DNA of 64,000 nucleotides, taken from contig OY762940.1 in the NCBI GenBank assembly GCA_963667255.1, positions 672,001 to 736,000 of the forward strand, written 5' to 3'. The notes under the pieces were generated by a model. The model saw only the letters and a program-made list of their open reading frames with translations. It was not told the DNA's origin and made no database searches. Of the stretch, positions 1-64,000 are shown one piece after another; the first letter of the stretch is position 1; every line of letters starts with the position of its first letter. A program made the translations under genes and the position numbers. Source of the stretch: Candidatus Cloacimonadota bacterium (GTDB lineage: Bacteria > Cloacimonadota > Cloacimonadia > G963667145).

Positions 1-87
1 TGTCATTTGTCGGGCGATGACCACATCACTTTGGAGCAGAGAAAGTTGATGAGTTCCAGAGAAAAGATGATTTTGGAGATGTAGTTT

Positions 88-1299
88 TTGGAGTATATTT
101 ATTTTTTAATTTTTCTTTTTTTACTTTCCGGTTTTTTTTCGGGAGTGGAGTCCTCTTATTTTTCAGTTTCCAAGATAGAGCAACGAAGGCTTTGTCAGCT
201 TTCCGGTAGTGTCCGCAGGCTTTATGCACACTCGAATAGGCTTTTGATAGCTATTCTGATAGGCAATACCGTTGTTAATGTGATGATAGCTTCTGTAGCT
301 ACTGTTATCACTTTGGACTTGATTGAGAAGTTCGGCTGGATTACAGAGTGGACTATTTTGGCGGAAATACTAATCGTGTGGCTGTTGATTCTGATTTTTG
401 GAGAGGTTTTGCCCAAAATATTTTGCTATAAGCATTCTCAACTCGTCGTGCAGAAATCCGCAACCATTATGGAGATTTTGGTTTATCTTCTTTTCCCGAT
501 TATTATTTTCATTGAGTTTCTGGGCAAGATTTTTTCCCATAGCAAAAATGAGGACGCTGTTACCAAGAAAGAGATAAACGATTTGGTGGACTCGGGCAAG
601 TTGAGCCTTGATGTGAAGCACAAGAAGTTGATGAAAAACATCTTGAGATTTCCCGATACCAAGATTGCTCAAGTGATGGTGCCGAGAGTGGACATTGTTG
701 CGGTGGAGACAGGACACACTCCGCAAGAGGTTGTCAAGATTATCGTTGACAGTGGTTTTTCCAGGATTCCTGTTTTCAAGGGCGACATTGACAATATCTT
801 GGGGTTTATTTACGCTAAGGACATTATTTTGCAGGGAGTTAAGGATTTCGAGATTGGCAAACTAATGAGAGAAGCCGTTTTTGTTACGGAGAATATGTCG
901 ATTTCCAAGGTTCTGAATTTGTTCAAAAAGGGGAGAAGGCATATGGCTGTGGTGGTGAACGAATACGGTGGCACTTGCGGGATTGTGACGATGGAGGATG
1001 TGTTGGAAGAGCTTGTTGGGGAGATTTTGGACGAATCTGACACCGAAGAACCGATGGTGCAAAAGGTGGCGGGTGGTTACAAAATCAACGGGTTGTGCAA
1101 TCTCTACTTTTTGAATCAGGAGTTTGGATTGGAACTGCCTGCCGATGAGTATGATAATGTCTCGGAGTATGTTTATGATAAACTGGACAAGGTGCCGTCT
1201 TTCGGGGATTTTTTGGATGTGAGTGATACCAAGGTTTTGGAGATAGAAGGTCTGACGGATAATAGAATTAACTATTTGATTTTGAAGGAGAAAAAGTGA
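88..1299 (+). CDS. HlyC/CorC family membrane protein (DUF21/CNNM + CBS pair + CorC domain)
   Basis: SGFFSGVE, ILIGNTVVN, FGEVLPK, VMVPRVDI, SGFSRIPVF, NEYGGTCGIVTMEDVLEELVGEI motifs; TTG start. Confidence 0.9.
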   Translation: MEYIYFLIFLFLLSGFFSGVESSYFSVSKIEQRRLCQLSGSVRRLYAHSNRLLIAILIGNTVVNVMIASVATVITLDLIEKFGWITEWTILAEILIVWLLILIFGEVLPKIFCYKHSQLVVQKSATIMEILVYLLFPIIIFIEFLGKIFSHSKNEDAVTKKEINDLVDSGKLSLDVKHKKLMKNILRFPDTKIAQVMVPRVDIVAVETGHTPQEVVKIIVDSGFSRIPVFKGDIDNILGFIYAKDIILQGVKDFEIGKLMREAVFVTENMSISKVLNLFKKGRRHMAVVVNEYGGTCGIVTMEDVLEELVGEILDESDTEEPMVQKVAGGYKINGLCNLYFLNQEFGLELPADEYDNVSEYVYDKLDKVPSFGDFLDVSDTKVLEIEGLTDNRINYLILKEKK

Positions 1300-2714
1300 A
1301 AATATTTGATACGCTAAGCCGAGAAAAGAGAACATTTGTTCCGATTGAACAAAACAAGGTTAAGATTTATGTTTGCGGTCCTACGGTTTACAACTATTTT
1401 CACATAGGCAACGCCAGACCGTTTGTGTTCTTCGATGTTGTGAGACGGTATTTTTTGTATAAAGGGTTTGAAGTGACCTTTGTTCAAAATCTGACCGATA
1501 TTGACGACAAAATCATTGCTCAGGCTCAGAAAGAGGGTGTGGATATTTCCCAAATCACGGAGAAGTATATAAAGGCGTTTTTTGAGGATACTAAGGCGTT
1601 GAATATTATGCCTGCCGATGAGAACCCGAAAGCGACCGACTATATTGAAGAGATGATAGCGTTTTTGGAGAAGTTGGAGAAATTGGGCTATGCTTACGCT
1701 GTGGATGGCGATTTGTATTTTGAGGTTTCCAAGTTTGCGGAATATGGGAAGTTGTCGGGCAAAAAGTTGGAAGATTTGCGTGCAGGTGCCAGAGTAGAGG
1801 CAAATTCCAATAAGAGGAATCCTGCCGATTTTACTCTCTGGAAATCTGCAAAGCCCGATGAGCCGTCTTGGAAAAGTCCCTGGAGCGTTGGCAGACCAGG
1901 TTGGCATTCGGAGTGCGTGGTGATGAGCCGAGACTTATTGGGCGACAATTTTGATATTCACGGAGGCGGAGTCGATTTGACATTTCCCCATCACGAGAAC
2001 GAGCTGGCTCAAGCGGAAGCTGTAACTGGCAAGCAGTTTGTCAATTATTGGATGCACAATGGGTTTTTGAATATTGAGGGCGAGAAGATGTCGAAATCTT
2101 TGGATAATTTTTTCACTGCTCGCGACATTCTCAAGCAGTATGATGTGGACACGATAAGATTTTTCTTCCTCTCCAAGCATTATCGTTCGCCGATTGATTT
2201 CAATAGGAAAATTATGCAAGAGTCAAAAGTTGCCATTCATAACTTCGTTTCGGCACTAAGTTCGGTGGATTATCTCGCGAATAGGGCAAAAATTGAGAAG
2301 AGCGATTTGTTGCAGGAAGAGGTTGCTTCTTTTATCGAGGCGATGGACGACGATTTTAACACGGCAAAAGCTTTGGCTGTGTTGTTCGGGTTAGCCAGAA
2401 AAATCAAGAAAGAGTCCGATTCGGAGAAATTGCGTTTTCAAGCAGCATACACGCTTATTCATTTGGGCAGAGTTCTTGGCTTGTTCTCCAAATTGGAAGA
2501 GCAAATTCAGGGTTTGGACAAGACAGTTGATGAAATCGCTTTGGATGGCTTGGAGTCGCAGTTGATAGAACTTTTGCTCTCTTATAGAGACGATGCCAAA
2601 AAAGAGAAGAATTGGGCACTCGCCGACAAAATCCGCGATGACTTGCAAGAACTCGGTTTGAAGATAGTGGACACCAAAGACGGAGCGAGGGTAGAAAATT
2701 TTAAGAAAGATTGA
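1296..2714 (+). CDS. cysS: cysteine--tRNA ligase
   Basis: CGPTVY, HIGNAR, GRPGWHSEC, FPHHENE, KMSKS. Confidence 0.98.
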   Translation: MKIFDTLSREKRTFVPIEQNKVKIYVCGPTVYNYFHIGNARPFVFFDVVRRYFLYKGFEVTFVQNLTDIDDKIIAQAQKEGVDISQITEKYIKAFFEDTKALNIMPADENPKATDYIEEMIAFLEKLEKLGYAYAVDGDLYFEVSKFAEYGKLSGKKLEDLRAGARVEANSNKRNPADFTLWKSAKPDEPSWKSPWSVGRPGWHSECVVMSRDLLGDNFDIHGGGVDLTFPHHENELAQAEAVTGKQFVNYWMHNGFLNIEGEKMSKSLDNFFTARDILKQYDVDTIRFFFLSKHYRSPIDFNRKIMQESKVAIHNFVSALSSVDYLANRAKIEKSDLLQEEVASFIEAMDDDFNTAKALAVLFGLARKIKKESDSEKLRFQAAYTLIHLGRVLGLFSKLEEQIQGLDKTVDEIALDGLESQLIELLLSYRDDAKKEKNWALADKIRDDLQELGLKIVDTKDGARVENFKKD

Positions 2715-2722
2715 TAGTTCTT

Positions 2723-3724
2723 CTATTTATAAAAATTTTTAACATTTAAATCGTGGCGACTTTTCCCAGTAAGCACCTTTTTTACCCAAGCCAAAATAAA
2801 TCCACATCCGTAGCCGAGTAATTGAATAAAACTTGTGATGATACACAGCACAGCCAAAAAGGGATTTCTGTATCTTATGATAGCACTCAGCCAAAGCAGA
2901 AGAATGTAGAAAAGCGGAAGAGACAGCAAGCATGGGCAGAAGAAACTTCCTGCCAAAATCCCCCCAAATCCCAGAGTGAAAATTGCAGGAGCTAAATGCA
3001 CGAGTTTGGTTGTCTTCGGATGCAGAGTTCCCAAGTTAATCCTCGCTGAGCCGGAATTTAGCACTTGCTTCCAAAATTGCTTGATAGTCGCTCGTCTTTT
3101 GTGATAAACCCAAGCATTCGGAAAAAGGCGACTTTTTTTGCCGTTTTTTTGGAGTCTGAGGCTGAGGTCTATATCTTCGCCAAAACGGAGATTGGAAAAT
3201 CCTCCAACTTGCAAGAAAGCATCTTTTTTTATCCCCATATTGAAACTTCTTGGGAAGAAATTTTTAGCTTTTCCTCCTCTAATTCCTCCAGTGGTGAAAA
3301 AGCTGGTCATAGAAAAACTGATAGCTTTTTGCATCGCTGTAAATTCAGGATGTTCCTTGTCCGGACCGCCAAAGAAATCGACTTTCTTTATATCCAACTC
3401 TTTTTTGATTTCGCCAAGCCAATTTTGAGGAAGCAAGCAGTCAGAATCCGCAAAGAGCAGATACTCGCCATTAGCAACGGAAGCCCCATTGTTGCGAGCA
3501 GAAGAAGGACCTGCATTTTTTTGGCAGAGGATTTTCAGATTAAGCGAAGGATAAATATTTTTGGCTTTGTGCAAAAAATCGATTGTGGAGTCTTGTGAGC
3601 CGTCGTCCACAATAATCAGCTCAAATTTGTCTTTTGGATAGTTCAGTTTATCCGCAAACGAGAAGAACTCCTCAATTTCGTTTAGTCTATTGTATGTAGG
3701 CACGATTACACTAAAATCAATCAT
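2723..3724 (-). CDS. family 2 glycosyltransferase with C-terminal membrane helices
   Basis: SVIVPTYNR, IVDDGS, DSDC, GEDIDLS, QFWKQ. Confidence 0.9.
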   Translation of the reverse strand: MIDFSVIVPTYNRLNEIEEFFSFADKLNYPKDKFELIIVDDGSQDSTIDFLHKAKNIYPSLNLKILCQKNAGPSSARNNGASVANGEYLLFADSDCLLPQNWLGEIKKELDIKKVDFFGGPDKEHPEFTAMQKAISFSMTSFFTTGGIRGGKAKNFFPRSFNMGIKKDAFLQVGGFSNLRFGEDIDLSLRLQKNGKKSRLFPNAWVYHKRRATIKQFWKQVLNSGSARINLGTLHPKTTKLVHLAPAIFTLGFGGILAGSFFCPCLLSLPLFYILLLWLSAIIRYRNPFLAVLCIITSFIQLLGYGCGFILAWVKKVLTGKSRHDLNVKNFYK

Positions 3725-4694
3725 TTTTTATCCTGTAATTTTTAAAGGTTTTGGATTCTTCACTTTTGAGAGTTCCATTGTCCAAATAGTAAATCAAAAC
3801 TGCAAGATTTTTTTCGTTGGCGGATTTTATGGTTTTGTCAATCGGCATCATGAAGTAAGCTGTGGCAAGGGCGTCCGCATTGAGTATGCTGGTATCTATC
3901 ACGGTGATGCTGATACATTGTGTGCTGGGGTAACCGCTAATCGGGTCGATAATGTGGTGGTATCGCACGCCGTCTTGGATGAAAAATCGCTCGTAATCTC
4001 CCGAGGTAACTATCGCACCCTTGGTGATTTCCACAGTGTCAATCAGCACATCTTTTTGGCGAGGATGTGTGATACCGATTTTTTTTGGAGTTTCCCCAAA
4101 AATTAGGATGTCGCCACCGGCATTTATGTAACCGTCAGAGATGTTGTGTTTTTGCAGATAGTTGTAAACCTCTTGCACGATAAAACCTTTGGCTATTCCT
4201 CCCAAATGAATTTTCAAATTTTTCGGTTTGGAGATATAGGAGGAATTGTAGCAAATTTTTTCAAAACCGCAATTTTTTTTAGTTTTTGCAATTTTTTCGG
4301 GAGAAGGGACTTTTTTTTCTTCAAAATCCCAAATATTTATCAAAGCACCTATCGTTGGGTCAAATTTTTTTTCGGATAAAGCATAGATTTTTTTGCTATA
4401 ATTCAAAAGAAAATACAGTTCAGGGAAAATTTTTGCCTTTTCTTGAGAATTTATCATATTTAGAGAACTTTCAGCTTTTTGGAAACTCAATTTATTTTCA
4501 AGATTATTTATAATGGCGAAACAGGTGTCGATTATGGCATCCAAATTGCTTTGATGTCCTTTTAGACTAATTTCTACGAAAGTCCCAAGAGCAATTCTGG
4601 ACTTTGTCGCCTCATTCTCACTTAATTTTTGTCTCCAAAAGGAAATCGAAAAAAGAAGACAAAAAATTATTAAAAAAAAAATGTTTTTCTTCAT
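3717..4694 (-). CDS. apbE: FAD:protein FMN transferase (ApbE family)
   Basis: FDPTIG, HLGGIAKG, INAGGD, TSGDYER, HHIIDP, ADALATA. Confidence 0.93.
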   Translation of the reverse strand: MKKNIFFLIIFCLLFSISFWRQKLSENEATKSRIALGTFVEISLKGHQSNLDAIIDTCFAIINNLENKLSFQKAESSLNMINSQEKAKIFPELYFLLNYSKKIYALSEKKFDPTIGALINIWDFEEKKVPSPEKIAKTKKNCGFEKICYNSSYISKPKNLKIHLGGIAKGFIVQEVYNYLQKHNISDGYINAGGDILIFGETPKKIGITHPRQKDVLIDTVEITKGAIVTSGDYERFFIQDGVRYHHIIDPISGYPSTQCISITVIDTSILNADALATAYFMMPIDKTIKSANEKNLAVLIYYLDNGTLKSEESKTFKNYRIKND

Positions 4695-4969
4695 AATTTC
4701 TTTCTGAAAAAAATCTATTCTTAGTCAAGAATAAATTAAGGAAAATAAATCTTGTAACTTCTAAAAATACAATAAAATACAAAAAATCATAAAAAACTAA
4801 AAAAAATAAAATATGCATTTAATTTCTTATAAATGAATATAATAAGTCCTATATTGCCAAAAAAAAGCATTGAAAAACAAAAAAAAGATTTGACACATAA
4901 ACTATTTAGAATTCCGTTTGATGTGTGATAGTAAAAAAAGTATCAATTTTGATAAAATCAGGAATTAAA

Positions 4970-6955
4970 ATGCGGACGAAGAAATTATTTTTGTTCATAC
5001 TTACCTTTGCATTCAGTTTGTTGAGTGCACAGCTTCCTTTGGGTCAAAGCGAAAGCGAGCCTCTAAGCGTTGTTATGTATGCAGACAGAATATCAAGAAA
5101 CTATGAGGTGAGACTTTCTTCTGCTCTTTCTTCTTATTGTGAAAGAGGAACTTATGAGGTTGATGTTACTGTCAATCTGAAACCGAGACAAGGTGCATCT
5201 TCTTATCGTTCTTTTCAGAGTTCTTCGGATTTTGGTATGGATGATGGGATTATCATGCCCGGGACAGATGGGAGGTTCCTTAACGAATTTGTAGACAACC
5301 CTGAAGGAGTGCAGAGTGTTGTTGCTGCTCCAGTTCTTCCTGCTGTAACAACTAACACTTATTCTTCCAGCAATTTAACTGATTATGATGTTGAGAATGT
5401 TATTATAAATGTAATGCTTGATGCTTCTGCTTATTCTCCGGAGGATGTTTCCTTTATTGAGGAATTGGTAAGAATGAAATCGGGAGTAGATGCGTATCGT
5501 GGAGATGTGGTTAATGTTTCTTTGGTTAAGTTTACCAATCAAAAGCAGAAGATGATAGAAGAAGCACAAAAACTTGAGGAAGAAAAGAAGAAAAAAGAAG
5601 AGGAAGAAAAAAAGGCTGCTGAAGAAGAAGAAAGACGGAAAAGACAAGAGGAGTTAGATAAAGCTAACCAAGTTCAACCTGAACCTGAAAAGGAAGATAA
5701 TTTCCTTACTTACCTTATAGTTGGGTTAGTTGGGTTGCTATTATTGATTGGATTATTCCTTGCATTTTTCTTTATGTCCAAAAAACAGTCCGCCATGAAT
5801 GCCAACCTAGTGCAACCGAAAGTTAACTTCCCTCGATATGACGAGCAATTCGATAGCCTTATGCAAGAGGTTAGGGATCTTAGGAATGTCAATAGAACTT
5901 CTGATCCTGCGAGAATGGAAATTGCCGAGTACAAGAAACTCCGTTCTTTTGCTATTAATAAGTTCTTAGCGGAAGCAAAAAATGTGGGGATAGTATTGCA
6001 AGGTTGGGTAGATAGTGGTGGAGATGAAGGCGTTGATAAGGCTTCTAAATTGATTAAGGCGATAGATGAAAACCTGTTAGAGATTTTGGAAGAAAAAGTT
6101 TCTCACGAAGATTTCAAGTTGTTGTCCTGGAATGTTCGCAACATGGAAGAACTTGATACGAAAACTAAGCTGGAAGCGTTGCAAAATTTTAAAAATGCTT
6201 GGAGTTCTCTGACTGTTACTGAGGATAGTGAAGGTGATTCTGGAATGTTTGGTTTCTTGAATTCTATGTCTGTGGAGCAAATCAGACAAGCACTCAAGGG
6301 AGAAGCTGATGGTGTCCAAGCTCTTGTTATTACGCAAGTGTCAGCGGATAAGGCTTCGGAGATACTTGCTTCTTACACTTCTGAGCAACGCTCCTCTATT
6401 ATGGCAAATATGGGTAAACTTGGCAAGATACCTACTTCTGTTTACAAAGAGGTTTCCAGTCGTTTGGCAAAAGAGGCTCTCAATATGCGTGGTATGGAGT
6501 ATGTTTCTTCCGATGGAGCCGGCAAGATGTTGGAGATTTTGGAAACTCTTTCTATTGGAGAGCAAAAAGAGTTCATTGATGAGATTACTAAAGCTGATAT
6601 AAATGTTGCTGAGAAGGTGTTGAAGTTCTTTATCGCTTTTGATGATTTGGCTGATTTGGAAGAAAATATTTTGGTTAAGGCTATCCAAAAAATGGATAGA
6701 GATTTGTTGTCATCAGCTTTGGTTGGTGTCGATGAGATTAAAACTAACAATCTTCTTTCCAATATTCCCGAGCGGATGAGAGAAATCATCAAGTCTGAAC
6801 TTAGAATAAACGAAAATAAACTCAAACCTGACGATGTAGAAAAAGCTAGAATGAAAATGATGTCTATAGTCAAGAAAGAGATTAGAGATGCTGGTGGACG
6901 AAAGATTGGCGATAATGCACAAGCTGAAGAAAAAGGGATGAGCGATGAGTATTAG
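4970..6955 (+). CDS. FliF(RBM3)-FliG fusion-like rotor protein: signal peptide, FliF-like ring domain, charged linker, TM helix, FliG middle and C-terminal domains
   Basis: Start chosen at ATG 4970 (MRTKKLFLFILTFAFSLLSAQ). IEELVRMKSGVDAYRGDVVNVSLVKF matches the end of FliF RBM3. MFGFLNSM..QALVITQV..ASEIL is FliG-M-like; FFIAFDDL..NIPERMREIIKSEL..DVEKARMKMM is FliG-C-like. Confidence 0.8.
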   Translation: MRTKKLFLFILTFAFSLLSAQLPLGQSESEPLSVVMYADRISRNYEVRLSSALSSYCERGTYEVDVTVNLKPRQGASSYRSFQSSSDFGMDDGIIMPGTDGRFLNEFVDNPEGVQSVVAAPVLPAVTTNTYSSSNLTDYDVENVIINVMLDASAYSPEDVSFIEELVRMKSGVDAYRGDVVNVSLVKFTNQKQKMIEEAQKLEEEKKKKEEEEKKAAEEEERRKRQEELDKANQVQPEPEKEDNFLTYLIVGLVGLLLLIGLFLAFFFMSKKQSAMNANLVQPKVNFPRYDEQFDSLMQEVRDLRNVNRTSDPARMEIAEYKKLRSFAINKFLAEAKNVGIVLQGWVDSGGDEGVDKASKLIKAIDENLLEILEEKVSHEDFKLLSWNVRNMEELDTKTKLEALQNFKNAWSSLTVTEDSEGDSGMFGFLNSMSVEQIRQALKGEADGVQALVITQVSADKASEILASYTSEQRSSIMANMGKLGKIPTSVYKEVSSRLAKEALNMRGMEYVSSDGAGKMLEILETLSIGEQKEFIDEITKADINVAEKVLKFFIAFDDLADLEENILVKAIQKMDRDLLSSALVGVDEIKTNNLLSNIPERMREIIKSELRINENKLKPDDVEKARMKMMSIVKKEIRDAGGRKIGDNAQAEEKGMSDEY

Positions 6956-8090
6956 AAAGTTTATATTAGCTCTTTTTTTTGCGGTTTTTAGTTCTGCTCT
7001 TTTTGCTCAGTTTGAGTATAATGAGTTTTCTAATATGAGTGCTATTGGAACTACTCCCAGGAGTGACAGGTCGGAGGTTCGTAATATTTCTCGGATTATG
7101 ATGAGGGTAAAGGAGTCCGTGCTCAATTTTCCACTGGGCGTTAGAAGAGTGGCAGTTTATAGGATTAGAGCGGATAGAGATGCTATTTCTGTAGGAATGG
7201 TTAGATTTGTTAAATCAAAGTTAGAGCAAGTCCTTTTGGATAATGAATTGATAGAACTTGTAGTCGTCCCTGAATTTAACTTGGCGAGAGTTAAAATAAC
7301 TGACACATCTTTTAGCTATGTAAACTCTGCTAGATCGTTTGCAGAGCTTAGGTCTTTGGGCGAGAGATACGAGATAGATGCCTTTATCGAGGGTGAATGT
7401 ACTCGTAGTGCTTATGGGGACATTTTGCTTTCTTTGAAAATGGTTAGCAATAAGACTGGTGAGATTATTTGGTCTAAGGCGTTTATAGAAGGTCCTAACA
7501 ACGACCGTGACATTGAGATTCCGAAACAATATGCTATGAATTTTGATGTTGGTTTCTTTACTGTTAATCAGTATTATGGTGGTGTTTCTCTTTTTGGTAC
7601 AGACAATATGGGGGGCAAATCTACCAATACTGTGGTCATGACAGACTATCGTATCGGAGTAACTCGTAAGCAAATCTCCAATTTCAGCTTTGCTCCAGTG
7701 ATGATGACACTTTCTGGAGGATTGGCTATAGTTAATTGTCAGATAACGATGAACAACATAGATGGTTTTACCAAACTTGCTACTCCCTTCTTAGGTTATG
7801 GTTCAGGAGGAGTTTTAGCGAAGTATTTTAAAAAAGAAAGCAAAACTAAAACTTTGAAAGAGAATTACTGGTTTAAACCGTATATGAAAGGATATTTTTA
7901 TGTTCCGATTAACTATTCGGGAAGTTTTATGTCTTTGATGATAGGAGCTAATTCTGATGTTAGTGAGGATATAGAGGTTGGTGGTGGTCTTGGAGTCATG
8001 CCTTTTGGGAGAAAATTGACTAAAAATAGTACTAATTATATAGAGTTTGGAGTTATGAAATATGAGATTAACATTAGTTATAATTTCTAG
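6945..8090 (+). CDS. exported protein: N-terminal CsgG/FlgO/LpoB-like domain + probable C-terminal outer-membrane beta-barrel
   Basis: Signal peptide ending ALFA-Q; LGERYEIDAFIEG..LSLKMVSNKTGEIIWS pattern; alternating strands and terminal YEINISYNF beta-signal. Confidence 0.55.
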   Translation: MSIRKFILALFFAVFSSALFAQFEYNEFSNMSAIGTTPRSDRSEVRNISRIMMRVKESVLNFPLGVRRVAVYRIRADRDAISVGMVRFVKSKLEQVLLDNELIELVVVPEFNLARVKITDTSFSYVNSARSFAELRSLGERYEIDAFIEGECTRSAYGDILLSLKMVSNKTGEIIWSKAFIEGPNNDRDIEIPKQYAMNFDVGFFTVNQYYGGVSLFGTDNMGGKSTNTVVMTDYRIGVTRKQISNFSFAPVMMTLSGGLAIVNCQITMNNIDGFTKLATPFLGYGSGGVLAKYFKKESKTKTLKENYWFKPYMKGYFYVPINYSGSFMSLMIGANSDVSEDIEVGGGLGVMPFGRKLTKNSTNYIEFGVMKYEINISYNF

Positions 8091-8745
8091 TATTTTTCTA
8101 CTTTCCGGTTGTTCTTTGTGGAATAAATATTTTGCAAAAACGGGAGTCACCGAGACGAGTAAAATTTCGGAGAAAGCTGCTGTGAATGCGACTTCTGGTT
8201 TGGGTAGTGCCGATATTGATAGAGGTCTTGGTGGAATAGGAGAGACAAAGCAGGAGACGACTATAATACAGCAAAATCCTATTAGACCGGGGAAGAATGA
8301 AATTCTCATAAAATACAGAAATAAGTCTTCGGAAGTTATTTTGAGTCTTGACCCGAGGGATAATAATGTGCAAATTGATGTTTCCAAAGCTCAATCTGCC
8401 GGAGATATGTTTTCCGAGAGTTCTATTCCTTTGAACTCTTCAGGAGATATGTCAGGTCGGTCTTCTGGGGGAGCACAAGGCAGTCCAGATGGTTCTGGTG
8501 ATAATGAAAAAGATATGTTAGCTAGAGCTCAAAGCAGTTTTTATAATGGTGATTATCAAAAATCTTTGCAACAAGTGAATAGTTCTATAAATACTAAACC
8601 CAATGCAGAGGCTTATGCCTTGAAAGGCAGTATTTACTACATGCTTGGCAATTTAGCATTGGCAAGAAAAAATTGGACTAACTCTCTGCGATTGGACAGC
8701 AATATCCAAGGTGTGAGACAAATGCTGAACATTATAGGAAATTAA
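8062..8745 (+). CDS. lipoprotein with C-terminal TPR repeats
   Basis: Lipobox LLSGC; AQSSFYNGDYQKSL..AEAYALKGSIYYMLGNLALARKNWTNSLRLD TPR pattern; Gly/Ser-rich linker. Confidence 0.75.
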   Translation: MRLTLVIISSIFLLSGCSLWNKYFAKTGVTETSKISEKAAVNATSGLGSADIDRGLGGIGETKQETTIIQQNPIRPGKNEILIKYRNKSSEVILSLDPRDNNVQIDVSKAQSAGDMFSESSIPLNSSGDMSGRSSGGAQGSPDGSGDNEKDMLARAQSSFYNGDYQKSLQQVNSSINTKPNAEAYALKGSIYYMLGNLALARKNWTNSLRLDSNIQGVRQMLNIIGN

Positions 8746-8746
8746 G

Positions 8747-9553
8747 ATGGTTGGTTCTTTCAGTTCATTTTTGGCGTTTATTATCACATGGGTAATAGTA
8801 ATATTTTCTATTCTTGTAGCTACTTCCAATTGGCAGGTTTTTGTTAGCACTGCCAGCTTGCTGATTGTTATTGGTGGTACTATTGCCAGTGAGTTTATCG
8901 GGAGAGGGCTCAAAGAGACATTGGGAGCTCTTCTTTTTACTTTAAAATCTTTGTTCAAGCAGCCTATGGTAAGCAAGCATTTTGCTGCGGAAATTGATAG
9001 GATTAAAGGTTGGGCTGACAAAGTGCAGAGTGGAGGTAAGAAAGCTTATGATGAGATTTATTCTGAGGTTGCTGATCCATTCGAAAAATATGTTTTTTCT
9101 ATATTATCTACCGGTTATTCTGCAGATGAGTCGAGAGATTTTATCGCCAACGAAATCCAAAGAGAGTACCAAATTAGTGAGAGAAGGTCTCAGATTTTAA
9201 CTAATCTCGGTGGGAGTGCACCCGCTTTTGGTATGTTGGGAACTTTGTTGGGATTGGTAATTTTGCTCAGTCAACTTGATGACCCGTCCAAAATCGGTCC
9301 TGCTATGGCTGTTGCTCTCATTACTACTTTTTATGGATTGCTTTTGGCGAGATTGTTTTTTATTCCCGCTGCAAACAAATCTTATTCTACTGCTGAGGCG
9401 ATTTTGTTTAAGAAAAGAATGTTAATGGAAGGAGCATGTCTAATTATGCAGGATAAGTCCTCTTTCTACATTGAAGATTTTTTGCGTTCTTTTGTCGAGA
9501 AAGGGAAGTCAGATACTGTTGATGAAGATATAATTAGCGATAGTAATATTTAG
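8747..9553 (+). CDS. motA: flagellar-type stator subunit MotA/PomA
   Basis: SLLIVIGGT, DPF, APAFGMLGTLLGLV, IGPAMAVALITTFYG. Confidence 0.88.
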   Translation: MVGSFSSFLAFIITWVIVIFSILVATSNWQVFVSTASLLIVIGGTIASEFIGRGLKETLGALLFTLKSLFKQPMVSKHFAAEIDRIKGWADKVQSGGKKAYDEIYSEVADPFEKYVFSILSTGYSADESRDFIANEIQREYQISERRSQILTNLGGSAPAFGMLGTLLGLVILLSQLDDPSKIGPAMAVALITTFYGLLLARLFFIPAANKSYSTAEAILFKKRMLMEGACLIMQDKSSFYIEDFLRSFVEKGKSDTVDEDIISDSNI

Positions 9554-9561
9554 ATATTTTC

Positions 9562-10218
9562 ATGGAATTTCAGAAAAAATCTCCTAAGCCGATTGACGAA
9601 TCGTGGATGACGACTTATTCCGATTTGGTGACTTTGTTGCTGTGTTTTTTTGTGCTTTTGGTGTCTATGTCAAGCACAAACATGGGTATGTGGCAAGAAT
9701 TTAAAGAGGGATATCGTGCTGAAATTGAGGCTGCTGAAGACGATTTTGCTACTCCATTATCTAGAATGAAAGCCGATTTGGATTCTATGTTGATAGAAGA
9801 GAGAATGGCAGGCATTGTTTCCATTCGCCTAAATCGTTCTTCTATTACCATCAATATTTTGTCCGATGCACTTTATCGCACGGGCGAGGCGGTAATTATC
9901 AAAGAAAATATTGGGATTTTAAACAAGATTTCCGAGTCTATTAAGTCCATTAATTACTACGAACCGAAAATTGACATTGAGGGGCACACTGACGATGCTC
10001 CTATCCATAATTCCAAATTTCCGTCTAACTGGGAATTGTCTGTTGGCAGAGCGTCTAATATTGTGAGATATTTCATTTCTCAGGGAATAACTCCCGAACA
10101 GATGAAAGCCGCCGGATACGCTTATATCAAGCCTTTAGCTCCAAATAGAGACCAGGAAGGCAAGCCGATAAAGGCAAATCGCGATTTAAACCGTCGTGTC
10201 GTTATCGACATCCATTAG
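9562..10218 (+). CDS. motB: flagellar-type stator subunit MotB/PomB (TM Asp + OmpA-like peptidoglycan-binding domain)
   Basis: WMTTYSDLVTLLLCFFVLL, IEGHTD, NWELSVGRA, NRRVVI. Confidence 0.92.
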   Translation: MEFQKKSPKPIDESWMTTYSDLVTLLLCFFVLLVSMSSTNMGMWQEFKEGYRAEIEAAEDDFATPLSRMKADLDSMLIEERMAGIVSIRLNRSSITINILSDALYRTGEAVIIKENIGILNKISESIKSINYYEPKIDIEGHTDDAPIHNSKFPSNWELSVGRASNIVRYFISQGITPEQMKAAGYAYIKPLAPNRDQEGKPIKANRDLNRRVVIDIH

Positions 10219-11589
10219 GCTGTTTTTTATTTCTCTTATAGATTTCGGGCTAACAAACAAAGTCTTCTGATTTTTGTAGTTTACTTGTCCCATATCAGCA
10301 CCTTTTCGTTTCCATACATAGCGGATTTGCGTCCAATCTACCGCAACTTTTTCCGAATGCTTGGCTTTGGAATAATAAGCGGCTAAACTCGCAGCGATTT
10401 CCATCAGTTTCATGGAGATATTTTTTTTGAATGGATTAAAAATAACCACATGCGAACCTTTGATGGCTCTGGTGTGAAACCATAAATCTGTTTTGCCGGC
10501 TATGTTACAGGTGATTTTATTATTTTCGACATTGTTCCGCCCAATCATTATCTTGATATATTCGTCTATCTTCAGCTCTTTATACTCTTTTTTCTCGGTT
10601 TTCTTTTTAGCAGGGGAGCGTTTTACGATGCTGATTTCCTGAGTTTTATTTTCCAAATCAGCGATGGTGCTTTTTTTGGAACTAATTTGCTTTTCCAAAA
10701 TTTCTTTTCCCAAGAGAGCTTTTTTGTATTTTTTGAAGTAATGCTCTATGTTTTGGCGTGGAGACAAATCTCTTTTGAGTTTGAGCGAGATTTCGGGCAA
10801 ATTTGGGTCGTAATAATTGACCAACTTTATCTCTTCTACACCGATGGGAATTTTAGCAAAATTGCCTTTGAGCAGTTCACCTGACATTCGCCAAAATTCT
10901 AATTTATCGTAATCTTTAAGCGTTTCTTCCAATTTCCTAAGACTGTTTCTCTCTTTCGTTATCTGTTTTTCAATTATTTTTTCATTCTTTTGCTTGATAA
11001 CAGCTAATTTTTTGGGATAAAGTTTCTTGTAATAGAAATGCTCCAAATAGGCATTAACGGAGTTGAAAGAGTAGTCCTCGTCGTGCAGGGGTAGAGGTAG
11101 AGGAGAAAATTCGTGCGTGTTTTTGCTCTCAGGAGTTTTGTATTCTATTTTGGGCAAAATCTGTCTTTGCGGATTCTCGGCAAAGGTGTAAAACTTTTTG
11201 GCAGAAAGAATATTGTGTTCTTGGAGAAAAATAAGATTTTGTTTTCCAGTGATTAGCTCCACGACTATTTTCAGCGAGATTTTTTCCCCATAGATGGAGT
11301 TTTTTTCAAATTCAAAACAAATTATTCTGTCGTTACCCAGAATTTTAATCTTCGATAACAGAGCATTTTTAAAAACATTGGAAATCCCCGATAGAGTTGG
11401 TTTGAAATCTAAAATATCTGTTTCTGTGAAGAAGCAAAAGCTATTTTCTCCAGAGAGATTGATTTGGAGAAATTTGTTCCCATTTATAAAAGAAAGCCGA
11501 AATTGGTCTTCAAATCTTTCGATTTCTTTGACTTTTAGTGTTTCGCCAAACGGTTCGTTGCACCATTGAACAAGAGTAGAATAATCCAT
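10186..11589 (-). CDS. rqcH: NFACT/RqcH (FbpA-like) ribosome quality-control protein
   Basis: DRII..ELITGKQNLI, YFKKYKK, GRNNVENNKI, DLWFHTRAIKGSHV, AAYYSKA. Confidence 0.85.
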   Translation of the reverse strand: MDYSTLVQWCNEPFGETLKVKEIERFEDQFRLSFINGNKFLQINLSGENSFCFFTETDILDFKPTLSGISNVFKNALLSKIKILGNDRIICFEFEKNSIYGEKISLKIVVELITGKQNLIFLQEHNILSAKKFYTFAENPQRQILPKIEYKTPESKNTHEFSPLPLPLHDEDYSFNSVNAYLEHFYYKKLYPKKLAVIKQKNEKIIEKQITKERNSLRKLEETLKDYDKLEFWRMSGELLKGNFAKIPIGVEEIKLVNYYDPNLPEISLKLKRDLSPRQNIEHYFKKYKKALLGKEILEKQISSKKSTIADLENKTQEISIVKRSPAKKKTEKKEYKELKIDEYIKIMIGRNNVENNKITCNIAGKTDLWFHTRAIKGSHVVIFNPFKKNISMKLMEIAASLAAYYSKAKHSEKVAVDWTQIRYVWKRKGADMGQVNYKNQKTLFVSPKSIREIKNSLMDVDNDTTV

Positions 11590-11600
11590 TTAATTTTAAG

Positions 11601-11638
11601 AAAAAAAGGCAGACATTACGCTTTCATAAGTCTGCCTT
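11601..11638 (-). terminator. probable intrinsic terminator downstream of the serA-like gene
   Basis: 9-bp stem AAGGCAGAC (11606-11614) / GTCTGCCTT (11630-11638); the A-run gives a U-tail on the minus strand. Confidence 0.6.
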
Positions 11639-11654
11639 AGAAATTTCAAATAAA

Positions 11655-12572
11655 CTATTTGTTCACTTGGAAAGTTTTAGTTCCGTCTTTGAAAAAGGCG
11701 ATAATTTGCTCTGCGGCAGCCACAGCAGCGTTTATATTAGCCTCTGCGGTTTGAGCACCCATCTTCTTGGGAGTGGCGAAGAAACGGTCGGTAAACGCTT
11801 TGAACTCGTCCAGTTTGTTGGGAGCAATATCCGTCATGTACTTGAACTTATTGTCTTCTTGCATCTTTTTTAGCAAGCCGTCTTCATCAATAACCTCTTT
11901 CCTCGCTGTGTTAATAAGGCAAGCACCTTTCGGCATTTTGGAAACAAGGTCATAGTTGATTGACTTCTTGGTTTTGTCGTTAGCAGGGATGTGCAAAGAC
12001 AAATAGTCAGATTTGCTGTAGAGCTCTTCGACAGAGCCGGCACAGGCATCGCAATCTTCCTCTATTTTGCATTTGTTGATGAACGGGTCGTAAGCGATTA
12101 CTTTCATGCCAAATCCCTTGGCGATGTTTCCCACGAGACAGCCGACATTTCCGTAAGCGTGAATACCCAAGGTTTTCCCTTTCAATTCACTGCCAGATTT
12201 CCCGTTGTAACAGCCACGAGCAGCCATTATCATCATTCCGAGAGCCAACTCGGCAACAGCGTTGGAGTTTTGTCCGGGTGTGTTCATCACCACGATGTTT
12301 TTTGCGGAGGCAGCTTCGCAGTCAACATTGTCGTATCCTGCACCAGCACGAACCACTATCTTTAGGTTTGGAGCAGCGTCCATCACTTCCTTGGTCACAT
12401 CGTCGCTCCTGATAATCAAAGCATCGCAATCGTCGACTGCGTTTACGAAATCGCTTTGCTCAGCGTAATTTTCAAAAAGCACCAACTCGTGCTCGGACTT
12501 GCTTACAGCTTCTTTTAGTTTGGATATGGCTTCGGCTGCAAAAGGTTTTTGGGTTGCTACCAAAATTTTCAT
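11655..12572 (-). CDS. serA: D-3-phosphoglycerate / D-2-hydroxyacid dehydrogenase (short SerA type)
   Basis: RAGAGYDNVD, NTPGQNSNAVAE, INTAR; ATG 12572 preceded by AGGAG. Confidence 0.8.
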   Translation of the reverse strand: MKILVATQKPFAAEAISKLKEAVSKSEHELVLFENYAEQSDFVNAVDDCDALIIRSDDVTKEVMDAAPNLKIVVRAGAGYDNVDCEAASAKNIVVMNTPGQNSNAVAELALGMMIMAARGCYNGKSGSELKGKTLGIHAYGNVGCLVGNIAKGFGMKVIAYDPFINKCKIEEDCDACAGSVEELYSKSDYLSLHIPANDKTKKSINYDLVSKMPKGACLINTARKEVIDEDGLLKKMQEDNKFKYMTDIAPNKLDEFKAFTDRFFATPKKMGAQTAEANINAAVAAAEQIIAFFKDGTKTFQVNK

Positions 12573-12720
12573 ATCTATCTCCTTTTCGGTAAAGTATTTT
12601 AACACCACTTAAATCGAATAAGCTAAAAATTAGTCAATAAAATATAGGGAATTTCTGATTGGGAAATGCTGATGCGAGATTTATTTGGGAATTTGGGTAT
12701 GGAAATTTTATTAAGGTGAA

Positions 12721-12820
12721 GAGTAACGTTAGGGATATACGAAGTTTTTCTGTAGCGTAGCGAAAGAAAAATTTGGGTGAAGCCCGAGCCGAGGGCTGAA
12801 CCGTATATCCCTTGTTATAC
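12721..12820 (+). repeat. attC-like imperfect palindrome (100 bp)
   Basis: GAGTAAC..AGGGATATACG / CGTATATCCCT..GTTATAC arms with a bulge near the AAC/GTT core and two internal hairpins. Confidence 0.55.
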
Positions 12821-12876
12821 GCCCCGACGCCTGAAAGGAGGAGAGCGCAGCGTGGCTTGAAGCGTAGCGGAGTGAG

Positions 12877-12925
12877 TTCAAAAATATTTTTCGTTTTGAC
12901 TCATTATAATAGGCTTTCAGAAAAC
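12877..12925. repeat. left arm of a bipartite inverted repeat flanking the 12925-13410 gene
   Basis: TTCAAAAATATTTTTC-N16-ATAGGCTTTCAGAAAAC, mirrored at 13449-13498. Confidence 0.85.
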
Positions 12926-13410
12926 TATACAAGTTTGGCTATTTTTTTTGCAAATACTTGAATGTTATTTTTCGCATCATCAAAAAGTTTTTCGCAATCA
13001 TTATAGTTCACTTTATCGAACAACTTATCTTTTAAAATATAATCAAATCTATTTGGATCTGGAGACATTGTGTATTTATGTTTCGCTTTGCTTAATTTGC
13101 TATGGTAGTTAATTTGTATCTTGCGATTCATTCCTGAGAGCCAAATTTCGTACTCAAATTTATTATGCGTGAAAGCGATAACAAACTTCAATCCTTTTGA
13201 TTGTAGTTCATCATTAGTAAATTGGAAATGCTAAGAATAATCCATATTGTTTTCAACAATATTTCCCGTGAACTTATAATCAGACATATTCCCCGATAAA
13301 TAAGTTCTAAGACCCCTAAAAAACTTTACAAATTCTTGATAACCCTTTTGTAGGTTGGTAGATTGTATAAGTTTTTTGTATTCATTGATGTAGTTAGCGT
13401 TGATTTTCAT
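12925..13410 (-). pseudogene. ~161-codon hypothetical gene (resembles DUF7000-type proteins) interrupted by an in-frame TAG
   Basis: ATG at 13410 with AAGGA RBS reads MKINANYINEYKKLIQ..MDYS*HFQFTN..; the TAG at 13231-13233 is in frame with the 88-aa track ORF. Confidence 0.7.
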
Positions 13411-13448
13411 AATATTATCCTTAATGATTAAGTATTTATAAATTAATC

Positions 13449-13498
13449 GTTTTCTGAAAGCCTATCATCATTTTACCTCAAGAAAAATATTTTTTGAA
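13449..13498. repeat. right arm of the bipartite inverted repeat
   Basis: GTTTTCTGAAAGCCTAT (exact 17-bp reverse complement of 12909-12925)-N16-GAAAAATATTTTTTGAA. Confidence 0.85.
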
Positions 13499-13680
13499 TT
13501 GCGTATAACATCTGTGTATAGTTATTGTTCTTATACAGCCAAATTGGAGGGATAAACACAATTGTTTATATTTTTCTTTTATCATAACTGCTCCTTGCTA
13601 ACCAAAAAAATTCTAAATCGATTTATTTATACAATTCAATATTCTGTCAAGCCATAATTTCCCAAGAAAGAAAATTTGTG

Positions 13681-13714
13681 TTGACAATAAACACCGTTCA
13701 CTGAACAGTGTTCA
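13681..13714 (+). promoter_or_regulatory. -35 box overlapped by two tandem palindromic operators (probable TetR sites)
   Basis: TTGACA at 13681, then TAAACAcCGTTCA (13688-13700) and the perfect TGAACAgTGTTCA (13702-13714), just upstream of an AGGAGG RBS. Confidence 0.6.
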
Positions 13715-13732
13715 AAAATTTTAGGAGGAACG

Positions 13733-14497
13733 ATGAAAGGTTTGATGTTGGGTATAATTTTTAGTGTGGCATCGTGCTTATTTGCGGTGAGTGGACTGGA
13801 GGTGATGAAGATGGTGGACGAGCGAGATGACGGCAAGACGATGGTTTCCGAGAGCAAGATGGTGCTTACCAATAGGCAAGGCAAGCAGCGGATTCGTATG
13901 ACCAAAATGTTTAAGAAAGAGTATGGTCAGGACGAAAAATCTTTGTTTGTTTTTTTGGAGCCTGCCGATGTGGAAGGAACGGCTTTTTTGAATTGGTCGT
14001 ATGACGATATCAGCAAGGACGACGAGAAATGGCTTTATATGCCGGCTTTGCACAGAGTGAGACGGATTGCCTCATCTAACACCGGCGACTATTTTATGGG
14101 GACCGATTTTACTTACGACGATATGGGGCAGAGAGAGCCGGAAGAGGATACTCATGAGCTTTTGCGGGAAGAGACTCTTGAAGGTTTGGATTGCTGGGTG
14201 GTGGAGTCCAAGCCCAAAGAGGACGATTATCAGTATTCCAAAGTTGTCAGGTGGATTAGCAAGGAGTATCTTTTGCCGATAAAAGCGGAGTTTTACGACA
14301 AACGGGGAAGATATCTGAAGAAGATGACGGTTAGTAATATTCAAAAAATTGATGGAATTTGGACGGCTTTTTCTCGCTTGATGGAGAATGAGCAAGAGCA
14401 ACACACGACACTTTTACAGATACAAAATGTGAAATACAATCAGGAAATTTCCGACAGACTTTTTAAGGTTGCCAATTTGAAAAGGGGTAAATTTTGA
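13733..14497 (+). CDS. outer-membrane lipoprotein-sorting (LolA-like) protein
   Basis: FLEPADVEGTAFL, WLYMPALHRVRRI, FMGTDFTYDDM; signal peptide. Confidence 0.85.
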   Translation: MKGLMLGIIFSVASCLFAVSGLEVMKMVDERDDGKTMVSESKMVLTNRQGKQRIRMTKMFKKEYGQDEKSLFVFLEPADVEGTAFLNWSYDDISKDDEKWLYMPALHRVRRIASSNTGDYFMGTDFTYDDMGQREPEEDTHELLREETLEGLDCWVVESKPKEDDYQYSKVVRWISKEYLLPIKAEFYDKRGRYLKKMTVSNIQKIDGIWTAFSRLMENEQEQHTTLLQIQNVKYNQEISDRLFKVANLKRGKF

Positions 14498-15651
14498 GGA
14501 AGAAATCGCTACTAACTTTGCTTTTTGTGCTTGTGAGTGTTTCCGCTTTTTCGCTTGATTTTGGTGGAGAGGTCAGCTCGTATCACGGTTGGCAGAGCAG
14601 GGAGAGCAACAAGAGTTTGATAAATCTCAACCAAGCATTGCTGAAGATTAGCCAAGAGGGGAGCGGCAATCTATTTTTCACCAGCTTAAAGGCAAAGTCC
14701 AACAACAATACCGACCAAAATGAGTTGAGTTTGAAGGAAGCCTATTTCGATTATTTTGCTGATGAGTGGGATTTTCGCTTTGGGCGACAATTGATTATTT
14801 GGGGCAAAGCCGATGGTTTGCGGATTACCGACCTTATTTGTCCGATGGATTACAGCTTTGGTCCAGGTCAAGATTTGGAGGATATGCGGATTCCTGTCGA
14901 TGCTTTCAAATTTAGCTATTATCCCGAATATTTCGATTTGGATTTGATTTTTTTGCCGACGGTTAGCGGGAATGTTTACCCTTTGGAAGACTCTGTGTGG
15001 AATGTTTACGGCTACAAAAATGTGCAACACAATTTGCCGGATAAGACCTTGGAGTCCTCGCAATTTGCAGGGCGATTAGGCAAAAATTTTGGTGCTTTTG
15101 ATTTTGCTGTGAGCGGATTTTATTGTTGGCTACCCGTGAGCAGTTTTTCGCAAGGGACTTTGCTTATCGATTACAAGCGAAGCACTATTTTCGGGTTGGA
15201 GGCTTCCACTTCCGTAGATGCTTTCGTTTTCAGATTTGAGTCGGTATATTATCGGCGAAACTTTTTTGCCAATGGGTCTGTGGAAAAGCCTTGGGCAGAT
15301 GCTTTGTTGGGAGTTGACTGGTATCTTGGGAATAATTGGACTATTATCGCTCAACTTGAGGCGGATTTGGTTTGCGATTATTCCAACAAAGTTGTTAGAG
15401 ATGAGTCGGAGAGCATGGGAACATTGACTTTGAAGAAGAAGTTGTTTCGCGAAAAATTGGAGTTGTCTCTGCAAACCGTGAACAATTTTGCTTATCACGA
15501 CATAGTTTGCAAGTCCGCAGTCAATTACGATTTTGGCGGAGGTCTGCACATTTTGCTTGGCTACGATTATTATGACGGCAAAACTCAGGGAACTTTCGGC
15601 AGATTTTCCGACAACTCTATGTTTTGGTGCAAGGGCAAATACTCTTTTTGA
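14494..15651 (+). CDS. outer-membrane beta-barrel (DUF1302-like)
   Basis: LKEAYFD, FGRQLIIWGKADG..ITDLICP, terminal KYSF; usual partner of the flanking genes. Confidence 0.7.
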   Translation: MRKKSLLTLLFVLVSVSAFSLDFGGEVSSYHGWQSRESNKSLINLNQALLKISQEGSGNLFFTSLKAKSNNNTDQNELSLKEAYFDYFADEWDFRFGRQLIIWGKADGLRITDLICPMDYSFGPGQDLEDMRIPVDAFKFSYYPEYFDLDLIFLPTVSGNVYPLEDSVWNVYGYKNVQHNLPDKTLESSQFAGRLGKNFGAFDFAVSGFYCWLPVSSFSQGTLLIDYKRSTIFGLEASTSVDAFVFRFESVYYRRNFFANGSVEKPWADALLGVDWYLGNNWTIIAQLEADLVCDYSNKVVRDESESMGTLTLKKKLFREKLELSLQTVNNFAYHDIVCKSAVNYDFGGGLHILLGYDYYDGKTQGTFGRFSDNSMFWCKGKYSF

Positions 15652-15667
15652 GTGAGGGGAGAAAATA

Positions 15668-18019
15668 ATGATTAATTTGGAGAGAATAAATAACTGGTTT
15701 AATTCGTATGGTAAATGGCTTGTTAGGAATAGGTTATGGTATTTTTTGTTTTTTGTTTTGCTGTTGGCGGTGTCCATAATCGGTTTGCCAAAATTGCAAT
15801 CGTCGGCTGATGAGGACAATTGGTTTGGCAAGAAAGATAGAACGATTATCGATCAAAACAAGATGGAAGAGATATTTGGGAATACGGATATTGCCGCTGT
15901 GCATGTGAGTGTCAAAAATATTTTTACCAGGCAAAATCTGGAGTTGATAAGGAAGCTCGGGCAAGATTTGGAAGACAATGTTCCTTATGCTGACGATGTT
16001 TTTAGCATCACTTCGCTGGAGTATAGCCAAGGCAGTGAGTGGGGAATTGAGATAGAGGATTTGATTCCAGAGGATATTCCCGACGACCAAGAGGCTTTGG
16101 ACAAATTGCGAGAAAAAGCCATCTCCAAGGAGCTAATCAAAGGGCAGGTAATTAGTGAAGATTGCACGGAAGCTTGGATAATCTTGCGACTTCTCAGATA
16201 CAAGGACGGCGATGACGAAGCGACTTTGAAAATTGGGAAAAGATTTTTGGAGGTGGTCAATAAACCGCTTTATGCTCCTCTGTCTCCCAAAGCGACGGGT
16301 GTGCCTGTGATAATGTATGAGAAGACGAATTTTTTTAGCCACGAAACTCCGCGAGTGATGAAATTCTCTTTTTTGGTCGTTTTCTTGATTTTGCTCGTAT
16401 CTCTGCGGTCTGTGCGAGGGATTTTCATTCCCTTTTTGACTATCGCTTTCAGTTTGCTGATAGTTTTCGGATTGCAAGGGCATTTGGGCATCACGATAGA
16501 CCCCACGGTGGTAACGATGCCGATTTTTTTGGGACTTTCGGTTGCTGTCGGCTACAATATTCACATTTTCCATTTTTATCAAGATTATCGCAAAAAAACC
16601 GGAAAGGTAAAGGAAGCGGTTTACTACACTTTGCAAGAGAGCGGTTGGCCAATTTTGTTCACGGCACTCACCACCATTCTTGCCTTGTTTTCCTTCCTTT
16701 TCATCTCCTCTCCGCTTTTGCAATGGATTGGCTTGGCATCGGCTTCGCTTGTTTTCGTGAGCTTGCTTTTGGTCTTGAGTTTCACTCCGATTTTGCTCTC
16801 CTTTGGCAAAGATAAGGCGGTTGCTCCCAACAAGGTGCTTGCCAGAGGTGTAAGGCTAAATAAATGGCTTGCAGGGTTTAGCGACTGGATTTTCGGCAAT
16901 AGAAAGAAGATAATTTTCTTTTACATCTTAATAACCTTGATAGGTGCTTGCGGGTTTTTTATGTTTAGGATTTCTTTCAGTCCAGTGGATTCCATCGGGC
17001 TTAAAGTCCCTTATGTCAAGCGAGTAAATGCGATTGCTCACTCCCAGATAGGTGCACTTGCCTCTTACAATATCATCATAGAATTTCCCGAAAATGATGC
17101 GGTAAAAGAGCCTAAAAATATGAAGAAGCTCGATGAGTTGGTCAAGTTTATCGAGACGAAAACGGTTTTGACCAAACGGGTGAGTTCGATTGTCAAAATC
17201 ATTAAAGATATGAACAAGGTGCTTTTTGACAATAAAGATGCCGAATACAAAATTCCCGACACAAGGCAGGCGATTGCTCAGGAGCTTTTGCTTTACGAAA
17301 ATTCGGGAGGAACAGAGGCAACTCGCTGGATAGACTACGATTACAAAAGGTATCGTATTCAAGTGGAATTGCCTGAGATGGACACGAAAATTGCTGACCA
17401 AGACATCATCAAAATCAAGGAGAAAGCTCGGCAACTTTTCCCCGATGCCAAGGTAAACGAAGTGGGAACTTTGGCAAAGATGGTGGTTATGGCAGAGCGA
17501 GTGACTTATGGGCAATTGTTCTCTTTTTTCATCGCTTTGGTGATAGTCGCCATTACCCTGATGGTAGCTTTCGGTGGTGTGCGAGTGGGACTTGTGGGTA
17601 TGATTCCCAACATCACTCCGGCGATTTTGGCAGGTGGTGCTATGGGCTATTTGGACATTCCGCTGGATATGATTACCGTGACCATTATGCCCATGATTTT
17701 GGGTTTGGCGGTCGATGACACCATTCACTTTATCAATCATTACAAACTCTATTACAACGAATATGGCGATTACAAAAGGGCTTCCGCCAGATGTTTCACT
17801 TCCATAGGAGTGGCTCTGATTACCACTTCGGTGATTTTGATTTTGAATTATGCGGTCTATCTCTCCTCCACAGCCGCTATGCTCCAACATGTGGGACTAT
17901 TGGCGATAATCGGTATCGGCTCGGCACTTTTGGCAGATTTTTTCATCACTCCAATTTTAATCAGAATGCTCGAACCTTTTGGCAAACATATAGATAGCAA
18001 GGAAAAAAATGAGAGTTAA
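15668..18019 (+). CDS. MMPL/RND family transporter
   Basis: Two-repeat TM architecture; GLSVAVGYNIH and GLAVDDTIHF motifs. Confidence 0.9.
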   Translation: MINLERINNWFNSYGKWLVRNRLWYFLFFVLLLAVSIIGLPKLQSSADEDNWFGKKDRTIIDQNKMEEIFGNTDIAAVHVSVKNIFTRQNLELIRKLGQDLEDNVPYADDVFSITSLEYSQGSEWGIEIEDLIPEDIPDDQEALDKLREKAISKELIKGQVISEDCTEAWIILRLLRYKDGDDEATLKIGKRFLEVVNKPLYAPLSPKATGVPVIMYEKTNFFSHETPRVMKFSFLVVFLILLVSLRSVRGIFIPFLTIAFSLLIVFGLQGHLGITIDPTVVTMPIFLGLSVAVGYNIHIFHFYQDYRKKTGKVKEAVYYTLQESGWPILFTALTTILALFSFLFISSPLLQWIGLASASLVFVSLLLVLSFTPILLSFGKDKAVAPNKVLARGVRLNKWLAGFSDWIFGNRKKIIFFYILITLIGACGFFMFRISFSPVDSIGLKVPYVKRVNAIAHSQIGALASYNIIIEFPENDAVKEPKNMKKLDELVKFIETKTVLTKRVSSIVKIIKDMNKVLFDNKDAEYKIPDTRQAIAQELLLYENSGGTEATRWIDYDYKRYRIQVELPEMDTKIADQDIIKIKEKARQLFPDAKVNEVGTLAKMVVMAERVTYGQLFSFFIALVIVAITLMVAFGGVRVGLVGMIPNITPAILAGGAMGYLDIPLDMITVTIMPMILGLAVDDTIHFINHYKLYYNEYGDYKRASARCFTSIGVALITTSVILILNYAVYLSSTAAMLQHVGLLAIIGIGSALLADFFITPILIRMLEPFGKHIDSKEKNES

Positions 18020-18566
18020 AGAAGATATTTGTCCGGTTGGTAAATCGGAAATGCTTTTGAGCAAATTCAGAAAGCTAATTCACAATCCGCAAAGAATGTT
18101 TTCGCCTTTTGTAAAGCAGGGTTGCAAAGTTTTGGAAATTGGTTGCGGTCCTGGGTTTTTTACTCTACCTTTGGCAAAAATGGTAGGAAATAGCGGAAAG
18201 GTTTTTGCTCTGGATTTGCAAGAGGGGATGTTGGAGATTTTGCAAAAAAGGGCTAAACTTGCGGAAGTTGACAGGCAAATCGAGAGTGTATTGTCTTCGG
18301 CTTCAGAGTTTAAATTGGCGGAGAAGGTCGATTTTGTTTTATTGTTTTATGTGATTCATGAAGTGCCAAACCCTTTGTCAGTTTTCCGCAAAATTTATGA
18401 GCATTGTCATCAAGGCACAAGGGTTTATTACACCGAACCGCCTTTTCATGTGGATAAGGGAAAATTTGCAGAGTTCTTGGAAATTGCTCAACAAGCCGGT
18501 TTTATCGTGGAGAAAAAATTCGGGATTTTGGATAAAACTGCAATTTTGAGAGCAAGCCATGTATAA
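18009..18566 (+). CDS. class I SAM-dependent methyltransferase
   Basis: VLEIGCGPGFFT, ALDLQEGML. Confidence 0.88.
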   Translation: MRVKEDICPVGKSEMLLSKFRKLIHNPQRMFSPFVKQGCKVLEIGCGPGFFTLPLAKMVGNSGKVFALDLQEGMLEILQKRAKLAEVDRQIESVLSSASEFKLAEKVDFVLLFYVIHEVPNPLSVFRKIYEHCHQGTRVYYTEPPFHVDKGKFAEFLEIAQQAGFIVEKKFGILDKTAILRASHV

Positions 18567-19356
18567 CGAAAATATTGGATTTGCTTTTATTTTGACATTG
18601 TTTGCCGGACTTTCCACGGGCATTGGCAGTGCTTTAGCATTTTTTGCCAAGCGGACAAACACCAATTTTTTGTCTGTTGCTCTCGGATTTTCTGCTGGAG
18701 TGATGATTTTCGTCTCTTTTGTGGAGATTTTTCCCGAAGCCAAGCACAGCCTTATTTCTCAATATGGTGATAATCTTGGTGTCTCTTTGGCAACTTTGGC
18801 ACTATTTGTCGGAATGCTTTTGGCTGCAGGTATCGACAAATTAATCCCCAATCATGAAAATCCGCACGAGCCGAAATTGGTGGAAGATATGGCTGTGAAC
18901 AACTCTGACAAACTCTATCGAATGGGGATTTTTTCCGCCATCGCCATTGCTGTTCACAATTTTCCCGAAGGTTTGGCGACATTTGTGGCAGCACTGGGCG
19001 ACTCCCAGATGGGCATAGCCATTGCGGTTGCCATCGCCATTCACAATATTCCCGAAGGAATAGCCGTCAGTGTGCCGATTTACTATGCGACTGGCGATAG
19101 AAAAAAGGCTTTCTATTTGTCTTTTCTTTCAGGGTTGGCAGAGCCTGTTGGAGCAATTATCGGCTATTTGCTTTTGTTGCCATTTATGAACGAATCTGTT
19201 TTCGGATTTCTCTTTGCTCTGATAGCCGGAATAATGATTTTCATCTCCTTCGATGAACTTTTACCGGCATCGGAAAAATACGGCGAACATCATTTGTCGA
19301 TTTACGGATTGATAGGTGGAATGTTAGTGATGGCAATCAGTTTGCTGCTTTTATAA
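18559..19356 (+). CDS. zupT: ZIP-family zinc transporter
   Basis: HNFPEG, HNIPEG, SGLAEPVG, DELLP. Confidence 0.93.
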   Translation: MYNENIGFAFILTLFAGLSTGIGSALAFFAKRTNTNFLSVALGFSAGVMIFVSFVEIFPEAKHSLISQYGDNLGVSLATLALFVGMLLAAGIDKLIPNHENPHEPKLVEDMAVNNSDKLYRMGIFSAIAIAVHNFPEGLATFVAALGDSQMGIAIAVAIAIHNIPEGIAVSVPIYYATGDRKKAFYLSFLSGLAEPVGAIIGYLLLLPFMNESVFGFLFALIAGIMIFISFDELLPASEKYGEHHLSIYGLIGGMLVMAISLLLL

Positions 19357-19368
19357 CAAGGAAAATTT

Positions 19369-20019
19369 ATGGTAGCATTTTCTCAAGAGATGAAGTTGGA
19401 AAAACGAAACGAAATTTTGCAAGTGGCACTCAAGCATTTCAGCGAAAAATCTTTTCATAGTGTTTCTTTGCGAAAGATAGCCGTGGAGCTTGACCTCAGT
19501 GTGGGCAATTTATACAACTATTTTCACAATAAAGATGCCTTGTTCAAAGCCGTGCTTTCTCCGCTTTTGGAGAAGATGGAGAAGGTGAAAAAAATGATAA
19601 CTATGCATTCCAAACTTGATTTTAATGAAGTCGATGAGGATTTGGAGTCTCACATAAAAATTGGGGAATCGATAGCGGAATTTGTGTCTATGCACAAAAA
19701 TTTGTTTTATATTTTGTTTTTTCACAGCAAAGGCTCGTCCTTAGAACATATTTTGGACGATTTAATCGATTTTAATACGGAAAGAATTCACAAGGAGATT
19801 TGTAGCAAATGGGGAGATGAAATTTTTGACGAGTTTTTTGTTCACAATATAATCTCTTACTCTTTCAACACCATCAAAGAGAGTCTGATGCACGATTTGT
19901 CTCCAGAGCAACGGAAAAAGGCTTTCAGGGAGATGATGGCTTTTACTTATTGTGGAGTTATAGGTCTTGCTACGAGAAATTATAGTAAGGGTAAAATAGA
20001 TTTCCAAAAATTATTTTAA
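19369..20019 (+). CDS. TetR/AcrR family regulator
   Basis: N-terminal HTH SLRKIAVELDLSVGNLYNYFHNKDALF. Confidence 0.92.
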   Translation: MVAFSQEMKLEKRNEILQVALKHFSEKSFHSVSLRKIAVELDLSVGNLYNYFHNKDALFKAVLSPLLEKMEKVKKMITMHSKLDFNEVDEDLESHIKIGESIAEFVSMHKNLFYILFFHSKGSSLEHILDDLIDFNTERIHKEICSKWGDEIFDEFFVHNIISYSFNTIKESLMHDLSPEQRKKAFREMMAFTYCGVIGLATRNYSKGKIDFQKLF

Positions 20020-20148
20020 TAGCTAATATTTAGTTCTTTCATTTCCAATAAGATAACGAAGTTGAGGAAAAATTGAATTTTGTCGTTTTTTCTTGACTTC
20101 TTTTTGTATTACAAAGAAATAAGTGTGATACATAGGGGAATGATAAAT

Positions 20149-21783
20149 ATGGGTAGAAAAAAACTGGATAAAATTCAGCAGATTTTTTTATTTGACGGTA
20201 TAGCTCAGAAGCAAGAAGAGCCTGTTTCTGCCGTTCCCACTGGGGCGAAGGAAGAGGCAGCTAAGAAGGTAGAAGTTCCGAAAAATCATCAGATAGTTTT
20301 CCCGAAACTTTTGGGGAAAAACAATCGAATGAATATCCAAGGCAAACAGGTGTCTTTCGATTTTGTCCATCAGGTTGAGAGTTTTCTTTTGCATAATGAA
20401 ATCCCTCTCAAAGGCAAAAAGTTTCTTCTCGGTGTGTCAGGCGGAAGTGACTCTGTGGCAATGCTTTTGGCTTTCTACTATTTGCGGAATAAATACGATT
20501 TGAAATTGCTGGTTTCCCATATCAATTATAAACTTCGAGGCGAGGAAAGTGATGCCGATTGTGAGCTTTTGCGAAAGATTTGTTTTGAGAAAAATATTTT
20601 GTTGGAAGTAAAAGAGATAGATGGTGCAGGGCAGTCGGAGAAAGGGCTTAGGGATATTAGGTTTGCGGAGTTTGCCAGAATTGCCGAGCGAGACAAAATC
20701 AAGAATCTCTGTCTTGCTCATAACAAAAATGACCAAGTTGAGACGGTGTTGTTTAACATTGTGCGTGGTTCTGGTGTGTCGGGTGCTGCTGGTATCAAAA
20801 AATGCATTCACTTAAATTCCAATCTGCTGTTGTCGCACCCTCTTTTGAATATGGAGCGGAAACAAATTACAGAATTTCTGACTGACCAAAATGTTCAGTG
20901 GGCGGAGGACAGGACGAATGCCGAGCCGGTTTATTCACGGAACAAAATCCGCTTGGAGTTGTTGCCGTGGCTACGGGATAATCTGAACAATAATGTTTTG
21001 AACAATATCTTTGAGTTTTCGTCTATTCTGAATGAAAATCATCTTTTTTGGCAAGAGCAGGTAAAGAGCAAAATGAATCGCTTGAAGAATAAGGGCGAAA
21101 GCGAACAAGGACTGCATTGTTTCCCGATATCCAAACTGAAAAAAGAGAGCCCGCTACTGCGATATTACTTGTATAAGGAATATCACGAAGAGTTTACGGG
21201 GAAACCTGAGGGGTTTTATCGGCAACATTTTAACGAGATAGAAAAGATTCTTAAGTCCAATGGTTCGGTGAGTATTTCGCTTTTTGAGGGGAAGATGTCT
21301 GTTATCAAAGAGTATGACAATTTGTTCTTTAGCGAACACGACTTTACGAAAGGAGATATTTCGGAAGAGTCTTTGGTGTTGCCAAAAATTTCGAAAGTTT
21401 TTGTGTATAATAATTACCGATTTAGATTGTCCAAGGCGATTAAGATTCCCGAGGAGTTCGATAGGACTCGTTTTGCTTTTCTAAATTACGAGAAATTGGA
21501 GTTTCCACTTGTCGTGAGGACGGCTGTCACCGGCGATAAATTCACGCCTGTGGGGATGAAGGGGCATAAAAAATTAAGGGACTTTTTTGTTGACGAAAAG
21601 GTCTCCAAATTTGAGAGGAAAAGGATACCCATTCTTACTGATATGAAAGGCATTGTTTGGGTTGGAGGCTATAGAGTAGATAACAGAACTGTTGCCGATG
21701 CAAATTGCGGGAATATTCTGAAGATTGAGTTGGAAGAATTGGACAAGTCTAGAACTGCCCGAAGAAGAGGTAGAAGGAGTTAA
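20149..21783 (+). CDS. tilS: tRNA(Ile)-lysidine synthetase with N-terminal extension
   Basis: SGGSDS PP-loop, AHNKNDQVET, YSRNKIR, C-terminal KKLRDFF; tilS-hpt-ftsH synteny; start uncertain. Confidence 0.93.
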   Translation: MGRKKLDKIQQIFLFDGIAQKQEEPVSAVPTGAKEEAAKKVEVPKNHQIVFPKLLGKNNRMNIQGKQVSFDFVHQVESFLLHNEIPLKGKKFLLGVSGGSDSVAMLLAFYYLRNKYDLKLLVSHINYKLRGEESDADCELLRKICFEKNILLEVKEIDGAGQSEKGLRDIRFAEFARIAERDKIKNLCLAHNKNDQVETVLFNIVRGSGVSGAAGIKKCIHLNSNLLLSHPLLNMERKQITEFLTDQNVQWAEDRTNAEPVYSRNKIRLELLPWLRDNLNNNVLNNIFEFSSILNENHLFWQEQVKSKMNRLKNKGESEQGLHCFPISKLKKESPLLRYYLYKEYHEEFTGKPEGFYRQHFNEIEKILKSNGSVSISLFEGKMSVIKEYDNLFFSEHDFTKGDISEESLVLPKISKVFVYNNYRFRLSKAIKIPEEFDRTRFAFLNYEKLEFPLVVRTAVTGDKFTPVGMKGHKKLRDFFVDEKVSKFERKRIPILTDMKGIVWVGGYRVDNRTVADANCGNILKIELEELDKSRTARRRGRRS

Positions 21784-21787
21784 ACCT

Positions 21788-22330
21788 ATGGACGACAGAT
21801 TTTCCAAGATAATTTTATCCGAAGACGAGATACAAGATAGAATTAAAGGGTTATCGCAAGAGATTTCTGATTTTTATCGTGGCACTTGCCCTGTTTTTGT
21901 CTGTGTTTTGAAAGGTGCTGTTTTCTTCCTTACCGACCTTACCAAAAATTTAACTATCGATTGCGAAGTGGATTTTATGGATGTTTCCAGTTACGGTGCT
22001 GGCAGGAGTAGCTCCGGCGTTGTGCAAATCAGCAAAGATTTGACCGACCAAATCGAGGGTAGGGATGTTGTGATTGTGGAGGATATTTTTGATACTGGTC
22101 TTACCTTGAACTACTTGGTGGGGCATCTGCGGAACAAAGCACCTCGTTCCATTAAAATTTGCACTTTGCTTGACCGTCCTCACAAAAGAGATGCAGGTGT
22201 AAAATTGAAAGCTGATTTTGTCGGGTTTACGCTTAATAAGAGTGATTTTTTGGTTGGATATGGATTGGACGACAACCAAATAATGAGAAATTTGCCGTTT
22301 ATCGGAGTGCTTAAAAAGGATGATTTATAA
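21788..22330 (+). CDS. hpt: hypoxanthine phosphoribosyltransferase
   Basis: VLKGA, VEDIFDTGLT, FLVGYGLD; ATG 21788 after GAAGGAG. Confidence 0.95.
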   Translation: MDDRFSKIILSEDEIQDRIKGLSQEISDFYRGTCPVFVCVLKGAVFFLTDLTKNLTIDCEVDFMDVSSYGAGRSSSGVVQISKDLTDQIEGRDVVIVEDIFDTGLTLNYLVGHLRNKAPRSIKICTLLDRPHKRDAGVKLKADFVGFTLNKSDFLVGYGLDDNQIMRNLPFIGVLKKDDL

Positions 22331-22332
22331 AA

Positions 22333-24207
22333 ATGAGTAACAAAAAGGGAAACAAGTTGCCTGAGTTTAAGAGACCCAATGTGACTTTGATATTAGTAAT
22401 TGTTTTTGTCGGAATACTTTTTTACCAAATGTTTTTTTCGATTGATATGGGGTTGAAAGAGGTCAGTTATTCCACATTCGTGGAGATGAGTAACTCGGGG
22501 CAAGTATTGTCTGCCAGTTTTGACGAAAAGGATGTTCGCTTTACCACTGTCGACGGTATGAAGTATTCGACCTATTTGCCTTTTCAAGACCCGCAGTTAG
22601 TGAGCAAGCTGCAATCTAACGGGGTGAATGTTTCTTCGCATAAGCCGTCTTTTTTGGCATCAGTCATCTTGTCGTGGTTTCCTTTCTTAATCTTCATCTT
22701 TATTTGGATATTTTTGATGCGTTCCATGGGTGGTGGAAGCAAGGCTTTTAGTTTTGGCAAAAATAAAGCACAATTGGTAAACAAAGAGGATATTAACACG
22801 ACTTTTGAAGATGTTGCCGGTATTGACGAGGCTAAGTCTGAACTTGAAGAGATTGTGGAGTTTCTGAAAAATCCTGATAAATATTTGTCGCTGGGTGGTA
22901 GGATACCGAGAGGAGTTTTGCTACAGGGGCATCCCGGAACGGGAAAAACTCTTTTGGCGAGAGCTGTTGCCGGAGAAGCCGGAGTTCCTTTCTTTAGGAT
23001 GAGCGGCTCCGATTTCGTGGAGATGTTCGTGGGTGTTGGAGCTTCTAGAGTTCGTAATCTTTTTGAGGTTGCCAAGAAGAACGCTCCTTGTATAGCTTTC
23101 ATTGACGAGATAGATGCTGTCGGTCGCCATCGTGGCACGGGACTTGGCGGTGGTCATGACGAGAGGGAGCAAACTCTAAATCAGCTTTTGGTGGAGATGG
23201 ACGGTTTTACGGAGAACGACTCCATGATAATCATAGCGGCTACCAATAGACCCGATGTGCTTGACCCTGCTTTGTTGCGTCCGGGTAGATTTGACAGGCA
23301 AGTTACGGTTGATTTGCCCGATATTCGTGGTCGAGAAGCTATCCTGAAAGTGCATGCGAAGAAAATCAAAATGCAAAAAGATTTGAGCTTCTCTACTATC
23401 GCCAGAGCTACTGCGGGATTCTCGGGTGCTGATTTGGCAAACTTGCTTAACGAAGCAGCACTGATAACAGCAGGCAAGGAGAAGACGGAAGTTTCGTTGC
23501 AAGAGGTGGAAGAAGCTAAGGACAAGATAATTTTGGGTAAAGAGAAGAAAAATAAAGTGATTTCGGAAGAGGACAAAAAGATTACCTCTTATCATGAAGT
23601 CGGGCATGTGATTACTTCCATTTGTCAGCCTCTTTCCGACCCGTTGCACAAAGTTTCCATTATCCCCAGAGGGTTTACAGCCGGAGCGACACACTATTTG
23701 CAAACCGACAGGAGCAACTATTCCAAAGACTATTTGATTCAAATGCTTGTCCAGTTGTTGGGTGGCAGAGCAGCAGAGGAGTTGAAGTTCGACTCCATCA
23801 CTACCGGTGCCAGCAACGACATTTCTCGTTCTACCGATATTGCCAAAAAGATGACTTGCTCTTGGGGAATGAGCGATTCTTTTGGTCCTATGGCGGTTAC
23901 TCGTGAGCAGGAACAGACTTTTTTGGGCAAAGAGTTGGCTCATCACGACTCTATTAGTCAATATTTGAGTGAAAAGGCTGACCAGCAAATTCAGAAATTT
24001 ATCTCGGATGCATACGCTGATGCCAAGCGGATTTTGACTAAGCAGGACAAACTTTTGGTCGCTCTTTCCGAGGAACTTTTGATTAAGGAAACTTTGGAAC
24101 TTGATGAGATTTTTGACATCTGTTTTGAGAAAGCTACTGACGACATCAAAGATTTGTTGAGCGAAAAATATGAAAAGGCTAAGGAACTTAGAATAAGTGC
24201 AGATTAA
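22333..24207 (+). CDS. ftsH: ATP-dependent zinc metalloprotease FtsH
   Basis: [27 protein letters not shown]. Confidence 0.98.
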
Positions 24208-24219
24208 TTCTAATTAATA

Positions 24220-24296
24220 GCCCCCGTAGCTCATTTGGATAGAGCGTTTGATTCCGGTTCAAAAGGCAGGAGGTTCGAGTCCTCTCGGGGGTACCA
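24220..24296 (+). tRNA. tRNA-Arg(CCG)
   Basis: Acceptor GCCCCCG/CGGGGGT, anticodon arm TTTGA-TTCCGGT-TCAAA, GGTTCGAGTCC, encoded CCA. Confidence 0.95.
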
Positions 24297-24302
24297 TTTG
24301 TT

Positions 24303-25061
24303 ATGCAATATTATAAAGATAAAGGTAAAATTTTCTTTCAAGTCGGACTAATCACCGCAGTAAGTGTGGTGATTTTGTTTTTGTCTTATGGATGGCTGAC
24401 TAGGGTTTTTACCGATAGCAAATATCAGAGCGTGAAAGTTTCTTTCTCTTCGGCAAGCGGACTCTCCGAGGGAGCAACCGTTTGTATTCGTGGTGTGCCC
24501 AGAGGGCTCGTGAATAAAGTGGAGATTACGGCAGACGGTGTCATTTTCGACTTGAAAGTTGAGTTGCCGATAGTCCTGTGTGAAGGGACTCAGTTCATCG
24601 TGGAAGACATAGATATGATGGGCAACAAGCAAATTGATATTTTGCCGAAAACTACAGGTAACAAATTGGATTTGCAAGAGATACATCAAGGAGAAGTCAA
24701 GATTACTTTGACTCGCTTCATTGGTAAACTTGACGATATTTTGAGCAGTTTGGAAATCGAAAAAATCAAAGTTGAGAATTTTAGAGAACTCAATACGCAT
24801 ATTAATGGCGTTCTGTCGCAACTGAATCTTCTACTTACCAAGATGAATGAAAATGACGGTATGCTTGACCAAACTAACGAAGTTGTCCGCAAAACCAACG
24901 AAATTCTCGGCAAGATTAACGACGAAAATTCCTCTGCCAACAAGTTTTTAACCGATACAATTTTGTATAGGCAGATTTCTACCAGTATTAAGAGGGTTGA
25001 CTCCATTCTCATTGATGTAAAGGCAAATCCGTCCAAATATTTCAAGATTGAAGTTTTTTAG
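24303..25061 (+). CDS. MlaD/MCE family protein
   Basis: N-terminal TM; FSSASGLSEGATVCIRGVPRGLV; helical C-terminus ending DVKANPSKYF. Confidence 0.88.
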   Translation: MQYYKDKGKIFFQVGLITAVSVVILFLSYGWLTRVFTDSKYQSVKVSFSSASGLSEGATVCIRGVPRGLVNKVEITADGVIFDLKVELPIVLCEGTQFIVEDIDMMGNKQIDILPKTTGNKLDLQEIHQGEVKITLTRFIGKLDDILSSLEIEKIKVENFRELNTHINGVLSQLNLLLTKMNENDGMLDQTNEVVRKTNEILGKINDENSSANKFLTDTILYRQISTSIKRVDSILIDVKANPSKYFKIEVF

Positions 25062-27527
25062 ATGAAGAGAAGTTTAACCATACTGTTTTTATTGCATAGC
25101 TGGGCTTTTCTTCTTTCTGCTGAGCATACTTCCGCCACTTCTGCCATCTTGTTACCAAGCCAAAGAATGTCCGGCATCGGCAGTGCAGTGGATGTCACGA
25201 TGGGCGATTCCATCACTTATATCGCTGACCATATGTTTTATGATGTGGTTTTCTCCCGAGCCAATCTCACAGGAGATGTCAGCATTATGTCCGAAGGTTC
25301 GATTTTGCGAACTGACACCATAACTTTGGATTTGAAAACCAACATAATGGCTTCTCGAGGAGCTACTTATATCAAAGATGTTTCCGGCTGTATGATTGCC
25401 AACGATGTTTGGATTAACCCGAAAAAAGAGTGGGCGTTGTTCAATAAAGCCGCGGGCAAATTGGATGTCGGTTATTATTACGGTAGCCAAACGAGACAAG
25501 TGAAGAATGGTGTGTATGATGTTGATAATGGGATGTTTACCACTTGCGATGCTCCGGAGCACCATTTTGATATTTATGCGGTGCAGATGCGACTCTATCG
25601 TGGGAATATGGTGGTGATGAAGCCGGTTGTTATTTTGGTAAATCACTTCCCAGTAATTGCGTTGCCTTCTTACTCTTTTTCTATTGCCAGAGGCAAACAA
25701 AACGGGTTTTTGATGCCTACTCCTGGTCGAAACTCAAATGATGGCAAATTCGTGGAAAACATCGGCTACTACCTATTCTTCGAGGATTATTGGGATGCAG
25801 TCGCTATTATGAATGTCAGGGAGAAAACCGGCATTGACGGTGAGTTCATCACTCGCTACAAGAAGCGTTACGAATACGAAGGGATTTTGGAGATAAACCA
25901 AAAGAGAGCCGTGAGCAATGCTGGAAAAACCACAAATTACGCAGGCGAATATCACTACAATCACAAGCAGGATTTTAATGATGGCTCTGCTTTAAGTGCT
26001 GACCTCAACTACTACTCCAGTAAGGAAATCTTGGAAGATGAAGAGGATATTGATACACGGACGAACGAAAATATAAAATCGACTATCTCCTATTCCAAGC
26101 CTTTTTTGAGTAGCACTTTGCTTATGAGTAGTGAGTATTCGCAAGATATGAATACTAAAGCTCAAGCAATTACTTTGCCTTATGTCAGTTATACTCTTAC
26201 TTCTCGACCTATTTGGGAGATGTTTTTGGATGAAATCGATGAAGATGAAAATCCTTGGTGGAAAGATTTTAGCTATTCATTTAAAACTCAAGCTACACAA
26301 AGTGGTACTATGGCAGATAGGTCTGCGGGAGTCGCCGATGTACTTTGGAAATCCAAGAAGGACAGTGCAGGGACTTTGGTAAACACTCACAAAGCAGGTG
26401 CATGGATTGACTTGGGACTTACGCATTCTCGCAAGGTTTTGAGTTGGTTGACATTTAGTCAGAGCGTGCCTTTCAAAGTTGCATATTCATCAAACGAAAT
26501 CAATTATGCCTCCTTCGACCCGTCTTATCAATACAACTATTCCAATAGTTTGGGCTTCAGTGTTGTCGGGTTCAAAAATTTCGGCGAGTTTTTTTTCAAG
26601 GGAATCAGGCATATTATAGATGTATCAGGCTCTTTTGCCTATGTACCTACGATAGAGAATAAAGCTACCGGTCCATATGCTTTGGGGGCTACTACGGAAT
26701 CGAAAGTATCCAAGCTGAACTTTTCCAACGCTTGGGATTTGAAGTTGAATCCTCCCGGGAAAAACGATAAATTCCTTTTAAATAGTATAGTAACGGCAAC
26801 CACGGCATATACCGTGTACAGTAATGACAAATCTGCAGAAGGCAAGTGGGACGATATAGTTTGGGCAGCGAGTTTTGATGGTCAAAATCTTGTGCCGGCG
26901 GGAGTTTTGGCGAATAAGATTTTGGAGTGGACTTATCTTTCCCATTGGTTCTCCTGCTCCGTGAGCAACTCTAACACGGCTTCGGCAACGCAAGACCCTT
27001 ACAATTGGGAATTGAAAGAGTGGTCATATAAAGTTCCTGTTTCCAATACTGTCGGTTTTGCTCTTTCGCAAACACGAAAACTCCGATATTTCAACTATTC
27101 TCCCGCTAAATTCAATCAGTTTGAGCTAAACAAATTTTTCAATAATGGACCTCCTGCAAAGCGACAAAATTATATTGAGCAAGACAATGGAGTCTCGGTA
27201 AATGTGAATTATGCTTACAACTTCGTAGGTAGCCAAAAAAAAGGCGAAGATTTTACCAAGGTTGAAGATTATACTCTCGATTTAACGGGCAGTTCAAAAC
27301 TTCATTTATCAAAAACTTGGCACTTGGACTACTCTCTTTCTTATAACATAAAAGAGGACGATTTGGGAGCTCAGACCTTTTCTGCTGTGAAAAGTCTGCA
27401 TTGCTGGAATTTCAGTTTCTCATATACCAAAGAAGGTGCATATTGGGAATACGCTTTTTCGTTTGTTAACATCAAATTGCCTAACGATTTGAAATACGAA
27501 GACGATTCGAATTCCAACGATGATTAG
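25062..27527 (+). CDS. lptD: putative LPS assembly protein LptD
   Basis: OstA-like N-terminus, FTTCDAPEHHF, GFLMPTPG, C-terminal LHCWNFSF barrel strands. Confidence 0.8.
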   Translation: MKRSLTILFLLHSWAFLLSAEHTSATSAILLPSQRMSGIGSAVDVTMGDSITYIADHMFYDVVFSRANLTGDVSIMSEGSILRTDTITLDLKTNIMASRGATYIKDVSGCMIANDVWINPKKEWALFNKAAGKLDVGYYYGSQTRQVKNGVYDVDNGMFTTCDAPEHHFDIYAVQMRLYRGNMVVMKPVVILVNHFPVIALPSYSFSIARGKQNGFLMPTPGRNSNDGKFVENIGYYLFFEDYWDAVAIMNVREKTGIDGEFITRYKKRYEYEGILEINQKRAVSNAGKTTNYAGEYHYNHKQDFNDGSALSADLNYYSSKEILEDEEDIDTRTNENIKSTISYSKPFLSSTLLMSSEYSQDMNTKAQAITLPYVSYTLTSRPIWEMFLDEIDEDENPWWKDFSYSFKTQATQSGTMADRSAGVADVLWKSKKDSAGTLVNTHKAGAWIDLGLTHSRKVLSWLTFSQSVPFKVAYSSNEINYASFDPSYQYNYSNSLGFSVVGFKNFGEFFFKGIRHIIDVSGSFAYVPTIENKATGPYALGATTESKVSKLNFSNAWDLKLNPPGKNDKFLLNSIVTATTAYTVYSNDKSAEGKWDDIVWAASFDGQNLVPAGVLANKILEWTYLSHWFSCSVSNSNTASATQDPYNWELKEWSYKVPVSNTVGFALSQTRKLRYFNYSPAKFNQFELNKFFNNGPPAKRQNYIEQDNGVSVNVNYAYNFVGSQKKGEDFTKVEDYTLDLTGSSKLHLSKTWHLDYSLSYNIKEDDLGAQTFSAVKSLHCWNFSFSYTKEGAYWEYAFSFVNIKLPNDLKYEDDSNSNDD

Positions 27528-28104
27528 AGCTATTTTTTTGGACAGAGACGGCACGATAAATCCCGATGAAGATGGATACATCTCTTCTCCGTCACAATTT
27601 GAAATTTTCCCTTTCAGTGGAGAAGCCATCAGAATTTTTAACGATTTGGGTTTTCTCGTGTTTATTGTCACCAATCAGTCTGGTATAGCCAGAGGTTATT
27701 TTACGGAAAAAGATTTGGAGACTATTCATCTCAAGATGGTGCAACTATTGGCAAAAGATGGAGCTAAGATTGACGAAATTTTGTGCTGTCCCCACTATCC
27801 ACACGGCGTGATAAAAGAGTTTTCTTGCGAATGTGAATGCCGAAAGCCGAACAATCTATTTTTTAGGCAGATGCAAAAGAAATACAATCTTAAAGCCTCA
27901 AAATCTTTTATGATAGGCGACAAACCTGCCGATATAGAGTTCGGCTTGAAAAGCGGTTTGCAGACTATTTTAGTCAGAACAGGTTATGGCGAGCGGACTT
28001 TGCAAGCGGGGGAAATAAAGCCCGATTTTGCCGTCGATAATCTGCTAATGGCTGCCGAAGCGATAAGAAGATTGGTGCAACAGGAAAAGGGTTGTGTTGA
28101 GTAA
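27520..28104 (+). CDS. gmhB: D-glycero-D-manno-heptose-1,7-bisphosphate phosphatase
   Basis: FLDRDGTIN, VTNQSG, CPH..CECRKP, MIGD. Confidence 0.9.
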   Translation: MIRAIFLDRDGTINPDEDGYISSPSQFEIFPFSGEAIRIFNDLGFLVFIVTNQSGIARGYFTEKDLETIHLKMVQLLAKDGAKIDEILCCPHYPHGVIKEFSCECECRKPNNLFFRQMQKKYNLKASKSFMIGDKPADIEFGLKSGLQTILVRTGYGERTLQAGEIKPDFAVDNLLMAAEAIRRLVQQEKGCVE

Positions 28105-28750
28105 AGAGCAAATCGAGAAGTTTGATTTTGAGGGTCTGTTTTCCAAACTTGCCGACTACTACGAAAAATGTTCTGCACAGGTTAAAAAGTTTGAAGAAAT
28201 CTCTGCGGAAACGCCTTTGCAGATTTTGATTTCCGCTATGCTCTCCGCTCGCACCAACGACATTACAACCACCAAAGTTGTTGAGAATTGGCATATTACG
28301 AAGTTGGATGAGTTGCAGGGTTTGTCGGTTGGAGATATTGAAAAGTTGATTTACCCCGTGGGATTTTATAAGCAAAAAGCTGTTCATTTGAGTGAATGGT
28401 ATGGGATTATTTCCGAGAAATTTTCGGGAAGTTTGCCTGCCGATAGAGACAAGATAATGAGTTTGCCCGGAGTGGGTCTGAAAACTGCGAATTTGTTTTT
28501 GAATAGAGCTTGCAAGTTGCCCTACATTTGTGTTGATATTCATGTTCATCGGATTTGTGCCAGAATAGGGCTGACTTCCGGCAAGACACCTGCGAAAACC
28601 GAGAAAGAGTTGACGGAGATTTTGCCCGAAAAATTTATCTCGAACGCAAATCGATACTTCGTTGCTTTGGGGCAAACTCTGTGCAAGGCAACTGTGGTTG
28701 ATTGTGATAGCTGCCCGATAGCGGAATTTTGTAGCAAGATGGGAGTGTAA
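28094..28750 (+). CDS. nth: endonuclease III
   Basis: LSARTND, HhH LPGVGLKTA, VDIHV, C-x6-C-x2-C-x5-C. Confidence 0.92.
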   Translation: MLSKEQIEKFDFEGLFSKLADYYEKCSAQVKKFEEISAETPLQILISAMLSARTNDITTTKVVENWHITKLDELQGLSVGDIEKLIYPVGFYKQKAVHLSEWYGIISEKFSGSLPADRDKIMSLPGVGLKTANLFLNRACKLPYICVDIHVHRICARIGLTSGKTPAKTEKELTEILPEKFISNANRYFVALGQTLCKATVVDCDSCPIAEFCSKMGV

Positions 28751-28751
28751 G

Positions 28752-29519
28752 ATGTCGGGGATTTTGATTTTTTATGACGAAAAGCACAGCGTTTTGCTGA
28801 AAGTCCTCTGCAAAGATGTGGCGAAGAGCAAAGAGAAATATTTGATTTCCGCAAATTACCAAGAGTTACAAGCAAAGATTTCTCGGACGGATACCAAGGA
28901 GTTTGACTCGTTGCTTGAGGCTTTGATTTATTTCAAAAGTTTGCCGGAAGGCGAGTATAAACAGCACAAGGATTATCAATATTTAGCGATAGACTCGGAG
29001 GGAACGCCGTGTTTGTCATCGGCAAACACCACAGCGACTTTGGGGAAGATTTTCGTGGGACCGTTTCGCAACTCATTTGTTTTGTCGGACATAGCTGATG
29101 TCTTCGCTCGGGAGTTTGCTCTGCCAGCGTTGGGCGAAGAGAAATGCTTTCCGCAAATTATTGATTACTATCTGAATTTTGATTTGCGGGGAAATTATTT
29201 GCAACAGATAGACGAGTTGGAAGAGAATTTGGAATTTGCCAAGTCTCACGCTTTGAGTGAAAAAGTGAAACCGATAATTGATTATTTTGCTTATCTTGAT
29301 TTTTTGCGAGAGAGCAAAACTCTTTCTTTTGAATGTCAATGGCAAGGCAGTGAACTAAGCGTGAAAAATGGTTTGTTGTTTGGCTATGGAGACTTGCGAT
29401 TTAGGATGAATTACCAAAATATTGAGTATCGAGAAGAGGAGAAATTTGCTGTGCCTCTGGATGAACTGGATGAGCGACAGATAATTTATCAATTCGCAAA
29501 GGAATTAAAGTTAATCTAA
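28752..29519 (+). CDS. hypothetical protein resembling a degenerate UvrC N-terminal (GIY-YIG + UVR) region
   Basis: GILIFYD..DSLLEALI..YQYLAI..FVGPFRN..EENLEF follow UvrC motif order. Confidence 0.4.
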   Translation: MSGILIFYDEKHSVLLKVLCKDVAKSKEKYLISANYQELQAKISRTDTKEFDSLLEALIYFKSLPEGEYKQHKDYQYLAIDSEGTPCLSSANTTATLGKIFVGPFRNSFVLSDIADVFAREFALPALGEEKCFPQIIDYYLNFDLRGNYLQQIDELEENLEFAKSHALSEKVKPIIDYFAYLDFLRESKTLSFECQWQGSELSVKNGLLFGYGDLRFRMNYQNIEYREEEKFAVPLDELDERQIIYQFAKELKLI

Positions 29520-31027
29520 TCCTTGTTTTTTACCACTCGGAAACCGTAAGTTACACTAGCGTCATCTGTTGCAGTCGATATTTCATTTCCACCGATTTTT
29601 ATATAATCTGCTCCATTTAGGTAGCTACCACCCTTACTTTTTTGAGGGTCGTTAGGATTATTACTGAAGTAACACCATTCCCAGAGATTGCCACTCATAT
29701 CGTAAATTCCCAGTGCGTTTGCATTCTTGCTCTTGACAGGATGACTCTTGCTTTCGCTATTTTCATAATACCAAGCAACACTGGAGAAGTCTGAAGCTGA
29801 AGACGCTCCGCTCGCCCAGTTCAAATCGGTAGCCTCACTGTTGCCGGAGAGCAATATTTGGTCGTAATTTTTGTCCTGAATGTACATAGCCGCCAATTCC
29901 CACTCTGCGACAGTTGGCAGACGAAATCCCTTTGATGTGGAAGAGATGCTTAAACTCGTGAAATTTGTATCTCTTACTGGTGTTGTCCCTTGTAGGTAGT
30001 AACAATCATAATTTGTGCTGCATTTGGCGTTGCAAAATTCGGTCAGAGCGTTACAAAAAACAATGGCATCTTTCCAAGAAATATTGCCTATAGGGTAAGT
30101 GGAAGAGGAGGCAGACGCGCCAGATGTGTAGGTGTATTTATCTGTAGCAGTTTCTTTTGCCCATGTAGTCACACTATCCCAAAGTTGTCTGGTAACTTCG
30201 GTTTCTGCTACCCAATAGTTTTGGTTTACGCCACTTTCCCCTAAACTTGAAGGGAATTTTTTAATCTGAGGGACATAGTGCATTTGCAACGAGTCTGTTT
30301 TGACACCACTACTTAGAAAGTATTTCCTGGAGCCTGCTGCGTAATCCACAAAGACCTGAATGGAATCTTTGAAGTCGCCGGCAGTTTTCCCTGTCGGTTT
30401 GGCAGATACATAGGTGTTGCCATAAGTGACCCCCGTGATTAATCCACTACCACTAACTGTAGCGTAAGAGCTATTATTGCTGCCCCAACTGACATCGGTA
30501 TCGACATTGCTACTCGGAGTAAATTTTGTGCTGAGTTGATAGGTCTGGTTTTCTCTAATATTAACACCGGAAGAAATCCCTGTTGTATCTATGGAAAATC
30601 CCTCTATAACATAGTAACAATTGACCGTCATGTTGGCTTGCAGGGCAGTCTCTTTTAGAGTAGTGGCTGTCGCGGTAATTTGACTACTGCCAACATTCTT
30701 TACAGAAATTTTTCTCTTCAAAGCTCCTTCATCAGCGAAAGAAACGACATCCGTATTGGAGATGCTCCATGAGATATTTTTGTTCAAAGCGTCAAGAGGG
30801 GAGTATGTAAGAGTCACGGAAGTATCAACCTGTGTAGCTTGGGTCGTTGTGGAGTATAGGATAGATGAACTTTGTTGAGATTGGGAATTTATATAAATTT
30901 TGATATTTGAGTTAGAAAACGATAGAGCGGTAATGTCAAAATCTTCGTTTGCTACATCGTTGGAAACAGGAAAGCATCCGAATAAAAAAATCATAAAAGA
31001 AATAGTAAGCAAAAATTTATTTTTCAT
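29516..31027 (-). CDS. lipoprotein with Ig-like (Big_2) domains and a C-terminal FGE-sulfatase/C-type-lectin-fold domain
   Basis: CAT at 31025-31027 and CTA at 29516-29518 place it on the minus strand (track says +). Lipobox FLFGC; WGSNNSSYATV; ETEVT, GFRLPTVAEWE, YDMSGNLWEW, YGFRVV. Confidence 0.88.
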   Translation of the reverse strand: MKNKFLLTISFMIFLFGCFPVSNDVANEDFDITALSFSNSNIKIYINSQSQQSSSILYSTTTQATQVDTSVTLTYSPLDALNKNISWSISNTDVVSFADEGALKRKISVKNVGSSQITATATTLKETALQANMTVNCYYVIEGFSIDTTGISSGVNIRENQTYQLSTKFTPSSNVDTDVSWGSNNSSYATVSGSGLITGVTYGNTYVSAKPTGKTAGDFKDSIQVFVDYAAGSRKYFLSSGVKTDSLQMHYVPQIKKFPSSLGESGVNQNYWVAETEVTRQLWDSVTTWAKETATDKYTYTSGASASSSTYPIGNISWKDAIVFCNALTEFCNAKCSTNYDCYYLQGTTPVRDTNFTSLSISSTSKGFRLPTVAEWELAAMYIQDKNYDQILLSGNSEATDLNWASGASSASDFSSVAWYYENSESKSHPVKSKNANALGIYDMSGNLWEWCYFSNNPNDPQKSKGGSYLNGADYIKIGGNEISTATDDASVTYGFRVVKNKD

Positions 31028-31303
31028 ATCACCTCATGAATAAATATAGGCTAACAATTTTACTTATCAATAAGTTGTCAAGAATATAAAAAATAATAGA
31101 GAATTTGTATTATTTTGTATTTAGTTGAAAATAAGATTGTTAAGGGATTTATTATCGAACATGCAATTGCCAAGATACAATTTAAGCATACACGAGATAC
31201 AGTCTTTCGAAAGGGCAAGCATTACAATATATTGGCAAAAAATATTTGACAAATTGAAGAGGTGCAAACGATGTAGTGTAAAAAAAGAACTTAGGAAAAT
31301 AAA

Positions 31304-32197
31304 ATGCTGAAAAACAAATTGCTCATTTTTATTGCTTTCATGGTGATTTTGCAGGTGGTTGTGTCGCTTGTCGGATTAGGCTCGGATTTGAATGTAGGAG
31401 TCAACCCCGAGACAGGGAATTTTTCGGTTTGGAATACTCCCAACGACAACACCATTCAAAAGCAAATTTTAACGGAGTTCCAGCCCGACCAGTATTTGGC
31501 TGACAATGGTGGAGAGGGCAAAGTTCTCGGAAGCACTTCGTTATACAATTTGTATGCTAAATTTTCTTCTGCTCCTTTGGGAATGGGGAAGCTCTTATTT
31601 ATGTTGCTGGTAGTGGATTTGCTGTTGCTGATAGGAGCAATATTAGTTGTAAAAACTTCTGGTTTTATCCCAGGCAAATGGCAGTTGATTTGGGAAGGTA
31701 TTTACGAATTTTTTGAAGATTTGGTTGTCGATTCTCTCGGCAAAGAGAGGATTAACTTTTTGCCATATATAGCAACTATCTTTCTCTTCATTTTGACTTG
31801 CAACATTTTGGGTGTTATCCCCGGATTGTCCGAGCCAACGAGGAACCTCAATGTTCCGCTCGGAATGGGGATAATTGCTAATGTGGTTGTGCATTTTATG
31901 ATGATTAAGGTCAAAGGTGCTTGGGGCTATGTAAAAGGCTATGCCGAGCCGATGTTCTTTTTGACTCCGCTCAATGTGATAGGTGAGGCTTCCAAGGTTG
32001 TTTCCATCTCTTTCCGTCTGTTCGGTAACATTTTGGGCGGCTCTATTATTTGTGTTGTTATTTCCAATCTGACAAAGTTCATCGTTTTCCCGATGTTTTT
32101 GTCGGGTTTTTTCGGAATATTTATTGGTATTATTCAGGCATTTGTTTTCACTATGCTCTCGCTCTCTTATCTTAGTGCCGGTATAGTGGAGGATTAG
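31304..32197 (+). CDS. atpB: F0F1 ATP synthase subunit a (with N-terminal extension)
   Basis: PGKWQLIWE, SISFRLFGNI (essential Arg), IQAFVFTMLS. Confidence 0.95.
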   Translation: MLKNKLLIFIAFMVILQVVVSLVGLGSDLNVGVNPETGNFSVWNTPNDNTIQKQILTEFQPDQYLADNGGEGKVLGSTSLYNLYAKFSSAPLGMGKLLFMLLVVDLLLLIGAILVVKTSGFIPGKWQLIWEGIYEFFEDLVVDSLGKERINFLPYIATIFLFILTCNILGVIPGLSEPTRNLNVPLGMGIIANVVVHFMMIKVKGAWGYVKGYAEPMFFLTPLNVIGEASKVVSISFRLFGNILGGSIICVVISNLTKFIVFPMFLSGFFGIFIGIIQAFVFTMLSLSYLSAGIVED

Positions 32198-32199
32198 AA

Positions 32200-32949
32200 A
32201 TGATAGATCCCGGAATTATTAAAATGTCTGCTTATGTCGCTGCCGGTATCGCTGTGGGTGCCGCTTCCCTTGCTACCGGAATCGGTTCGGGCTATATCGC
32301 AGGTGGTGCTGTGGAGTCTATGGAGAGACAACCGCAGATAAACGAAAGACTTTTCCGTGCAATGTTGATAGGTCAGGCTGCTTCTCAAACGGGAGCTATT
32401 TTGGCTTTGGTAATAGGGCTTTTACTTCTCTTCGGAGGTTTTGATAATCCCGCAGGAGGATGGTATAGAGTAGCTGCGTTGATGGGCTCCGGTATTTCTA
32501 TCGGCTTGGGCTCAATAGGTTCTGGCTACGGAGCAGGTGCTACCGGTGGACAGACTTGCGTGGCTATGGGCAGAGTTCCCGACAAGAATGCCACTTTGCT
32601 CGGTAATATGCTGATAGGACAGGCACTCAGCCAGTCCGTGACGATTTATGCTTTGCTTATCTCTTTGATGCTTTTGTATTCTACACCTCTGCAACCGGAA
32701 GGGTTAGCCACAGGTGCTATAGTTCTAAAATCCGTTGCGTTGCTTGCCTCAGGTATTTGTATAGGATTTGGTAGCATAGGTTCGGGTTTGGGTATCGGAG
32801 AGTTGGCTGGTAAATCCAATATGGCTATTGCCAAGATAGGAAAAGGTGAAATGGGAATTATGCGAGTGATGTTTATCGGTTCTGCCGTTACGCAATCTAC
32901 TGCCATCTATGCTCTGATAGTCTCATTTTTGTTAATGTTTGTTTTATAA
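32200..32949 (+). CDS. triple-hairpin c-subunit homologue lacking the ion-binding Glu
   Basis: Three c-like repeats ending GQAASQTG, GQALSQSV and GSAVTQST. Confidence 0.88.
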   Translation: MIDPGIIKMSAYVAAGIAVGAASLATGIGSGYIAGGAVESMERQPQINERLFRAMLIGQAASQTGAILALVIGLLLLFGGFDNPAGGWYRVAALMGSGISIGLGSIGSGYGAGATGGQTCVAMGRVPDKNATLLGNMLIGQALSQSVTIYALLISLMLLYSTPLQPEGLATGAIVLKSVALLASGICIGFGSIGSGLGIGELAGKSNMAIAKIGKGEMGIMRVMFIGSAVTQSTAIYALIVSFLLMFVL

Positions 32950-32986
32950 AATTGAAATAGAATAGTTCTTATATTTTAAGGATTAG

Positions 32987-33241
<255 letters not shown>

Positions 33242-33284
33242 ATCGTTTGAATTTAACAGAAAATTTTAAAAGGAGTCGTAGCTT

Positions 33285-33761
33285 ATGGTAAGCGTAGATT
33301 ATTCGCTGATTTTAGTTATTCTAAACTTCATCGTTTTGATGTGGCTTTTGAATAAGTTTATTTTCCAGAATGTTAAGAAGTTTTTGAAGCAAAGGCAAGA
33401 GAAGATTGCTACGGAATTGAAAGAGACTGAAGATGCTAGAATAGAGTTGCAAGGTTTGGTGGAGAAAAAAGAAGCTGAGTTGAAGAAAGCTGATGTTGAG
33501 ATTCGTGCGGAGAGAAAGCGAGTTTTGGACAAAGCTGAAACGCAAGCTGACCAAATCTTGAAAGAAGCCAAAGACAAGGAAAAGGAAGTTCTTCAGGAGA
33601 GTAAGCAGGAGCTTCTTTCTCAAAAGAGCAAAATTGTGCATGACATTAGTGATGAGGTTGCTGTTTTGGTGGCTAAAGTTTCCGAGAAGATTATTGGTCA
33701 AAAGTTGGACGAGAAGACTGATGCCGAAGTCATAAGAAATATGATTTCCAAGGGAATTTGA
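33285..33761 (+). CDS. atpF: ATP synthase subunit b
   Basis: N-terminal TM + long charged helix; operon position. Confidence 0.92.
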   Translation: MVSVDYSLILVILNFIVLMWLLNKFIFQNVKKFLKQRQEKIATELKETEDARIELQGLVEKKEAELKKADVEIRAERKRVLDKAETQADQILKEAKDKEKEVLQESKQELLSQKSKIVHDISDEVAVLVAKVSEKIIGQKLDEKTDAEVIRNMISKGI

Positions 33762-34291
33762 AAGTGAAGAATAAAGTAATAGCTTCCAGATACGCTAAAG
33801 CTGTTTTCTCTTTGGCAGACACAAGCAAGATTGACAATTTTGTTGCTGACATTGATGTTTTGGTCGCTTTTTTTCAAAATAATTCTCAACTTGTCCAGAG
33901 TTTGAATAGTTCGGTTTTCGGTTTTGCCAAGAAAAAAGATTTTGTTACCAATTTGTCGGAGCAGACTTCTTGTAGCAAACTTTGGCTTAATTTCTTGTTG
34001 CTGTTGGTAAAAAAACATCGCTTTGTTCTTGTTTTGGATATTCTGGCAGAGTTGCAATCGATTGTGTTTGATTATCTGAAAAAAGAAGAAGTTCAATTGG
34101 TTTTGGCGAGAAAACATTCCGATGGTTTGATTGGAGAGATTGGCGAAGCGATTAAACAAAAAATAGGTAAGGAACCGAATATTACCGTATCTATTGATGA
34201 GAGTATTATTGGTGGGTTCGTGGTACATACCAAAAAATTTATTGTGGATTGTTCCATTAAAAATAGTTTAGGCAGGCTTGCTGCTCAATAG
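33758..34291 (+). CDS. atpH: ATP synthase subunit delta
   Basis: IASRYAKA, DESIIGG, DCSIK. Confidence 0.92.
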   Translation: MKVKNKVIASRYAKAVFSLADTSKIDNFVADIDVLVAFFQNNSQLVQSLNSSVFGFAKKKDFVTNLSEQTSCSKLWLNFLLLLVKKHRFVLVLDILAELQSIVFDYLKKEEVQLVLARKHSDGLIGEIGEAIKQKIGKEPNITVSIDESIIGGFVVHTKKFIVDCSIKNSLGRLAAQ

Positions 34292-34301
34292 GAGTGAATG
34301 A

Positions 34302-35804
34302 ATGAAGATACAACCTGATGAAGTAAGTAGTATTTTAAAAAGTAGAATAGACGAATTTTCTTTCGATGTGGATATCGCTGAAACTGGTAAAGTAGTTGAG
34401 GTTGGTGACGGCATCGCTCGTGTTTACGGTTTGCACAATGTGCTGGCTTCCGAGATGATAGAGTTCGAGAACGGCGTTTTCGGTATGGCTCTCAACCTCG
34501 AAGAGGACAATGTTGGTTGCATCCTTTTCGGTAATGGCAGTAGCGTAAAAGAAGGGGATATCGTAAAGAGAAGCGGAAAGGTTTTGCAAGTCCCTGTTGG
34601 AGAAGCTACTTTGGGTAGAGTAGTTGATCCTCTTGGTAAACCTATTGATGGTAAGGGCGAGGTAAAAGCTGAGGCTTTTTTGCCGGTAGAGAGGAAGGCT
34701 CTTGGTGTTATCCAAAGACAACCTGTGGAAGAGGCTCTGCAAACCGGTATCAAGGCTATCGATTCCATGATTCCCATTGGTAGAGGTCAGAGAGAGCTTA
34801 TCATTGGTGACCGTCAAACTGGGAAAACCGCTATCGGTATTGATACGATTATCAATCAAAAAGATACAGGCGTGAAGTGTATATATGTGGCTGTTGGGCA
34901 AAAGGCTTCTACAGTCGCCAGTATTGTAAAGACACTGGAAGAGCACGGTGCGATGTCTTACACGACGATTGTTAGTGCGACAGCTTCTGTTTCGCCGGCT
35001 TTGCAATACATTGCTCCGTTTGCTGGGGCTTCTATTGCGGAATATTACAGAGACAAGGGCGAACACGCTCTCATCATTTATGACGATTTGTCCAAGCACG
35101 CTGTGGCTTATCGTGAGCTTTCACTTCTTTTGCGGAGACCACCAGGTCGTGAGGCTTTCCCGGGAGATGTGTTCTATTTGCACTCTCGCTTGTTGGAGAG
35201 AGCCAGTAAACTCAATGATGAATTGGGTGGAGGCAGTCTCACAGCTTTGCCGATTATCGAGACTCAAGCTGAAGATATTTCCGCTTACATTCCCACCAAT
35301 GTGATTTCTATTACCGATGGGCAAATTTATCTCTCTTCTAAGTTGTTTTATTCAGGGCGTCGTCCGGCGATTAATGCAGGTTTGTCCGTATCGCGTGTGG
35401 GTGGTTCGGCACAAATCAATTGTATGAAAAAGGTTGTTGGTCAGCTTCGTCTTAACTTGGCTCAATATGCGGAACTCGAGGCTTTCGCTAAATTCGGTTC
35501 GGATTTGGACAAAGCTACTCAAGCTCAATTGCGTAGAGGCGAGAGGCTAATTCAGATTTTGAAACAAGGGCAATACAAACCTTTGGAAGTTTCCAAGCAA
35601 ATTATGATTATCTTTATGGCGAACAACGGTTACTTGGACGAAATTGACTTGGCTAAAATCGCCAGTGTAGAGGAGAAACTTTTTGAAGTTTTAGATGACA
35701 AATTCGCTGACTTGAAAAAATCTTTGGCTACGGAAAAACTTACCGATGCTCTCCAAGAGAAGATGCATTCGTTGTGCAAGAGCGTCGCAGAGAACTTTAA
35801 ATAA
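34302..35804 (+). CDS. atpA: ATP synthase F1 alpha
   Basis: [30 protein letters not shown]. Confidence 0.99.
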
Positions 35805-35864
35805 CAGAAATTGATAACTTTCCTCCTTGGAAGAGATTTTGAGGAGGATTTTTGACTAATTTGA

Positions 35865-35939
35865 GCGGGCATAGCTCAGTGGTAGAGCATCAGCTTCCCA
35901 AGCTGTGGGTCGCGAGTTCGACTCTCGTTGCCCGCTCCA
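35865..35939 (+). tRNA. tRNA-Gly(CCC)
   Basis: GCGGGCA/TGCCCGC acceptor, CAGC-TTCCCAA-GCTG anticodon arm, GTTCGA, encoded CCA. Confidence 0.95.
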
Positions 35940-35964
35940 TTTTTTTATCCAAAATGAGGTAACT

Positions 35965-37209
35965 ATGTTAATATCTTCTATAGATTTGATGAACGGCAAA
36001 GCCGTGCAACTCCGCAATGGCAAAGAGAAAGTGCTGGAAAAAGACGAACCGCTGGAGTTAGTCAGGGAGTTTGCCAAGAGTTCTCAAATTGCTGTGATAG
36101 ATTTGGATGCTGCTTTGGATCAGGGGGACAACGAGGAGTTAATCCGTAAACTCTGCACAGTCGCCGATTGTCGCGTTGGTGGAGGCATTCGTTCTATTGA
36201 GAAAGCTAAGAAGATTTTTAGTTACGGTGCACAGAAATTGATAATCGGCACGATTGCTTTTAAGGATGACAAGATTAACCACGAATTTCTGCAAGAGCTG
36301 ACGGACAATTTTGGTAAACATCGCATTATGATTGCCATTGATGCTTACAAGGGGAAAATCACGACGAAAGGCTGGAAGCACGATACGGGGCTTGATGTTT
36401 ATTCCACTGTGCGTGAGTTGGAGCAGTATTGTGACAGCTTTTTGTTCACGATGGTGGAGGCCGAGGGATGTATGACGGGTATAGATGTGGACGCTATCAA
36501 GAAGATTGAGACCGCAAATCAGCTTACAGTGGCTGGAGGCATCAAGGACAACGAGCAGGTCATCGAGCTGAGTCGTCAGGGCTACGATGTGCAAGTGGGG
36601 ATGGCTCTCTACACTGGAGTTATCGATTTGCACAAGTGCTTTGTGGAGTCGCTTGCGTGGGACAAGCAGGAGCTTCTGCCGACTATCACGCAGGACAAAT
36701 TTGGGAATGTTCTGATGTTGGCGTATTCCAATAAGGATTCGCTCTACAAGACTTTGCAAGAAGGCAAGGTTACCTACTATTCTAGAAGTCGCAAAGAGCT
36801 GTGGACGAAGGGCGAGACCAGTGGACATTTTCAGTCGTTCCAATCTATTCGCACCGATTGCGACAGAGATACTTTGCTCATCAGAGCCGAGCAAAAAGGC
36901 GTAGCGTGTCATCTTGGCAATTATTCTTGCTTTGGGGAGCAACCCTTTGATTTGCGAGTGCTTTACGATATAGTTCAGAGTCGCTTTGCCAATCCGCAAG
37001 TTGGTTCTTATACCGCAAAATTGGCTGACGGTGATTTGCTCCGAGAAAAGATTATGGAAGAAGCCGAAGAGGTGTGTGAGGCTCGCACTCGCAAAGACAA
37101 GATTTGGGAAGTAGGCGATTTGCTCTACTTTGTGACTTGCTTTATGGCGAAAGAGGGAATTTCGTTCCAAGAAGTTTTCAACGAGCTACAGAGAAGAGAT
37201 AGGAAGTAG
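35965..37209 (+). CDS. HisA-like TIM barrel fused to HisI (PR-AMP cyclohydrolase) and HisE (PR-ATP pyrophosphatase)
   Basis: [73 protein letters not shown]. Start moved to ATG 35965 (GAGGT RBS), outside the tRNA. Confidence 0.9.
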
Positions 37210-37210
37210 G

Positions 37211-37789
37211 TTACTTTTTGGTAAGCTTATTTTGACTTTCAGATGCAATCCTATTAGCCCAATATGTGTTGTTATAATAATTATATGTAAAGAAAAAATA
37301 AGACATATATATAACGATAATGATAATTGAATTTACTATATATGATATATCGTGTTGGCTTGATTGATGTTTAAAGCTATAGATAAACATAGCTATAATC
37401 GAAAGAAAATTTAGTCCAAACAAAAATTTAGAAAGATATAAATTAATTTTCCGCATTTTCATTTTGTAATATAGTTCTTTTTCATTGAACCTTAAATAAC
37501 TGCGAATCTTTCTAAAATGTATGTAATGCAGTGAAAATTTATCATTAAGTAAAATAAATTCAAATTCTTTTTGTGATAGTCTAAAATTTAAAATTTTTTG
37601 AAATCCAATAAGTGCTATATCCTTATTATTGGAGTTAAAATCTTTTTTAATTTCTTTGAGCAATTTATATTCTATAGAAATATTTGATAGTTTTCGGTTG
37701 GGGAGTTTTTTTATATTTATTATGGCTACTATAATAGTTACCACAAAGGTTAGAATAGGAACCAAATAATTTGTGATGTTATCTAACAT
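37211..37789 (-). CDS. AT-rich hypothetical membrane protein
   Basis: 192-aa ORF with three hydrophobic segments; no motif recognised. Confidence 0.55.
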   Translation of the reverse strand: MLDNITNYLVPILTFVVTIIVAIINIKKLPNRKLSNISIEYKLLKEIKKDFNSNNKDIALIGFQKILNFRLSQKEFEFILLNDKFSLHYIHFRKIRSYLRFNEKELYYKMKMRKINLYLSKFLFGLNFLSIIAMFIYSFKHQSSQHDISYIVNSIIIIVIYMSYFFFTYNYYNNTYWANRIASESQNKLTKK

Positions 37790-37793
37790 ATTT

Positions 37794-39053
37794 CTAAAAT
37801 TCTCTCCCCAAAATCCCTATCGCTGCTCTAATTCCACTTGCCCAAGCTCCTGTTATTCCTCTCGAAGTTCCTGCTCCGTCGCCAATCATATAGATATTCT
37901 TTTTCACTCTAAAATACTCATCGACAAATTCCGGTCTGTTGGCATACATCTTTATTTCGGGATAGTAGAGGATAGTCGATGGATGAAGAAGCCCGGGACA
38001 GATGTCGTTCAGGAGTTTTAGCGAGTTCCACAAATCCCGCATAATTTTGGACGGTGCGGTAAGAGTAATGTCGCCGGCACACGCTTTGCAAGTCGGCTTG
38101 AAATCGAATAAATCTTCGTTAAAAGTCTCCACCTTTGACCTTTTGCCGGCTACAAAATCGCCAACTCTTTGCATAATGGGAAGTCCGCCACCGATTTCGT
38201 TGCTCATTCTAGCGAGAAATGTGGCAAAAACTTGTCCGCTTCGCACAGGTTTTTTCAAGCCGATAGTTTTCAGCAAAGCGAAATTCACCAAGTTGTTTTC
38301 GCCTTTCTCTTTGGAGAGAGCGTGCCCGTTCACGATGTTAAATTCGTGGTATTTTTCCATAGTCACATAGGCGTTGCCCGAGTTGGTGCAAAAAGTCCGC
38401 ACTTTGTTGGGGAAGTAAAATTTCGGGTCGTAATAATCTTTTACAATGTCGTAATTTTGCAGTTTCGTCTCGACCCTAATTCCAATATCCACAATATTAT
38501 CCACATAGTTAATCTCGAACTTATTCATCATTTTTTGCAAGAAACTAAAGCCCTTTCTCCCGGGAGCGATAATCAGCTTTTTGTAAGAATAAGATTCGCT
38601 ATCGGTAATCACCACGCTGTTTTCTATCTCCAAAACTTCGGATTGCATCTTCACTTCTACGCCCATATCTTCCAACTTCGCAAGAAGATTTTTTATCAGG
38701 AAAACACTCTTGTCTGTCCCGATGTGAGCCTGTGCTATATCCAGCAATTTCACACCGACTTTCTCGGCTCTGAGCTGATATTTGGAGATATTTTCTTTCT
38801 TCAAAATATTCGGATTGAGATGTCTTTTCACCTCTTCCAAGTATTTTTCCGCTTCCTCTTTTTGCCAATAAATCTCCGTAAACCCGATGGGGAAAGTGTA
38901 GTTTTGCTTGCAATCGTTCAATAATCCGCCCGAGCAGATGTTCTCTTTTTCCAAGAGAAGAATTTTCAATTTCGGGTTGTTTTCTATTAATTTGAAGGCA
39001 CTTCCCAGTCCGGCAGGACCTGAACCTACGATAATCACATCATATTCTTTCAC
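37794..39053 (-). CDS. FAD-dependent oxidoreductase (uncharacterised FAD/NAD(P)-binding family)
   Basis: IVGSGPAG, HIGTD, IGIRVE, RTFCTN, GDGAGTSRG. Confidence 0.85.
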   Translation of the reverse strand: MKEYDVIIVGSGPAGLGSAFKLIENNPKLKILLLEKENICSGGLLNDCKQNYTFPIGFTEIYWQKEEAEKYLEEVKRHLNPNILKKENISKYQLRAEKVGVKLLDIAQAHIGTDKSVFLIKNLLAKLEDMGVEVKMQSEVLEIENSVVITDSESYSYKKLIIAPGRKGFSFLQKMMNKFEINYVDNIVDIGIRVETKLQNYDIVKDYYDPKFYFPNKVRTFCTNSGNAYVTMEKYHEFNIVNGHALSKEKGENNLVNFALLKTIGLKKPVRSGQVFATFLARMSNEIGGGLPIMQRVGDFVAGKRSKVETFNEDLFDFKPTCKACAGDITLTAPSKIMRDLWNSLKLLNDICPGLLHPSTILYYPEIKMYANRPEFVDEYFRVKKNIYMIGDGAGTSRGITGAWASGIRAAIGILGREF

Positions 39054-39134
39054 TATGACGGCTCCTTTGACAAGTCATCTCAATTGACTTTGTTTTTTTT
39101 AAGAGATTTATGAAACTTGATTTTACGGTTTTTT

Positions 39135-42100
39135 CTAAATAAACAAATTTTTCAGCTCTTGGATGTTCATCTTCTTCAAACTTTCTTCCACACCTTCTAT
39201 CGTTTGTTCGAAAAGTTGTCGCTTCTTCGTTTGTAATTCCAAGATTTTCTCTTCAATAGTTCCTTGAGTGATAAGTTTGTAAACATTTATTTTTTTTGTT
39301 TGCCCGATGCGGTGTGTGCGGTCAATGGCTTGTTTCTCTACCATAGGATTCCACCACGGGTCAACCAATATCACGGTGTCCGCAGCCGTCAGATTTAGCC
39401 CCAATCCACCTACTTTTAGACTGAGCAAAAACACCTTTTTCTCTTCACTTTTGTTAAATTCGTTGATGATTTTTTGGCGATTTACGGTTGAGCCGTCCAT
39501 GTAGCTGAAATCGATTTTTTCTGAAATCAGGAAATTTTTCACAGTCTCCAGACTTTTTAGGAATTGAGCGAAAACCAAAATTTTCTTCTCGTTTTCCACA
39601 CAGATTTTTATCAAATTCGTAGCTGCTTCCATTTTGCCAGAAAATTCGGTTTGCTCCATGTCCAACAAATTCAACCCGTTAGCGATTTGGCGGAGCTTGG
39701 TGATGCCCGAGAGGATATGAATCGGCGTGATTTTTTTGTCGTTCAGGATAGATTTGCTGATTTGTTCCCACATGGAGTAGTAGTAGTTGTGCTGTTCGTC
39801 GCTCATCCCACAATAGATGACCTGTTCCTCTTTCGGCGAGAGTTCTTGCAAAATGTCGATTTTCTTTCGCCTCAAGATAAACGGAGAGATAATTTTTTGC
39901 AGGTAATTTTCTTTCGCCTTTGATTCGACCTCTTTCACAAAATTGTTATAGGCAGGCAGATACCCGGGCAGGAGAAAATCGAAAATTGACCAAAGGTCTT
40001 GCAACGAGTTTTCCACAGGAGTTCCCGAGATAGCCAGTTTATGCATGGCGGAAATGGTTTTCACGGCAACAGAGCGGGAAGAGATTTTGTTTTTTATAGA
40101 TTGGGCTTCGTCCAAAATTAGATAGAAAAAATTGTGCTTTTGGAAGATTTCGATATCCCGCAGAGCGATGGTATACGAGGCGACAAAAATTTTATTTTTA
40201 TCGTTAAGAAGCTCTTTTCTTTTTTCTTTGTTTCCCTGATAGTCAACCAGTTTGTCGCCAATCCCGAACTTTTCCCCTTCGGATATCCAGTTGTGCACCA
40301 AGGTCTTGGGACAGATAACCAAACTGTTTTCGCCTTCGGGCATCATCGTCAAGATTGACAACGCTTGCAATGTCTTCCCAGTTCCCATTTCATCAGCCAA
40401 AATTCCGTTCAAATGGTAAAACTCCAAGGTTTTCAGCCAGTTATAGCCGTTTACTTGGTAATGCCTGAGAAATCTTTCCAAAGGAGATACGGGGATATTT
40501 TGCATAGCCCGAGCGAGCAAATCGCTAATCATCTGCTTTAAGTAGCCGTCATCAATGTTAGTCCTTTCGTGGCTTATCGCATCTAATTGTATCAGTTTGT
40601 AAAGTGGTAACGAAAAGCTTTCTTCGGCAGAATCTAATCGTTGGTTCAGATTTTTTTCGATTAAATCTATCTGCTCGAAAGTTTGCTTGGAAATGATGAT
40701 TTTCTTCTCTTTGCTTACCTGATACTTTCTTTTGCCGTCCCGTTGCATCTTTTTCAGGACAGACAGAGGGATTTTTATTCTATCGAAACTGAAATTTATT
40801 TTTACTTGCAGTAGATTTTGCTGTAACGATTTGATGTCAAACTCAGGGAGCAAATCGACTTTTTGAGTCAGCAACTCTTGCAAATCTTTAGCAACTTCGA
40901 TTTTCCAAGCGGGATTTTCCACCTGATAAATATTGTCTTTTACCAACTCAACCTCGTAGCCTGTAAATTCCGTGTAATCGTCGGGGATTTTGCCGATAGT
41001 TTCGTAATAATCCTTTATCTCCGCCAAAAAATTTTGAGAAATGTAGCACCATTTCTCGCCATCGGGGAATTTTTGCAAACTCAAACTATACGAATTGAGA
41101 GCCTGACTCAGAGGCAAAGTGTGGTTTTCATCAAAAATAAGCTGAGCTTCCATGGTAATCTTTCCTGGGGGATGCGACAGTCGCATATGCAAAGTTGGTG
41201 GATTTGGCAGATGCTCAGGCAGAGGGCAGTCAATGTAACACTTGTGCCCCAATTTGGCAATTTTCTCTCGCACCAGCAAATGCATAAAGACGATTTCGAT
41301 ATCGTTCAGATAGTATTCACCATTCAATAACTTTCTCGCTTTAGCTTTGCTTATAGGCAAATGAGTAGAGTAGATGGTGTTGGCGGAACAAAAATATAAA
41401 CTGTTCCCCAAAAAGTAGTTGTCTGTGTTGAAATTTGTGCCCAGAGTTAGATTTTTGTCTTTGGAAACTCTTATCTCAAATTTTGGGCTTTCCTCTGCAA
41501 AAGTGAGAACTTCTTCTGTTTCCTTCAGTTTAATCTCGCCTTTGTTGAAAGTTTTCAAGATAAACAGCAATTCCGGTATTTTATTCATAGGGATTGTAAA
41601 ATATTTCTGTTTGGAATTAGTAAAAGAGCGATTTTTGACCAAGAATTTCAATAAAGCTATGTCTTCGTCCGAAAAAAGATTCCTATCTTGTTCAAAATTT
41701 TCCTTGTCCAAAGAGGTGTAGTAACCATTAAAATATACTCTTAACGGAGTATCGTGTGACAGCAGATTTTCTATGTAGATAGTTTTTTCGGATGTTAAAA
41801 CATCAAATTTATTGAAAATTGCGATTTCAGCTTCGAGATTTTGATTTCTGTCGCTTTCCATCAAATCCTGAACGGATAAGTGGTGGTAGCAATAGTCGAT
41901 AGCGGAAAAATAATGTGAGCAGTCTTTTCTGGAGCAGGCAGCACAATTATACGAAATGACTTTGTCCTCTTTTACATTGTAATCGATTTCGACTTTCAAG
42001 TTTAAGATTTTTTTCTCAGGAACTGAAGATAGGAGTATCTTGTAACTGTCTGTCCCTGATTTTCTTATCTTTACATTCAGTTCGTTTTTGGCGAATTTTA

Positions 42101-42158
42101 TAGCGTCTTTAAATAGCCAAGAGTTGGATTGATTCAAGTATTCTTTTTTTAAAATCAT
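39135..42158 (-). CDS. SNF2-family helicase with N-terminal SWIM-like Zn finger
   Basis: CAACSRKDCSH; LADEMGTGKT, DEAQ, SGTPVEN, QAIDRTHRIGQ. Confidence 0.93.
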   Translation of the reverse strand: MILKKEYLNQSNSWLFKDAIKFAKNELNVKIRKSGTDSYKILLSSVPEKKILNLKVEIDYNVKEDKVISYNCAACSRKDCSHYFSAIDYCYHHLSVQDLMESDRNQNLEAEIAIFNKFDVLTSEKTIYIENLLSHDTPLRVYFNGYYTSLDKENFEQDRNLFSDEDIALLKFLVKNRSFTNSKQKYFTIPMNKIPELLFILKTFNKGEIKLKETEEVLTFAEESPKFEIRVSKDKNLTLGTNFNTDNYFLGNSLYFCSANTIYSTHLPISKAKARKLLNGEYYLNDIEIVFMHLLVREKIAKLGHKCYIDCPLPEHLPNPPTLHMRLSHPPGKITMEAQLIFDENHTLPLSQALNSYSLSLQKFPDGEKWCYISQNFLAEIKDYYETIGKIPDDYTEFTGYEVELVKDNIYQVENPAWKIEVAKDLQELLTQKVDLLPEFDIKSLQQNLLQVKINFSFDRIKIPLSVLKKMQRDGKRKYQVSKEKKIIISKQTFEQIDLIEKNLNQRLDSAEESFSLPLYKLIQLDAISHERTNIDDGYLKQMISDLLARAMQNIPVSPLERFLRHYQVNGYNWLKTLEFYHLNGILADEMGTGKTLQALSILTMMPEGENSLVICPKTLVHNWISEGEKFGIGDKLVDYQGNKEKRKELLNDKNKIFVASYTIALRDIEIFQKHNFFYLILDEAQSIKNKISSRSVAVKTISAMHKLAISGTPVENSLQDLWSIFDFLLPGYLPAYNNFVKEVESKAKENYLQKIISPFILRRKKIDILQELSPKEEQVIYCGMSDEQHNYYYSMWEQISKSILNDKKITPIHILSGITKLRQIANGLNLLDMEQTEFSGKMEAATNLIKICVENEKKILVFAQFLKSLETVKNFLISEKIDFSYMDGSTVNRQKIINEFNKSEEKKVFLLSLKVGGLGLNLTAADTVILVDPWWNPMVEKQAIDRTHRIGQTKKINVYKLITQGTIEEKILELQTKKRQLFEQTIEGVEESLKKMNIQELKNLFI

Positions 42159-42306
42159 TGTTTCATGGCTATAAAAATCAATATTTTGTCAAGGAAAGAA
42201 AACGCAAAAGACGAACTATTTTTTGACAAAACAATGCTTGACAAATGACCTGTTTATAAATGAAAAGTGATAGTAGTATGGGAATTTTGGACAAAATTTT
42301 GCGAGG

Positions 42307-42672
42307 TTGAAAATGGATATATCAAAAAAAATTGCCGAGATGAAGAAGCTGCCGAGATTTGTAGAAAAAGTAGGAATGGTGCTTGCTCACAACGGAATGG
42401 TCCGAGGCACTTCCCGAGATGGAAAGCCGGTAAAATCTCTGACCGTGAAAGCCGATTATGAGAGAATAGAAAAGTTGATAGAGAAGTATTCACAAGCGGA
42501 AGGGATTTTCAAAATCGTCGTTGAAGCGAAAGAGGGAACTTTTGTTCCGGGCGATGATTTGCTCTTCATCGTAGTCGCCGGCGATATTCGTCCTAATGTC
42601 AAAAAAGTGCTTGGCGAGATTTTGGAAGAGATTAAAACGACATGTTTTGAAAAGCATGAAATATTAGTATAG
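42307..42672 (+). CDS. MoaE-like molybdopterin synthase large-subunit protein
   Basis: GMVLAHNGMVR, GDDLLFIVVAGDIR, EIK..KHE. Confidence 0.75.
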   Translation: MKMDISKKIAEMKKLPRFVEKVGMVLAHNGMVRGTSRDGKPVKSLTVKADYERIEKLIEKYSQAEGIFKIVVEAKEGTFVPGDDLLFIVVAGDIRPNVKKVLGEILEEIKTTCFEKHEILV

Positions 42673-42686
42673 ATTTTGGAGCAAAT

Positions 42687-43130
42687 ATGGAAAAGTTGCC
42701 GATTGCCAGTGACCATGCAGGTTTTGAGTTAAAACAAGAAATAATTGAATACTTGTCTACAAAGTTTCAAGTTGAAGATTTCGGTTGTTATAGTTGTGAG
42801 TCGATAGATTACCCTGATTTCGGATTTTCTTTGGCAGAGGCTGTCGCTTCGGGGAAATTTTTCAGAGGAATTTTGCTCTGTGGTTCGGGAATTGGTATGA
42901 GCATAGTTGCCAATAAAGTCAAAGGGATAAGAGCCGCTTTGTGCCATCGTCCCGAGTTCGCTGCTCTCTCTCGTCAGCATAATAACTCCAACATTTTGGT
43001 TTTGTCGGCACGATTTTTGTCTATCGAACAAGCTAAAGAAATTATCGATGTTTGGCTGAATACGGAGTTCGAAGGTGGTCGCCATCAAAAGAGATTGGAC
43101 AAAATAACAGCTTATGAAAATAAGGTTTAG
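42687..43130 (+). CDS. rpiB: ribose-5-phosphate isomerase B
   Basis: SDHAG, DYPD, CGSGIG, HNNSN, GGRHQKR. Confidence 0.96.
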   Translation: MEKLPIASDHAGFELKQEIIEYLSTKFQVEDFGCYSCESIDYPDFGFSLAEAVASGKFFRGILLCGSGIGMSIVANKVKGIRAALCHRPEFAALSRQHNNSNILVLSARFLSIEQAKEIIDVWLNTEFEGGRHQKRLDKITAYENKV

Positions 43131-43201
43131 TTTGTAAATTGCTTGACTGGTTTAGGGAAAATCTTAACTGAACGAGAGTTTTAAATTTAGGAGAAAATAT
43201 C

Positions 43202-44161
43202 ATGAAAGTGTCTGTTTTAGGTTGTGGACGATGGGGCGGATTTATTGCCTGGTATTTAAGCACTGTCAAAAAATTTCAAGTCACGAGTTGGGGACCGACG
43301 GAAGACCCGATTTTCCAGAAGTTGGTTGCTACAGGAGTTAACGACTATCTGACTTTCCCCAAGGAGATATTGATTACCGATGATTTGGACAAGGCTTTGG
43401 AGTCGGATTTATTGGTAATTTCCATCAGCTCTCAAAGGCTGAGACAGTTCTCCGAGCGGTTAAATTCTCACGATTTGCAAGGGAAAACTTTTGTTTTGGC
43501 TATGAAAGGGATGGAAGAAACCAGTGGCAAAAGGCTCACGCAAGTTGTTAGGGAGCAAATCAAGCAGAACATTAATTTGGCTGTTTGGGTTGGCCCCGGA
43601 CATGTTCAGAGCTTTACCAAGATGATACCAAATTGCATGGTTATTTGTTCGGATAGCAAGGAGTTGACGATAAAATTGGTAGATATTTTGGAGAGTTCGC
43701 TAATCCGTTTTTATTATGGCGACGATTTGATTGGTAACGAAGTGGGAGCGGCTGCCAAAAATGTGATGGGTTTGGCTGCGGGGATGTTGGACGGAATGAA
43801 ATTGCAAGCGATGAAAGGAGCCTTGATGGCTCGTGGAGCAAGAGAGATTTCTCGACTTATGGAGGCGATGGGCGGCAAAGCTATCACAGCTTATGGGTTG
43901 TGCCACTTGGGCGATTATGAAGCGACACTTTTTTCTCAAAATAGCAACAATCGGAAGTTTGGGCAGATGATTGTTGAGGGCGAAAAATTCGACAAATTGG
44001 CTGAAGGTGTTGCTACCAGTAGTGCTATCCTGCGGATTGCCGAGAAACTCGGCGTCGATATGCCTATCACTGCGGTGGTAAACAAAATAGTTAATCATGA
44101 TGCTGACCCCAAGCAAGAGATTAAAAATCTATTTTTGAGACCTTTGAAGCACGAGTTTTGA
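43202..44161 (+). CDS. gpsA: NAD(P)H-dependent glycerol-3-phosphate dehydrogenase
   Basis: GCGRWG, KG, GP, KNV, GD..SNNRKFG, AEG. Confidence 0.92.
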   Translation: MKVSVLGCGRWGGFIAWYLSTVKKFQVTSWGPTEDPIFQKLVATGVNDYLTFPKEILITDDLDKALESDLLVISISSQRLRQFSERLNSHDLQGKTFVLAMKGMEETSGKRLTQVVREQIKQNINLAVWVGPGHVQSFTKMIPNCMVICSDSKELTIKLVDILESSLIRFYYGDDLIGNEVGAAAKNVMGLAAGMLDGMKLQAMKGALMARGAREISRLMEAMGGKAITAYGLCHLGDYEATLFSQNSNNRKFGQMIVEGEKFDKLAEGVATSSAILRIAEKLGVDMPITAVVNKIVNHDADPKQEIKNLFLRPLKHEF

Positions 44162-45045
44162 AATTGAAAAAGAGTAGATTTTACAAGATTGCCGTTTTGG
44201 TTTTGCTGATTTTGGCAGTAGGATATTACGGGGCGTATCGCTATTTCCGAGACAAATTGACTCCTCTTGATGTCAGCGGGTATGTAAATCTTTTTAATCC
44301 TGATTTTGCACTTCAGCTCGATTCCGTGAGTTATACTTTCCCTTTGTGGATTCATTTGCACAAAGGTGTTTTTTATTATAATCAAGAACCTGTTTTGAAC
44401 TTTGACGAGGCTGAAATTTCTGTCGGTTTTTTCTCTATTTTTATGAATCAAAAGAAATTTACTTTTGATTTCGAGATTGCGGATGGCAATATTCTTGGAG
44501 ATTATTTTGGGGACGATTTGGAGATTAAAATTGCGGGCGTTGATTTGCAACAAATTCCAGTTTTTAGTAATTACAAGTTCAAAGGTGTTGTGAATGCGAA
44601 GTTGGGAATGGAATTTGTAAATAGTAAAATTTCAAAAGGCAATTATAAAGCGACAATTTCCAATCTCGGTTTTACAGCTAAGAACGATTTTGTTACTGAT
44701 ACTTCTTTGAACTTGGGTCAGCTTGCTTTAGATATTGTTGTCAAGGATAGTTTGTTGAGCGTAAATAAAGTTAAATTGTCAGGGAAAGAGTTGGAACTTG
44801 CGGGATTTGGCGATGTTGTTTTCCATACCGATAAGTCGTGGGTTGTTGATTTCCGAGGCAAAAAACAGTTTTCGCCATCATTTTTCGATAAAATAAAGAA
44901 CGGTTTTTTTATAGGCTTGTATTTGTCGGATGCGATAGGCAAAGATTGTTATTTCAAAATCGATTATGGCAAAAACGGGCTTGATTATAGGAAGATTAAA
45001 GAGACAGACAAAATTTCCGAATTGGAAGAAAAATTGGAAATGTAA
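44158..45045 (+). CDS. membrane-anchored beta-rich protein, possibly GspN/AsmA-like
   Basis: N-terminal TM followed by repeating beta strands; weak resemblance only. Confidence 0.35.
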   Translation: MKLKKSRFYKIAVLVLLILAVGYYGAYRYFRDKLTPLDVSGYVNLFNPDFALQLDSVSYTFPLWIHLHKGVFYYNQEPVLNFDEAEISVGFFSIFMNQKKFTFDFEIADGNILGDYFGDDLEIKIAGVDLQQIPVFSNYKFKGVVNAKLGMEFVNSKISKGNYKATISNLGFTAKNDFVTDTSLNLGQLALDIVVKDSLLSVNKVKLSGKELELAGFGDVVFHTDKSWVVDFRGKKQFSPSFFDKIKNGFFIGLYLSDAIGKDCYFKIDYGKNGLDYRKIKETDKISELEEKLEM

Positions 45046-45057
45046 CGGAGAAATAAA

Positions 45058-45435
45058 ATGAAAATAGAAGTTTCGATTGGTGAAGTGGTGGACAAGGTAA
45101 GTATCTTATCTATAAAATTGGAAAAATTTAAAGATGAAGCTAAAAAGGCAAATGTAAAAACGGAGTTTGATATTTTGGCTCCAGAAATGGAAAAAGCTGG
45201 TGTGAGCCTTTCCTCAAAAGAGTTTGCAGATTTGAAAGCGGTAAATTTGCTTCTTTGGGATATAGAAGATTCTATCAGAATAAAAGAATCCAAAGGCGAA
45301 TTTGATGACGAATTTATCCAAATTGCTCGCAGTGTTTATTTTAAAAACGACATCAGAGCAGAAATAAAAAAAGAAATCAATTTAAAATTTGGTTCGCTTT
45401 TGGTGGAAGAAAAAGAGTATGTGGAGTATAAATAA
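45058..45435 (+). CDS. DUF6165-like protein
   Basis: VSIGEVVDKVSILSIK, LWDIEDSIR, ARSVYFKNDIR, EEKEY. Confidence 0.75.
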   Translation: MKIEVSIGEVVDKVSILSIKLEKFKDEAKKANVKTEFDILAPEMEKAGVSLSSKEFADLKAVNLLLWDIEDSIRIKESKGEFDDEFIQIARSVYFKNDIRAEIKKEINLKFGSLLVEEKEYVEYK

Positions 45436-45447
45436 AGGCTGTATAAT

Positions 45448-46368
45448 TTGAAAATCTTGCTTTTTTGTAATGGGTCTATTGGGAATACAATTATGTATTC
45501 TCCTGTGTTTGTTTCTTTAAAGAAATGGTTTCCCGATTCTCAAATTGATGTGGTTTTTGATGAACTTGGAAAGCAACTTTATGGCACGGACAAAAACATA
45601 GATAAGATATATCTTTTTAATCGAAAAAATGATGGATTAAAAAAACAACTTGCTTTAATTAAACAATTTAGAAAAGAGCATTATGCTTATTCTTTTCACT
45701 TTCGTAGTGGAGTGCGAAACGAAATGTTGGCATATTTTGCTAATGTGAAAAGAAGAATAGGTTATAGGCTAAAAGGTTCTTTTCAGTTTTTAACAGATAA
45801 ATTTGAAAAGCAAGTTAATTTGCATGCCAGTGAAAATTATAAATTTTTGATAGAAAAAGTTTTTGATAAAACTTCTGTTGATTTTCCTTTTCTTCCGCTT
45901 AATGATAATTATAAAGAAGAAGTTAGTAAAATATTGGAAGACAAAAAACAAGCTAATGATTATGTAGTAATGCATCCATTTGGGACAACTATTTCTAAGG
46001 AAAATTGGAATTTGAAACTTTTTTATGAGCTAATTGTAAAAATAGAAAAGCCAATTTTTATTTTTGGAACGAATTTAGAAATTTCTAACTTAAAAAAAGT
46101 CGAAAAAACTAATGTATATCTTATGGTAAATAGAGATTTAGCTTTTGTTTCAGAGTTTATTAGAGGGGCAAGTTTTTTCATAGGCAACGACAGCAGTTTA
46201 TTTCATATGGCAGAATGCCATGATGTTAGAAGTTTTGTTTTTTTTCAAAAGGATAAAGAGAATTTTAACAAATGGAAACCCTTAAAAAATACCTCAACCT
46301 ATTATTTTGTTGAGGAAGAAAACGACAAGATTTTAAGTGAGATAGTAAAAGCTATAAATGAAAATTAA
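45448..46368 (+). CDS. family 9 glycosyltransferase (heptosyltransferase-like)
   Basis: SIGNTIM, HPFG, FIGNDSSLFHMA. Confidence 0.82.
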   Translation: MKILLFCNGSIGNTIMYSPVFVSLKKWFPDSQIDVVFDELGKQLYGTDKNIDKIYLFNRKNDGLKKQLALIKQFRKEHYAYSFHFRSGVRNEMLAYFANVKRRIGYRLKGSFQFLTDKFEKQVNLHASENYKFLIEKVFDKTSVDFPFLPLNDNYKEEVSKILEDKKQANDYVVMHPFGTTISKENWNLKLFYELIVKIEKPIFIFGTNLEISNLKKVEKTNVYLMVNRDLAFVSEFIRGASFFIGNDSSLFHMAECHDVRSFVFFQKDKENFNKWKPLKNTSTYYFVEEENDKILSEIVKAINEN

Positions 46369-46386
46369 AATTTAGAGAGAAAGATA

Positions 46387-47337
46387 ATGGAAAGTGATGT
46401 AGCAGTGGTAATACCTTATTACAATTGTGAGCGATTTTTTATCAAAAGAACTATCGAATCTATATTGAACCAAACTTATAAAAACTTTAAATTATATGTG
46501 GTAAATGATGGTTCCTGTGATGAAAAAAAACAAATGCTTGTAGATTTGGTAAAAAAGTTTGCTGATGATAGAATAATTCTTTTGCACAAAGAAAATAGCG
46601 GAACCGGAGATACTCGCAGGTTTGGAATAGAATATGCTAAAGAAAAATATATTGCTTTGTGTGATCAAGATGATACTTGGAAACCTGAAAAATTAGAAAA
46701 GCAAAAAAAGTTTTTGGAGGATAATAATTATGATTTTGTTTCTTGTAGAGATACTCGTCATTATTTTAAAGGCGAAACTCTTATAAGAACAAAAGAAAAC
46801 AATTATGAGCCAATTAATAAAAATACCAATTATTTAGAAACAGCGAAAACTTTATTATGTGATATAAAGTGGCAAGGTGGACTTCCTTCAACAATGTTTT
46901 TTAAAAGGGAAGTTTTTATTAAAGCTTTACCTTGTATTCTACTTGAAAAAGATATTACAGAAGATATATCTATGCTTTTGGCAATTACTTATTGTGGAGT
47001 AAATTATGGATTTTCAGAAGATAAATTAGTTTATTATTCCTTACACCCTTCTAATAAGTCTAAATCTATAAATATTAATGAAACTTATAATTTAAAGCAT
47101 ATTTTTTACTATCTTGATTTATTTGAAAAAAAGTTTCCTTCAAAGGAATTTGCAAAGATAAAGAAACAAGCTCTATACAATACATATTTGAATTATTCCA
47201 GTAGACTTTTTTATGCTGGAGAACCCAAAAGAGCTTTTCAAGCTATTAGTAATTCATTGAAATATAGAATTACAGCCAAAAATTTACGAAGATTTATTAA
47301 ATATTGGTTGTGTAATTGTAAAAAATTTATTAATTAA
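46387..47337 (+). CDS. family 2 glycosyltransferase (tandem copy 1)
   Basis: VVIPYYN, VNDGS, CDQDD, EDI. Confidence 0.9.
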   Translation: MESDVAVVIPYYNCERFFIKRTIESILNQTYKNFKLYVVNDGSCDEKKQMLVDLVKKFADDRIILLHKENSGTGDTRRFGIEYAKEKYIALCDQDDTWKPEKLEKQKKFLEDNNYDFVSCRDTRHYFKGETLIRTKENNYEPINKNTNYLETAKTLLCDIKWQGGLPSTMFFKREVFIKALPCILLEKDITEDISMLLAITYCGVNYGFSEDKLVYYSLHPSNKSKSININETYNLKHIFYYLDLFEKKFPSKEFAKIKKQALYNTYLNYSSRLFYAGEPKRAFQAISNSLKYRITAKNLRRFIKYWLCNCKKFIN

Positions 47338-47350
47338 TTTAAGAATATAT

Positions 47351-48316
47351 ATGAAATTTGAGTTTAAAAGTGATATTGCAGTAATAGTACCATTTTATAA
47401 CTGCGAAAAGTTTTTTATCAAAAGAACTATCGAATCTATATTGAACCAAACTTATAAAAACTTTAAATTATATGTGGTAAATGATGGTTCCTGTGATGAA
47501 AAAAAAAAAATGCTTGTAGATTTGGTAAAAAAGTTTGCTGATGATAGAATAATTCTTTTGCACAAAGAAAATAGCGGAACCGGAGATACTCGCAGATTTG
47601 GAATAGAATATGCTAAAGAAAAATATATTGCTTTGTGTGATCAAGATGATACTTGGAAACCTGAAAAATTAGAAAAGCAAAAAAAGTTTTTAATAAAAAA
47701 TAATTGTGATTTTGTTTCTTGTAGGGATACTCGCTATTATTTCAAGGGTGAAGAATTAATAAAAATAAAAGAAAATAGTTATGAACCAATTAGCGAACCA
47801 GCAACTTCATTGAATGTTGCAAAAAGTTATCTTTGTTCAATAAGTTGGCATGGTGGAATTGTTCCTTCAAATACTTTTTTTACGCGAGATTGTTTTTTCA
47901 GATCTTTGCCTTATATATTATTAGATAAGGATATTTGTGAAGATTTATCAATGGTATTATCTTTTGCTTTTTGTGGAGTTAATTTTGGGTTTCTTGACGA
48001 AATTTTGGTCTTTTATTCTGTTCATGCTAATAATAAAGGAAAGTCGATTAATACTAATGAAACTTATAATTTAAAGCATATTTTTTATTATCTTGACTTA
48101 TTTGAAAAAAAGTTTTCTCCAAAGGAATTTGCTAAAATTAAGAAACAAACTTTATATAATACTTACTTAAATTATTCTGGAAGACTTTTTGATGCTGGAG
48201 AAATAGGTAAAGCTTTTCAAGCGATTAGTAATTCATTGAAATATAGAATTACAGCCAAAAATTTACGAAGATTTATTAAATATAAAATTTTGCTTTCTAA
48301 AAAGGGGGAAAAATGA
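47351..48316 (+). CDS. family 2 glycosyltransferase (tandem copy 2)
   Basis: Same motifs; 281-bp near-identical block shared with copy 1. Confidence 0.9.
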   Translation: MKFEFKSDIAVIVPFYNCEKFFIKRTIESILNQTYKNFKLYVVNDGSCDEKKKMLVDLVKKFADDRIILLHKENSGTGDTRRFGIEYAKEKYIALCDQDDTWKPEKLEKQKKFLIKNNCDFVSCRDTRYYFKGEELIKIKENSYEPISEPATSLNVAKSYLCSISWHGGIVPSNTFFTRDCFFRSLPYILLDKDICEDLSMVLSFAFCGVNFGFLDEILVFYSVHANNKGKSINTNETYNLKHIFYYLDLFEKKFSPKEFAKIKKQTLYNTYLNYSGRLFDAGEIGKAFQAISNSLKYRITAKNLRRFIKYKILLSKKGEK

Positions 48317-49494
48317 TAGGTACTTTTAAAAAAATTAAATTGGAATATGTTATTATTTTACTAATTGGGTTGATTTTTTTCCTTATTCCTTATGTAAAAT
48401 ATATACCAGAACTGTCAGCTTATTTATTAATAGCATGCTTATTTTTAAAAAATAGAAAACAAGGATTGAATTTCCTTGTAAATAAAGAAAACAAGTATTT
48501 TTTTTATCTATTTATGGCTTATTATTTTTGGATAAGTTTGAATTTGATTTTTAATTATAGTGGTTATAATGTAGTAATGTTACAAAAATATAGTGGATTT
48601 TTCTTTTTCCCTTTTATTTTTGCATTTATCAAGGTAAATATTAAAAAAATTAATATTTCTTTTTTTCTTTTTTGTTATATTGTGGCTATCACCATTTTGG
48701 GAACATTTTGTTTAATTAGAGGAATAATCTATGATAGAATGTATTACTCCGAATTTTCCTATTTTCATCCTGCATGGCTTTCTATGTGTTGTTCCATAGG
48801 ACTTGCTTTTTCTATTTATTTATGGAATACTCTAAAGAAAAATTTTTGGATTATTATTTTTTTAAGTTTCTCTATTATTATTTATTTGTTATGCATTTAT
48901 TTTTGCATGAGTAGAGCTGGTATTTTTTCTATGAGTGTTGTTTTATTTCTTGGGGTTATTTTTTATTTAACGAAAATAAAAAAAATTATTGCTTTTTCCT
49001 TTTTTGTATTATTATTTATAGTGTTCAATATAGGAATGAAAAATTATAGGAATTTTTCTCTAACTAAGGATAACACAAGAACTATTTTAGCTAAATCTGC
49101 AATAAAAGTTTCTTTAAGTGAGCCAGAAATATTTTTTTTGGGAGTGGGACCAACAAATACTTCAATTGTTTTAAATAAATATTTAAAAAATACCAATATT
49201 TCAGATGTTGTTAAGCAAGCAAATAATTACAATACTCACAATATTTTTTTAAATGAATTGCTTAAATATGGAGTTTTTGCTTTTCTTATGTGGATTTTGC
49301 TTTTTATATTAGCTATAATAAAAGGAATTAGAGCAAAAAATTTTATTTTATTAAATATTATTATGATTTTTTTAATCCATTTTTCATTGGATGCCTACAT
49401 ACTTTGGTATAGAATCGGGATTTTTTCTTTTGCATTCTTGTTTTGTTTTTTTATATTTTTCTTTAGAAAAGAAGAAAATCATATTATTGAATAA
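48313..49494 (+). CDS. O-antigen ligase/polymerase family membrane protein
   Basis: Many TM helices; SRAG, R..GVG, NTHNIFL..YG. Confidence 0.8.
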   Translation: MIGTFKKIKLEYVIILLIGLIFFLIPYVKYIPELSAYLLIACLFLKNRKQGLNFLVNKENKYFFYLFMAYYFWISLNLIFNYSGYNVVMLQKYSGFFFFPFIFAFIKVNIKKINISFFLFCYIVAITILGTFCLIRGIIYDRMYYSEFSYFHPAWLSMCCSIGLAFSIYLWNTLKKNFWIIIFLSFSIIIYLLCIYFCMSRAGIFSMSVVLFLGVIFYLTKIKKIIAFSFFVLLFIVFNIGMKNYRNFSLTKDNTRTILAKSAIKVSLSEPEIFFLGVGPTNTSIVLNKYLKNTNISDVVKQANNYNTHNIFLNELLKYGVFAFLMWILLFILAIIKGIRAKNFILLNIIMIFLIHFSLDAYILWYRIGIFSFAFLFCFFIFFFRKEENHIIE

Positions 49495-49506
49495 ATAAGG
49501 CATGAA

Positions 49507-50850
49507 ATGAAAAATACAAATTTAAAATATTTTCATTGTTATGCAACGGGCAACGATTTTCGTTTTTTTCGACAAGATTTTAAAAATTTGAAGAGAATTA
49601 AAAATATTGTTTCAGGTGTTGATGAAATATATTTATTTATTGCAGTGAGTAAAGTTCGACGATTCAATTTTTTTGATATAATTTTCAAGAAAATTGTGCA
49701 AAAGATGTTCAAAAATCATCCAGCAATAAAACTTGTGGGAATAATTTTTAAAAGTAATATTGGAAGAGATTTTAGTTCGTATCAGGCGATGTTTGAGAAA
49801 ATTAAACCTCTTGTTTCTGATAATGATTATGTATTCTTTCAAAACCGCAGTGGATATGGTCCGTTTCGCGAAAATTGGTATAAAAATTTTGTGGAGCAAT
49901 TTGAAAAATTTCCTTCGGTTGCTATATGTGGTAGCACTATCAATTTTTGCGATCATCCTTTTATAAGTTCCAATAATGATATGGCTCATGTGCAAACTTA
50001 TTCTTTTTTGACAAAAGTTTCTTTCTTAAAATTATTTGGGGAAGATTTCCCCGCTATTAATGAAACAGATAAATTAAAAATTATAGCAAACGGAGAAATT
50101 GTTTTAAGTCAGTTCTTTTTAAATAAAGGTTATAAAATAACCAGTATTGAATGGCCAAATGAAGTTATTGCAAAAGATACTATTGCTTTTAATAATTACG
50201 ATATAAAAGATAGACCGACAAAAAAACATTATTTTTATCATAGGGAATACTTTAGAGGAATAAAACATAAAAGATATACAAGGGATAATATTATGAAATT
50301 TACCAATTTTAAAATAGATGGTTTAGTTTTGTTCACTCCCAAAATTTTTGCGGATTCTCGCGGATATTTTATGGAGAGTTTTAAGCAAGGTTCAGTAGAA
50401 AAAATACTTGGCAAAATCAAATTTGTGCAAGAGAACGAATCTTGTTCGAGTTTTGGAGTGCTGAGAGGTTTGCATTTCCAGACAAAGCCTTTTGCTCAAA
50501 GCAAGTTGGTGCGATGTGTGGTGGGCAAGATAATCGATATTGCTGTGGATTTGCGACCAAAGTCTCCAACTTTTGCTCAATACAAAATAGTGGAATTGTC
50601 CGAGGAGAACAAACAGCAACTCTTTTTGCCTCAAGGTTTTGCTCACGGATTTTTGACCTTGAGCGAGAAGGCGATAGTGCAATACAAGGTGGACAACTAT
50701 TATTCGCCGGAGCATGACAGCGGTATTTTTTGGAACGATAAAGATTTGGCAATTAACTGGGAATTTGAGAAATACGGAATTAAAAAGCCGATTATTTCCG
50801 ACAAAGATGCCAAACAACAAAGTTTGCAGGAGTTTAGAAATAGCTTATGA
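49507..50850 (+). CDS. rmlC: RgpF-like (rhamnan synthesis) domain in frame with dTDP-4-dehydrorhamnose 3,5-epimerase (rmlC part starts at ATG 50293)
   Basis: N-part SNIGRDF, GYGP, HVQTY, EIVLSQ; C-part DSRGYF, VLRGLHFQ, GFAHGF, YKVDNYY. Confidence 0.85.
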   Translation: MKNTNLKYFHCYATGNDFRFFRQDFKNLKRIKNIVSGVDEIYLFIAVSKVRRFNFFDIIFKKIVQKMFKNHPAIKLVGIIFKSNIGRDFSSYQAMFEKIKPLVSDNDYVFFQNRSGYGPFRENWYKNFVEQFEKFPSVAICGSTINFCDHPFISSNNDMAHVQTYSFLTKVSFLKLFGEDFPAINETDKLKIIANGEIVLSQFFLNKGYKITSIEWPNEVIAKDTIAFNNYDIKDRPTKKHYFYHREYFRGIKHKRYTRDNIMKFTNFKIDGLVLFTPKIFADSRGYFMESFKQGSVEKILGKIKFVQENESCSSFGVLRGLHFQTKPFAQSKLVRCVVGKIIDIAVDLRPKSPTFAQYKIVELSEENKQQLFLPQGFAHGFLTLSEKAIVQYKVDNYYSPEHDSGIFWNDKDLAINWEFEKYGIKKPIISDKDAKQQSLQEFRNSL

Positions 50851-50893
50851 AAAAAATCTTACTCGTAGGCTCACAAGGGCAATTGGGCAAAGA
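50823..50893 (+). repeat. direct repeat copy 1 (rmlC 3' end + first 16 codons of rmlD)
   Basis: Matches 52869-52939; the 49-bp core 50845-50893 differs by one base. Confidence 0.92.
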
Positions 50894-52030
50894 ATGATAG
50901 ATTACATAATTGTAGGTAGCGGACTATCAGGATTAGTTTCAGCAGAAAGAATTGCTACACAACTTAATAAAAAAGTTCTGCTTATAGAGAAAAGAAACCA
51001 TATTGGTGGAAATTGCTTTGATTATAAAGACGAAAACAATATTTTAGTCCACAAGTACGGTCCTCATTTATTTCATACTGATAATAAGGATGTAGTAGAT
51101 TATCTGTCTAAATTTACTGAATGGAACTTGTATAATCATGAAGTGTTAGTTTATATTGATGGGCAAAAAGTACCTATACCATTCAATTTTAATACATTAT
51201 ATAAATTATTTTCAAAATCTAAAGCAGAAGTTTTGGAAGAAAAGCTTTTGCAAAGCTATGCATACAACTCAAAAGTTCCTATTTTGGAATTAAAAAAATC
51301 GTCAGATAAAGAACTATTATTTTTGGCTGATTTTATTTACGAGAAAATTTTTGTAAATTACACGGCAAAGCAATGGGGAATGAAACCTGAAGAAATAGAT
51401 GGTGCAGTTACCGCCAGAGTTCCGATTTTTATTGGTAGAGACAATAGATATTTTAACGATAAATTCCAAATGTTACCAGCTAATGGATGTACAAAAATGT
51501 TTTGGAAAATGCTTAGTAGTAAGAATATTAAGATTATGTTAAATACAGACTTTAAAGAAGTTTGCTTGTTAAAAGAGGATGGATTTTATTTATTCAACCA
51601 AAAATTTAATGGTAAATTAATTTATACTGGTAAAATTGATGAATTATTTGATTATAAATTCGGGGAATTACCTTACAGAAGTGTAGATATGAAGTTTGGA
51701 ACAATAAATAAAGAATTTTACCAAGAAAAATCGGTTGTAAATTATCCGAATGATTACAACTTTACACGAATTACCGAGTTTAAGCATATTTACCCGATAA
51801 ATTCTAATAAAACTACTATTTTAAAAGAATACCCGCAAGAACATATTGTAGGGAAGAATGAACCTTATTATCCGATTTTTACGGAAGAAAATAATAGAAA
51901 TTACAATAAATATTTAGAATATTCTAAGCAATTTAAAAATTTAATATTGCTTGGAAGATTAGCAGAATACAAATACTACGATATGGACGATATAATTGAA
52001 CAAGCTATGAATGTTTTTAAAATGAGTTAA
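50894..52030 (+). CDS. glf: UDP-galactopyranose mutase
   Basis: IVGSGLSG, HIGGNC, HKYGPHLFHT, LPYRS, TRITEFKH, GRLAEYKYYDMD; start ATG 50894. Confidence 0.96.
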   Translation: MIDYIIVGSGLSGLVSAERIATQLNKKVLLIEKRNHIGGNCFDYKDENNILVHKYGPHLFHTDNKDVVDYLSKFTEWNLYNHEVLVYIDGQKVPIPFNFNTLYKLFSKSKAEVLEEKLLQSYAYNSKVPILELKKSSDKELLFLADFIYEKIFVNYTAKQWGMKPEEIDGAVTARVPIFIGRDNRYFNDKFQMLPANGCTKMFWKMLSSKNIKIMLNTDFKEVCLLKEDGFYLFNQKFNGKLIYTGKIDELFDYKFGELPYRSVDMKFGTINKEFYQEKSVVNYPNDYNFTRITEFKHIYPINSNKTTILKEYPQEHIVGKNEPYYPIFTEENNRNYNKYLEYSKQFKNLILLGRLAEYKYYDMDDIIEQAMNVFKMS

Positions 52031-52034
52031 AATA

Positions 52035-52868
52035 ATGGGGAAATTAACTAATAATAAATTGTTTTTAATGACAGCCCATCATAAAAAGGATGGCTTTATT
52101 CCTATAAGTAAAAAATATTTTAATCCTATACATGTTGGGAAAGCTTTGTCAAATGAAGAATTGGGGATAATAGGAGATAATGAAGGAGAGAATATTTCCA
52201 ATAAAAATGGTTCATTTTGTGAACTAACTGCTTATTATTATGCTTGGAAGAATGTTGATGCAACTTATATTGGTTTAATGCATTATAGAAGATTTTTTTC
52301 TGAGAAATCATTTTTTTTGAAAAAATTTCATCGTAAATTAAAGTATTTGAGAAAAAGGGAGACGAAATTCGAATTTTATTATAAGGTTCATATAAAAAAA
52401 ACAAAAAAAATAGAAATTTTGTCAAAATCATTTTATAATTATATGAACAATAACTTAAATAGATATGACATTTTTGTTCCAAATAAAATATGTTCTAAAA
52501 ATATAAATATGGAAGAACAATATATTTTAGGTCATCATAAAGAAGATTGGATAATTTTAAAAAAAATTATTAAAGAAAAATATTCTTTCTTGGTTAGAGC
52601 TATGGAAATAAGTAGAAAAGCTAAAAAATTTTATATTTATAATATGTTTATAATGAAAAAAGAAATATTTAATGAATATATGGAAATTTTATTTGGCATT
52701 TTATTTACAGCTGAAAAATTAATAGACATTAAAAATAAAAATTTATATCAAAAAAGAGTTTTTGGATTTTTGGCTGAAAGAATTTTTAATATTTATTTAA
52801 ATTATAAAATTGAAAACAATAAAAATATTAAAGTTAAGGAATTTAATATGGTTATTATTAAAGATTGA
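52035..52868 (+). CDS. DUF4422 domain protein (galactofuranosyltransferase-like)
   Basis: PIHVG, GDNEGENISNKNGSFCELTAYYYAWKN, HYRRF, NMFIM, RVFGFLAER. Confidence 0.88.
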   Translation: MGKLTNNKLFLMTAHHKKDGFIPISKKYFNPIHVGKALSNEELGIIGDNEGENISNKNGSFCELTAYYYAWKNVDATYIGLMHYRRFFSEKSFFLKKFHRKLKYLRKRETKFEFYYKVHIKKTKKIEILSKSFYNYMNNNLNRYDIFVPNKICSKNINMEEQYILGHHKEDWIILKKIIKEKYSFLVRAMEISRKAKKFYIYNMFIMKKEIFNEYMEILFGILFTAEKLIDIKNKNLYQKRVFGFLAERIFNIYLNYKIENNKNIKVKEFNMVIIKD

Positions 52869-52939
52869 TTTACAGGAGTTTAAGAAGAGTTTATGAAAAA
52901 AATCTTACTCGTAGGTTCACAAGGGCAATTGGGCAAAGA
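52869..52939 (+). repeat. direct repeat copy 2 (relic rmlC 3' end + start of intact rmlD)
   Basis: Reads LQEFKKSL* versus LQEFRNSL* at the real rmlC end, then MKKILLVGSQGQLGKE. Confidence 0.92.
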
Positions 52940-53771
52940 GTTTGCAAACTATTTTGGGGGAAACAATATTTCTTTTTTGGGAGTTGACCTTATCCAAAAG
53001 GAAGAAGCAACTTACCAAGTTGCCAATATTTGTGATGAGCAAGCAGTCAGAAATATTTTGGAATTGGGAGATTTTACTCACATCATCAATTGTGCTGCTT
53101 ATAATGCGGTTGACAAGGCGGAAGAGGATTTTGAAACTGCAAATTTGCTCAACAATTTGGCAGTGGGGAATTTGGCAAAATTGGCAAGAGAGTTTGCTTG
53201 TCAGCTGGTGCATTATTCCACTGATTATGTTTTTGATGGCGAGAAAAATCAGCCTTACAAAATCAGCGATGAGCCAAATCCAGTTTCCAATTATGGGAAA
53301 ACAAAACATCTCGGGGAGCTTGCCGTAGAGATGGAGACGGACAAATTTTACATTATTAGGGTTTCTTGGCTTTTTGGCATTTACGGGAACAATTTTGTGG
53401 ATAAGGTCATTTCTTGGAGCAAAAATCCCGAGTTGAAAATTGCCGAAAACGAAACTTCTGCTCCTACTTTTACGGAAGAAGTGGTGGATGCAACGATGAA
53501 ACTTTTGGAATTGGGGAAATTTGGCAAATACCATTTTTGCAATACAAGTTGCACTCGCTACGAATGGGCAAAATTCATTTTGAACAAAATCGGATTTGCG
53601 GGAAAAGTGGAAAAAGTTCAAAAGGAAATTTTCAATTTGCCTGCCAAAAGACCGACATTTTCGGTGATGGACACCAGTGAAAGTGAAAAAATTCTTGGCT
53701 TTAAATTTTCTTCTTGGCAAGATGCAACGAGTAGATTTTTAGAAAAATTGAGTAATTTGGAGAAGCAATGA
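52893..53771 (+). CDS. rmlD: dTDP-4-dehydrorhamnose reductase
   Basis: GSQGQLG, NCAAYNAVDKAE, STDYVFDG, YGKTK. Confidence 0.96.
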   Translation: MKKILLVGSQGQLGKEFANYFGGNNISFLGVDLIQKEEATYQVANICDEQAVRNILELGDFTHIINCAAYNAVDKAEEDFETANLLNNLAVGNLAKLAREFACQLVHYSTDYVFDGEKNQPYKISDEPNPVSNYGKTKHLGELAVEMETDKFYIIRVSWLFGIYGNNFVDKVISWSKNPELKIAENETSAPTFTEEVVDATMKLLELGKFGKYHFCNTSCTRYEWAKFILNKIGFAGKVEKVQKEIFNLPAKRPTFSVMDTSESEKILGFKFSSWQDATSRFLEKLSNLEKQ

Positions 53772-54823
53772 ATAACCTATTAGTGACTGGGGGAGCAGGA
53801 TTTATCGGAAGCCATTTGGTGCGACTTTTGGTGAATAAATATCCAGACAAAAAAATTATAAATGTTGATAAACTCACTTATGCGGGAAATTTGGAAAACT
53901 TGAAAGACATTGAAAATAAAGGCAATTACACATTTATCAAAGCCGATATTTGTGATGAGGCTGCCATAAAAAAGATTTTTGCTGATTACAAAATCGATGG
54001 AGTAATCCATCTTGCTGCCGAATCTCATGTTGACCGCTCGATTACCAATCCTTTTGAGTTTGCCACCACTAATGTGATGGGCACTTTGGTGTTGTTGCAG
54101 ACTGCGAAAGAGAGCTGGAAAGAGAATTTTGCGAACAAATTGTTTTATCATGTTTCCACCGACGAGGTTTATGGCTCTTTGGAGAAAACTGGTTTTTTTG
54201 TGGAAGAGACTCCTTACGATCCCAAGTCGCCATATTCGGCTTCCAAAGCCTCTTCCGACCATTTTGTGCGAGCTTATGCCAACACTTACGGGCTTCCGAT
54301 TACGATTTCCAATTGTTCCAACAATTACGGACCAAATCAATTTCCCGAAAAACTTTTGCCACTTTTCATCAACAATATTAGGAATAACAAGCCTTTGCCG
54401 GTCTATGGAAAGGGCGAAAATATCAGAGATTGGCTCTTTGTGATTGACCATGCCGTGGCTATTGATACGATTTTTTTCTCCGGTAAAATAGGGGAGACCT
54501 ACAATATCGGCGGATTTAACGAGTGGAAAAATATCGATTTAATTCATTTGCTTTGTAAAATTATGGATAAAAAATTGGGCAGAGCAGAGGGCGAAAGTGC
54601 GAAATTGATAACATATGTGACCGACAGAGCAGGGCACGATTTGCGATATGCCATCGATTCTTCCAAACTGAAAAATGAGCTTGGTTGGCAGCCGTCTTTG
54701 CAATTTGAGGAAGGCTTGGGAAAGACAGTCGATTGGTATCTTGCCAACGAGGAATGGCTGGAAAATGTTACCAGCGGCGATTACCAAAAATATTATTCTC
54801 AAATGTATGAAGGAGGCAAATAG
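53768..54823 (+). CDS. rmlB: dTDP-glucose 4,6-dehydratase
   Basis: [36 protein letters not shown]. Confidence 0.98.
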
Positions 54824-55707
54824 TGAAAGGAATTGTGTTAGCCGGTGGTAGCGGAACGAGACTTTATCCGCTTACCAAATCGATATCCAAACAACTTTTG
54901 CCGATTTATGATAAGCCGATGATTTACTATCCGATTTCGGTGCTGATGTTGGCAGGAATCAGAGAAATTTTGATAATTTCCACTCCTGAAGATTTGCCGA
55001 AGTTTGAGCAAATGTTGGGTGATGGCTCCGATTTTGGAGTTAAATTTTCTTATAAGGTGCAACCCAGTCCTGACGGCTTGGCACAGGCTTTCATCTTGGG
55101 CAAGGAGTTTCTCGGAGATGACGATGTTTGTCTCATTTTGGGCGACAATATTTTCTATGGAAGCAACTTGGTCAATTTGCTGAAGAATGCCAAAAATAAT
55201 TTGGAGCAACAAAAGAAAGCTACTATTTTCGGCTATTATGTGGAAGACCCTCAGAGATACGGAATTGCTAATTTTGATGATGATTTGAATGTGAAGTCCA
55301 TCGAAGAAAAGCCCCAAAATCCGCCGAACAATTATGCCGTTGTCGGTTTGTATTTTTTCCCCAAAGGTGTGGCGAAAGTTGCCGAAAATGTTAAGCCATC
55401 TGCAAGAGGTGAGCTGGAAATTACTTCGGTGATTGACTATTATTTGCAAAAGCAAGAGTTGAAATTGGAGTTGATGGGTAGAGGCTTTGCTTGGCTGGAT
55501 ACGGGAACTCATCAGAGCTTATTGGAGGCTGCAACTTTTATGGAAATTTTGGAAAAGAGGCAAGGTTTGAAGGTCGCTTGTTTGGAAGAAATAGCTTTTA
55601 GACAAGGATTTATCTCCAAAGAAAAATTGCAAGAACAAGGCTTAGCAATGAGCAAAAACAGCTATGGGCAATATTTGTTGAAGTTGGCTGAAAAGAAAGT
55701 TTTTTAG
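54823..55707 (+). CDS. rmlA: glucose-1-phosphate thymidylyltransferase
   Basis: [32 protein letters not shown]. Confidence 0.98.
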
Positions 55708-55716
55708 GATTGTGAA

Positions 55717-56715
55717 TTGAAAATTAAAGTTGAAGAGATAAATAAAATATTGATTATTTCCCCTTTTCGTTTTGGGGATACTTTATTAAATAGTGCTTAT
55801 CTCCCTTCTTTGAAAGAAAAATTTCCTAAGGCAAAAATAAGTTATTTAACCCGTAAGCCTTGTCAAAAAATGTTAGAAGATAACCCGAATATTGACAATT
55901 TTGTTCTTTTCGAGAATAAAAAAGGTGTAGCAAATATTTTTGAGAGAATAAAATTATTTTATAGAGTGCGAAAGGAAAATTACGATTTGTTAATTGACCA
56001 AAATAGAGGAACAACAGGCGGACAAATAACTTTTTTTAGTGGAGCAAAGTATCGCTTGGGGTATAGTCATTCTCGATATTCTAAATTTTTTAATCTTATT
56101 GGTTTTGAAGGGAAACAAAGATATTCCGCTTTGATGCGTTTTGATTTGCTAAAATCTTTGGGTATAAACGAGCCGAAAAAAATTGATTTGTATTTTACTA
56201 TTAGAGACAAAGACAAAATTTATATAAAAAACTGCTTGGAAGAAGAAAAATTAATTGATAAGAAGTTGATTGTTTTATCCCCAGGGTCTCCTGTTCCTCG
56301 CAAAATGTGGTCCCTGGAAAATTATGCCAAACTTTGTGATTTGATAATAGAAAAAACAGATTATAAGCCTCTTTTGTTATGGGGACCAAATGAGTTGGAA
56401 TTAGTAAAAAAGGTGCAACAATTGTCAAAAAAGGAAATTTTATTAGCTCCTCCTACAGATTTTTCTCAAGCTGGAGCATTATTAAAACAGAGCAAAATCT
56501 TAGTTTGTAATGATGGTGGAATAAACCATTTTAGCCAAACTACTAAAACTCCTTCTTTGGCAATTTTTATGGATTACAGCGAAATTACCAATTGGAGTTT
56601 GCAAGGGATTTTTCCTAATCATTGGCACATTACAGACAAAAACAAAGACAAAATTACAGCTGATTTGGTTTTTGATAAATTATTGGATTGTCTAAAAATT
56701 ATAGAAAAAAGGTAA
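55717..56715 (+). CDS. family 9 glycosyltransferase
   Basis: FGDTLL, SPGS..KMW, WGPNE, CNDGGINH. Confidence 0.85.
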   Translation: MKIKVEEINKILIISPFRFGDTLLNSAYLPSLKEKFPKAKISYLTRKPCQKMLEDNPNIDNFVLFENKKGVANIFERIKLFYRVRKENYDLLIDQNRGTTGGQITFFSGAKYRLGYSHSRYSKFFNLIGFEGKQRYSALMRFDLLKSLGINEPKKIDLYFTIRDKDKIYIKNCLEEEKLIDKKLIVLSPGSPVPRKMWSLENYAKLCDLIIEKTDYKPLLLWGPNELELVKKVQQLSKKEILLAPPTDFSQAGALLKQSKILVCNDGGINHFSQTTKTPSLAIFMDYSEITNWSLQGIFPNHWHITDKNKDKITADLVFDKLLDCLKIIEKR

Positions 56716-56726
56716 AAATATATTTT

Positions 56727-57503
56727 ATGAATAATAAATTATCCGTAGTGATTTTAACAAAAAATGGTATGCCAGTTTTGGCTGAAGCTTTGAAATCTGT
56801 GGAATGGGCTGATGAAATTTTGGTGATTGATTCTGGCTCAACTGATGGCTCTCTTGAAGAATGCAAAAAGTATTCTAATTGCAGGGTTATTGAAACTAAA
56901 TGGTTAGGTTTTGGCAAAGCTCATCGTTTTGGAGTTGATAATGCCAAGCATGATAATATTTTAAATCTTGACCAAGATGAAATTATTAGTGAAAAATTGA
57001 AAAATAAGATTTTATCCATTTTGGCAAAAGGCGAATTGGACGAAGTTTATCGCATAAGAAGGGAAACTTTTTACATAACTAAAATTGTTCATTATTGTTG
57101 GAGTGGAGACTATCCTACTCGCTTTTTTAATAGAAAAAAGGCAAATTTTGTAGATGCAGTGGTTCCTCACGAATATGTCGAAACTGAATTGAAAGCTAAA
57201 AAAATAAAGGAACATATAATTCATAAATGCTATCCTGATTTTAATTTACATTTAAATAAAATTAATTTGTATAGTGAGAATGGAGCAATTTATTTGCAAA
57301 ATAAAGGCAAAAAAGGTGGCTTAATAAAAGCTTTGCTTCATGCAAAATTAAAATTTATTAAAATGTATTTTTTTAAATTAGGGTTTTTGGACGGGAAAAT
57401 AGGTTTAATTCTTGCTATAAACTCTGCTTTCAATGTTTACATTAAATATTTGAAACTTTGGCAATTTAACAAGGGAGTTGGTTTAGATGGCAAAATTGAT
57501 TAA
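56727..57503 (+). CDS. family 2 glycosyltransferase (WaaE/KdtX-like LPS core)
   Basis: LSVVILTKN, DSGSTDG, WLGFG, DQDE, GFLDGKIG. Confidence 0.88.
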   Translation: MNNKLSVVILTKNGMPVLAEALKSVEWADEILVIDSGSTDGSLEECKKYSNCRVIETKWLGFGKAHRFGVDNAKHDNILNLDQDEIISEKLKNKILSILAKGELDEVYRIRRETFYITKIVHYCWSGDYPTRFFNRKKANFVDAVVPHEYVETELKAKKIKEHIIHKCYPDFNLHLNKINLYSENGAIYLQNKGKKGGLIKALLHAKLKFIKMYFFKLGFLDGKIGLILAINSAFNVYIKYLKLWQFNKGVGLDGKID

Positions 57504-57846
57504 TTTGCAAAGTCATATAGATGAGCGGGGAAGTTTAACTGCTATAGAAAAAGTTTTGCCTTTTGAAATAAAGAGAGTTTTTTATTTGGATAAATTAGGC
57601 GATAAACCGCGAGGTTCACATAAACATTACGAATTGTTTGAGGCAGTAATTTGTTTAAGAGGAAGTTTTGTGATGCAGATAAAAAATAAGGAGAGTGAAA
57701 AAAATTTCGTTCTGGATTCTCCTAATAAATGTCTTTTATTGCCTCCAGAAGATTTTAGGATTCTTCATTCTTTTAGTAAAGATTGCTTGATATTGGCTTT
57801 GGCATCTTGCGAATACGACCCCAAAGATTATATTTATGAGGTATAA
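57487..57846 (+). CDS. sugar 3,4-ketoisomerase (FdtA/QdtA cupin)
   Basis: DERGSL, PFEIKRVF, RGSHKH, LAS..YDPKDY. Confidence 0.88.
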   Translation: MAKLINLQSHIDERGSLTAIEKVLPFEIKRVFYLDKLGDKPRGSHKHYELFEAVICLRGSFVMQIKNKESEKNFVLDSPNKCLLLPPEDFRILHSFSKDCLILALASCEYDPKDYIYEV

Positions 57847-57849
57847 AAA

Positions 57850-58935
57850 TTGATAGAATTTGAAAATTTAGCAAAACTAAATCAGCCTTTTTTTGATGAA
57901 TACCGCAAATCTTTTGAACAAACTTTGGAGAGTGGTTGGTATATTTTGGGTAAAAATTTGGAAAAATTTGAAAATGAATTTGCAGCTTATCATAATGCAA
58001 AATATTGTATTGGTGTAGCTTCTGGTTTAGATGCTTTGATTTTGTCGCTAAGAGCTTTGCAATTGCCAAAAAATTCCGAAGTAATTGTTCCTTCTAACAC
58101 TTATATAGCTTCCATTTTAGCCATTTTACAAGTTGATTTAATTCCCATTTTGGTAGAACCTGATGAAAAAACATACAATTTAGATTTCAACAAAATTGAA
58201 GAAGCTATAACCAAGAATACAAGAGCAATTATACCTGTTCATCTTTATGGCAAAGTTTGTCAAATGGATAAGATTTTGGGAATTGCTCAAAAATATAATT
58301 TGCGAATTGTGGAAGATTGTGCTCAAGCTCATGGAGCAACTTTCAAAGGGCAAAAAGCGGGAACTTTTGGTGATTTTGGAGCTTTTAGTTTTTATCCAAC
58401 CAAAAATCTTGGTGCTTTGGGAGATGCCGGAGCTATAATTACCAATGATGATAAGTTGGCTGACTATGTGAAAATGCTAAGAAATTATGGCTCAAAGATT
58501 AAATACAAAAATGAGATAATTGGATACAATTCGCGATTGGACGAAATGCAAGCAGGATTTTTGTCCGTAAAGCTAAAATATTTGGATGCGATAAATCTTC
58601 ATAAAAGGGAATTGGCTAAAATATATTTGGAAATTTTGAATGACGATTTTGTCAAACCACAGGTCAATGGAGATTTTTTTGATGTTTATCATATTTTCAA
58701 TATTAGACATAATAGAAGAGATGAATTAAAAAAAGATCTTGAAAATAAGGGAATTTTGACTGGAATTCATTATCCAATAGCTCCTGCAGAGCAAAAAGCT
58801 CTTTTGGGCATTGTCAAAGGTGATTTCCCGATAGCAAAAAAAATCCACGAACAAACTATTAGTTTACCTTTGTCATATTTCCATACTTCTGATGAAGTAA
58901 AAAAAGTGGCAGAAGCCATAAATTCTTTTCTATAA
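57850..58935 (+). CDS. DegT/DnrJ/EryC1/StrS sugar aminotransferase (FdtB-like)
   Basis: [29 protein letters not shown]. Confidence 0.93.
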
Positions 58936-60026
58936 TGATTAATATCTTACACATCGATACAGAGCGAACTTGGCGAGGAGGGCAAAGACAAGCCACTTAC
59001 CTTTTTGAAGCTTTATATAAAAGAGGTTATAAAACCAAAATGATTTGTCGTCCCAATTCTAAACTGCAAGAATTTTGTCGGCAAAAGAAATTACCTTACA
59101 AAATTATTCCTATGAAGAACGAGTTTTGTCTTTTTTCTGCCTTAAAAATTGCCAAAATGTGTAAAAGCGAAAATTACCAGATAGCCCATTTACATAGTGC
59201 TCATGCTGTTGCAGTTGGATTTTGGCTAAAATTATTTTACCCTGAAATTATTTTGATAGGTATGAGACGAGTTGATTTTAAATTGAAAAGGAATTTCTTT
59301 TCTCGGCTCAAATACTCTAAATTAGATAAGTTGGTTTGCATCTCCAAAAAAATAGAGGAAGTTGTTCAAAATAGTGGTTTTGAAAACACAAAATTAATTT
59401 ATAGTGGCATAGATTTGAATAGATTTTCTGATGTTGAACCTGTAGATATTAAGCAAGAATTGTCTTTACCCGAAGATAGCATCATCATAGGAACTACGGC
59501 GGCTTTAGTTGGGCATAAAGATTTTCCTACAATGCTTGAGGCAGCAAAAATTGTTTGTTGGGAAAATGAAAAAGCTAATTTTGTTGTTTTGGGTGATGGT
59601 CATCTAAAAGAAGAATTAAGAGAGATGCGAGATAACTTGGGGTTAAAAAATAGATTTTTCTTTGCTGGATTTAAAAAAAATGTTGGTGCTTATTTGAAGA
59701 GTTTTGATATTTTTGCTCTATCTTCACAAAAAGAGGGTTTAGGAACTTCTATTTTAGATGCTCAGGCTTTGGGTTTACCGGTTGTTGCTTGTAAAAGTGG
59801 AGGTATCCCTGAAGCGGTTTATAACGAAGAAAACGGGTTTTTAGTTCCTAAAAAAAATCCTGAGGCTTTTGCAAATGCTTTGCTTAAATTAATGAAAAAT
59901 AAAAAGCTAATAAAAAAAATGGGTGAGATGGGCTTGAATACAGTTAAAAAATTTAATATTCAAAAAACTATCGATAATTATCTTAGCTTCTATTACAATT
60001 TATTGAAAGAAAATAATTCCTTATAA
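58935..60026 (+). CDS. family 4 glycosyltransferase
   Basis: WRGGQRQ, HKDF, EGLGTSILDA, GGIPE. Confidence 0.9.
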   Translation: MINILHIDTERTWRGGQRQATYLFEALYKRGYKTKMICRPNSKLQEFCRQKKLPYKIIPMKNEFCLFSALKIAKMCKSENYQIAHLHSAHAVAVGFWLKLFYPEIILIGMRRVDFKLKRNFFSRLKYSKLDKLVCISKKIEEVVQNSGFENTKLIYSGIDLNRFSDVEPVDIKQELSLPEDSIIIGTTAALVGHKDFPTMLEAAKIVCWENEKANFVVLGDGHLKEELREMRDNLGLKNRFFFAGFKKNVGAYLKSFDIFALSSQKEGLGTSILDAQALGLPVVACKSGGIPEAVYNEENGFLVPKKNPEAFANALLKLMKNKKLIKKMGEMGLNTVKKFNIQKTIDNYLSFYYNLLKENNSL

Positions 60027-60047
60027 TTTGGCATTGAGCATCAAAAT

Positions 60048-61067
60048 ATGAACAAAACTTTTATAGTTTCTAGAACCGATAAAATCGGGGATTTGCTTCT
60101 ATCCATCCCATCTTTTTTTAGATTGAGGAAAATGTTCCCTGAAGCAAAAATTATTGTTCTTGTTAGGCAATATAATTTTGAAATTGTTGAAAATTTGCCT
60201 TACATTGATAAAGTGGTAAAAATTGACGATTATTCGGAAAAGGAATTAATAAATTTAGTAAAATCTTTTAAGGCAGATTATTTTATTAGCCTATTTACAA
60301 ATAAATTTATCGGGAAATTGGCAAGAAAATCGGGTGCAAATTATCGGATTGGTCCATATTCTAAATTTCATTCTTTGTATTCTTATAATAAAGGTATTAT
60401 TCAGCACAGAGCGAATTCTATAAAAAATGAAACCGAATACAATTTGGATTTGATAAGAAAAGTTGATGAAAATCTTTTTAATCAAAACAAAACAATCAAT
60501 ACAGAAATTTGCTTGCAAACAACACATTTGGAATTTGCTACCAATTATTTATTGGGAATTAAAGAAAAGATAATTGCCGTAAATCCATTCAGTGCTGGTT
60601 CTGCTAAAAATTTGAAACTATCTCAATACAAAAAATTAATAGAACTTATTTTGGAAAATACAGAAAATTTTGTGATTATCTTGGGTCATATAAGTAATAA
60701 GAAAGAGATATTCGAAAATTTTGAAAATATAGAAAGTAAAAGACTAAAAATTTTTATTAATGAAAATTCTATTTTGTTCACTGCTTCGCTGATAAATAAA
60801 TGTGATTTATATCTTGGTGGCTCTACTGGACATACACATATTGCTGGAGCTTTTGGGAAGAAAATCATCGCTTTTTATTCGGGAATAAAATCTCAATCCA
60901 TTATTAGATGGGGAGTTTTCAACAATAGCAATGTTAGCTATTTCGGAAATAATTTTGCTTGCCCAGGAAAAATGAAATGCAATAAAAAGTGTGAAAATTA
61001 TGATTGCTTTGATAAAATTGATTTGGACGAAGTTGTAAAAGCTGTAATAGAAAAATTAGTGGAATAA
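60048..61067 (+). CDS. family 9 glycosyltransferase
   Basis: RTDKIGDLLL, STGHTHIAGA, C-terminal Cys cluster. Confidence 0.87.
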   Translation: MNKTFIVSRTDKIGDLLLSIPSFFRLRKMFPEAKIIVLVRQYNFEIVENLPYIDKVVKIDDYSEKELINLVKSFKADYFISLFTNKFIGKLARKSGANYRIGPYSKFHSLYSYNKGIIQHRANSIKNETEYNLDLIRKVDENLFNQNKTINTEICLQTTHLEFATNYLLGIKEKIIAVNPFSAGSAKNLKLSQYKKLIELILENTENFVIILGHISNKKEIFENFENIESKRLKIFINENSILFTASLINKCDLYLGGSTGHTHIAGAFGKKIIAFYSGIKSQSIIRWGVFNNSNVSYFGNNFACPGKMKCNKKCENYDCFDKIDLDEVVKAVIEKLVE

Positions 61068-61069
61068 TA

Positions 61070-62062
61070 ATGCAAAAAATTTTAATAATCCAAACTGCTT
61101 TTCTGGGGGATACTATTCTAATCACTCCATTGATAAATGCCGTAAAAGATTGTTTTCCTTGTAGTTTGATAGATATTGTGACACTTCCAAAAAATAGTAT
61201 TGTTTTCCAAAATAATCCGTCCGTAAACGAAATAATCCCTTTTGACAAAGATAAAAAATTTAACTCTTTTTTGAAGTTGGTTAAGGAGATTAGAGCCAGT
61301 AAATATGAAATAGCCTTTTTGCCACATTCTTCTTTGACCACAACTTTGCTTGCTTATTTTGGCAAAATAAAAAGAAGAATTGGTTTTGATAGAAGAGTTT
61401 CAAAGTATTTTCTCACCGACAGAGTTGATTTTAGAACTAATTGTCTCAGAATAGAAAAGAATTTGGATTTGCTAAAGATTTATTCCGACAAAAAATATGG
61501 AATGCAAACCCGTTTATATATAGCTGAAAATGATAAAAAATATGCTGAAAATAAATTAAAAAACATATCCGACAAAATAGTTGCGATAGCCCCGGGCTCA
61601 ATTTGGACAACAAAAAGATGGGGAAGAGAAAACTATATAAATTTATTAAAAAAATTACCCGACAAAATATTTTTCGTTTTCTTGGGTGCAAAAGAAGATT
61701 ATGATTTGTGCCAAAATATTGTTGAAAACTTACCAAGTCATAATTGCCTTAATTTATCAGGAAAAAGTAGTATTTTGCAATCTGCGGCAATTTTGCAAAA
61801 GTGTGATTTACTTCTGTGCAACGATAGCGGGGCTATGCATATCGCTAATGCTGTTCAAACACCAGTAATTTCTTTTTTTGGACCAACGGTAAAAGATTTA
61901 GGCTATTTCCCTTTCCGTGAAAACGATTTTGTTTTTGAGGTTGATTTGCCTTGTCGTCCTTGCGGGAAACATGGACACAAAGAATGTCCGCTCGGGCATC
62001 ACAACTGCATGAAGAAAATAACTCCCGAGATGGTTCATAGCAAGATTAAGGCTTTGTTCTAA
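61070..62062 (+). CDS. family 9 heptosyltransferase (WaaF-like)
   Basis: QTAFLGD, APGSIWTTKRW, NDSGAMHIA, FGPT, CRPC..CPLGHHNCM. Confidence 0.9.
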   Translation: MQKILIIQTAFLGDTILITPLINAVKDCFPCSLIDIVTLPKNSIVFQNNPSVNEIIPFDKDKKFNSFLKLVKEIRASKYEIAFLPHSSLTTTLLAYFGKIKRRIGFDRRVSKYFLTDRVDFRTNCLRIEKNLDLLKIYSDKKYGMQTRLYIAENDKKYAENKLKNISDKIVAIAPGSIWTTKRWGRENYINLLKKLPDKIFFVFLGAKEDYDLCQNIVENLPSHNCLNLSGKSSILQSAAILQKCDLLLCNDSGAMHIANAVQTPVISFFGPTVKDLGYFPFRENDFVFEVDLPCRPCGKHGHKECPLGHHNCMKKITPEMVHSKIKALF

Positions 62063-62067
62063 TCTAT

Positions 62068-62952
62068 TTGCTAATTGGAGAAGAGTTGAGCTGGTTTTTT
62101 TACACAATTTGCACCCTGTTAATCTACGGATTCATAGATTTTTTTTATAAAGTCGCTGCAAATCACAATTGCTCGTCGTCCAGAGTGCTGTTCTTCGCTT
62201 CTTTTATGGTGACTGTTTTGTCGCTAATCGCCGTATTGGTAACTGGAAGTAGCTTTGTCGATTTCAAAATCATTCTGTTGTTTGCTCTTTTGAATTCGAG
62301 CTTTTTTGCGTCAGGTATTATTTTTAAGGTCTCGTCTCTGAAAAGAGCACCTGCTGGCATTATTTTCCCCCTCACCAAAATTAATTCTATCTTCTTGATA
62401 TTAATCGCTGTTATTTTTTTGGGAGAGAAACTTTTATTGAAGCAATGGCTGGGGATTGTCATTTCTGTTTGTATGGTGGTTTATATCAATTTCAATCTTA
62501 AAGATGAAGCCGAAAAAAAGATTTTTTTCCCTAAGGATAAACAAAAAATAGGGGTTCTTTTTGCAATTTTTGCTGCTATCTCCACAGCAATTTCTATGCT
62601 CGCTGGAAAGTTTGCCTCGGAGCGAGTGCCGATTTTTTCTTATATGCTTTTGTCTTACTTTTTAGTCTGGTTCAATATGTTGTGGCTAAACCGTTTTGTG
62701 GTGCAAGACAAAGAAAAATCTTCCAACGATTTTCGTTTTGGTTTGCTCATAGGTGTTTTAAATTTTTCGGGTTATTTTTGTTTTTTGCGAGCCGTCGGAT
62801 TGGGACCTTTGTCTTTGGTGCAGGGAATAAATTCCAATGTCTTCATAATTCCGATTATTTTGTCGGTGCTATTTTATAAGGAAAAAGTTGATTTACGGAA
62901 GGTTATCATTTTGGTTCTCACAATGGTAAGCATTTTTTTGATAAAGAGTTAA
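62068..62952 (+). CDS. EamA/DMT family transporter
   Basis: Two 5-TM repeats ending FLGEK and FYKEK. Confidence 0.82.
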   Translation: MLIGEELSWFFYTICTLLIYGFIDFFYKVAANHNCSSSRVLFFASFMVTVLSLIAVLVTGSSFVDFKIILLFALLNSSFFASGIIFKVSSLKRAPAGIIFPLTKINSIFLILIAVIFLGEKLLLKQWLGIVISVCMVVYINFNLKDEAEKKIFFPKDKQKIGVLFAIFAAISTAISMLAGKFASERVPIFSYMLLSYFLVWFNMLWLNRFVVQDKEKSSNDFRFGLLIGVLNFSGYFCFLRAVGLGPLSLVQGINSNVFIIPIILSVLFYKEKVDLRKVIILVLTMVSIFLIKS

Positions 62953-63054
62953 TTTTTGCCAAGATTTTGAGTTGACAATGAGACGATAATTACAAAAAAG
63001 AGATTAGGATACTATTTAATATTTATGAAAAAATTATGTTCCTCAAGGAGAGTA

Positions 63055-64000
63055 ATGATGAGAAAGAGTTTAGGTCTGTTTTTAATATTTGTTTTATTTT
63101 TGGTAGCGTGTGGCAAAAAGTCGGAGGACGCTTTGTTGGCTTCTGCAAAAGGTGTGGAAATCAAGGCGGTTGCTTTGGAGAGAATATTCAACAATTTGCA
63201 AGAGCAAGACAAAGCCAGATTGGCATCCAACAAGTATGAGATGGACAATTTTGTTAAAAATACAGCAGCTCAGCTTGCGTCTATAGATTTAATCGCTATT
63301 AATGCCGAAGGCACTGGAATAAAGGACAGCAAAGAGTTTACGGATAGAGTTAGTCTGGGGAAACAAGAGGTTTTAATCAGAACTTATGTTAATGAAAAGT
63401 TCTTGGGCAAAGACGAAAATATTTCTAACGAGACCTTGCAAGAAGAGTATGAAAAGATAAAGGCTTCTCTGACTGAGGAGCAATTGAAAAATTATCCTGA
63501 GTTTGAGGCTGTGAAAGCACGAATCAAGCAACAGTTGGCTAATCAGAAAGTTCAACAAGAGTTTCAGGCTTTCGTTTCTCCTTTGGCAAATAAGGTGAAA
63601 GTGAACGAAGAGAATCTTCAAAAGATTTGTGACGATTTTTGGGCTGGTAACGATTTGGACAAAGAAATGGTAATTTCCGAAGTTGACGAAAGTGCCGTAA
63701 AAGTTTCCGACTTGTTGTTGTCTCTGGGAGAGCTTTCTTTGGACGATGTCAGAGCTCAGGTGAAGGATAAAGCGGATGCAGAGCAATTTTTCCGCAGATC
63801 CGCCGAAAACTTGGGTATCAATATTCAACTGGGCAAGATTGCCAAAGACGAAGGTTTTGCCAAAAAGGATAAATACAAAGAGGATATCCAAGATTTAGAC
63901 AAAATAATTTTGGTTAATCTTTATCTTAGCAAAGAGATTTTTTCCACAATAAATGTGTCTGATGAGGATGTGAAGGCTGAATATGATAACTTGAAAAAAA
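63055..64000 (+). CDS. lipoprotein, SurA/PrsA-like chaperone (truncated by window end; absent from the ORF track)
   Basis: AAGGAG RBS; MMRKSLGLFLIFVLFLVAC lipobox; helical repeats (EFEAVKARIKQQL, VSDEDVKAEY); frame appears open to the window end. Confidence 0.65.
   Translation, partial: MMRKSLGLFLIFVLFLVACGKKSEDALLASAKGVEIKAVALERIFNNLQEQDKARLASNKYEMDNFVKNTAAQLASIDLIAINAEGTGIKDSKEFTDRVSLGKQEVLIRTYVNEKFLGKDENISNETLQEEYEKIKASLTEEQLKNYPEFEAVKARIKQQLANQKVQQEFQAFVSPLANKVKVNEENLQKICDDFWAGNDLDKEMVISEVDESAVKVSDLLLSLGELSLDDVRAQVKDKADAEQFFRRSAENLGINIQLGKIAKDEGFAKKDKYKEDIQDLDKIILVNLYLSKEIFSTINVSDEDVKAEYDNLKK

Follow-up and report, generated by a model that had tools for sequence, protein, structure and literature searches.

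Five tightly packed genes, all on the plus strand, occupy positions 4970..10218 of the window, by which we mean the whole 64-kb stretch of DNA analyzed here. A rotor fusion gene (4970..6955, +, 661 aa) is overlapped by 11 nt by the gene for a predicted outer-membrane protein (6945..8090, +, 381 aa), which in turn shares 29 nt with that of a predicted TPR lipoprotein (8062..8745, +, 227 aa). After a gap of 1 nt comes a stator A gene of the MotA/PomA type (8747..9553, +, 268 aa) and, 8 nt further on, a MotB-type stator B gene (9562..10218, +, 218 aa). The operon, which contains no cargo gene, is bounded by a divergent apbE (3717-4694) and a convergent rqcH/NFACT (10186-11589) that overlaps motB by 33 nt. 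The rotor reading frame extends back to a GTG at 4925, but the ATG at 4970 is the preferred start, being preceded by an AGGA element and in agreement with the congeners. A promoter and terminator scan was uninformative, yielding 19 and 5 sites where shuffles gave 15.5 and 3.8, and of 3 sequencing runs none was listed as RNA. The five reading frames, their coordinates, shared direction, overlapping or abutting arrangement and flanks all lie where the original prediction had placed them, and domain searches bear out the composition it proposed, namely a rotor-like protein, an outer-membrane protein, a TPR lipoprotein and a stator with both MotA and MotB.

The rotor protein begins with a predicted signal peptide and continues through a FliF RBM3 ring domain (residues about 28-189), a charged helix, a single membrane helix (about 245-275), a helical linker of low confidence (280-420), a FliG middle domain (about 425-505) and a FliG C domain (about 540-644). 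Pfam recognizes FliG_C (E 1e-11) and FliG_M (E 2e-10), while YscJ_FliF_C (E 1e-4) falls slightly below its cut-off; hhalign against FliF gave 87%. RBM3 is the domain that forms the S-ring, and in the AF2 model it matches the FliF S-ring well (Z 15.2, rmsd 2.3, 101 aligned), as do the FliG_M and FliG_C domains their counterparts (Z 12.9 and Z 12.4). FliF as a single-sequence query had no match in the genome. Over the linker, where pLDDT is low, a Foldseek alignment with full FliG spans about 320 columns but has a high rmsd, and VIA returned generic helical matches only. The description of this protein as a FliF-FliG fusion is thus right for RBM3, one membrane helix and the M and C domains of FliG, but RBM1 and RBM2 of FliF are absent and a FliG N domain is at most tentative. 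A plasmid search with this gene gave 138 partial matches, and the annotated ones among the 40 listed are FliG.

In the flagellum, MotA5B2 is anchored on peptidoglycan and turns the FliG C domains. The MotA protein here is closest to PomA in NCBIfam (E 1e-40, under that model's own cut-off, vs E 1e-5 for TolQ) and matches PomA in the PDB at E 4e-31, with the channel Pro, Gly and Thr retained. The same Thr occurs in most flagellar outgroup rows, so it is no proof of Na+ use; the c subunit of the genome's ATP synthase has a motif of the Na+ type. MotB carries MotB_plug (E 9e-16) and an OmpA domain of the peptidoglycan-binding type (E 7e-14), and its membrane Asp21 is present in 15/16 aligned rows. 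A B subunit with a plug and an OmpA-like domain, paired with a PomA-like A subunit that keeps the channel residues, has the features that the available part of PMC12505986 gives for the FIT class, and the PomA match, plug and OmpA domain set the stator apart from motors of the Tol/Ton type. The FliG-MotA residue pairs compared here are torque contacts according to that part of PMC12505986. On the rotor side, the FliG R281 position is kept in all rows of this form of the module (8/8) and of a second form described below (26/26), and the D289 position is acidic in all 34, while the D288 position is Ser in 8/8 first-form rows. On the stator side, all six first-form MotA rows have Asp at the position of PomA E96 and lack the basic residues R88, K89 and R232; the R88 position, equivalent to the torque arginine R90 of MotA, is Gln in each, with a Lys five residues further. 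Loss of these basic residues together with Ser at D288 leaves one of the two charge pairs weakened. The FliM-binding EHPQ has become EADG and the Gly-Gly hinge Asp-Gly, although both are near-invariant in 26 flagellar FliG proteins, and loss of the FliM site and switch hinge agrees with what would be expected of a one-way motor.

The second gene product has no clear family in Pfam or NCBIfam. It has a signal peptide and a confidently modeled periplasmic domain (about 46-184) with the LpoB/FlgT-M/PelC/TolB-N fold; the best match is LpoB (Z 12.4, rmsd 2.7, 124 aligned), followed by FlgT (Z 8.3) and PelC (Z 7.7), both similar in fold only at 10-16% identity, and by TolB-N-like domains (Z 7.2). 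Amphipathic strands and a C-terminal Phe point to a probable C-terminal beta-barrel, in a region where the model, built from a 10-row alignment, has pLDDT below 50. The outer-membrane barrel of the original prediction is therefore a probable part of a protein whose firmest feature is periplasmic. A plasmid search with this gene found no match.

The third gene product, a predicted lipoprotein with a lipobox-like Cys17, a long linker and a C-terminal TPR (TPR_2 above the Pfam cut-off), links the operon to a second form of the module in the same phylum. There, an alignment shows the homologous TPR fused to a different barrel, of a PorV/SprF/FadL-like type, adjoining a large Ig-repeat secreted or surface protein. 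When the second-form barrel-TPR profile was run against the present genome, the lipoprotein was the best match (E 2e-10; next 7e-5), while a barrel-only profile had none, the barrels of the two forms showing no sequence similarity. One of five second-form barrel proteins scanned has a PorP/SprF-like match (24.7 bits against a cut-off of 22.3), and neighboring proteins have weak CHU_C matches. Both the FlgT/PelC-like fold of the second gene product and the TPR proteins are also compatible with a static scaffold.

Across 232 genomes of the phylum, FliG_C occurs in 74, FlhA in 24, and FliG_C without FlhA in 50. The TPR family (E < 1e-20) is found in 47, and 43 of those also have FliG_C, a co-occurrence to be read in the knowledge that the profiles were built from the module loci themselves and that related genomes are not independent. 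The four TPR-bearing genomes without FliG_C are 64-83% complete, and 10 of the 50 FlhA-less FliG genomes lack the TPR family, as do all genomes of family f4 (0/98) and of the flagellated family f11 (0/9). Three genomes with FlhA also have the TPR, and two of these carry a canonical FliG apart from the module. This co-occurrence makes the TPR, as judged from sequence, the likely connection between motor and outer membrane.

The genes stand in the same order in 5/5 congeners, so the five-gene neighborhood expected by the original prediction is conserved in this genus, to which the first-form synteny counts apply; a scan of the genome collection for the locus returned five congeners only. The fusion, MotA and MotB genes are contiguous in 21/21 modules from 20 hand-picked loci. 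For the two closest congener pairs, dN is 0.04-0.11 vs dS of 0.8-2.2, indicating strong purifying selection, and in the two distant pairs every one of the five is better conserved than the flanking apbE and rqcH. Word-based protein searches retrieved 10, 10 and 12 proteins, and a metagenome scan found no relative of the locus among 325 pattern matches. As a lead, long FliG proteins resembling the rotor form clusters in several other phyla (Atlas clusters). Trees built on 32/44 MotA rows and 34/61 FliG rows place each form in a clade of its own, on a long branch and apart from the flagellar genes of the phylum. All three AU tests on origin or sisterhood were non-significant, and grouping the first form with those flagellar genes was not rejected (FliG p-AU 0.105; MotA p-AU 0.29). 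That the module derives from the flagellar motor is thus plausible, with a direction that the trees do not fix.

The original prediction found no flagellum genes in the window, and this extends to the whole genome (a single contig of 1.59 Mb, 98.86% complete). FlhA, flagellin and FliMN_C are each 0/1 in the genome, each having been detected in 4/14 controls. Queries from E. coli (45 flagellar and chemotaxis proteins and one control) went unmatched in 38/46 cases and those from a same-phylum flagellar locus in 18/24; what did match was the operon's own genes, the control or paralogues. The export apparatus (FlhA/B, FliP/Q/R) is absent from the genome, and neither rod, hook and filament genes nor the FliM/FliN switch were found, so that the genome holds no complete flagellar set to which these could be the ordinary motor genes. 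Searches for other machines were similarly negative. Secretin (0/5), T2SSE above cut-off (0/5) and FlhA/SctV are absent, which speaks against an injectisome, a T2SS or a type IV pilus, and no other motility machine was found in the genome. A separate exbB-exbD-tonB-like cluster is present.

We are left with a rotor and stator module that stands alone, conserved and selected, where the genome encodes no flagellum, as had been predicted. A flagellar-type rotor and ion channel conserved together with predicted outer-membrane partners, where no flagellum exists, would likely be an undescribed spinning machine, one whose action would be on the cell surface and not on a propeller, and judging from sequence we think it quite probable that the rotor and stator work as a motor outside any flagellum. 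Our preferred reading, to which we give a probability of roughly 45%, is that the five genes assemble into a one-way, probably Na+-driven rotary motor whose force would be relayed by the tethered TPR to a barrel in the outer membrane and the surface cargo that this barrel bears. The fusion would assemble by itself into a ring in the membrane, needing no export gate, and MotAB would turn this ring using Na+. Held to the outer membrane by a linker of ~130 residues, the TPR would contact a part common to both forms, either the rotor ring or the stator, and the work would act on the barrel and surface cargo, for example by moving or repositioning surface adhesins. These last two steps are the weakest of the mechanism, and for an output on barrel and cargo the odds are a little short of even. 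A tether crossing the peptidoglycan could presumably not turn freely with the ring. Any coupling would then need to be transient or to run through a hole in the wall.

If the motor is real but the second and third gene products form a static frame, such as a bushing or stator scaffold, then the output would be encoded elsewhere or would consist of stirring or remodeling of the membrane or wall. The lack of a cargo gene in the operon and the ring-former fold shared with FlgT and PelC suit this idea, as do the periplasmic proteins rich in TPRs (PflA, MotC, MotK, FlcB) that scaffold flagellar stators, according to the available part of PMC13023049. Yet LpoB, the best fold match, is a monomer, and the second form, with its TPR joined to a PorV/SprF/FadL-like barrel and an Ig-repeat protein alongside, resembles a device for handling cargo more than it does a bushing. 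On balance we regard a static frame as unlikely. Somewhat less likely still is a non-rotating or limited-turn envelope sensor or gated channel, in which load at the outer membrane gates MotAB docked on the FliG ring. The weakened charge pair, the lost switch parts and the lack of another motility machine would all suit such a device, as would the absence of a swimming phenotype for V. fischeri motA2B2, a possible instance, in the part of PMC3948606 available. The identification is tentative, the candidate genes in strain ES114 being VF_A0183-0187. Retention of R281 and of an acidic D289 position in 34/34 module rows argues against it, as does the lack of a linked signaling gene in the first form.

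Two further explanations are very improbable. That the genes are a relic, in decay since the flagellum was lost, would fit a phylum with FlhA in some genomes and the unrejected clade with its flagellar genes, but we reject it given the strong purifying selection within a streamlined 1.6-Mb genome, the novel fusion with dedicated non-flagellar partners and the coexistence of the module with FlhA in 3 genomes; the similar FliG clusters of other phyla, as a lead, point the same way. The module might instead stand in for GldLM and energize a T9SS, as the PorP/SprF-like barrel and CHU_C matches near the second form and the presence of the translocon SprA in 205/232 phylum genomes could suggest. SprA is found in 0/6 genomes of the genus, however, and two partial same-phylum SprA queries had no tblastn match; conversely, family f4 has SprA in 89/98 genomes yet FliG_C in 0/98. 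Barring a translocon too divergent to be picked up, we therefore reject this role for the genus, and type IX-like secretion, one of the outputs first proposed, is unlikely.

To our knowledge, FliG is seen as a rotor exclusive to the flagellum, for which the module, read as a switchless rotary motor, would be a candidate exception. Our literature search found no published description of a system of this composition, in line with the original prediction, though subscription papers, supplements and figures may bear on this. Tentatively, the FliF/FliG-MotAB engine may have a second, widespread employment here, in a motor of five genes that lacks a switch and by which barrels in the outer membrane and adhesins on the surface are moved or spun. 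This employment is possibly as old as the flagellum. If true, the machine would be new, serving motility or the handling of the surface, and would offer a living model of how a rotor works with no export gate, rod or filament. Its small size, only five genes, brings expression and imaging within reach and makes it possible to test where the flagellar motor came from and which parts it needs at a minimum.

The T9SS and gliding machine of Bacteroidota (GldLM, SprB-SprF, PorV) likewise joins an ion-driven inner-membrane motor to an outer-membrane barrel, and the second form resembles it further in having as its neighbor a large surface protein that weakly matches CHU_C, but here the motor parts are flagellar and the genus lacks SprA. 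Tol-Pal and TonB-ExbBD use 5:2 motors to pull on partners in the outer membrane and share the stator superfamily and, with the second gene product, a TolB-N-like fold, whereas the stator here is flagellar in type rather than TolQ/ExbB and is accompanied by a ring rotor. The fold of that periplasmic domain also recalls the Vibrio H/T-ring (FlgT, FlgO/P) and PelBC, where PelB unites TPR and barrel, but there is no flagellum here and the operon lacks polysaccharide genes. The closest relative is the flagellar motor core (FliF MS-ring, FliG and a TGI4 stator of the PomAB/MotPS type), with which the module has in common RBM3, the M and C domains of FliG including the torque Arg, MotA, and a MotB with plug and OmpA-like domain. 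It differs in being built on one natural polypeptide whose signal peptide replaces TM1-RBM1-RBM2 of FliF, in lacking the FliM site, Gly-Gly hinge, export gate, rod, hook, filament, FliM/N and chemotaxis, and in having dedicated outer-membrane partners. Engineered Vibrio FliF-FliG single-chain fusions can form an S-ring, according to the available parts of PMC10941966 and PMC11481574, and compared with those full-length laboratory constructs, as described there, the rotor here is natural, truncated and outside the flagellum.

The five overlapping or abutting plus-strand reading frames of the original prediction lie where it had placed them, at window positions 4970-10218 between a divergent apbE and a convergent rqcH, in a genome that consists of one contig (1.59 Mb, 98.86% complete; the window is G000:C1:672001-736000). 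Their order is identical in all five congener genomes, which are titled Candidatus Cloacimonadota or Cloacimonadales. The two closest congener pairs have dN of 0.04-0.11 against dS of 0.8-2.2, and in two distant pairs the five module proteins are 64-83% identical, as against 54-58% for apbE and rqcH.

The FliF-FliG fusion proposed for gene 1 (661 aa) holds for RBM3, the S-ring-building domain of FliF, and for the middle and C-terminal domains of FliG, but not for RBM1 and RBM2, for which there is no space; a possible FliG N would fall within residues 280-420, low-confidence helices in an AlphaFold model of mean pLDDT 67. FliG_M and FliG_C exceed the Pfam cut-offs and FliF_C matches near its own. 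When profiles were compared, gene 1 reached 87% against four FliF proteins over the RGD-bearing end of RBM3. In the model, the fold of residues 28-189 scores Z 15.2 (rmsd 2.3) against the FliF S-ring domain, and far lower against PrgK (Z 8.6) and SpoIIIAG (Z 7.5); FliG middle and FliG C are matched at Z 12.9 and 12.4, and Foldseek concurs. In flagella, RBM1 and RBM2 house the export gate.

Among the remaining genes, the predicted MotAB (genes 4 and 5) consists of an A subunit resembling PomA/MotP and a full-length MotB, and gene 3, the TPR lipoprotein, is also predicted here to be one, its TPR being C-terminal and its linker long. Gene 2, the supposed outer-membrane barrel, has a periplasmic domain that confidently adopts the LpoB/FlgT-M/PelC/TolB-N fold (LpoB Z 12.4); its barrel part is probable but lacks a confident fold.

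Torque pairs for the FliG/MotA comparison (E. coli and PomA numbering) were taken from PMC12505986. FliG R281 is conserved in 8/8 first-form rows, those of the five-gene module, and in 26/26 rows of a second form with TPR fused to a different barrel; the D289 position is acidic in every row of both, and in the first form Ser replaces D288. The EHPQ motif that binds FliM is replaced by EADG, and the Gly-Gly of the hinge by Asp-Gly. MotA retains the Pro, Gly and three Thr of the channel and an acidic residue at E96, with R88 replaced by Gln and R232 by Phe, and MotB Asp21 is present in 15 of 16 rows. This residue pattern fits a module whose channel and R281-E98 contact are intact, whose second contact is weakened and which has no switch. 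Na+ is the likely coupling ion, since the genome encodes a Na+-type ATP synthase c subunit (window 32999-33241); the MotA Thr residues are no proof of it, since most outgroup rows have them too. The ATP synthase operon (window 31304-35804) also carries a 249-aa multi-hairpin c-like gene; the gene for its beta subunit is some 440 kb distant (G000:C1:1150824-1152661).

The predicted absence of flagellum genes extends to the whole genome, where the FlhA, flagellin and FliM/N families are all missing and the single FliG_C match is at the five-gene locus. No match was found there for 38 of 46 queries in an E. coli flagellar and chemotaxis set that included an argS control, or for 18 of 24 from same-phylum flagellar loci; the others fell on the five-gene operon itself, on argS as the control, or on response regulators, sigma factors and paralogous ATPases, two of these ATPases being F1 subunits. 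Secretin and above-cut-off pilus ATPase were each absent from 5/5 genomes, and our searches turned up neither a known motility machine nor a large secretion machine for the module to serve. SprA occurs in 0/6 genomes of the genus versus 205/232 across the phylum, and this genus is the only well-sampled family without it; here T9SS has apparently disappeared from a reduced lineage that kept the motor module.

Three homologous giant reading frames of about 11,000 aa each (28-38% identical; G000:C1:377030-410773, minus; 491876-525049 and 526084-558840, plus) together occupy more than 6% of the source genome. Their N-termini look like those of lipoproteins and all three contain fn3 repeats; at the end of one are Listeria-Bacteroides repeats with a domain resembling GH19 chitinase. 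The ends of the three are contained in loci L096-L100. Neither T9SS nor secretin was found in the genome as their exporter, and their products are possible surface cargo of the motor. Window 46000-62000, with minus-strand genes, is low in GC (24-33%, one 2-kb bin 39%, versus about 40%).

Among 232 genomes of the phylum, FliG_C occurs in 74, FlhA in 24 and FliG_C without FlhA in 50. From non-canonical FliG matches we picked 25 loci by the length of their contigs, which yielded 19 proteins of the barrel-TPR type and an equal number of large secreted ones; in the 20 used for gene order, a fusion with a signal peptide (~460-510 aa), MotA and MotB are contiguous in each of the 21 modules. These second-form barrels are FadL/PorV/PorP-SprF-like, and the secreted proteins bear Ig, PKD or FG-GAP repeats, with a weak CHU_C match in 2 of 6 scanned. 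The top match of the barrel-TPR profile in the source genome is the gene 3 TPR (E 2e-10), which aligns unambiguously with the second-form TPR; the barrel part has no match there. The TPR family occurs in 47/232 genomes, 43 of them with FliG_C and three with FlhA, and has no strong match in 98 genomes of family f4 or nine of flagellated f11. It is missing from ten FliG genomes without FlhA; in two of these (loci L078, L079) another kind of secreted TPR protein is encoded downstream of motB. Since the two forms have the TPR in common but not the barrel, the likely partner of the TPR is a shared part, the rotor ring or the stator.

Several loci depart from this plan. The second-form MotB at L029:9560-10400 and L030:1150-1900 has a membrane segment and no OmpA domain, its tails being, as we judge by eye, LysM-like and ExbD-like, and that of flagellated G006 (L027:7864-8448), with Ser for the conserved Asp, is perhaps an inactive stator. 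L079 (G176:C42) carries fusion, MotA, MotB and secreted TPR protein in two tandem copies, and G219 has two different modules (L086, L087). Downstream of the module in family f10 (L069-L077) lies a capsule export cluster of AAA_22 ATPase, Wzc-like chain-length/kinase protein and homologues of LytR-SLBB and Wza-like export protein. In G036 (L033:8904-10464), housekeeping genes surround a canonical FliG together with a FliG_C/M protein of 168 aa, with no other flagellar genes in 19 kb.

The leading explanation of the module is a switchless ring motor, with Na+ probably the driving ion, whose force would pass through the tethered TPR to the outer-membrane barrel. Two other explanations are serious rivals, namely that genes 2 and 3 form a static scaffold and that the module is a sensor.

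As to the origin of this putative motor, both forms are long-branched in the FliG and MotA trees and fall outside the flagellar clades of the phylum; AU tests reject neither a first-form plus flagellar clade (p 0.105, 0.29) nor both forms as one clade (p 0.375). Beyond the phylum, the Atlas gives leads to further candidate carriers: FliG look-alikes of 550-840 aa fall in clusters whose members are mostly from Balneolota, Bdellovibrionota, Pseudomonadota and Bacteroidota, and proteins resembling gene 2 occur in Balneolota, Myxococcota and Bdellovibrionota. One protein record (P0026, 627 aa) has a third architecture, a single chain in which signal peptide, FliF_C-like domain, membrane helix and FliG M+C are followed by a TPR at the C-terminus. 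V. fischeri motA2B2 is reported to be dispensable for soft-agar motility and not FlrA-activated (PMC3948606), and is preceded by three hypothetical genes, VF_A0183-0185, with low transcription (PMC10804989). Our literature search found no description of such a module, and the accessible portions of PMC13277936, PMC12505986, PMC12199754, PMC11323537, PMC13023049 and bioRxiv 2023.08.07.552283 contain none. The module is neither a flagellum, an injectisome nor a T9SS, and it falls outside the Tol/Ton class, whereas the parts of a flagellar motor core are present in it.
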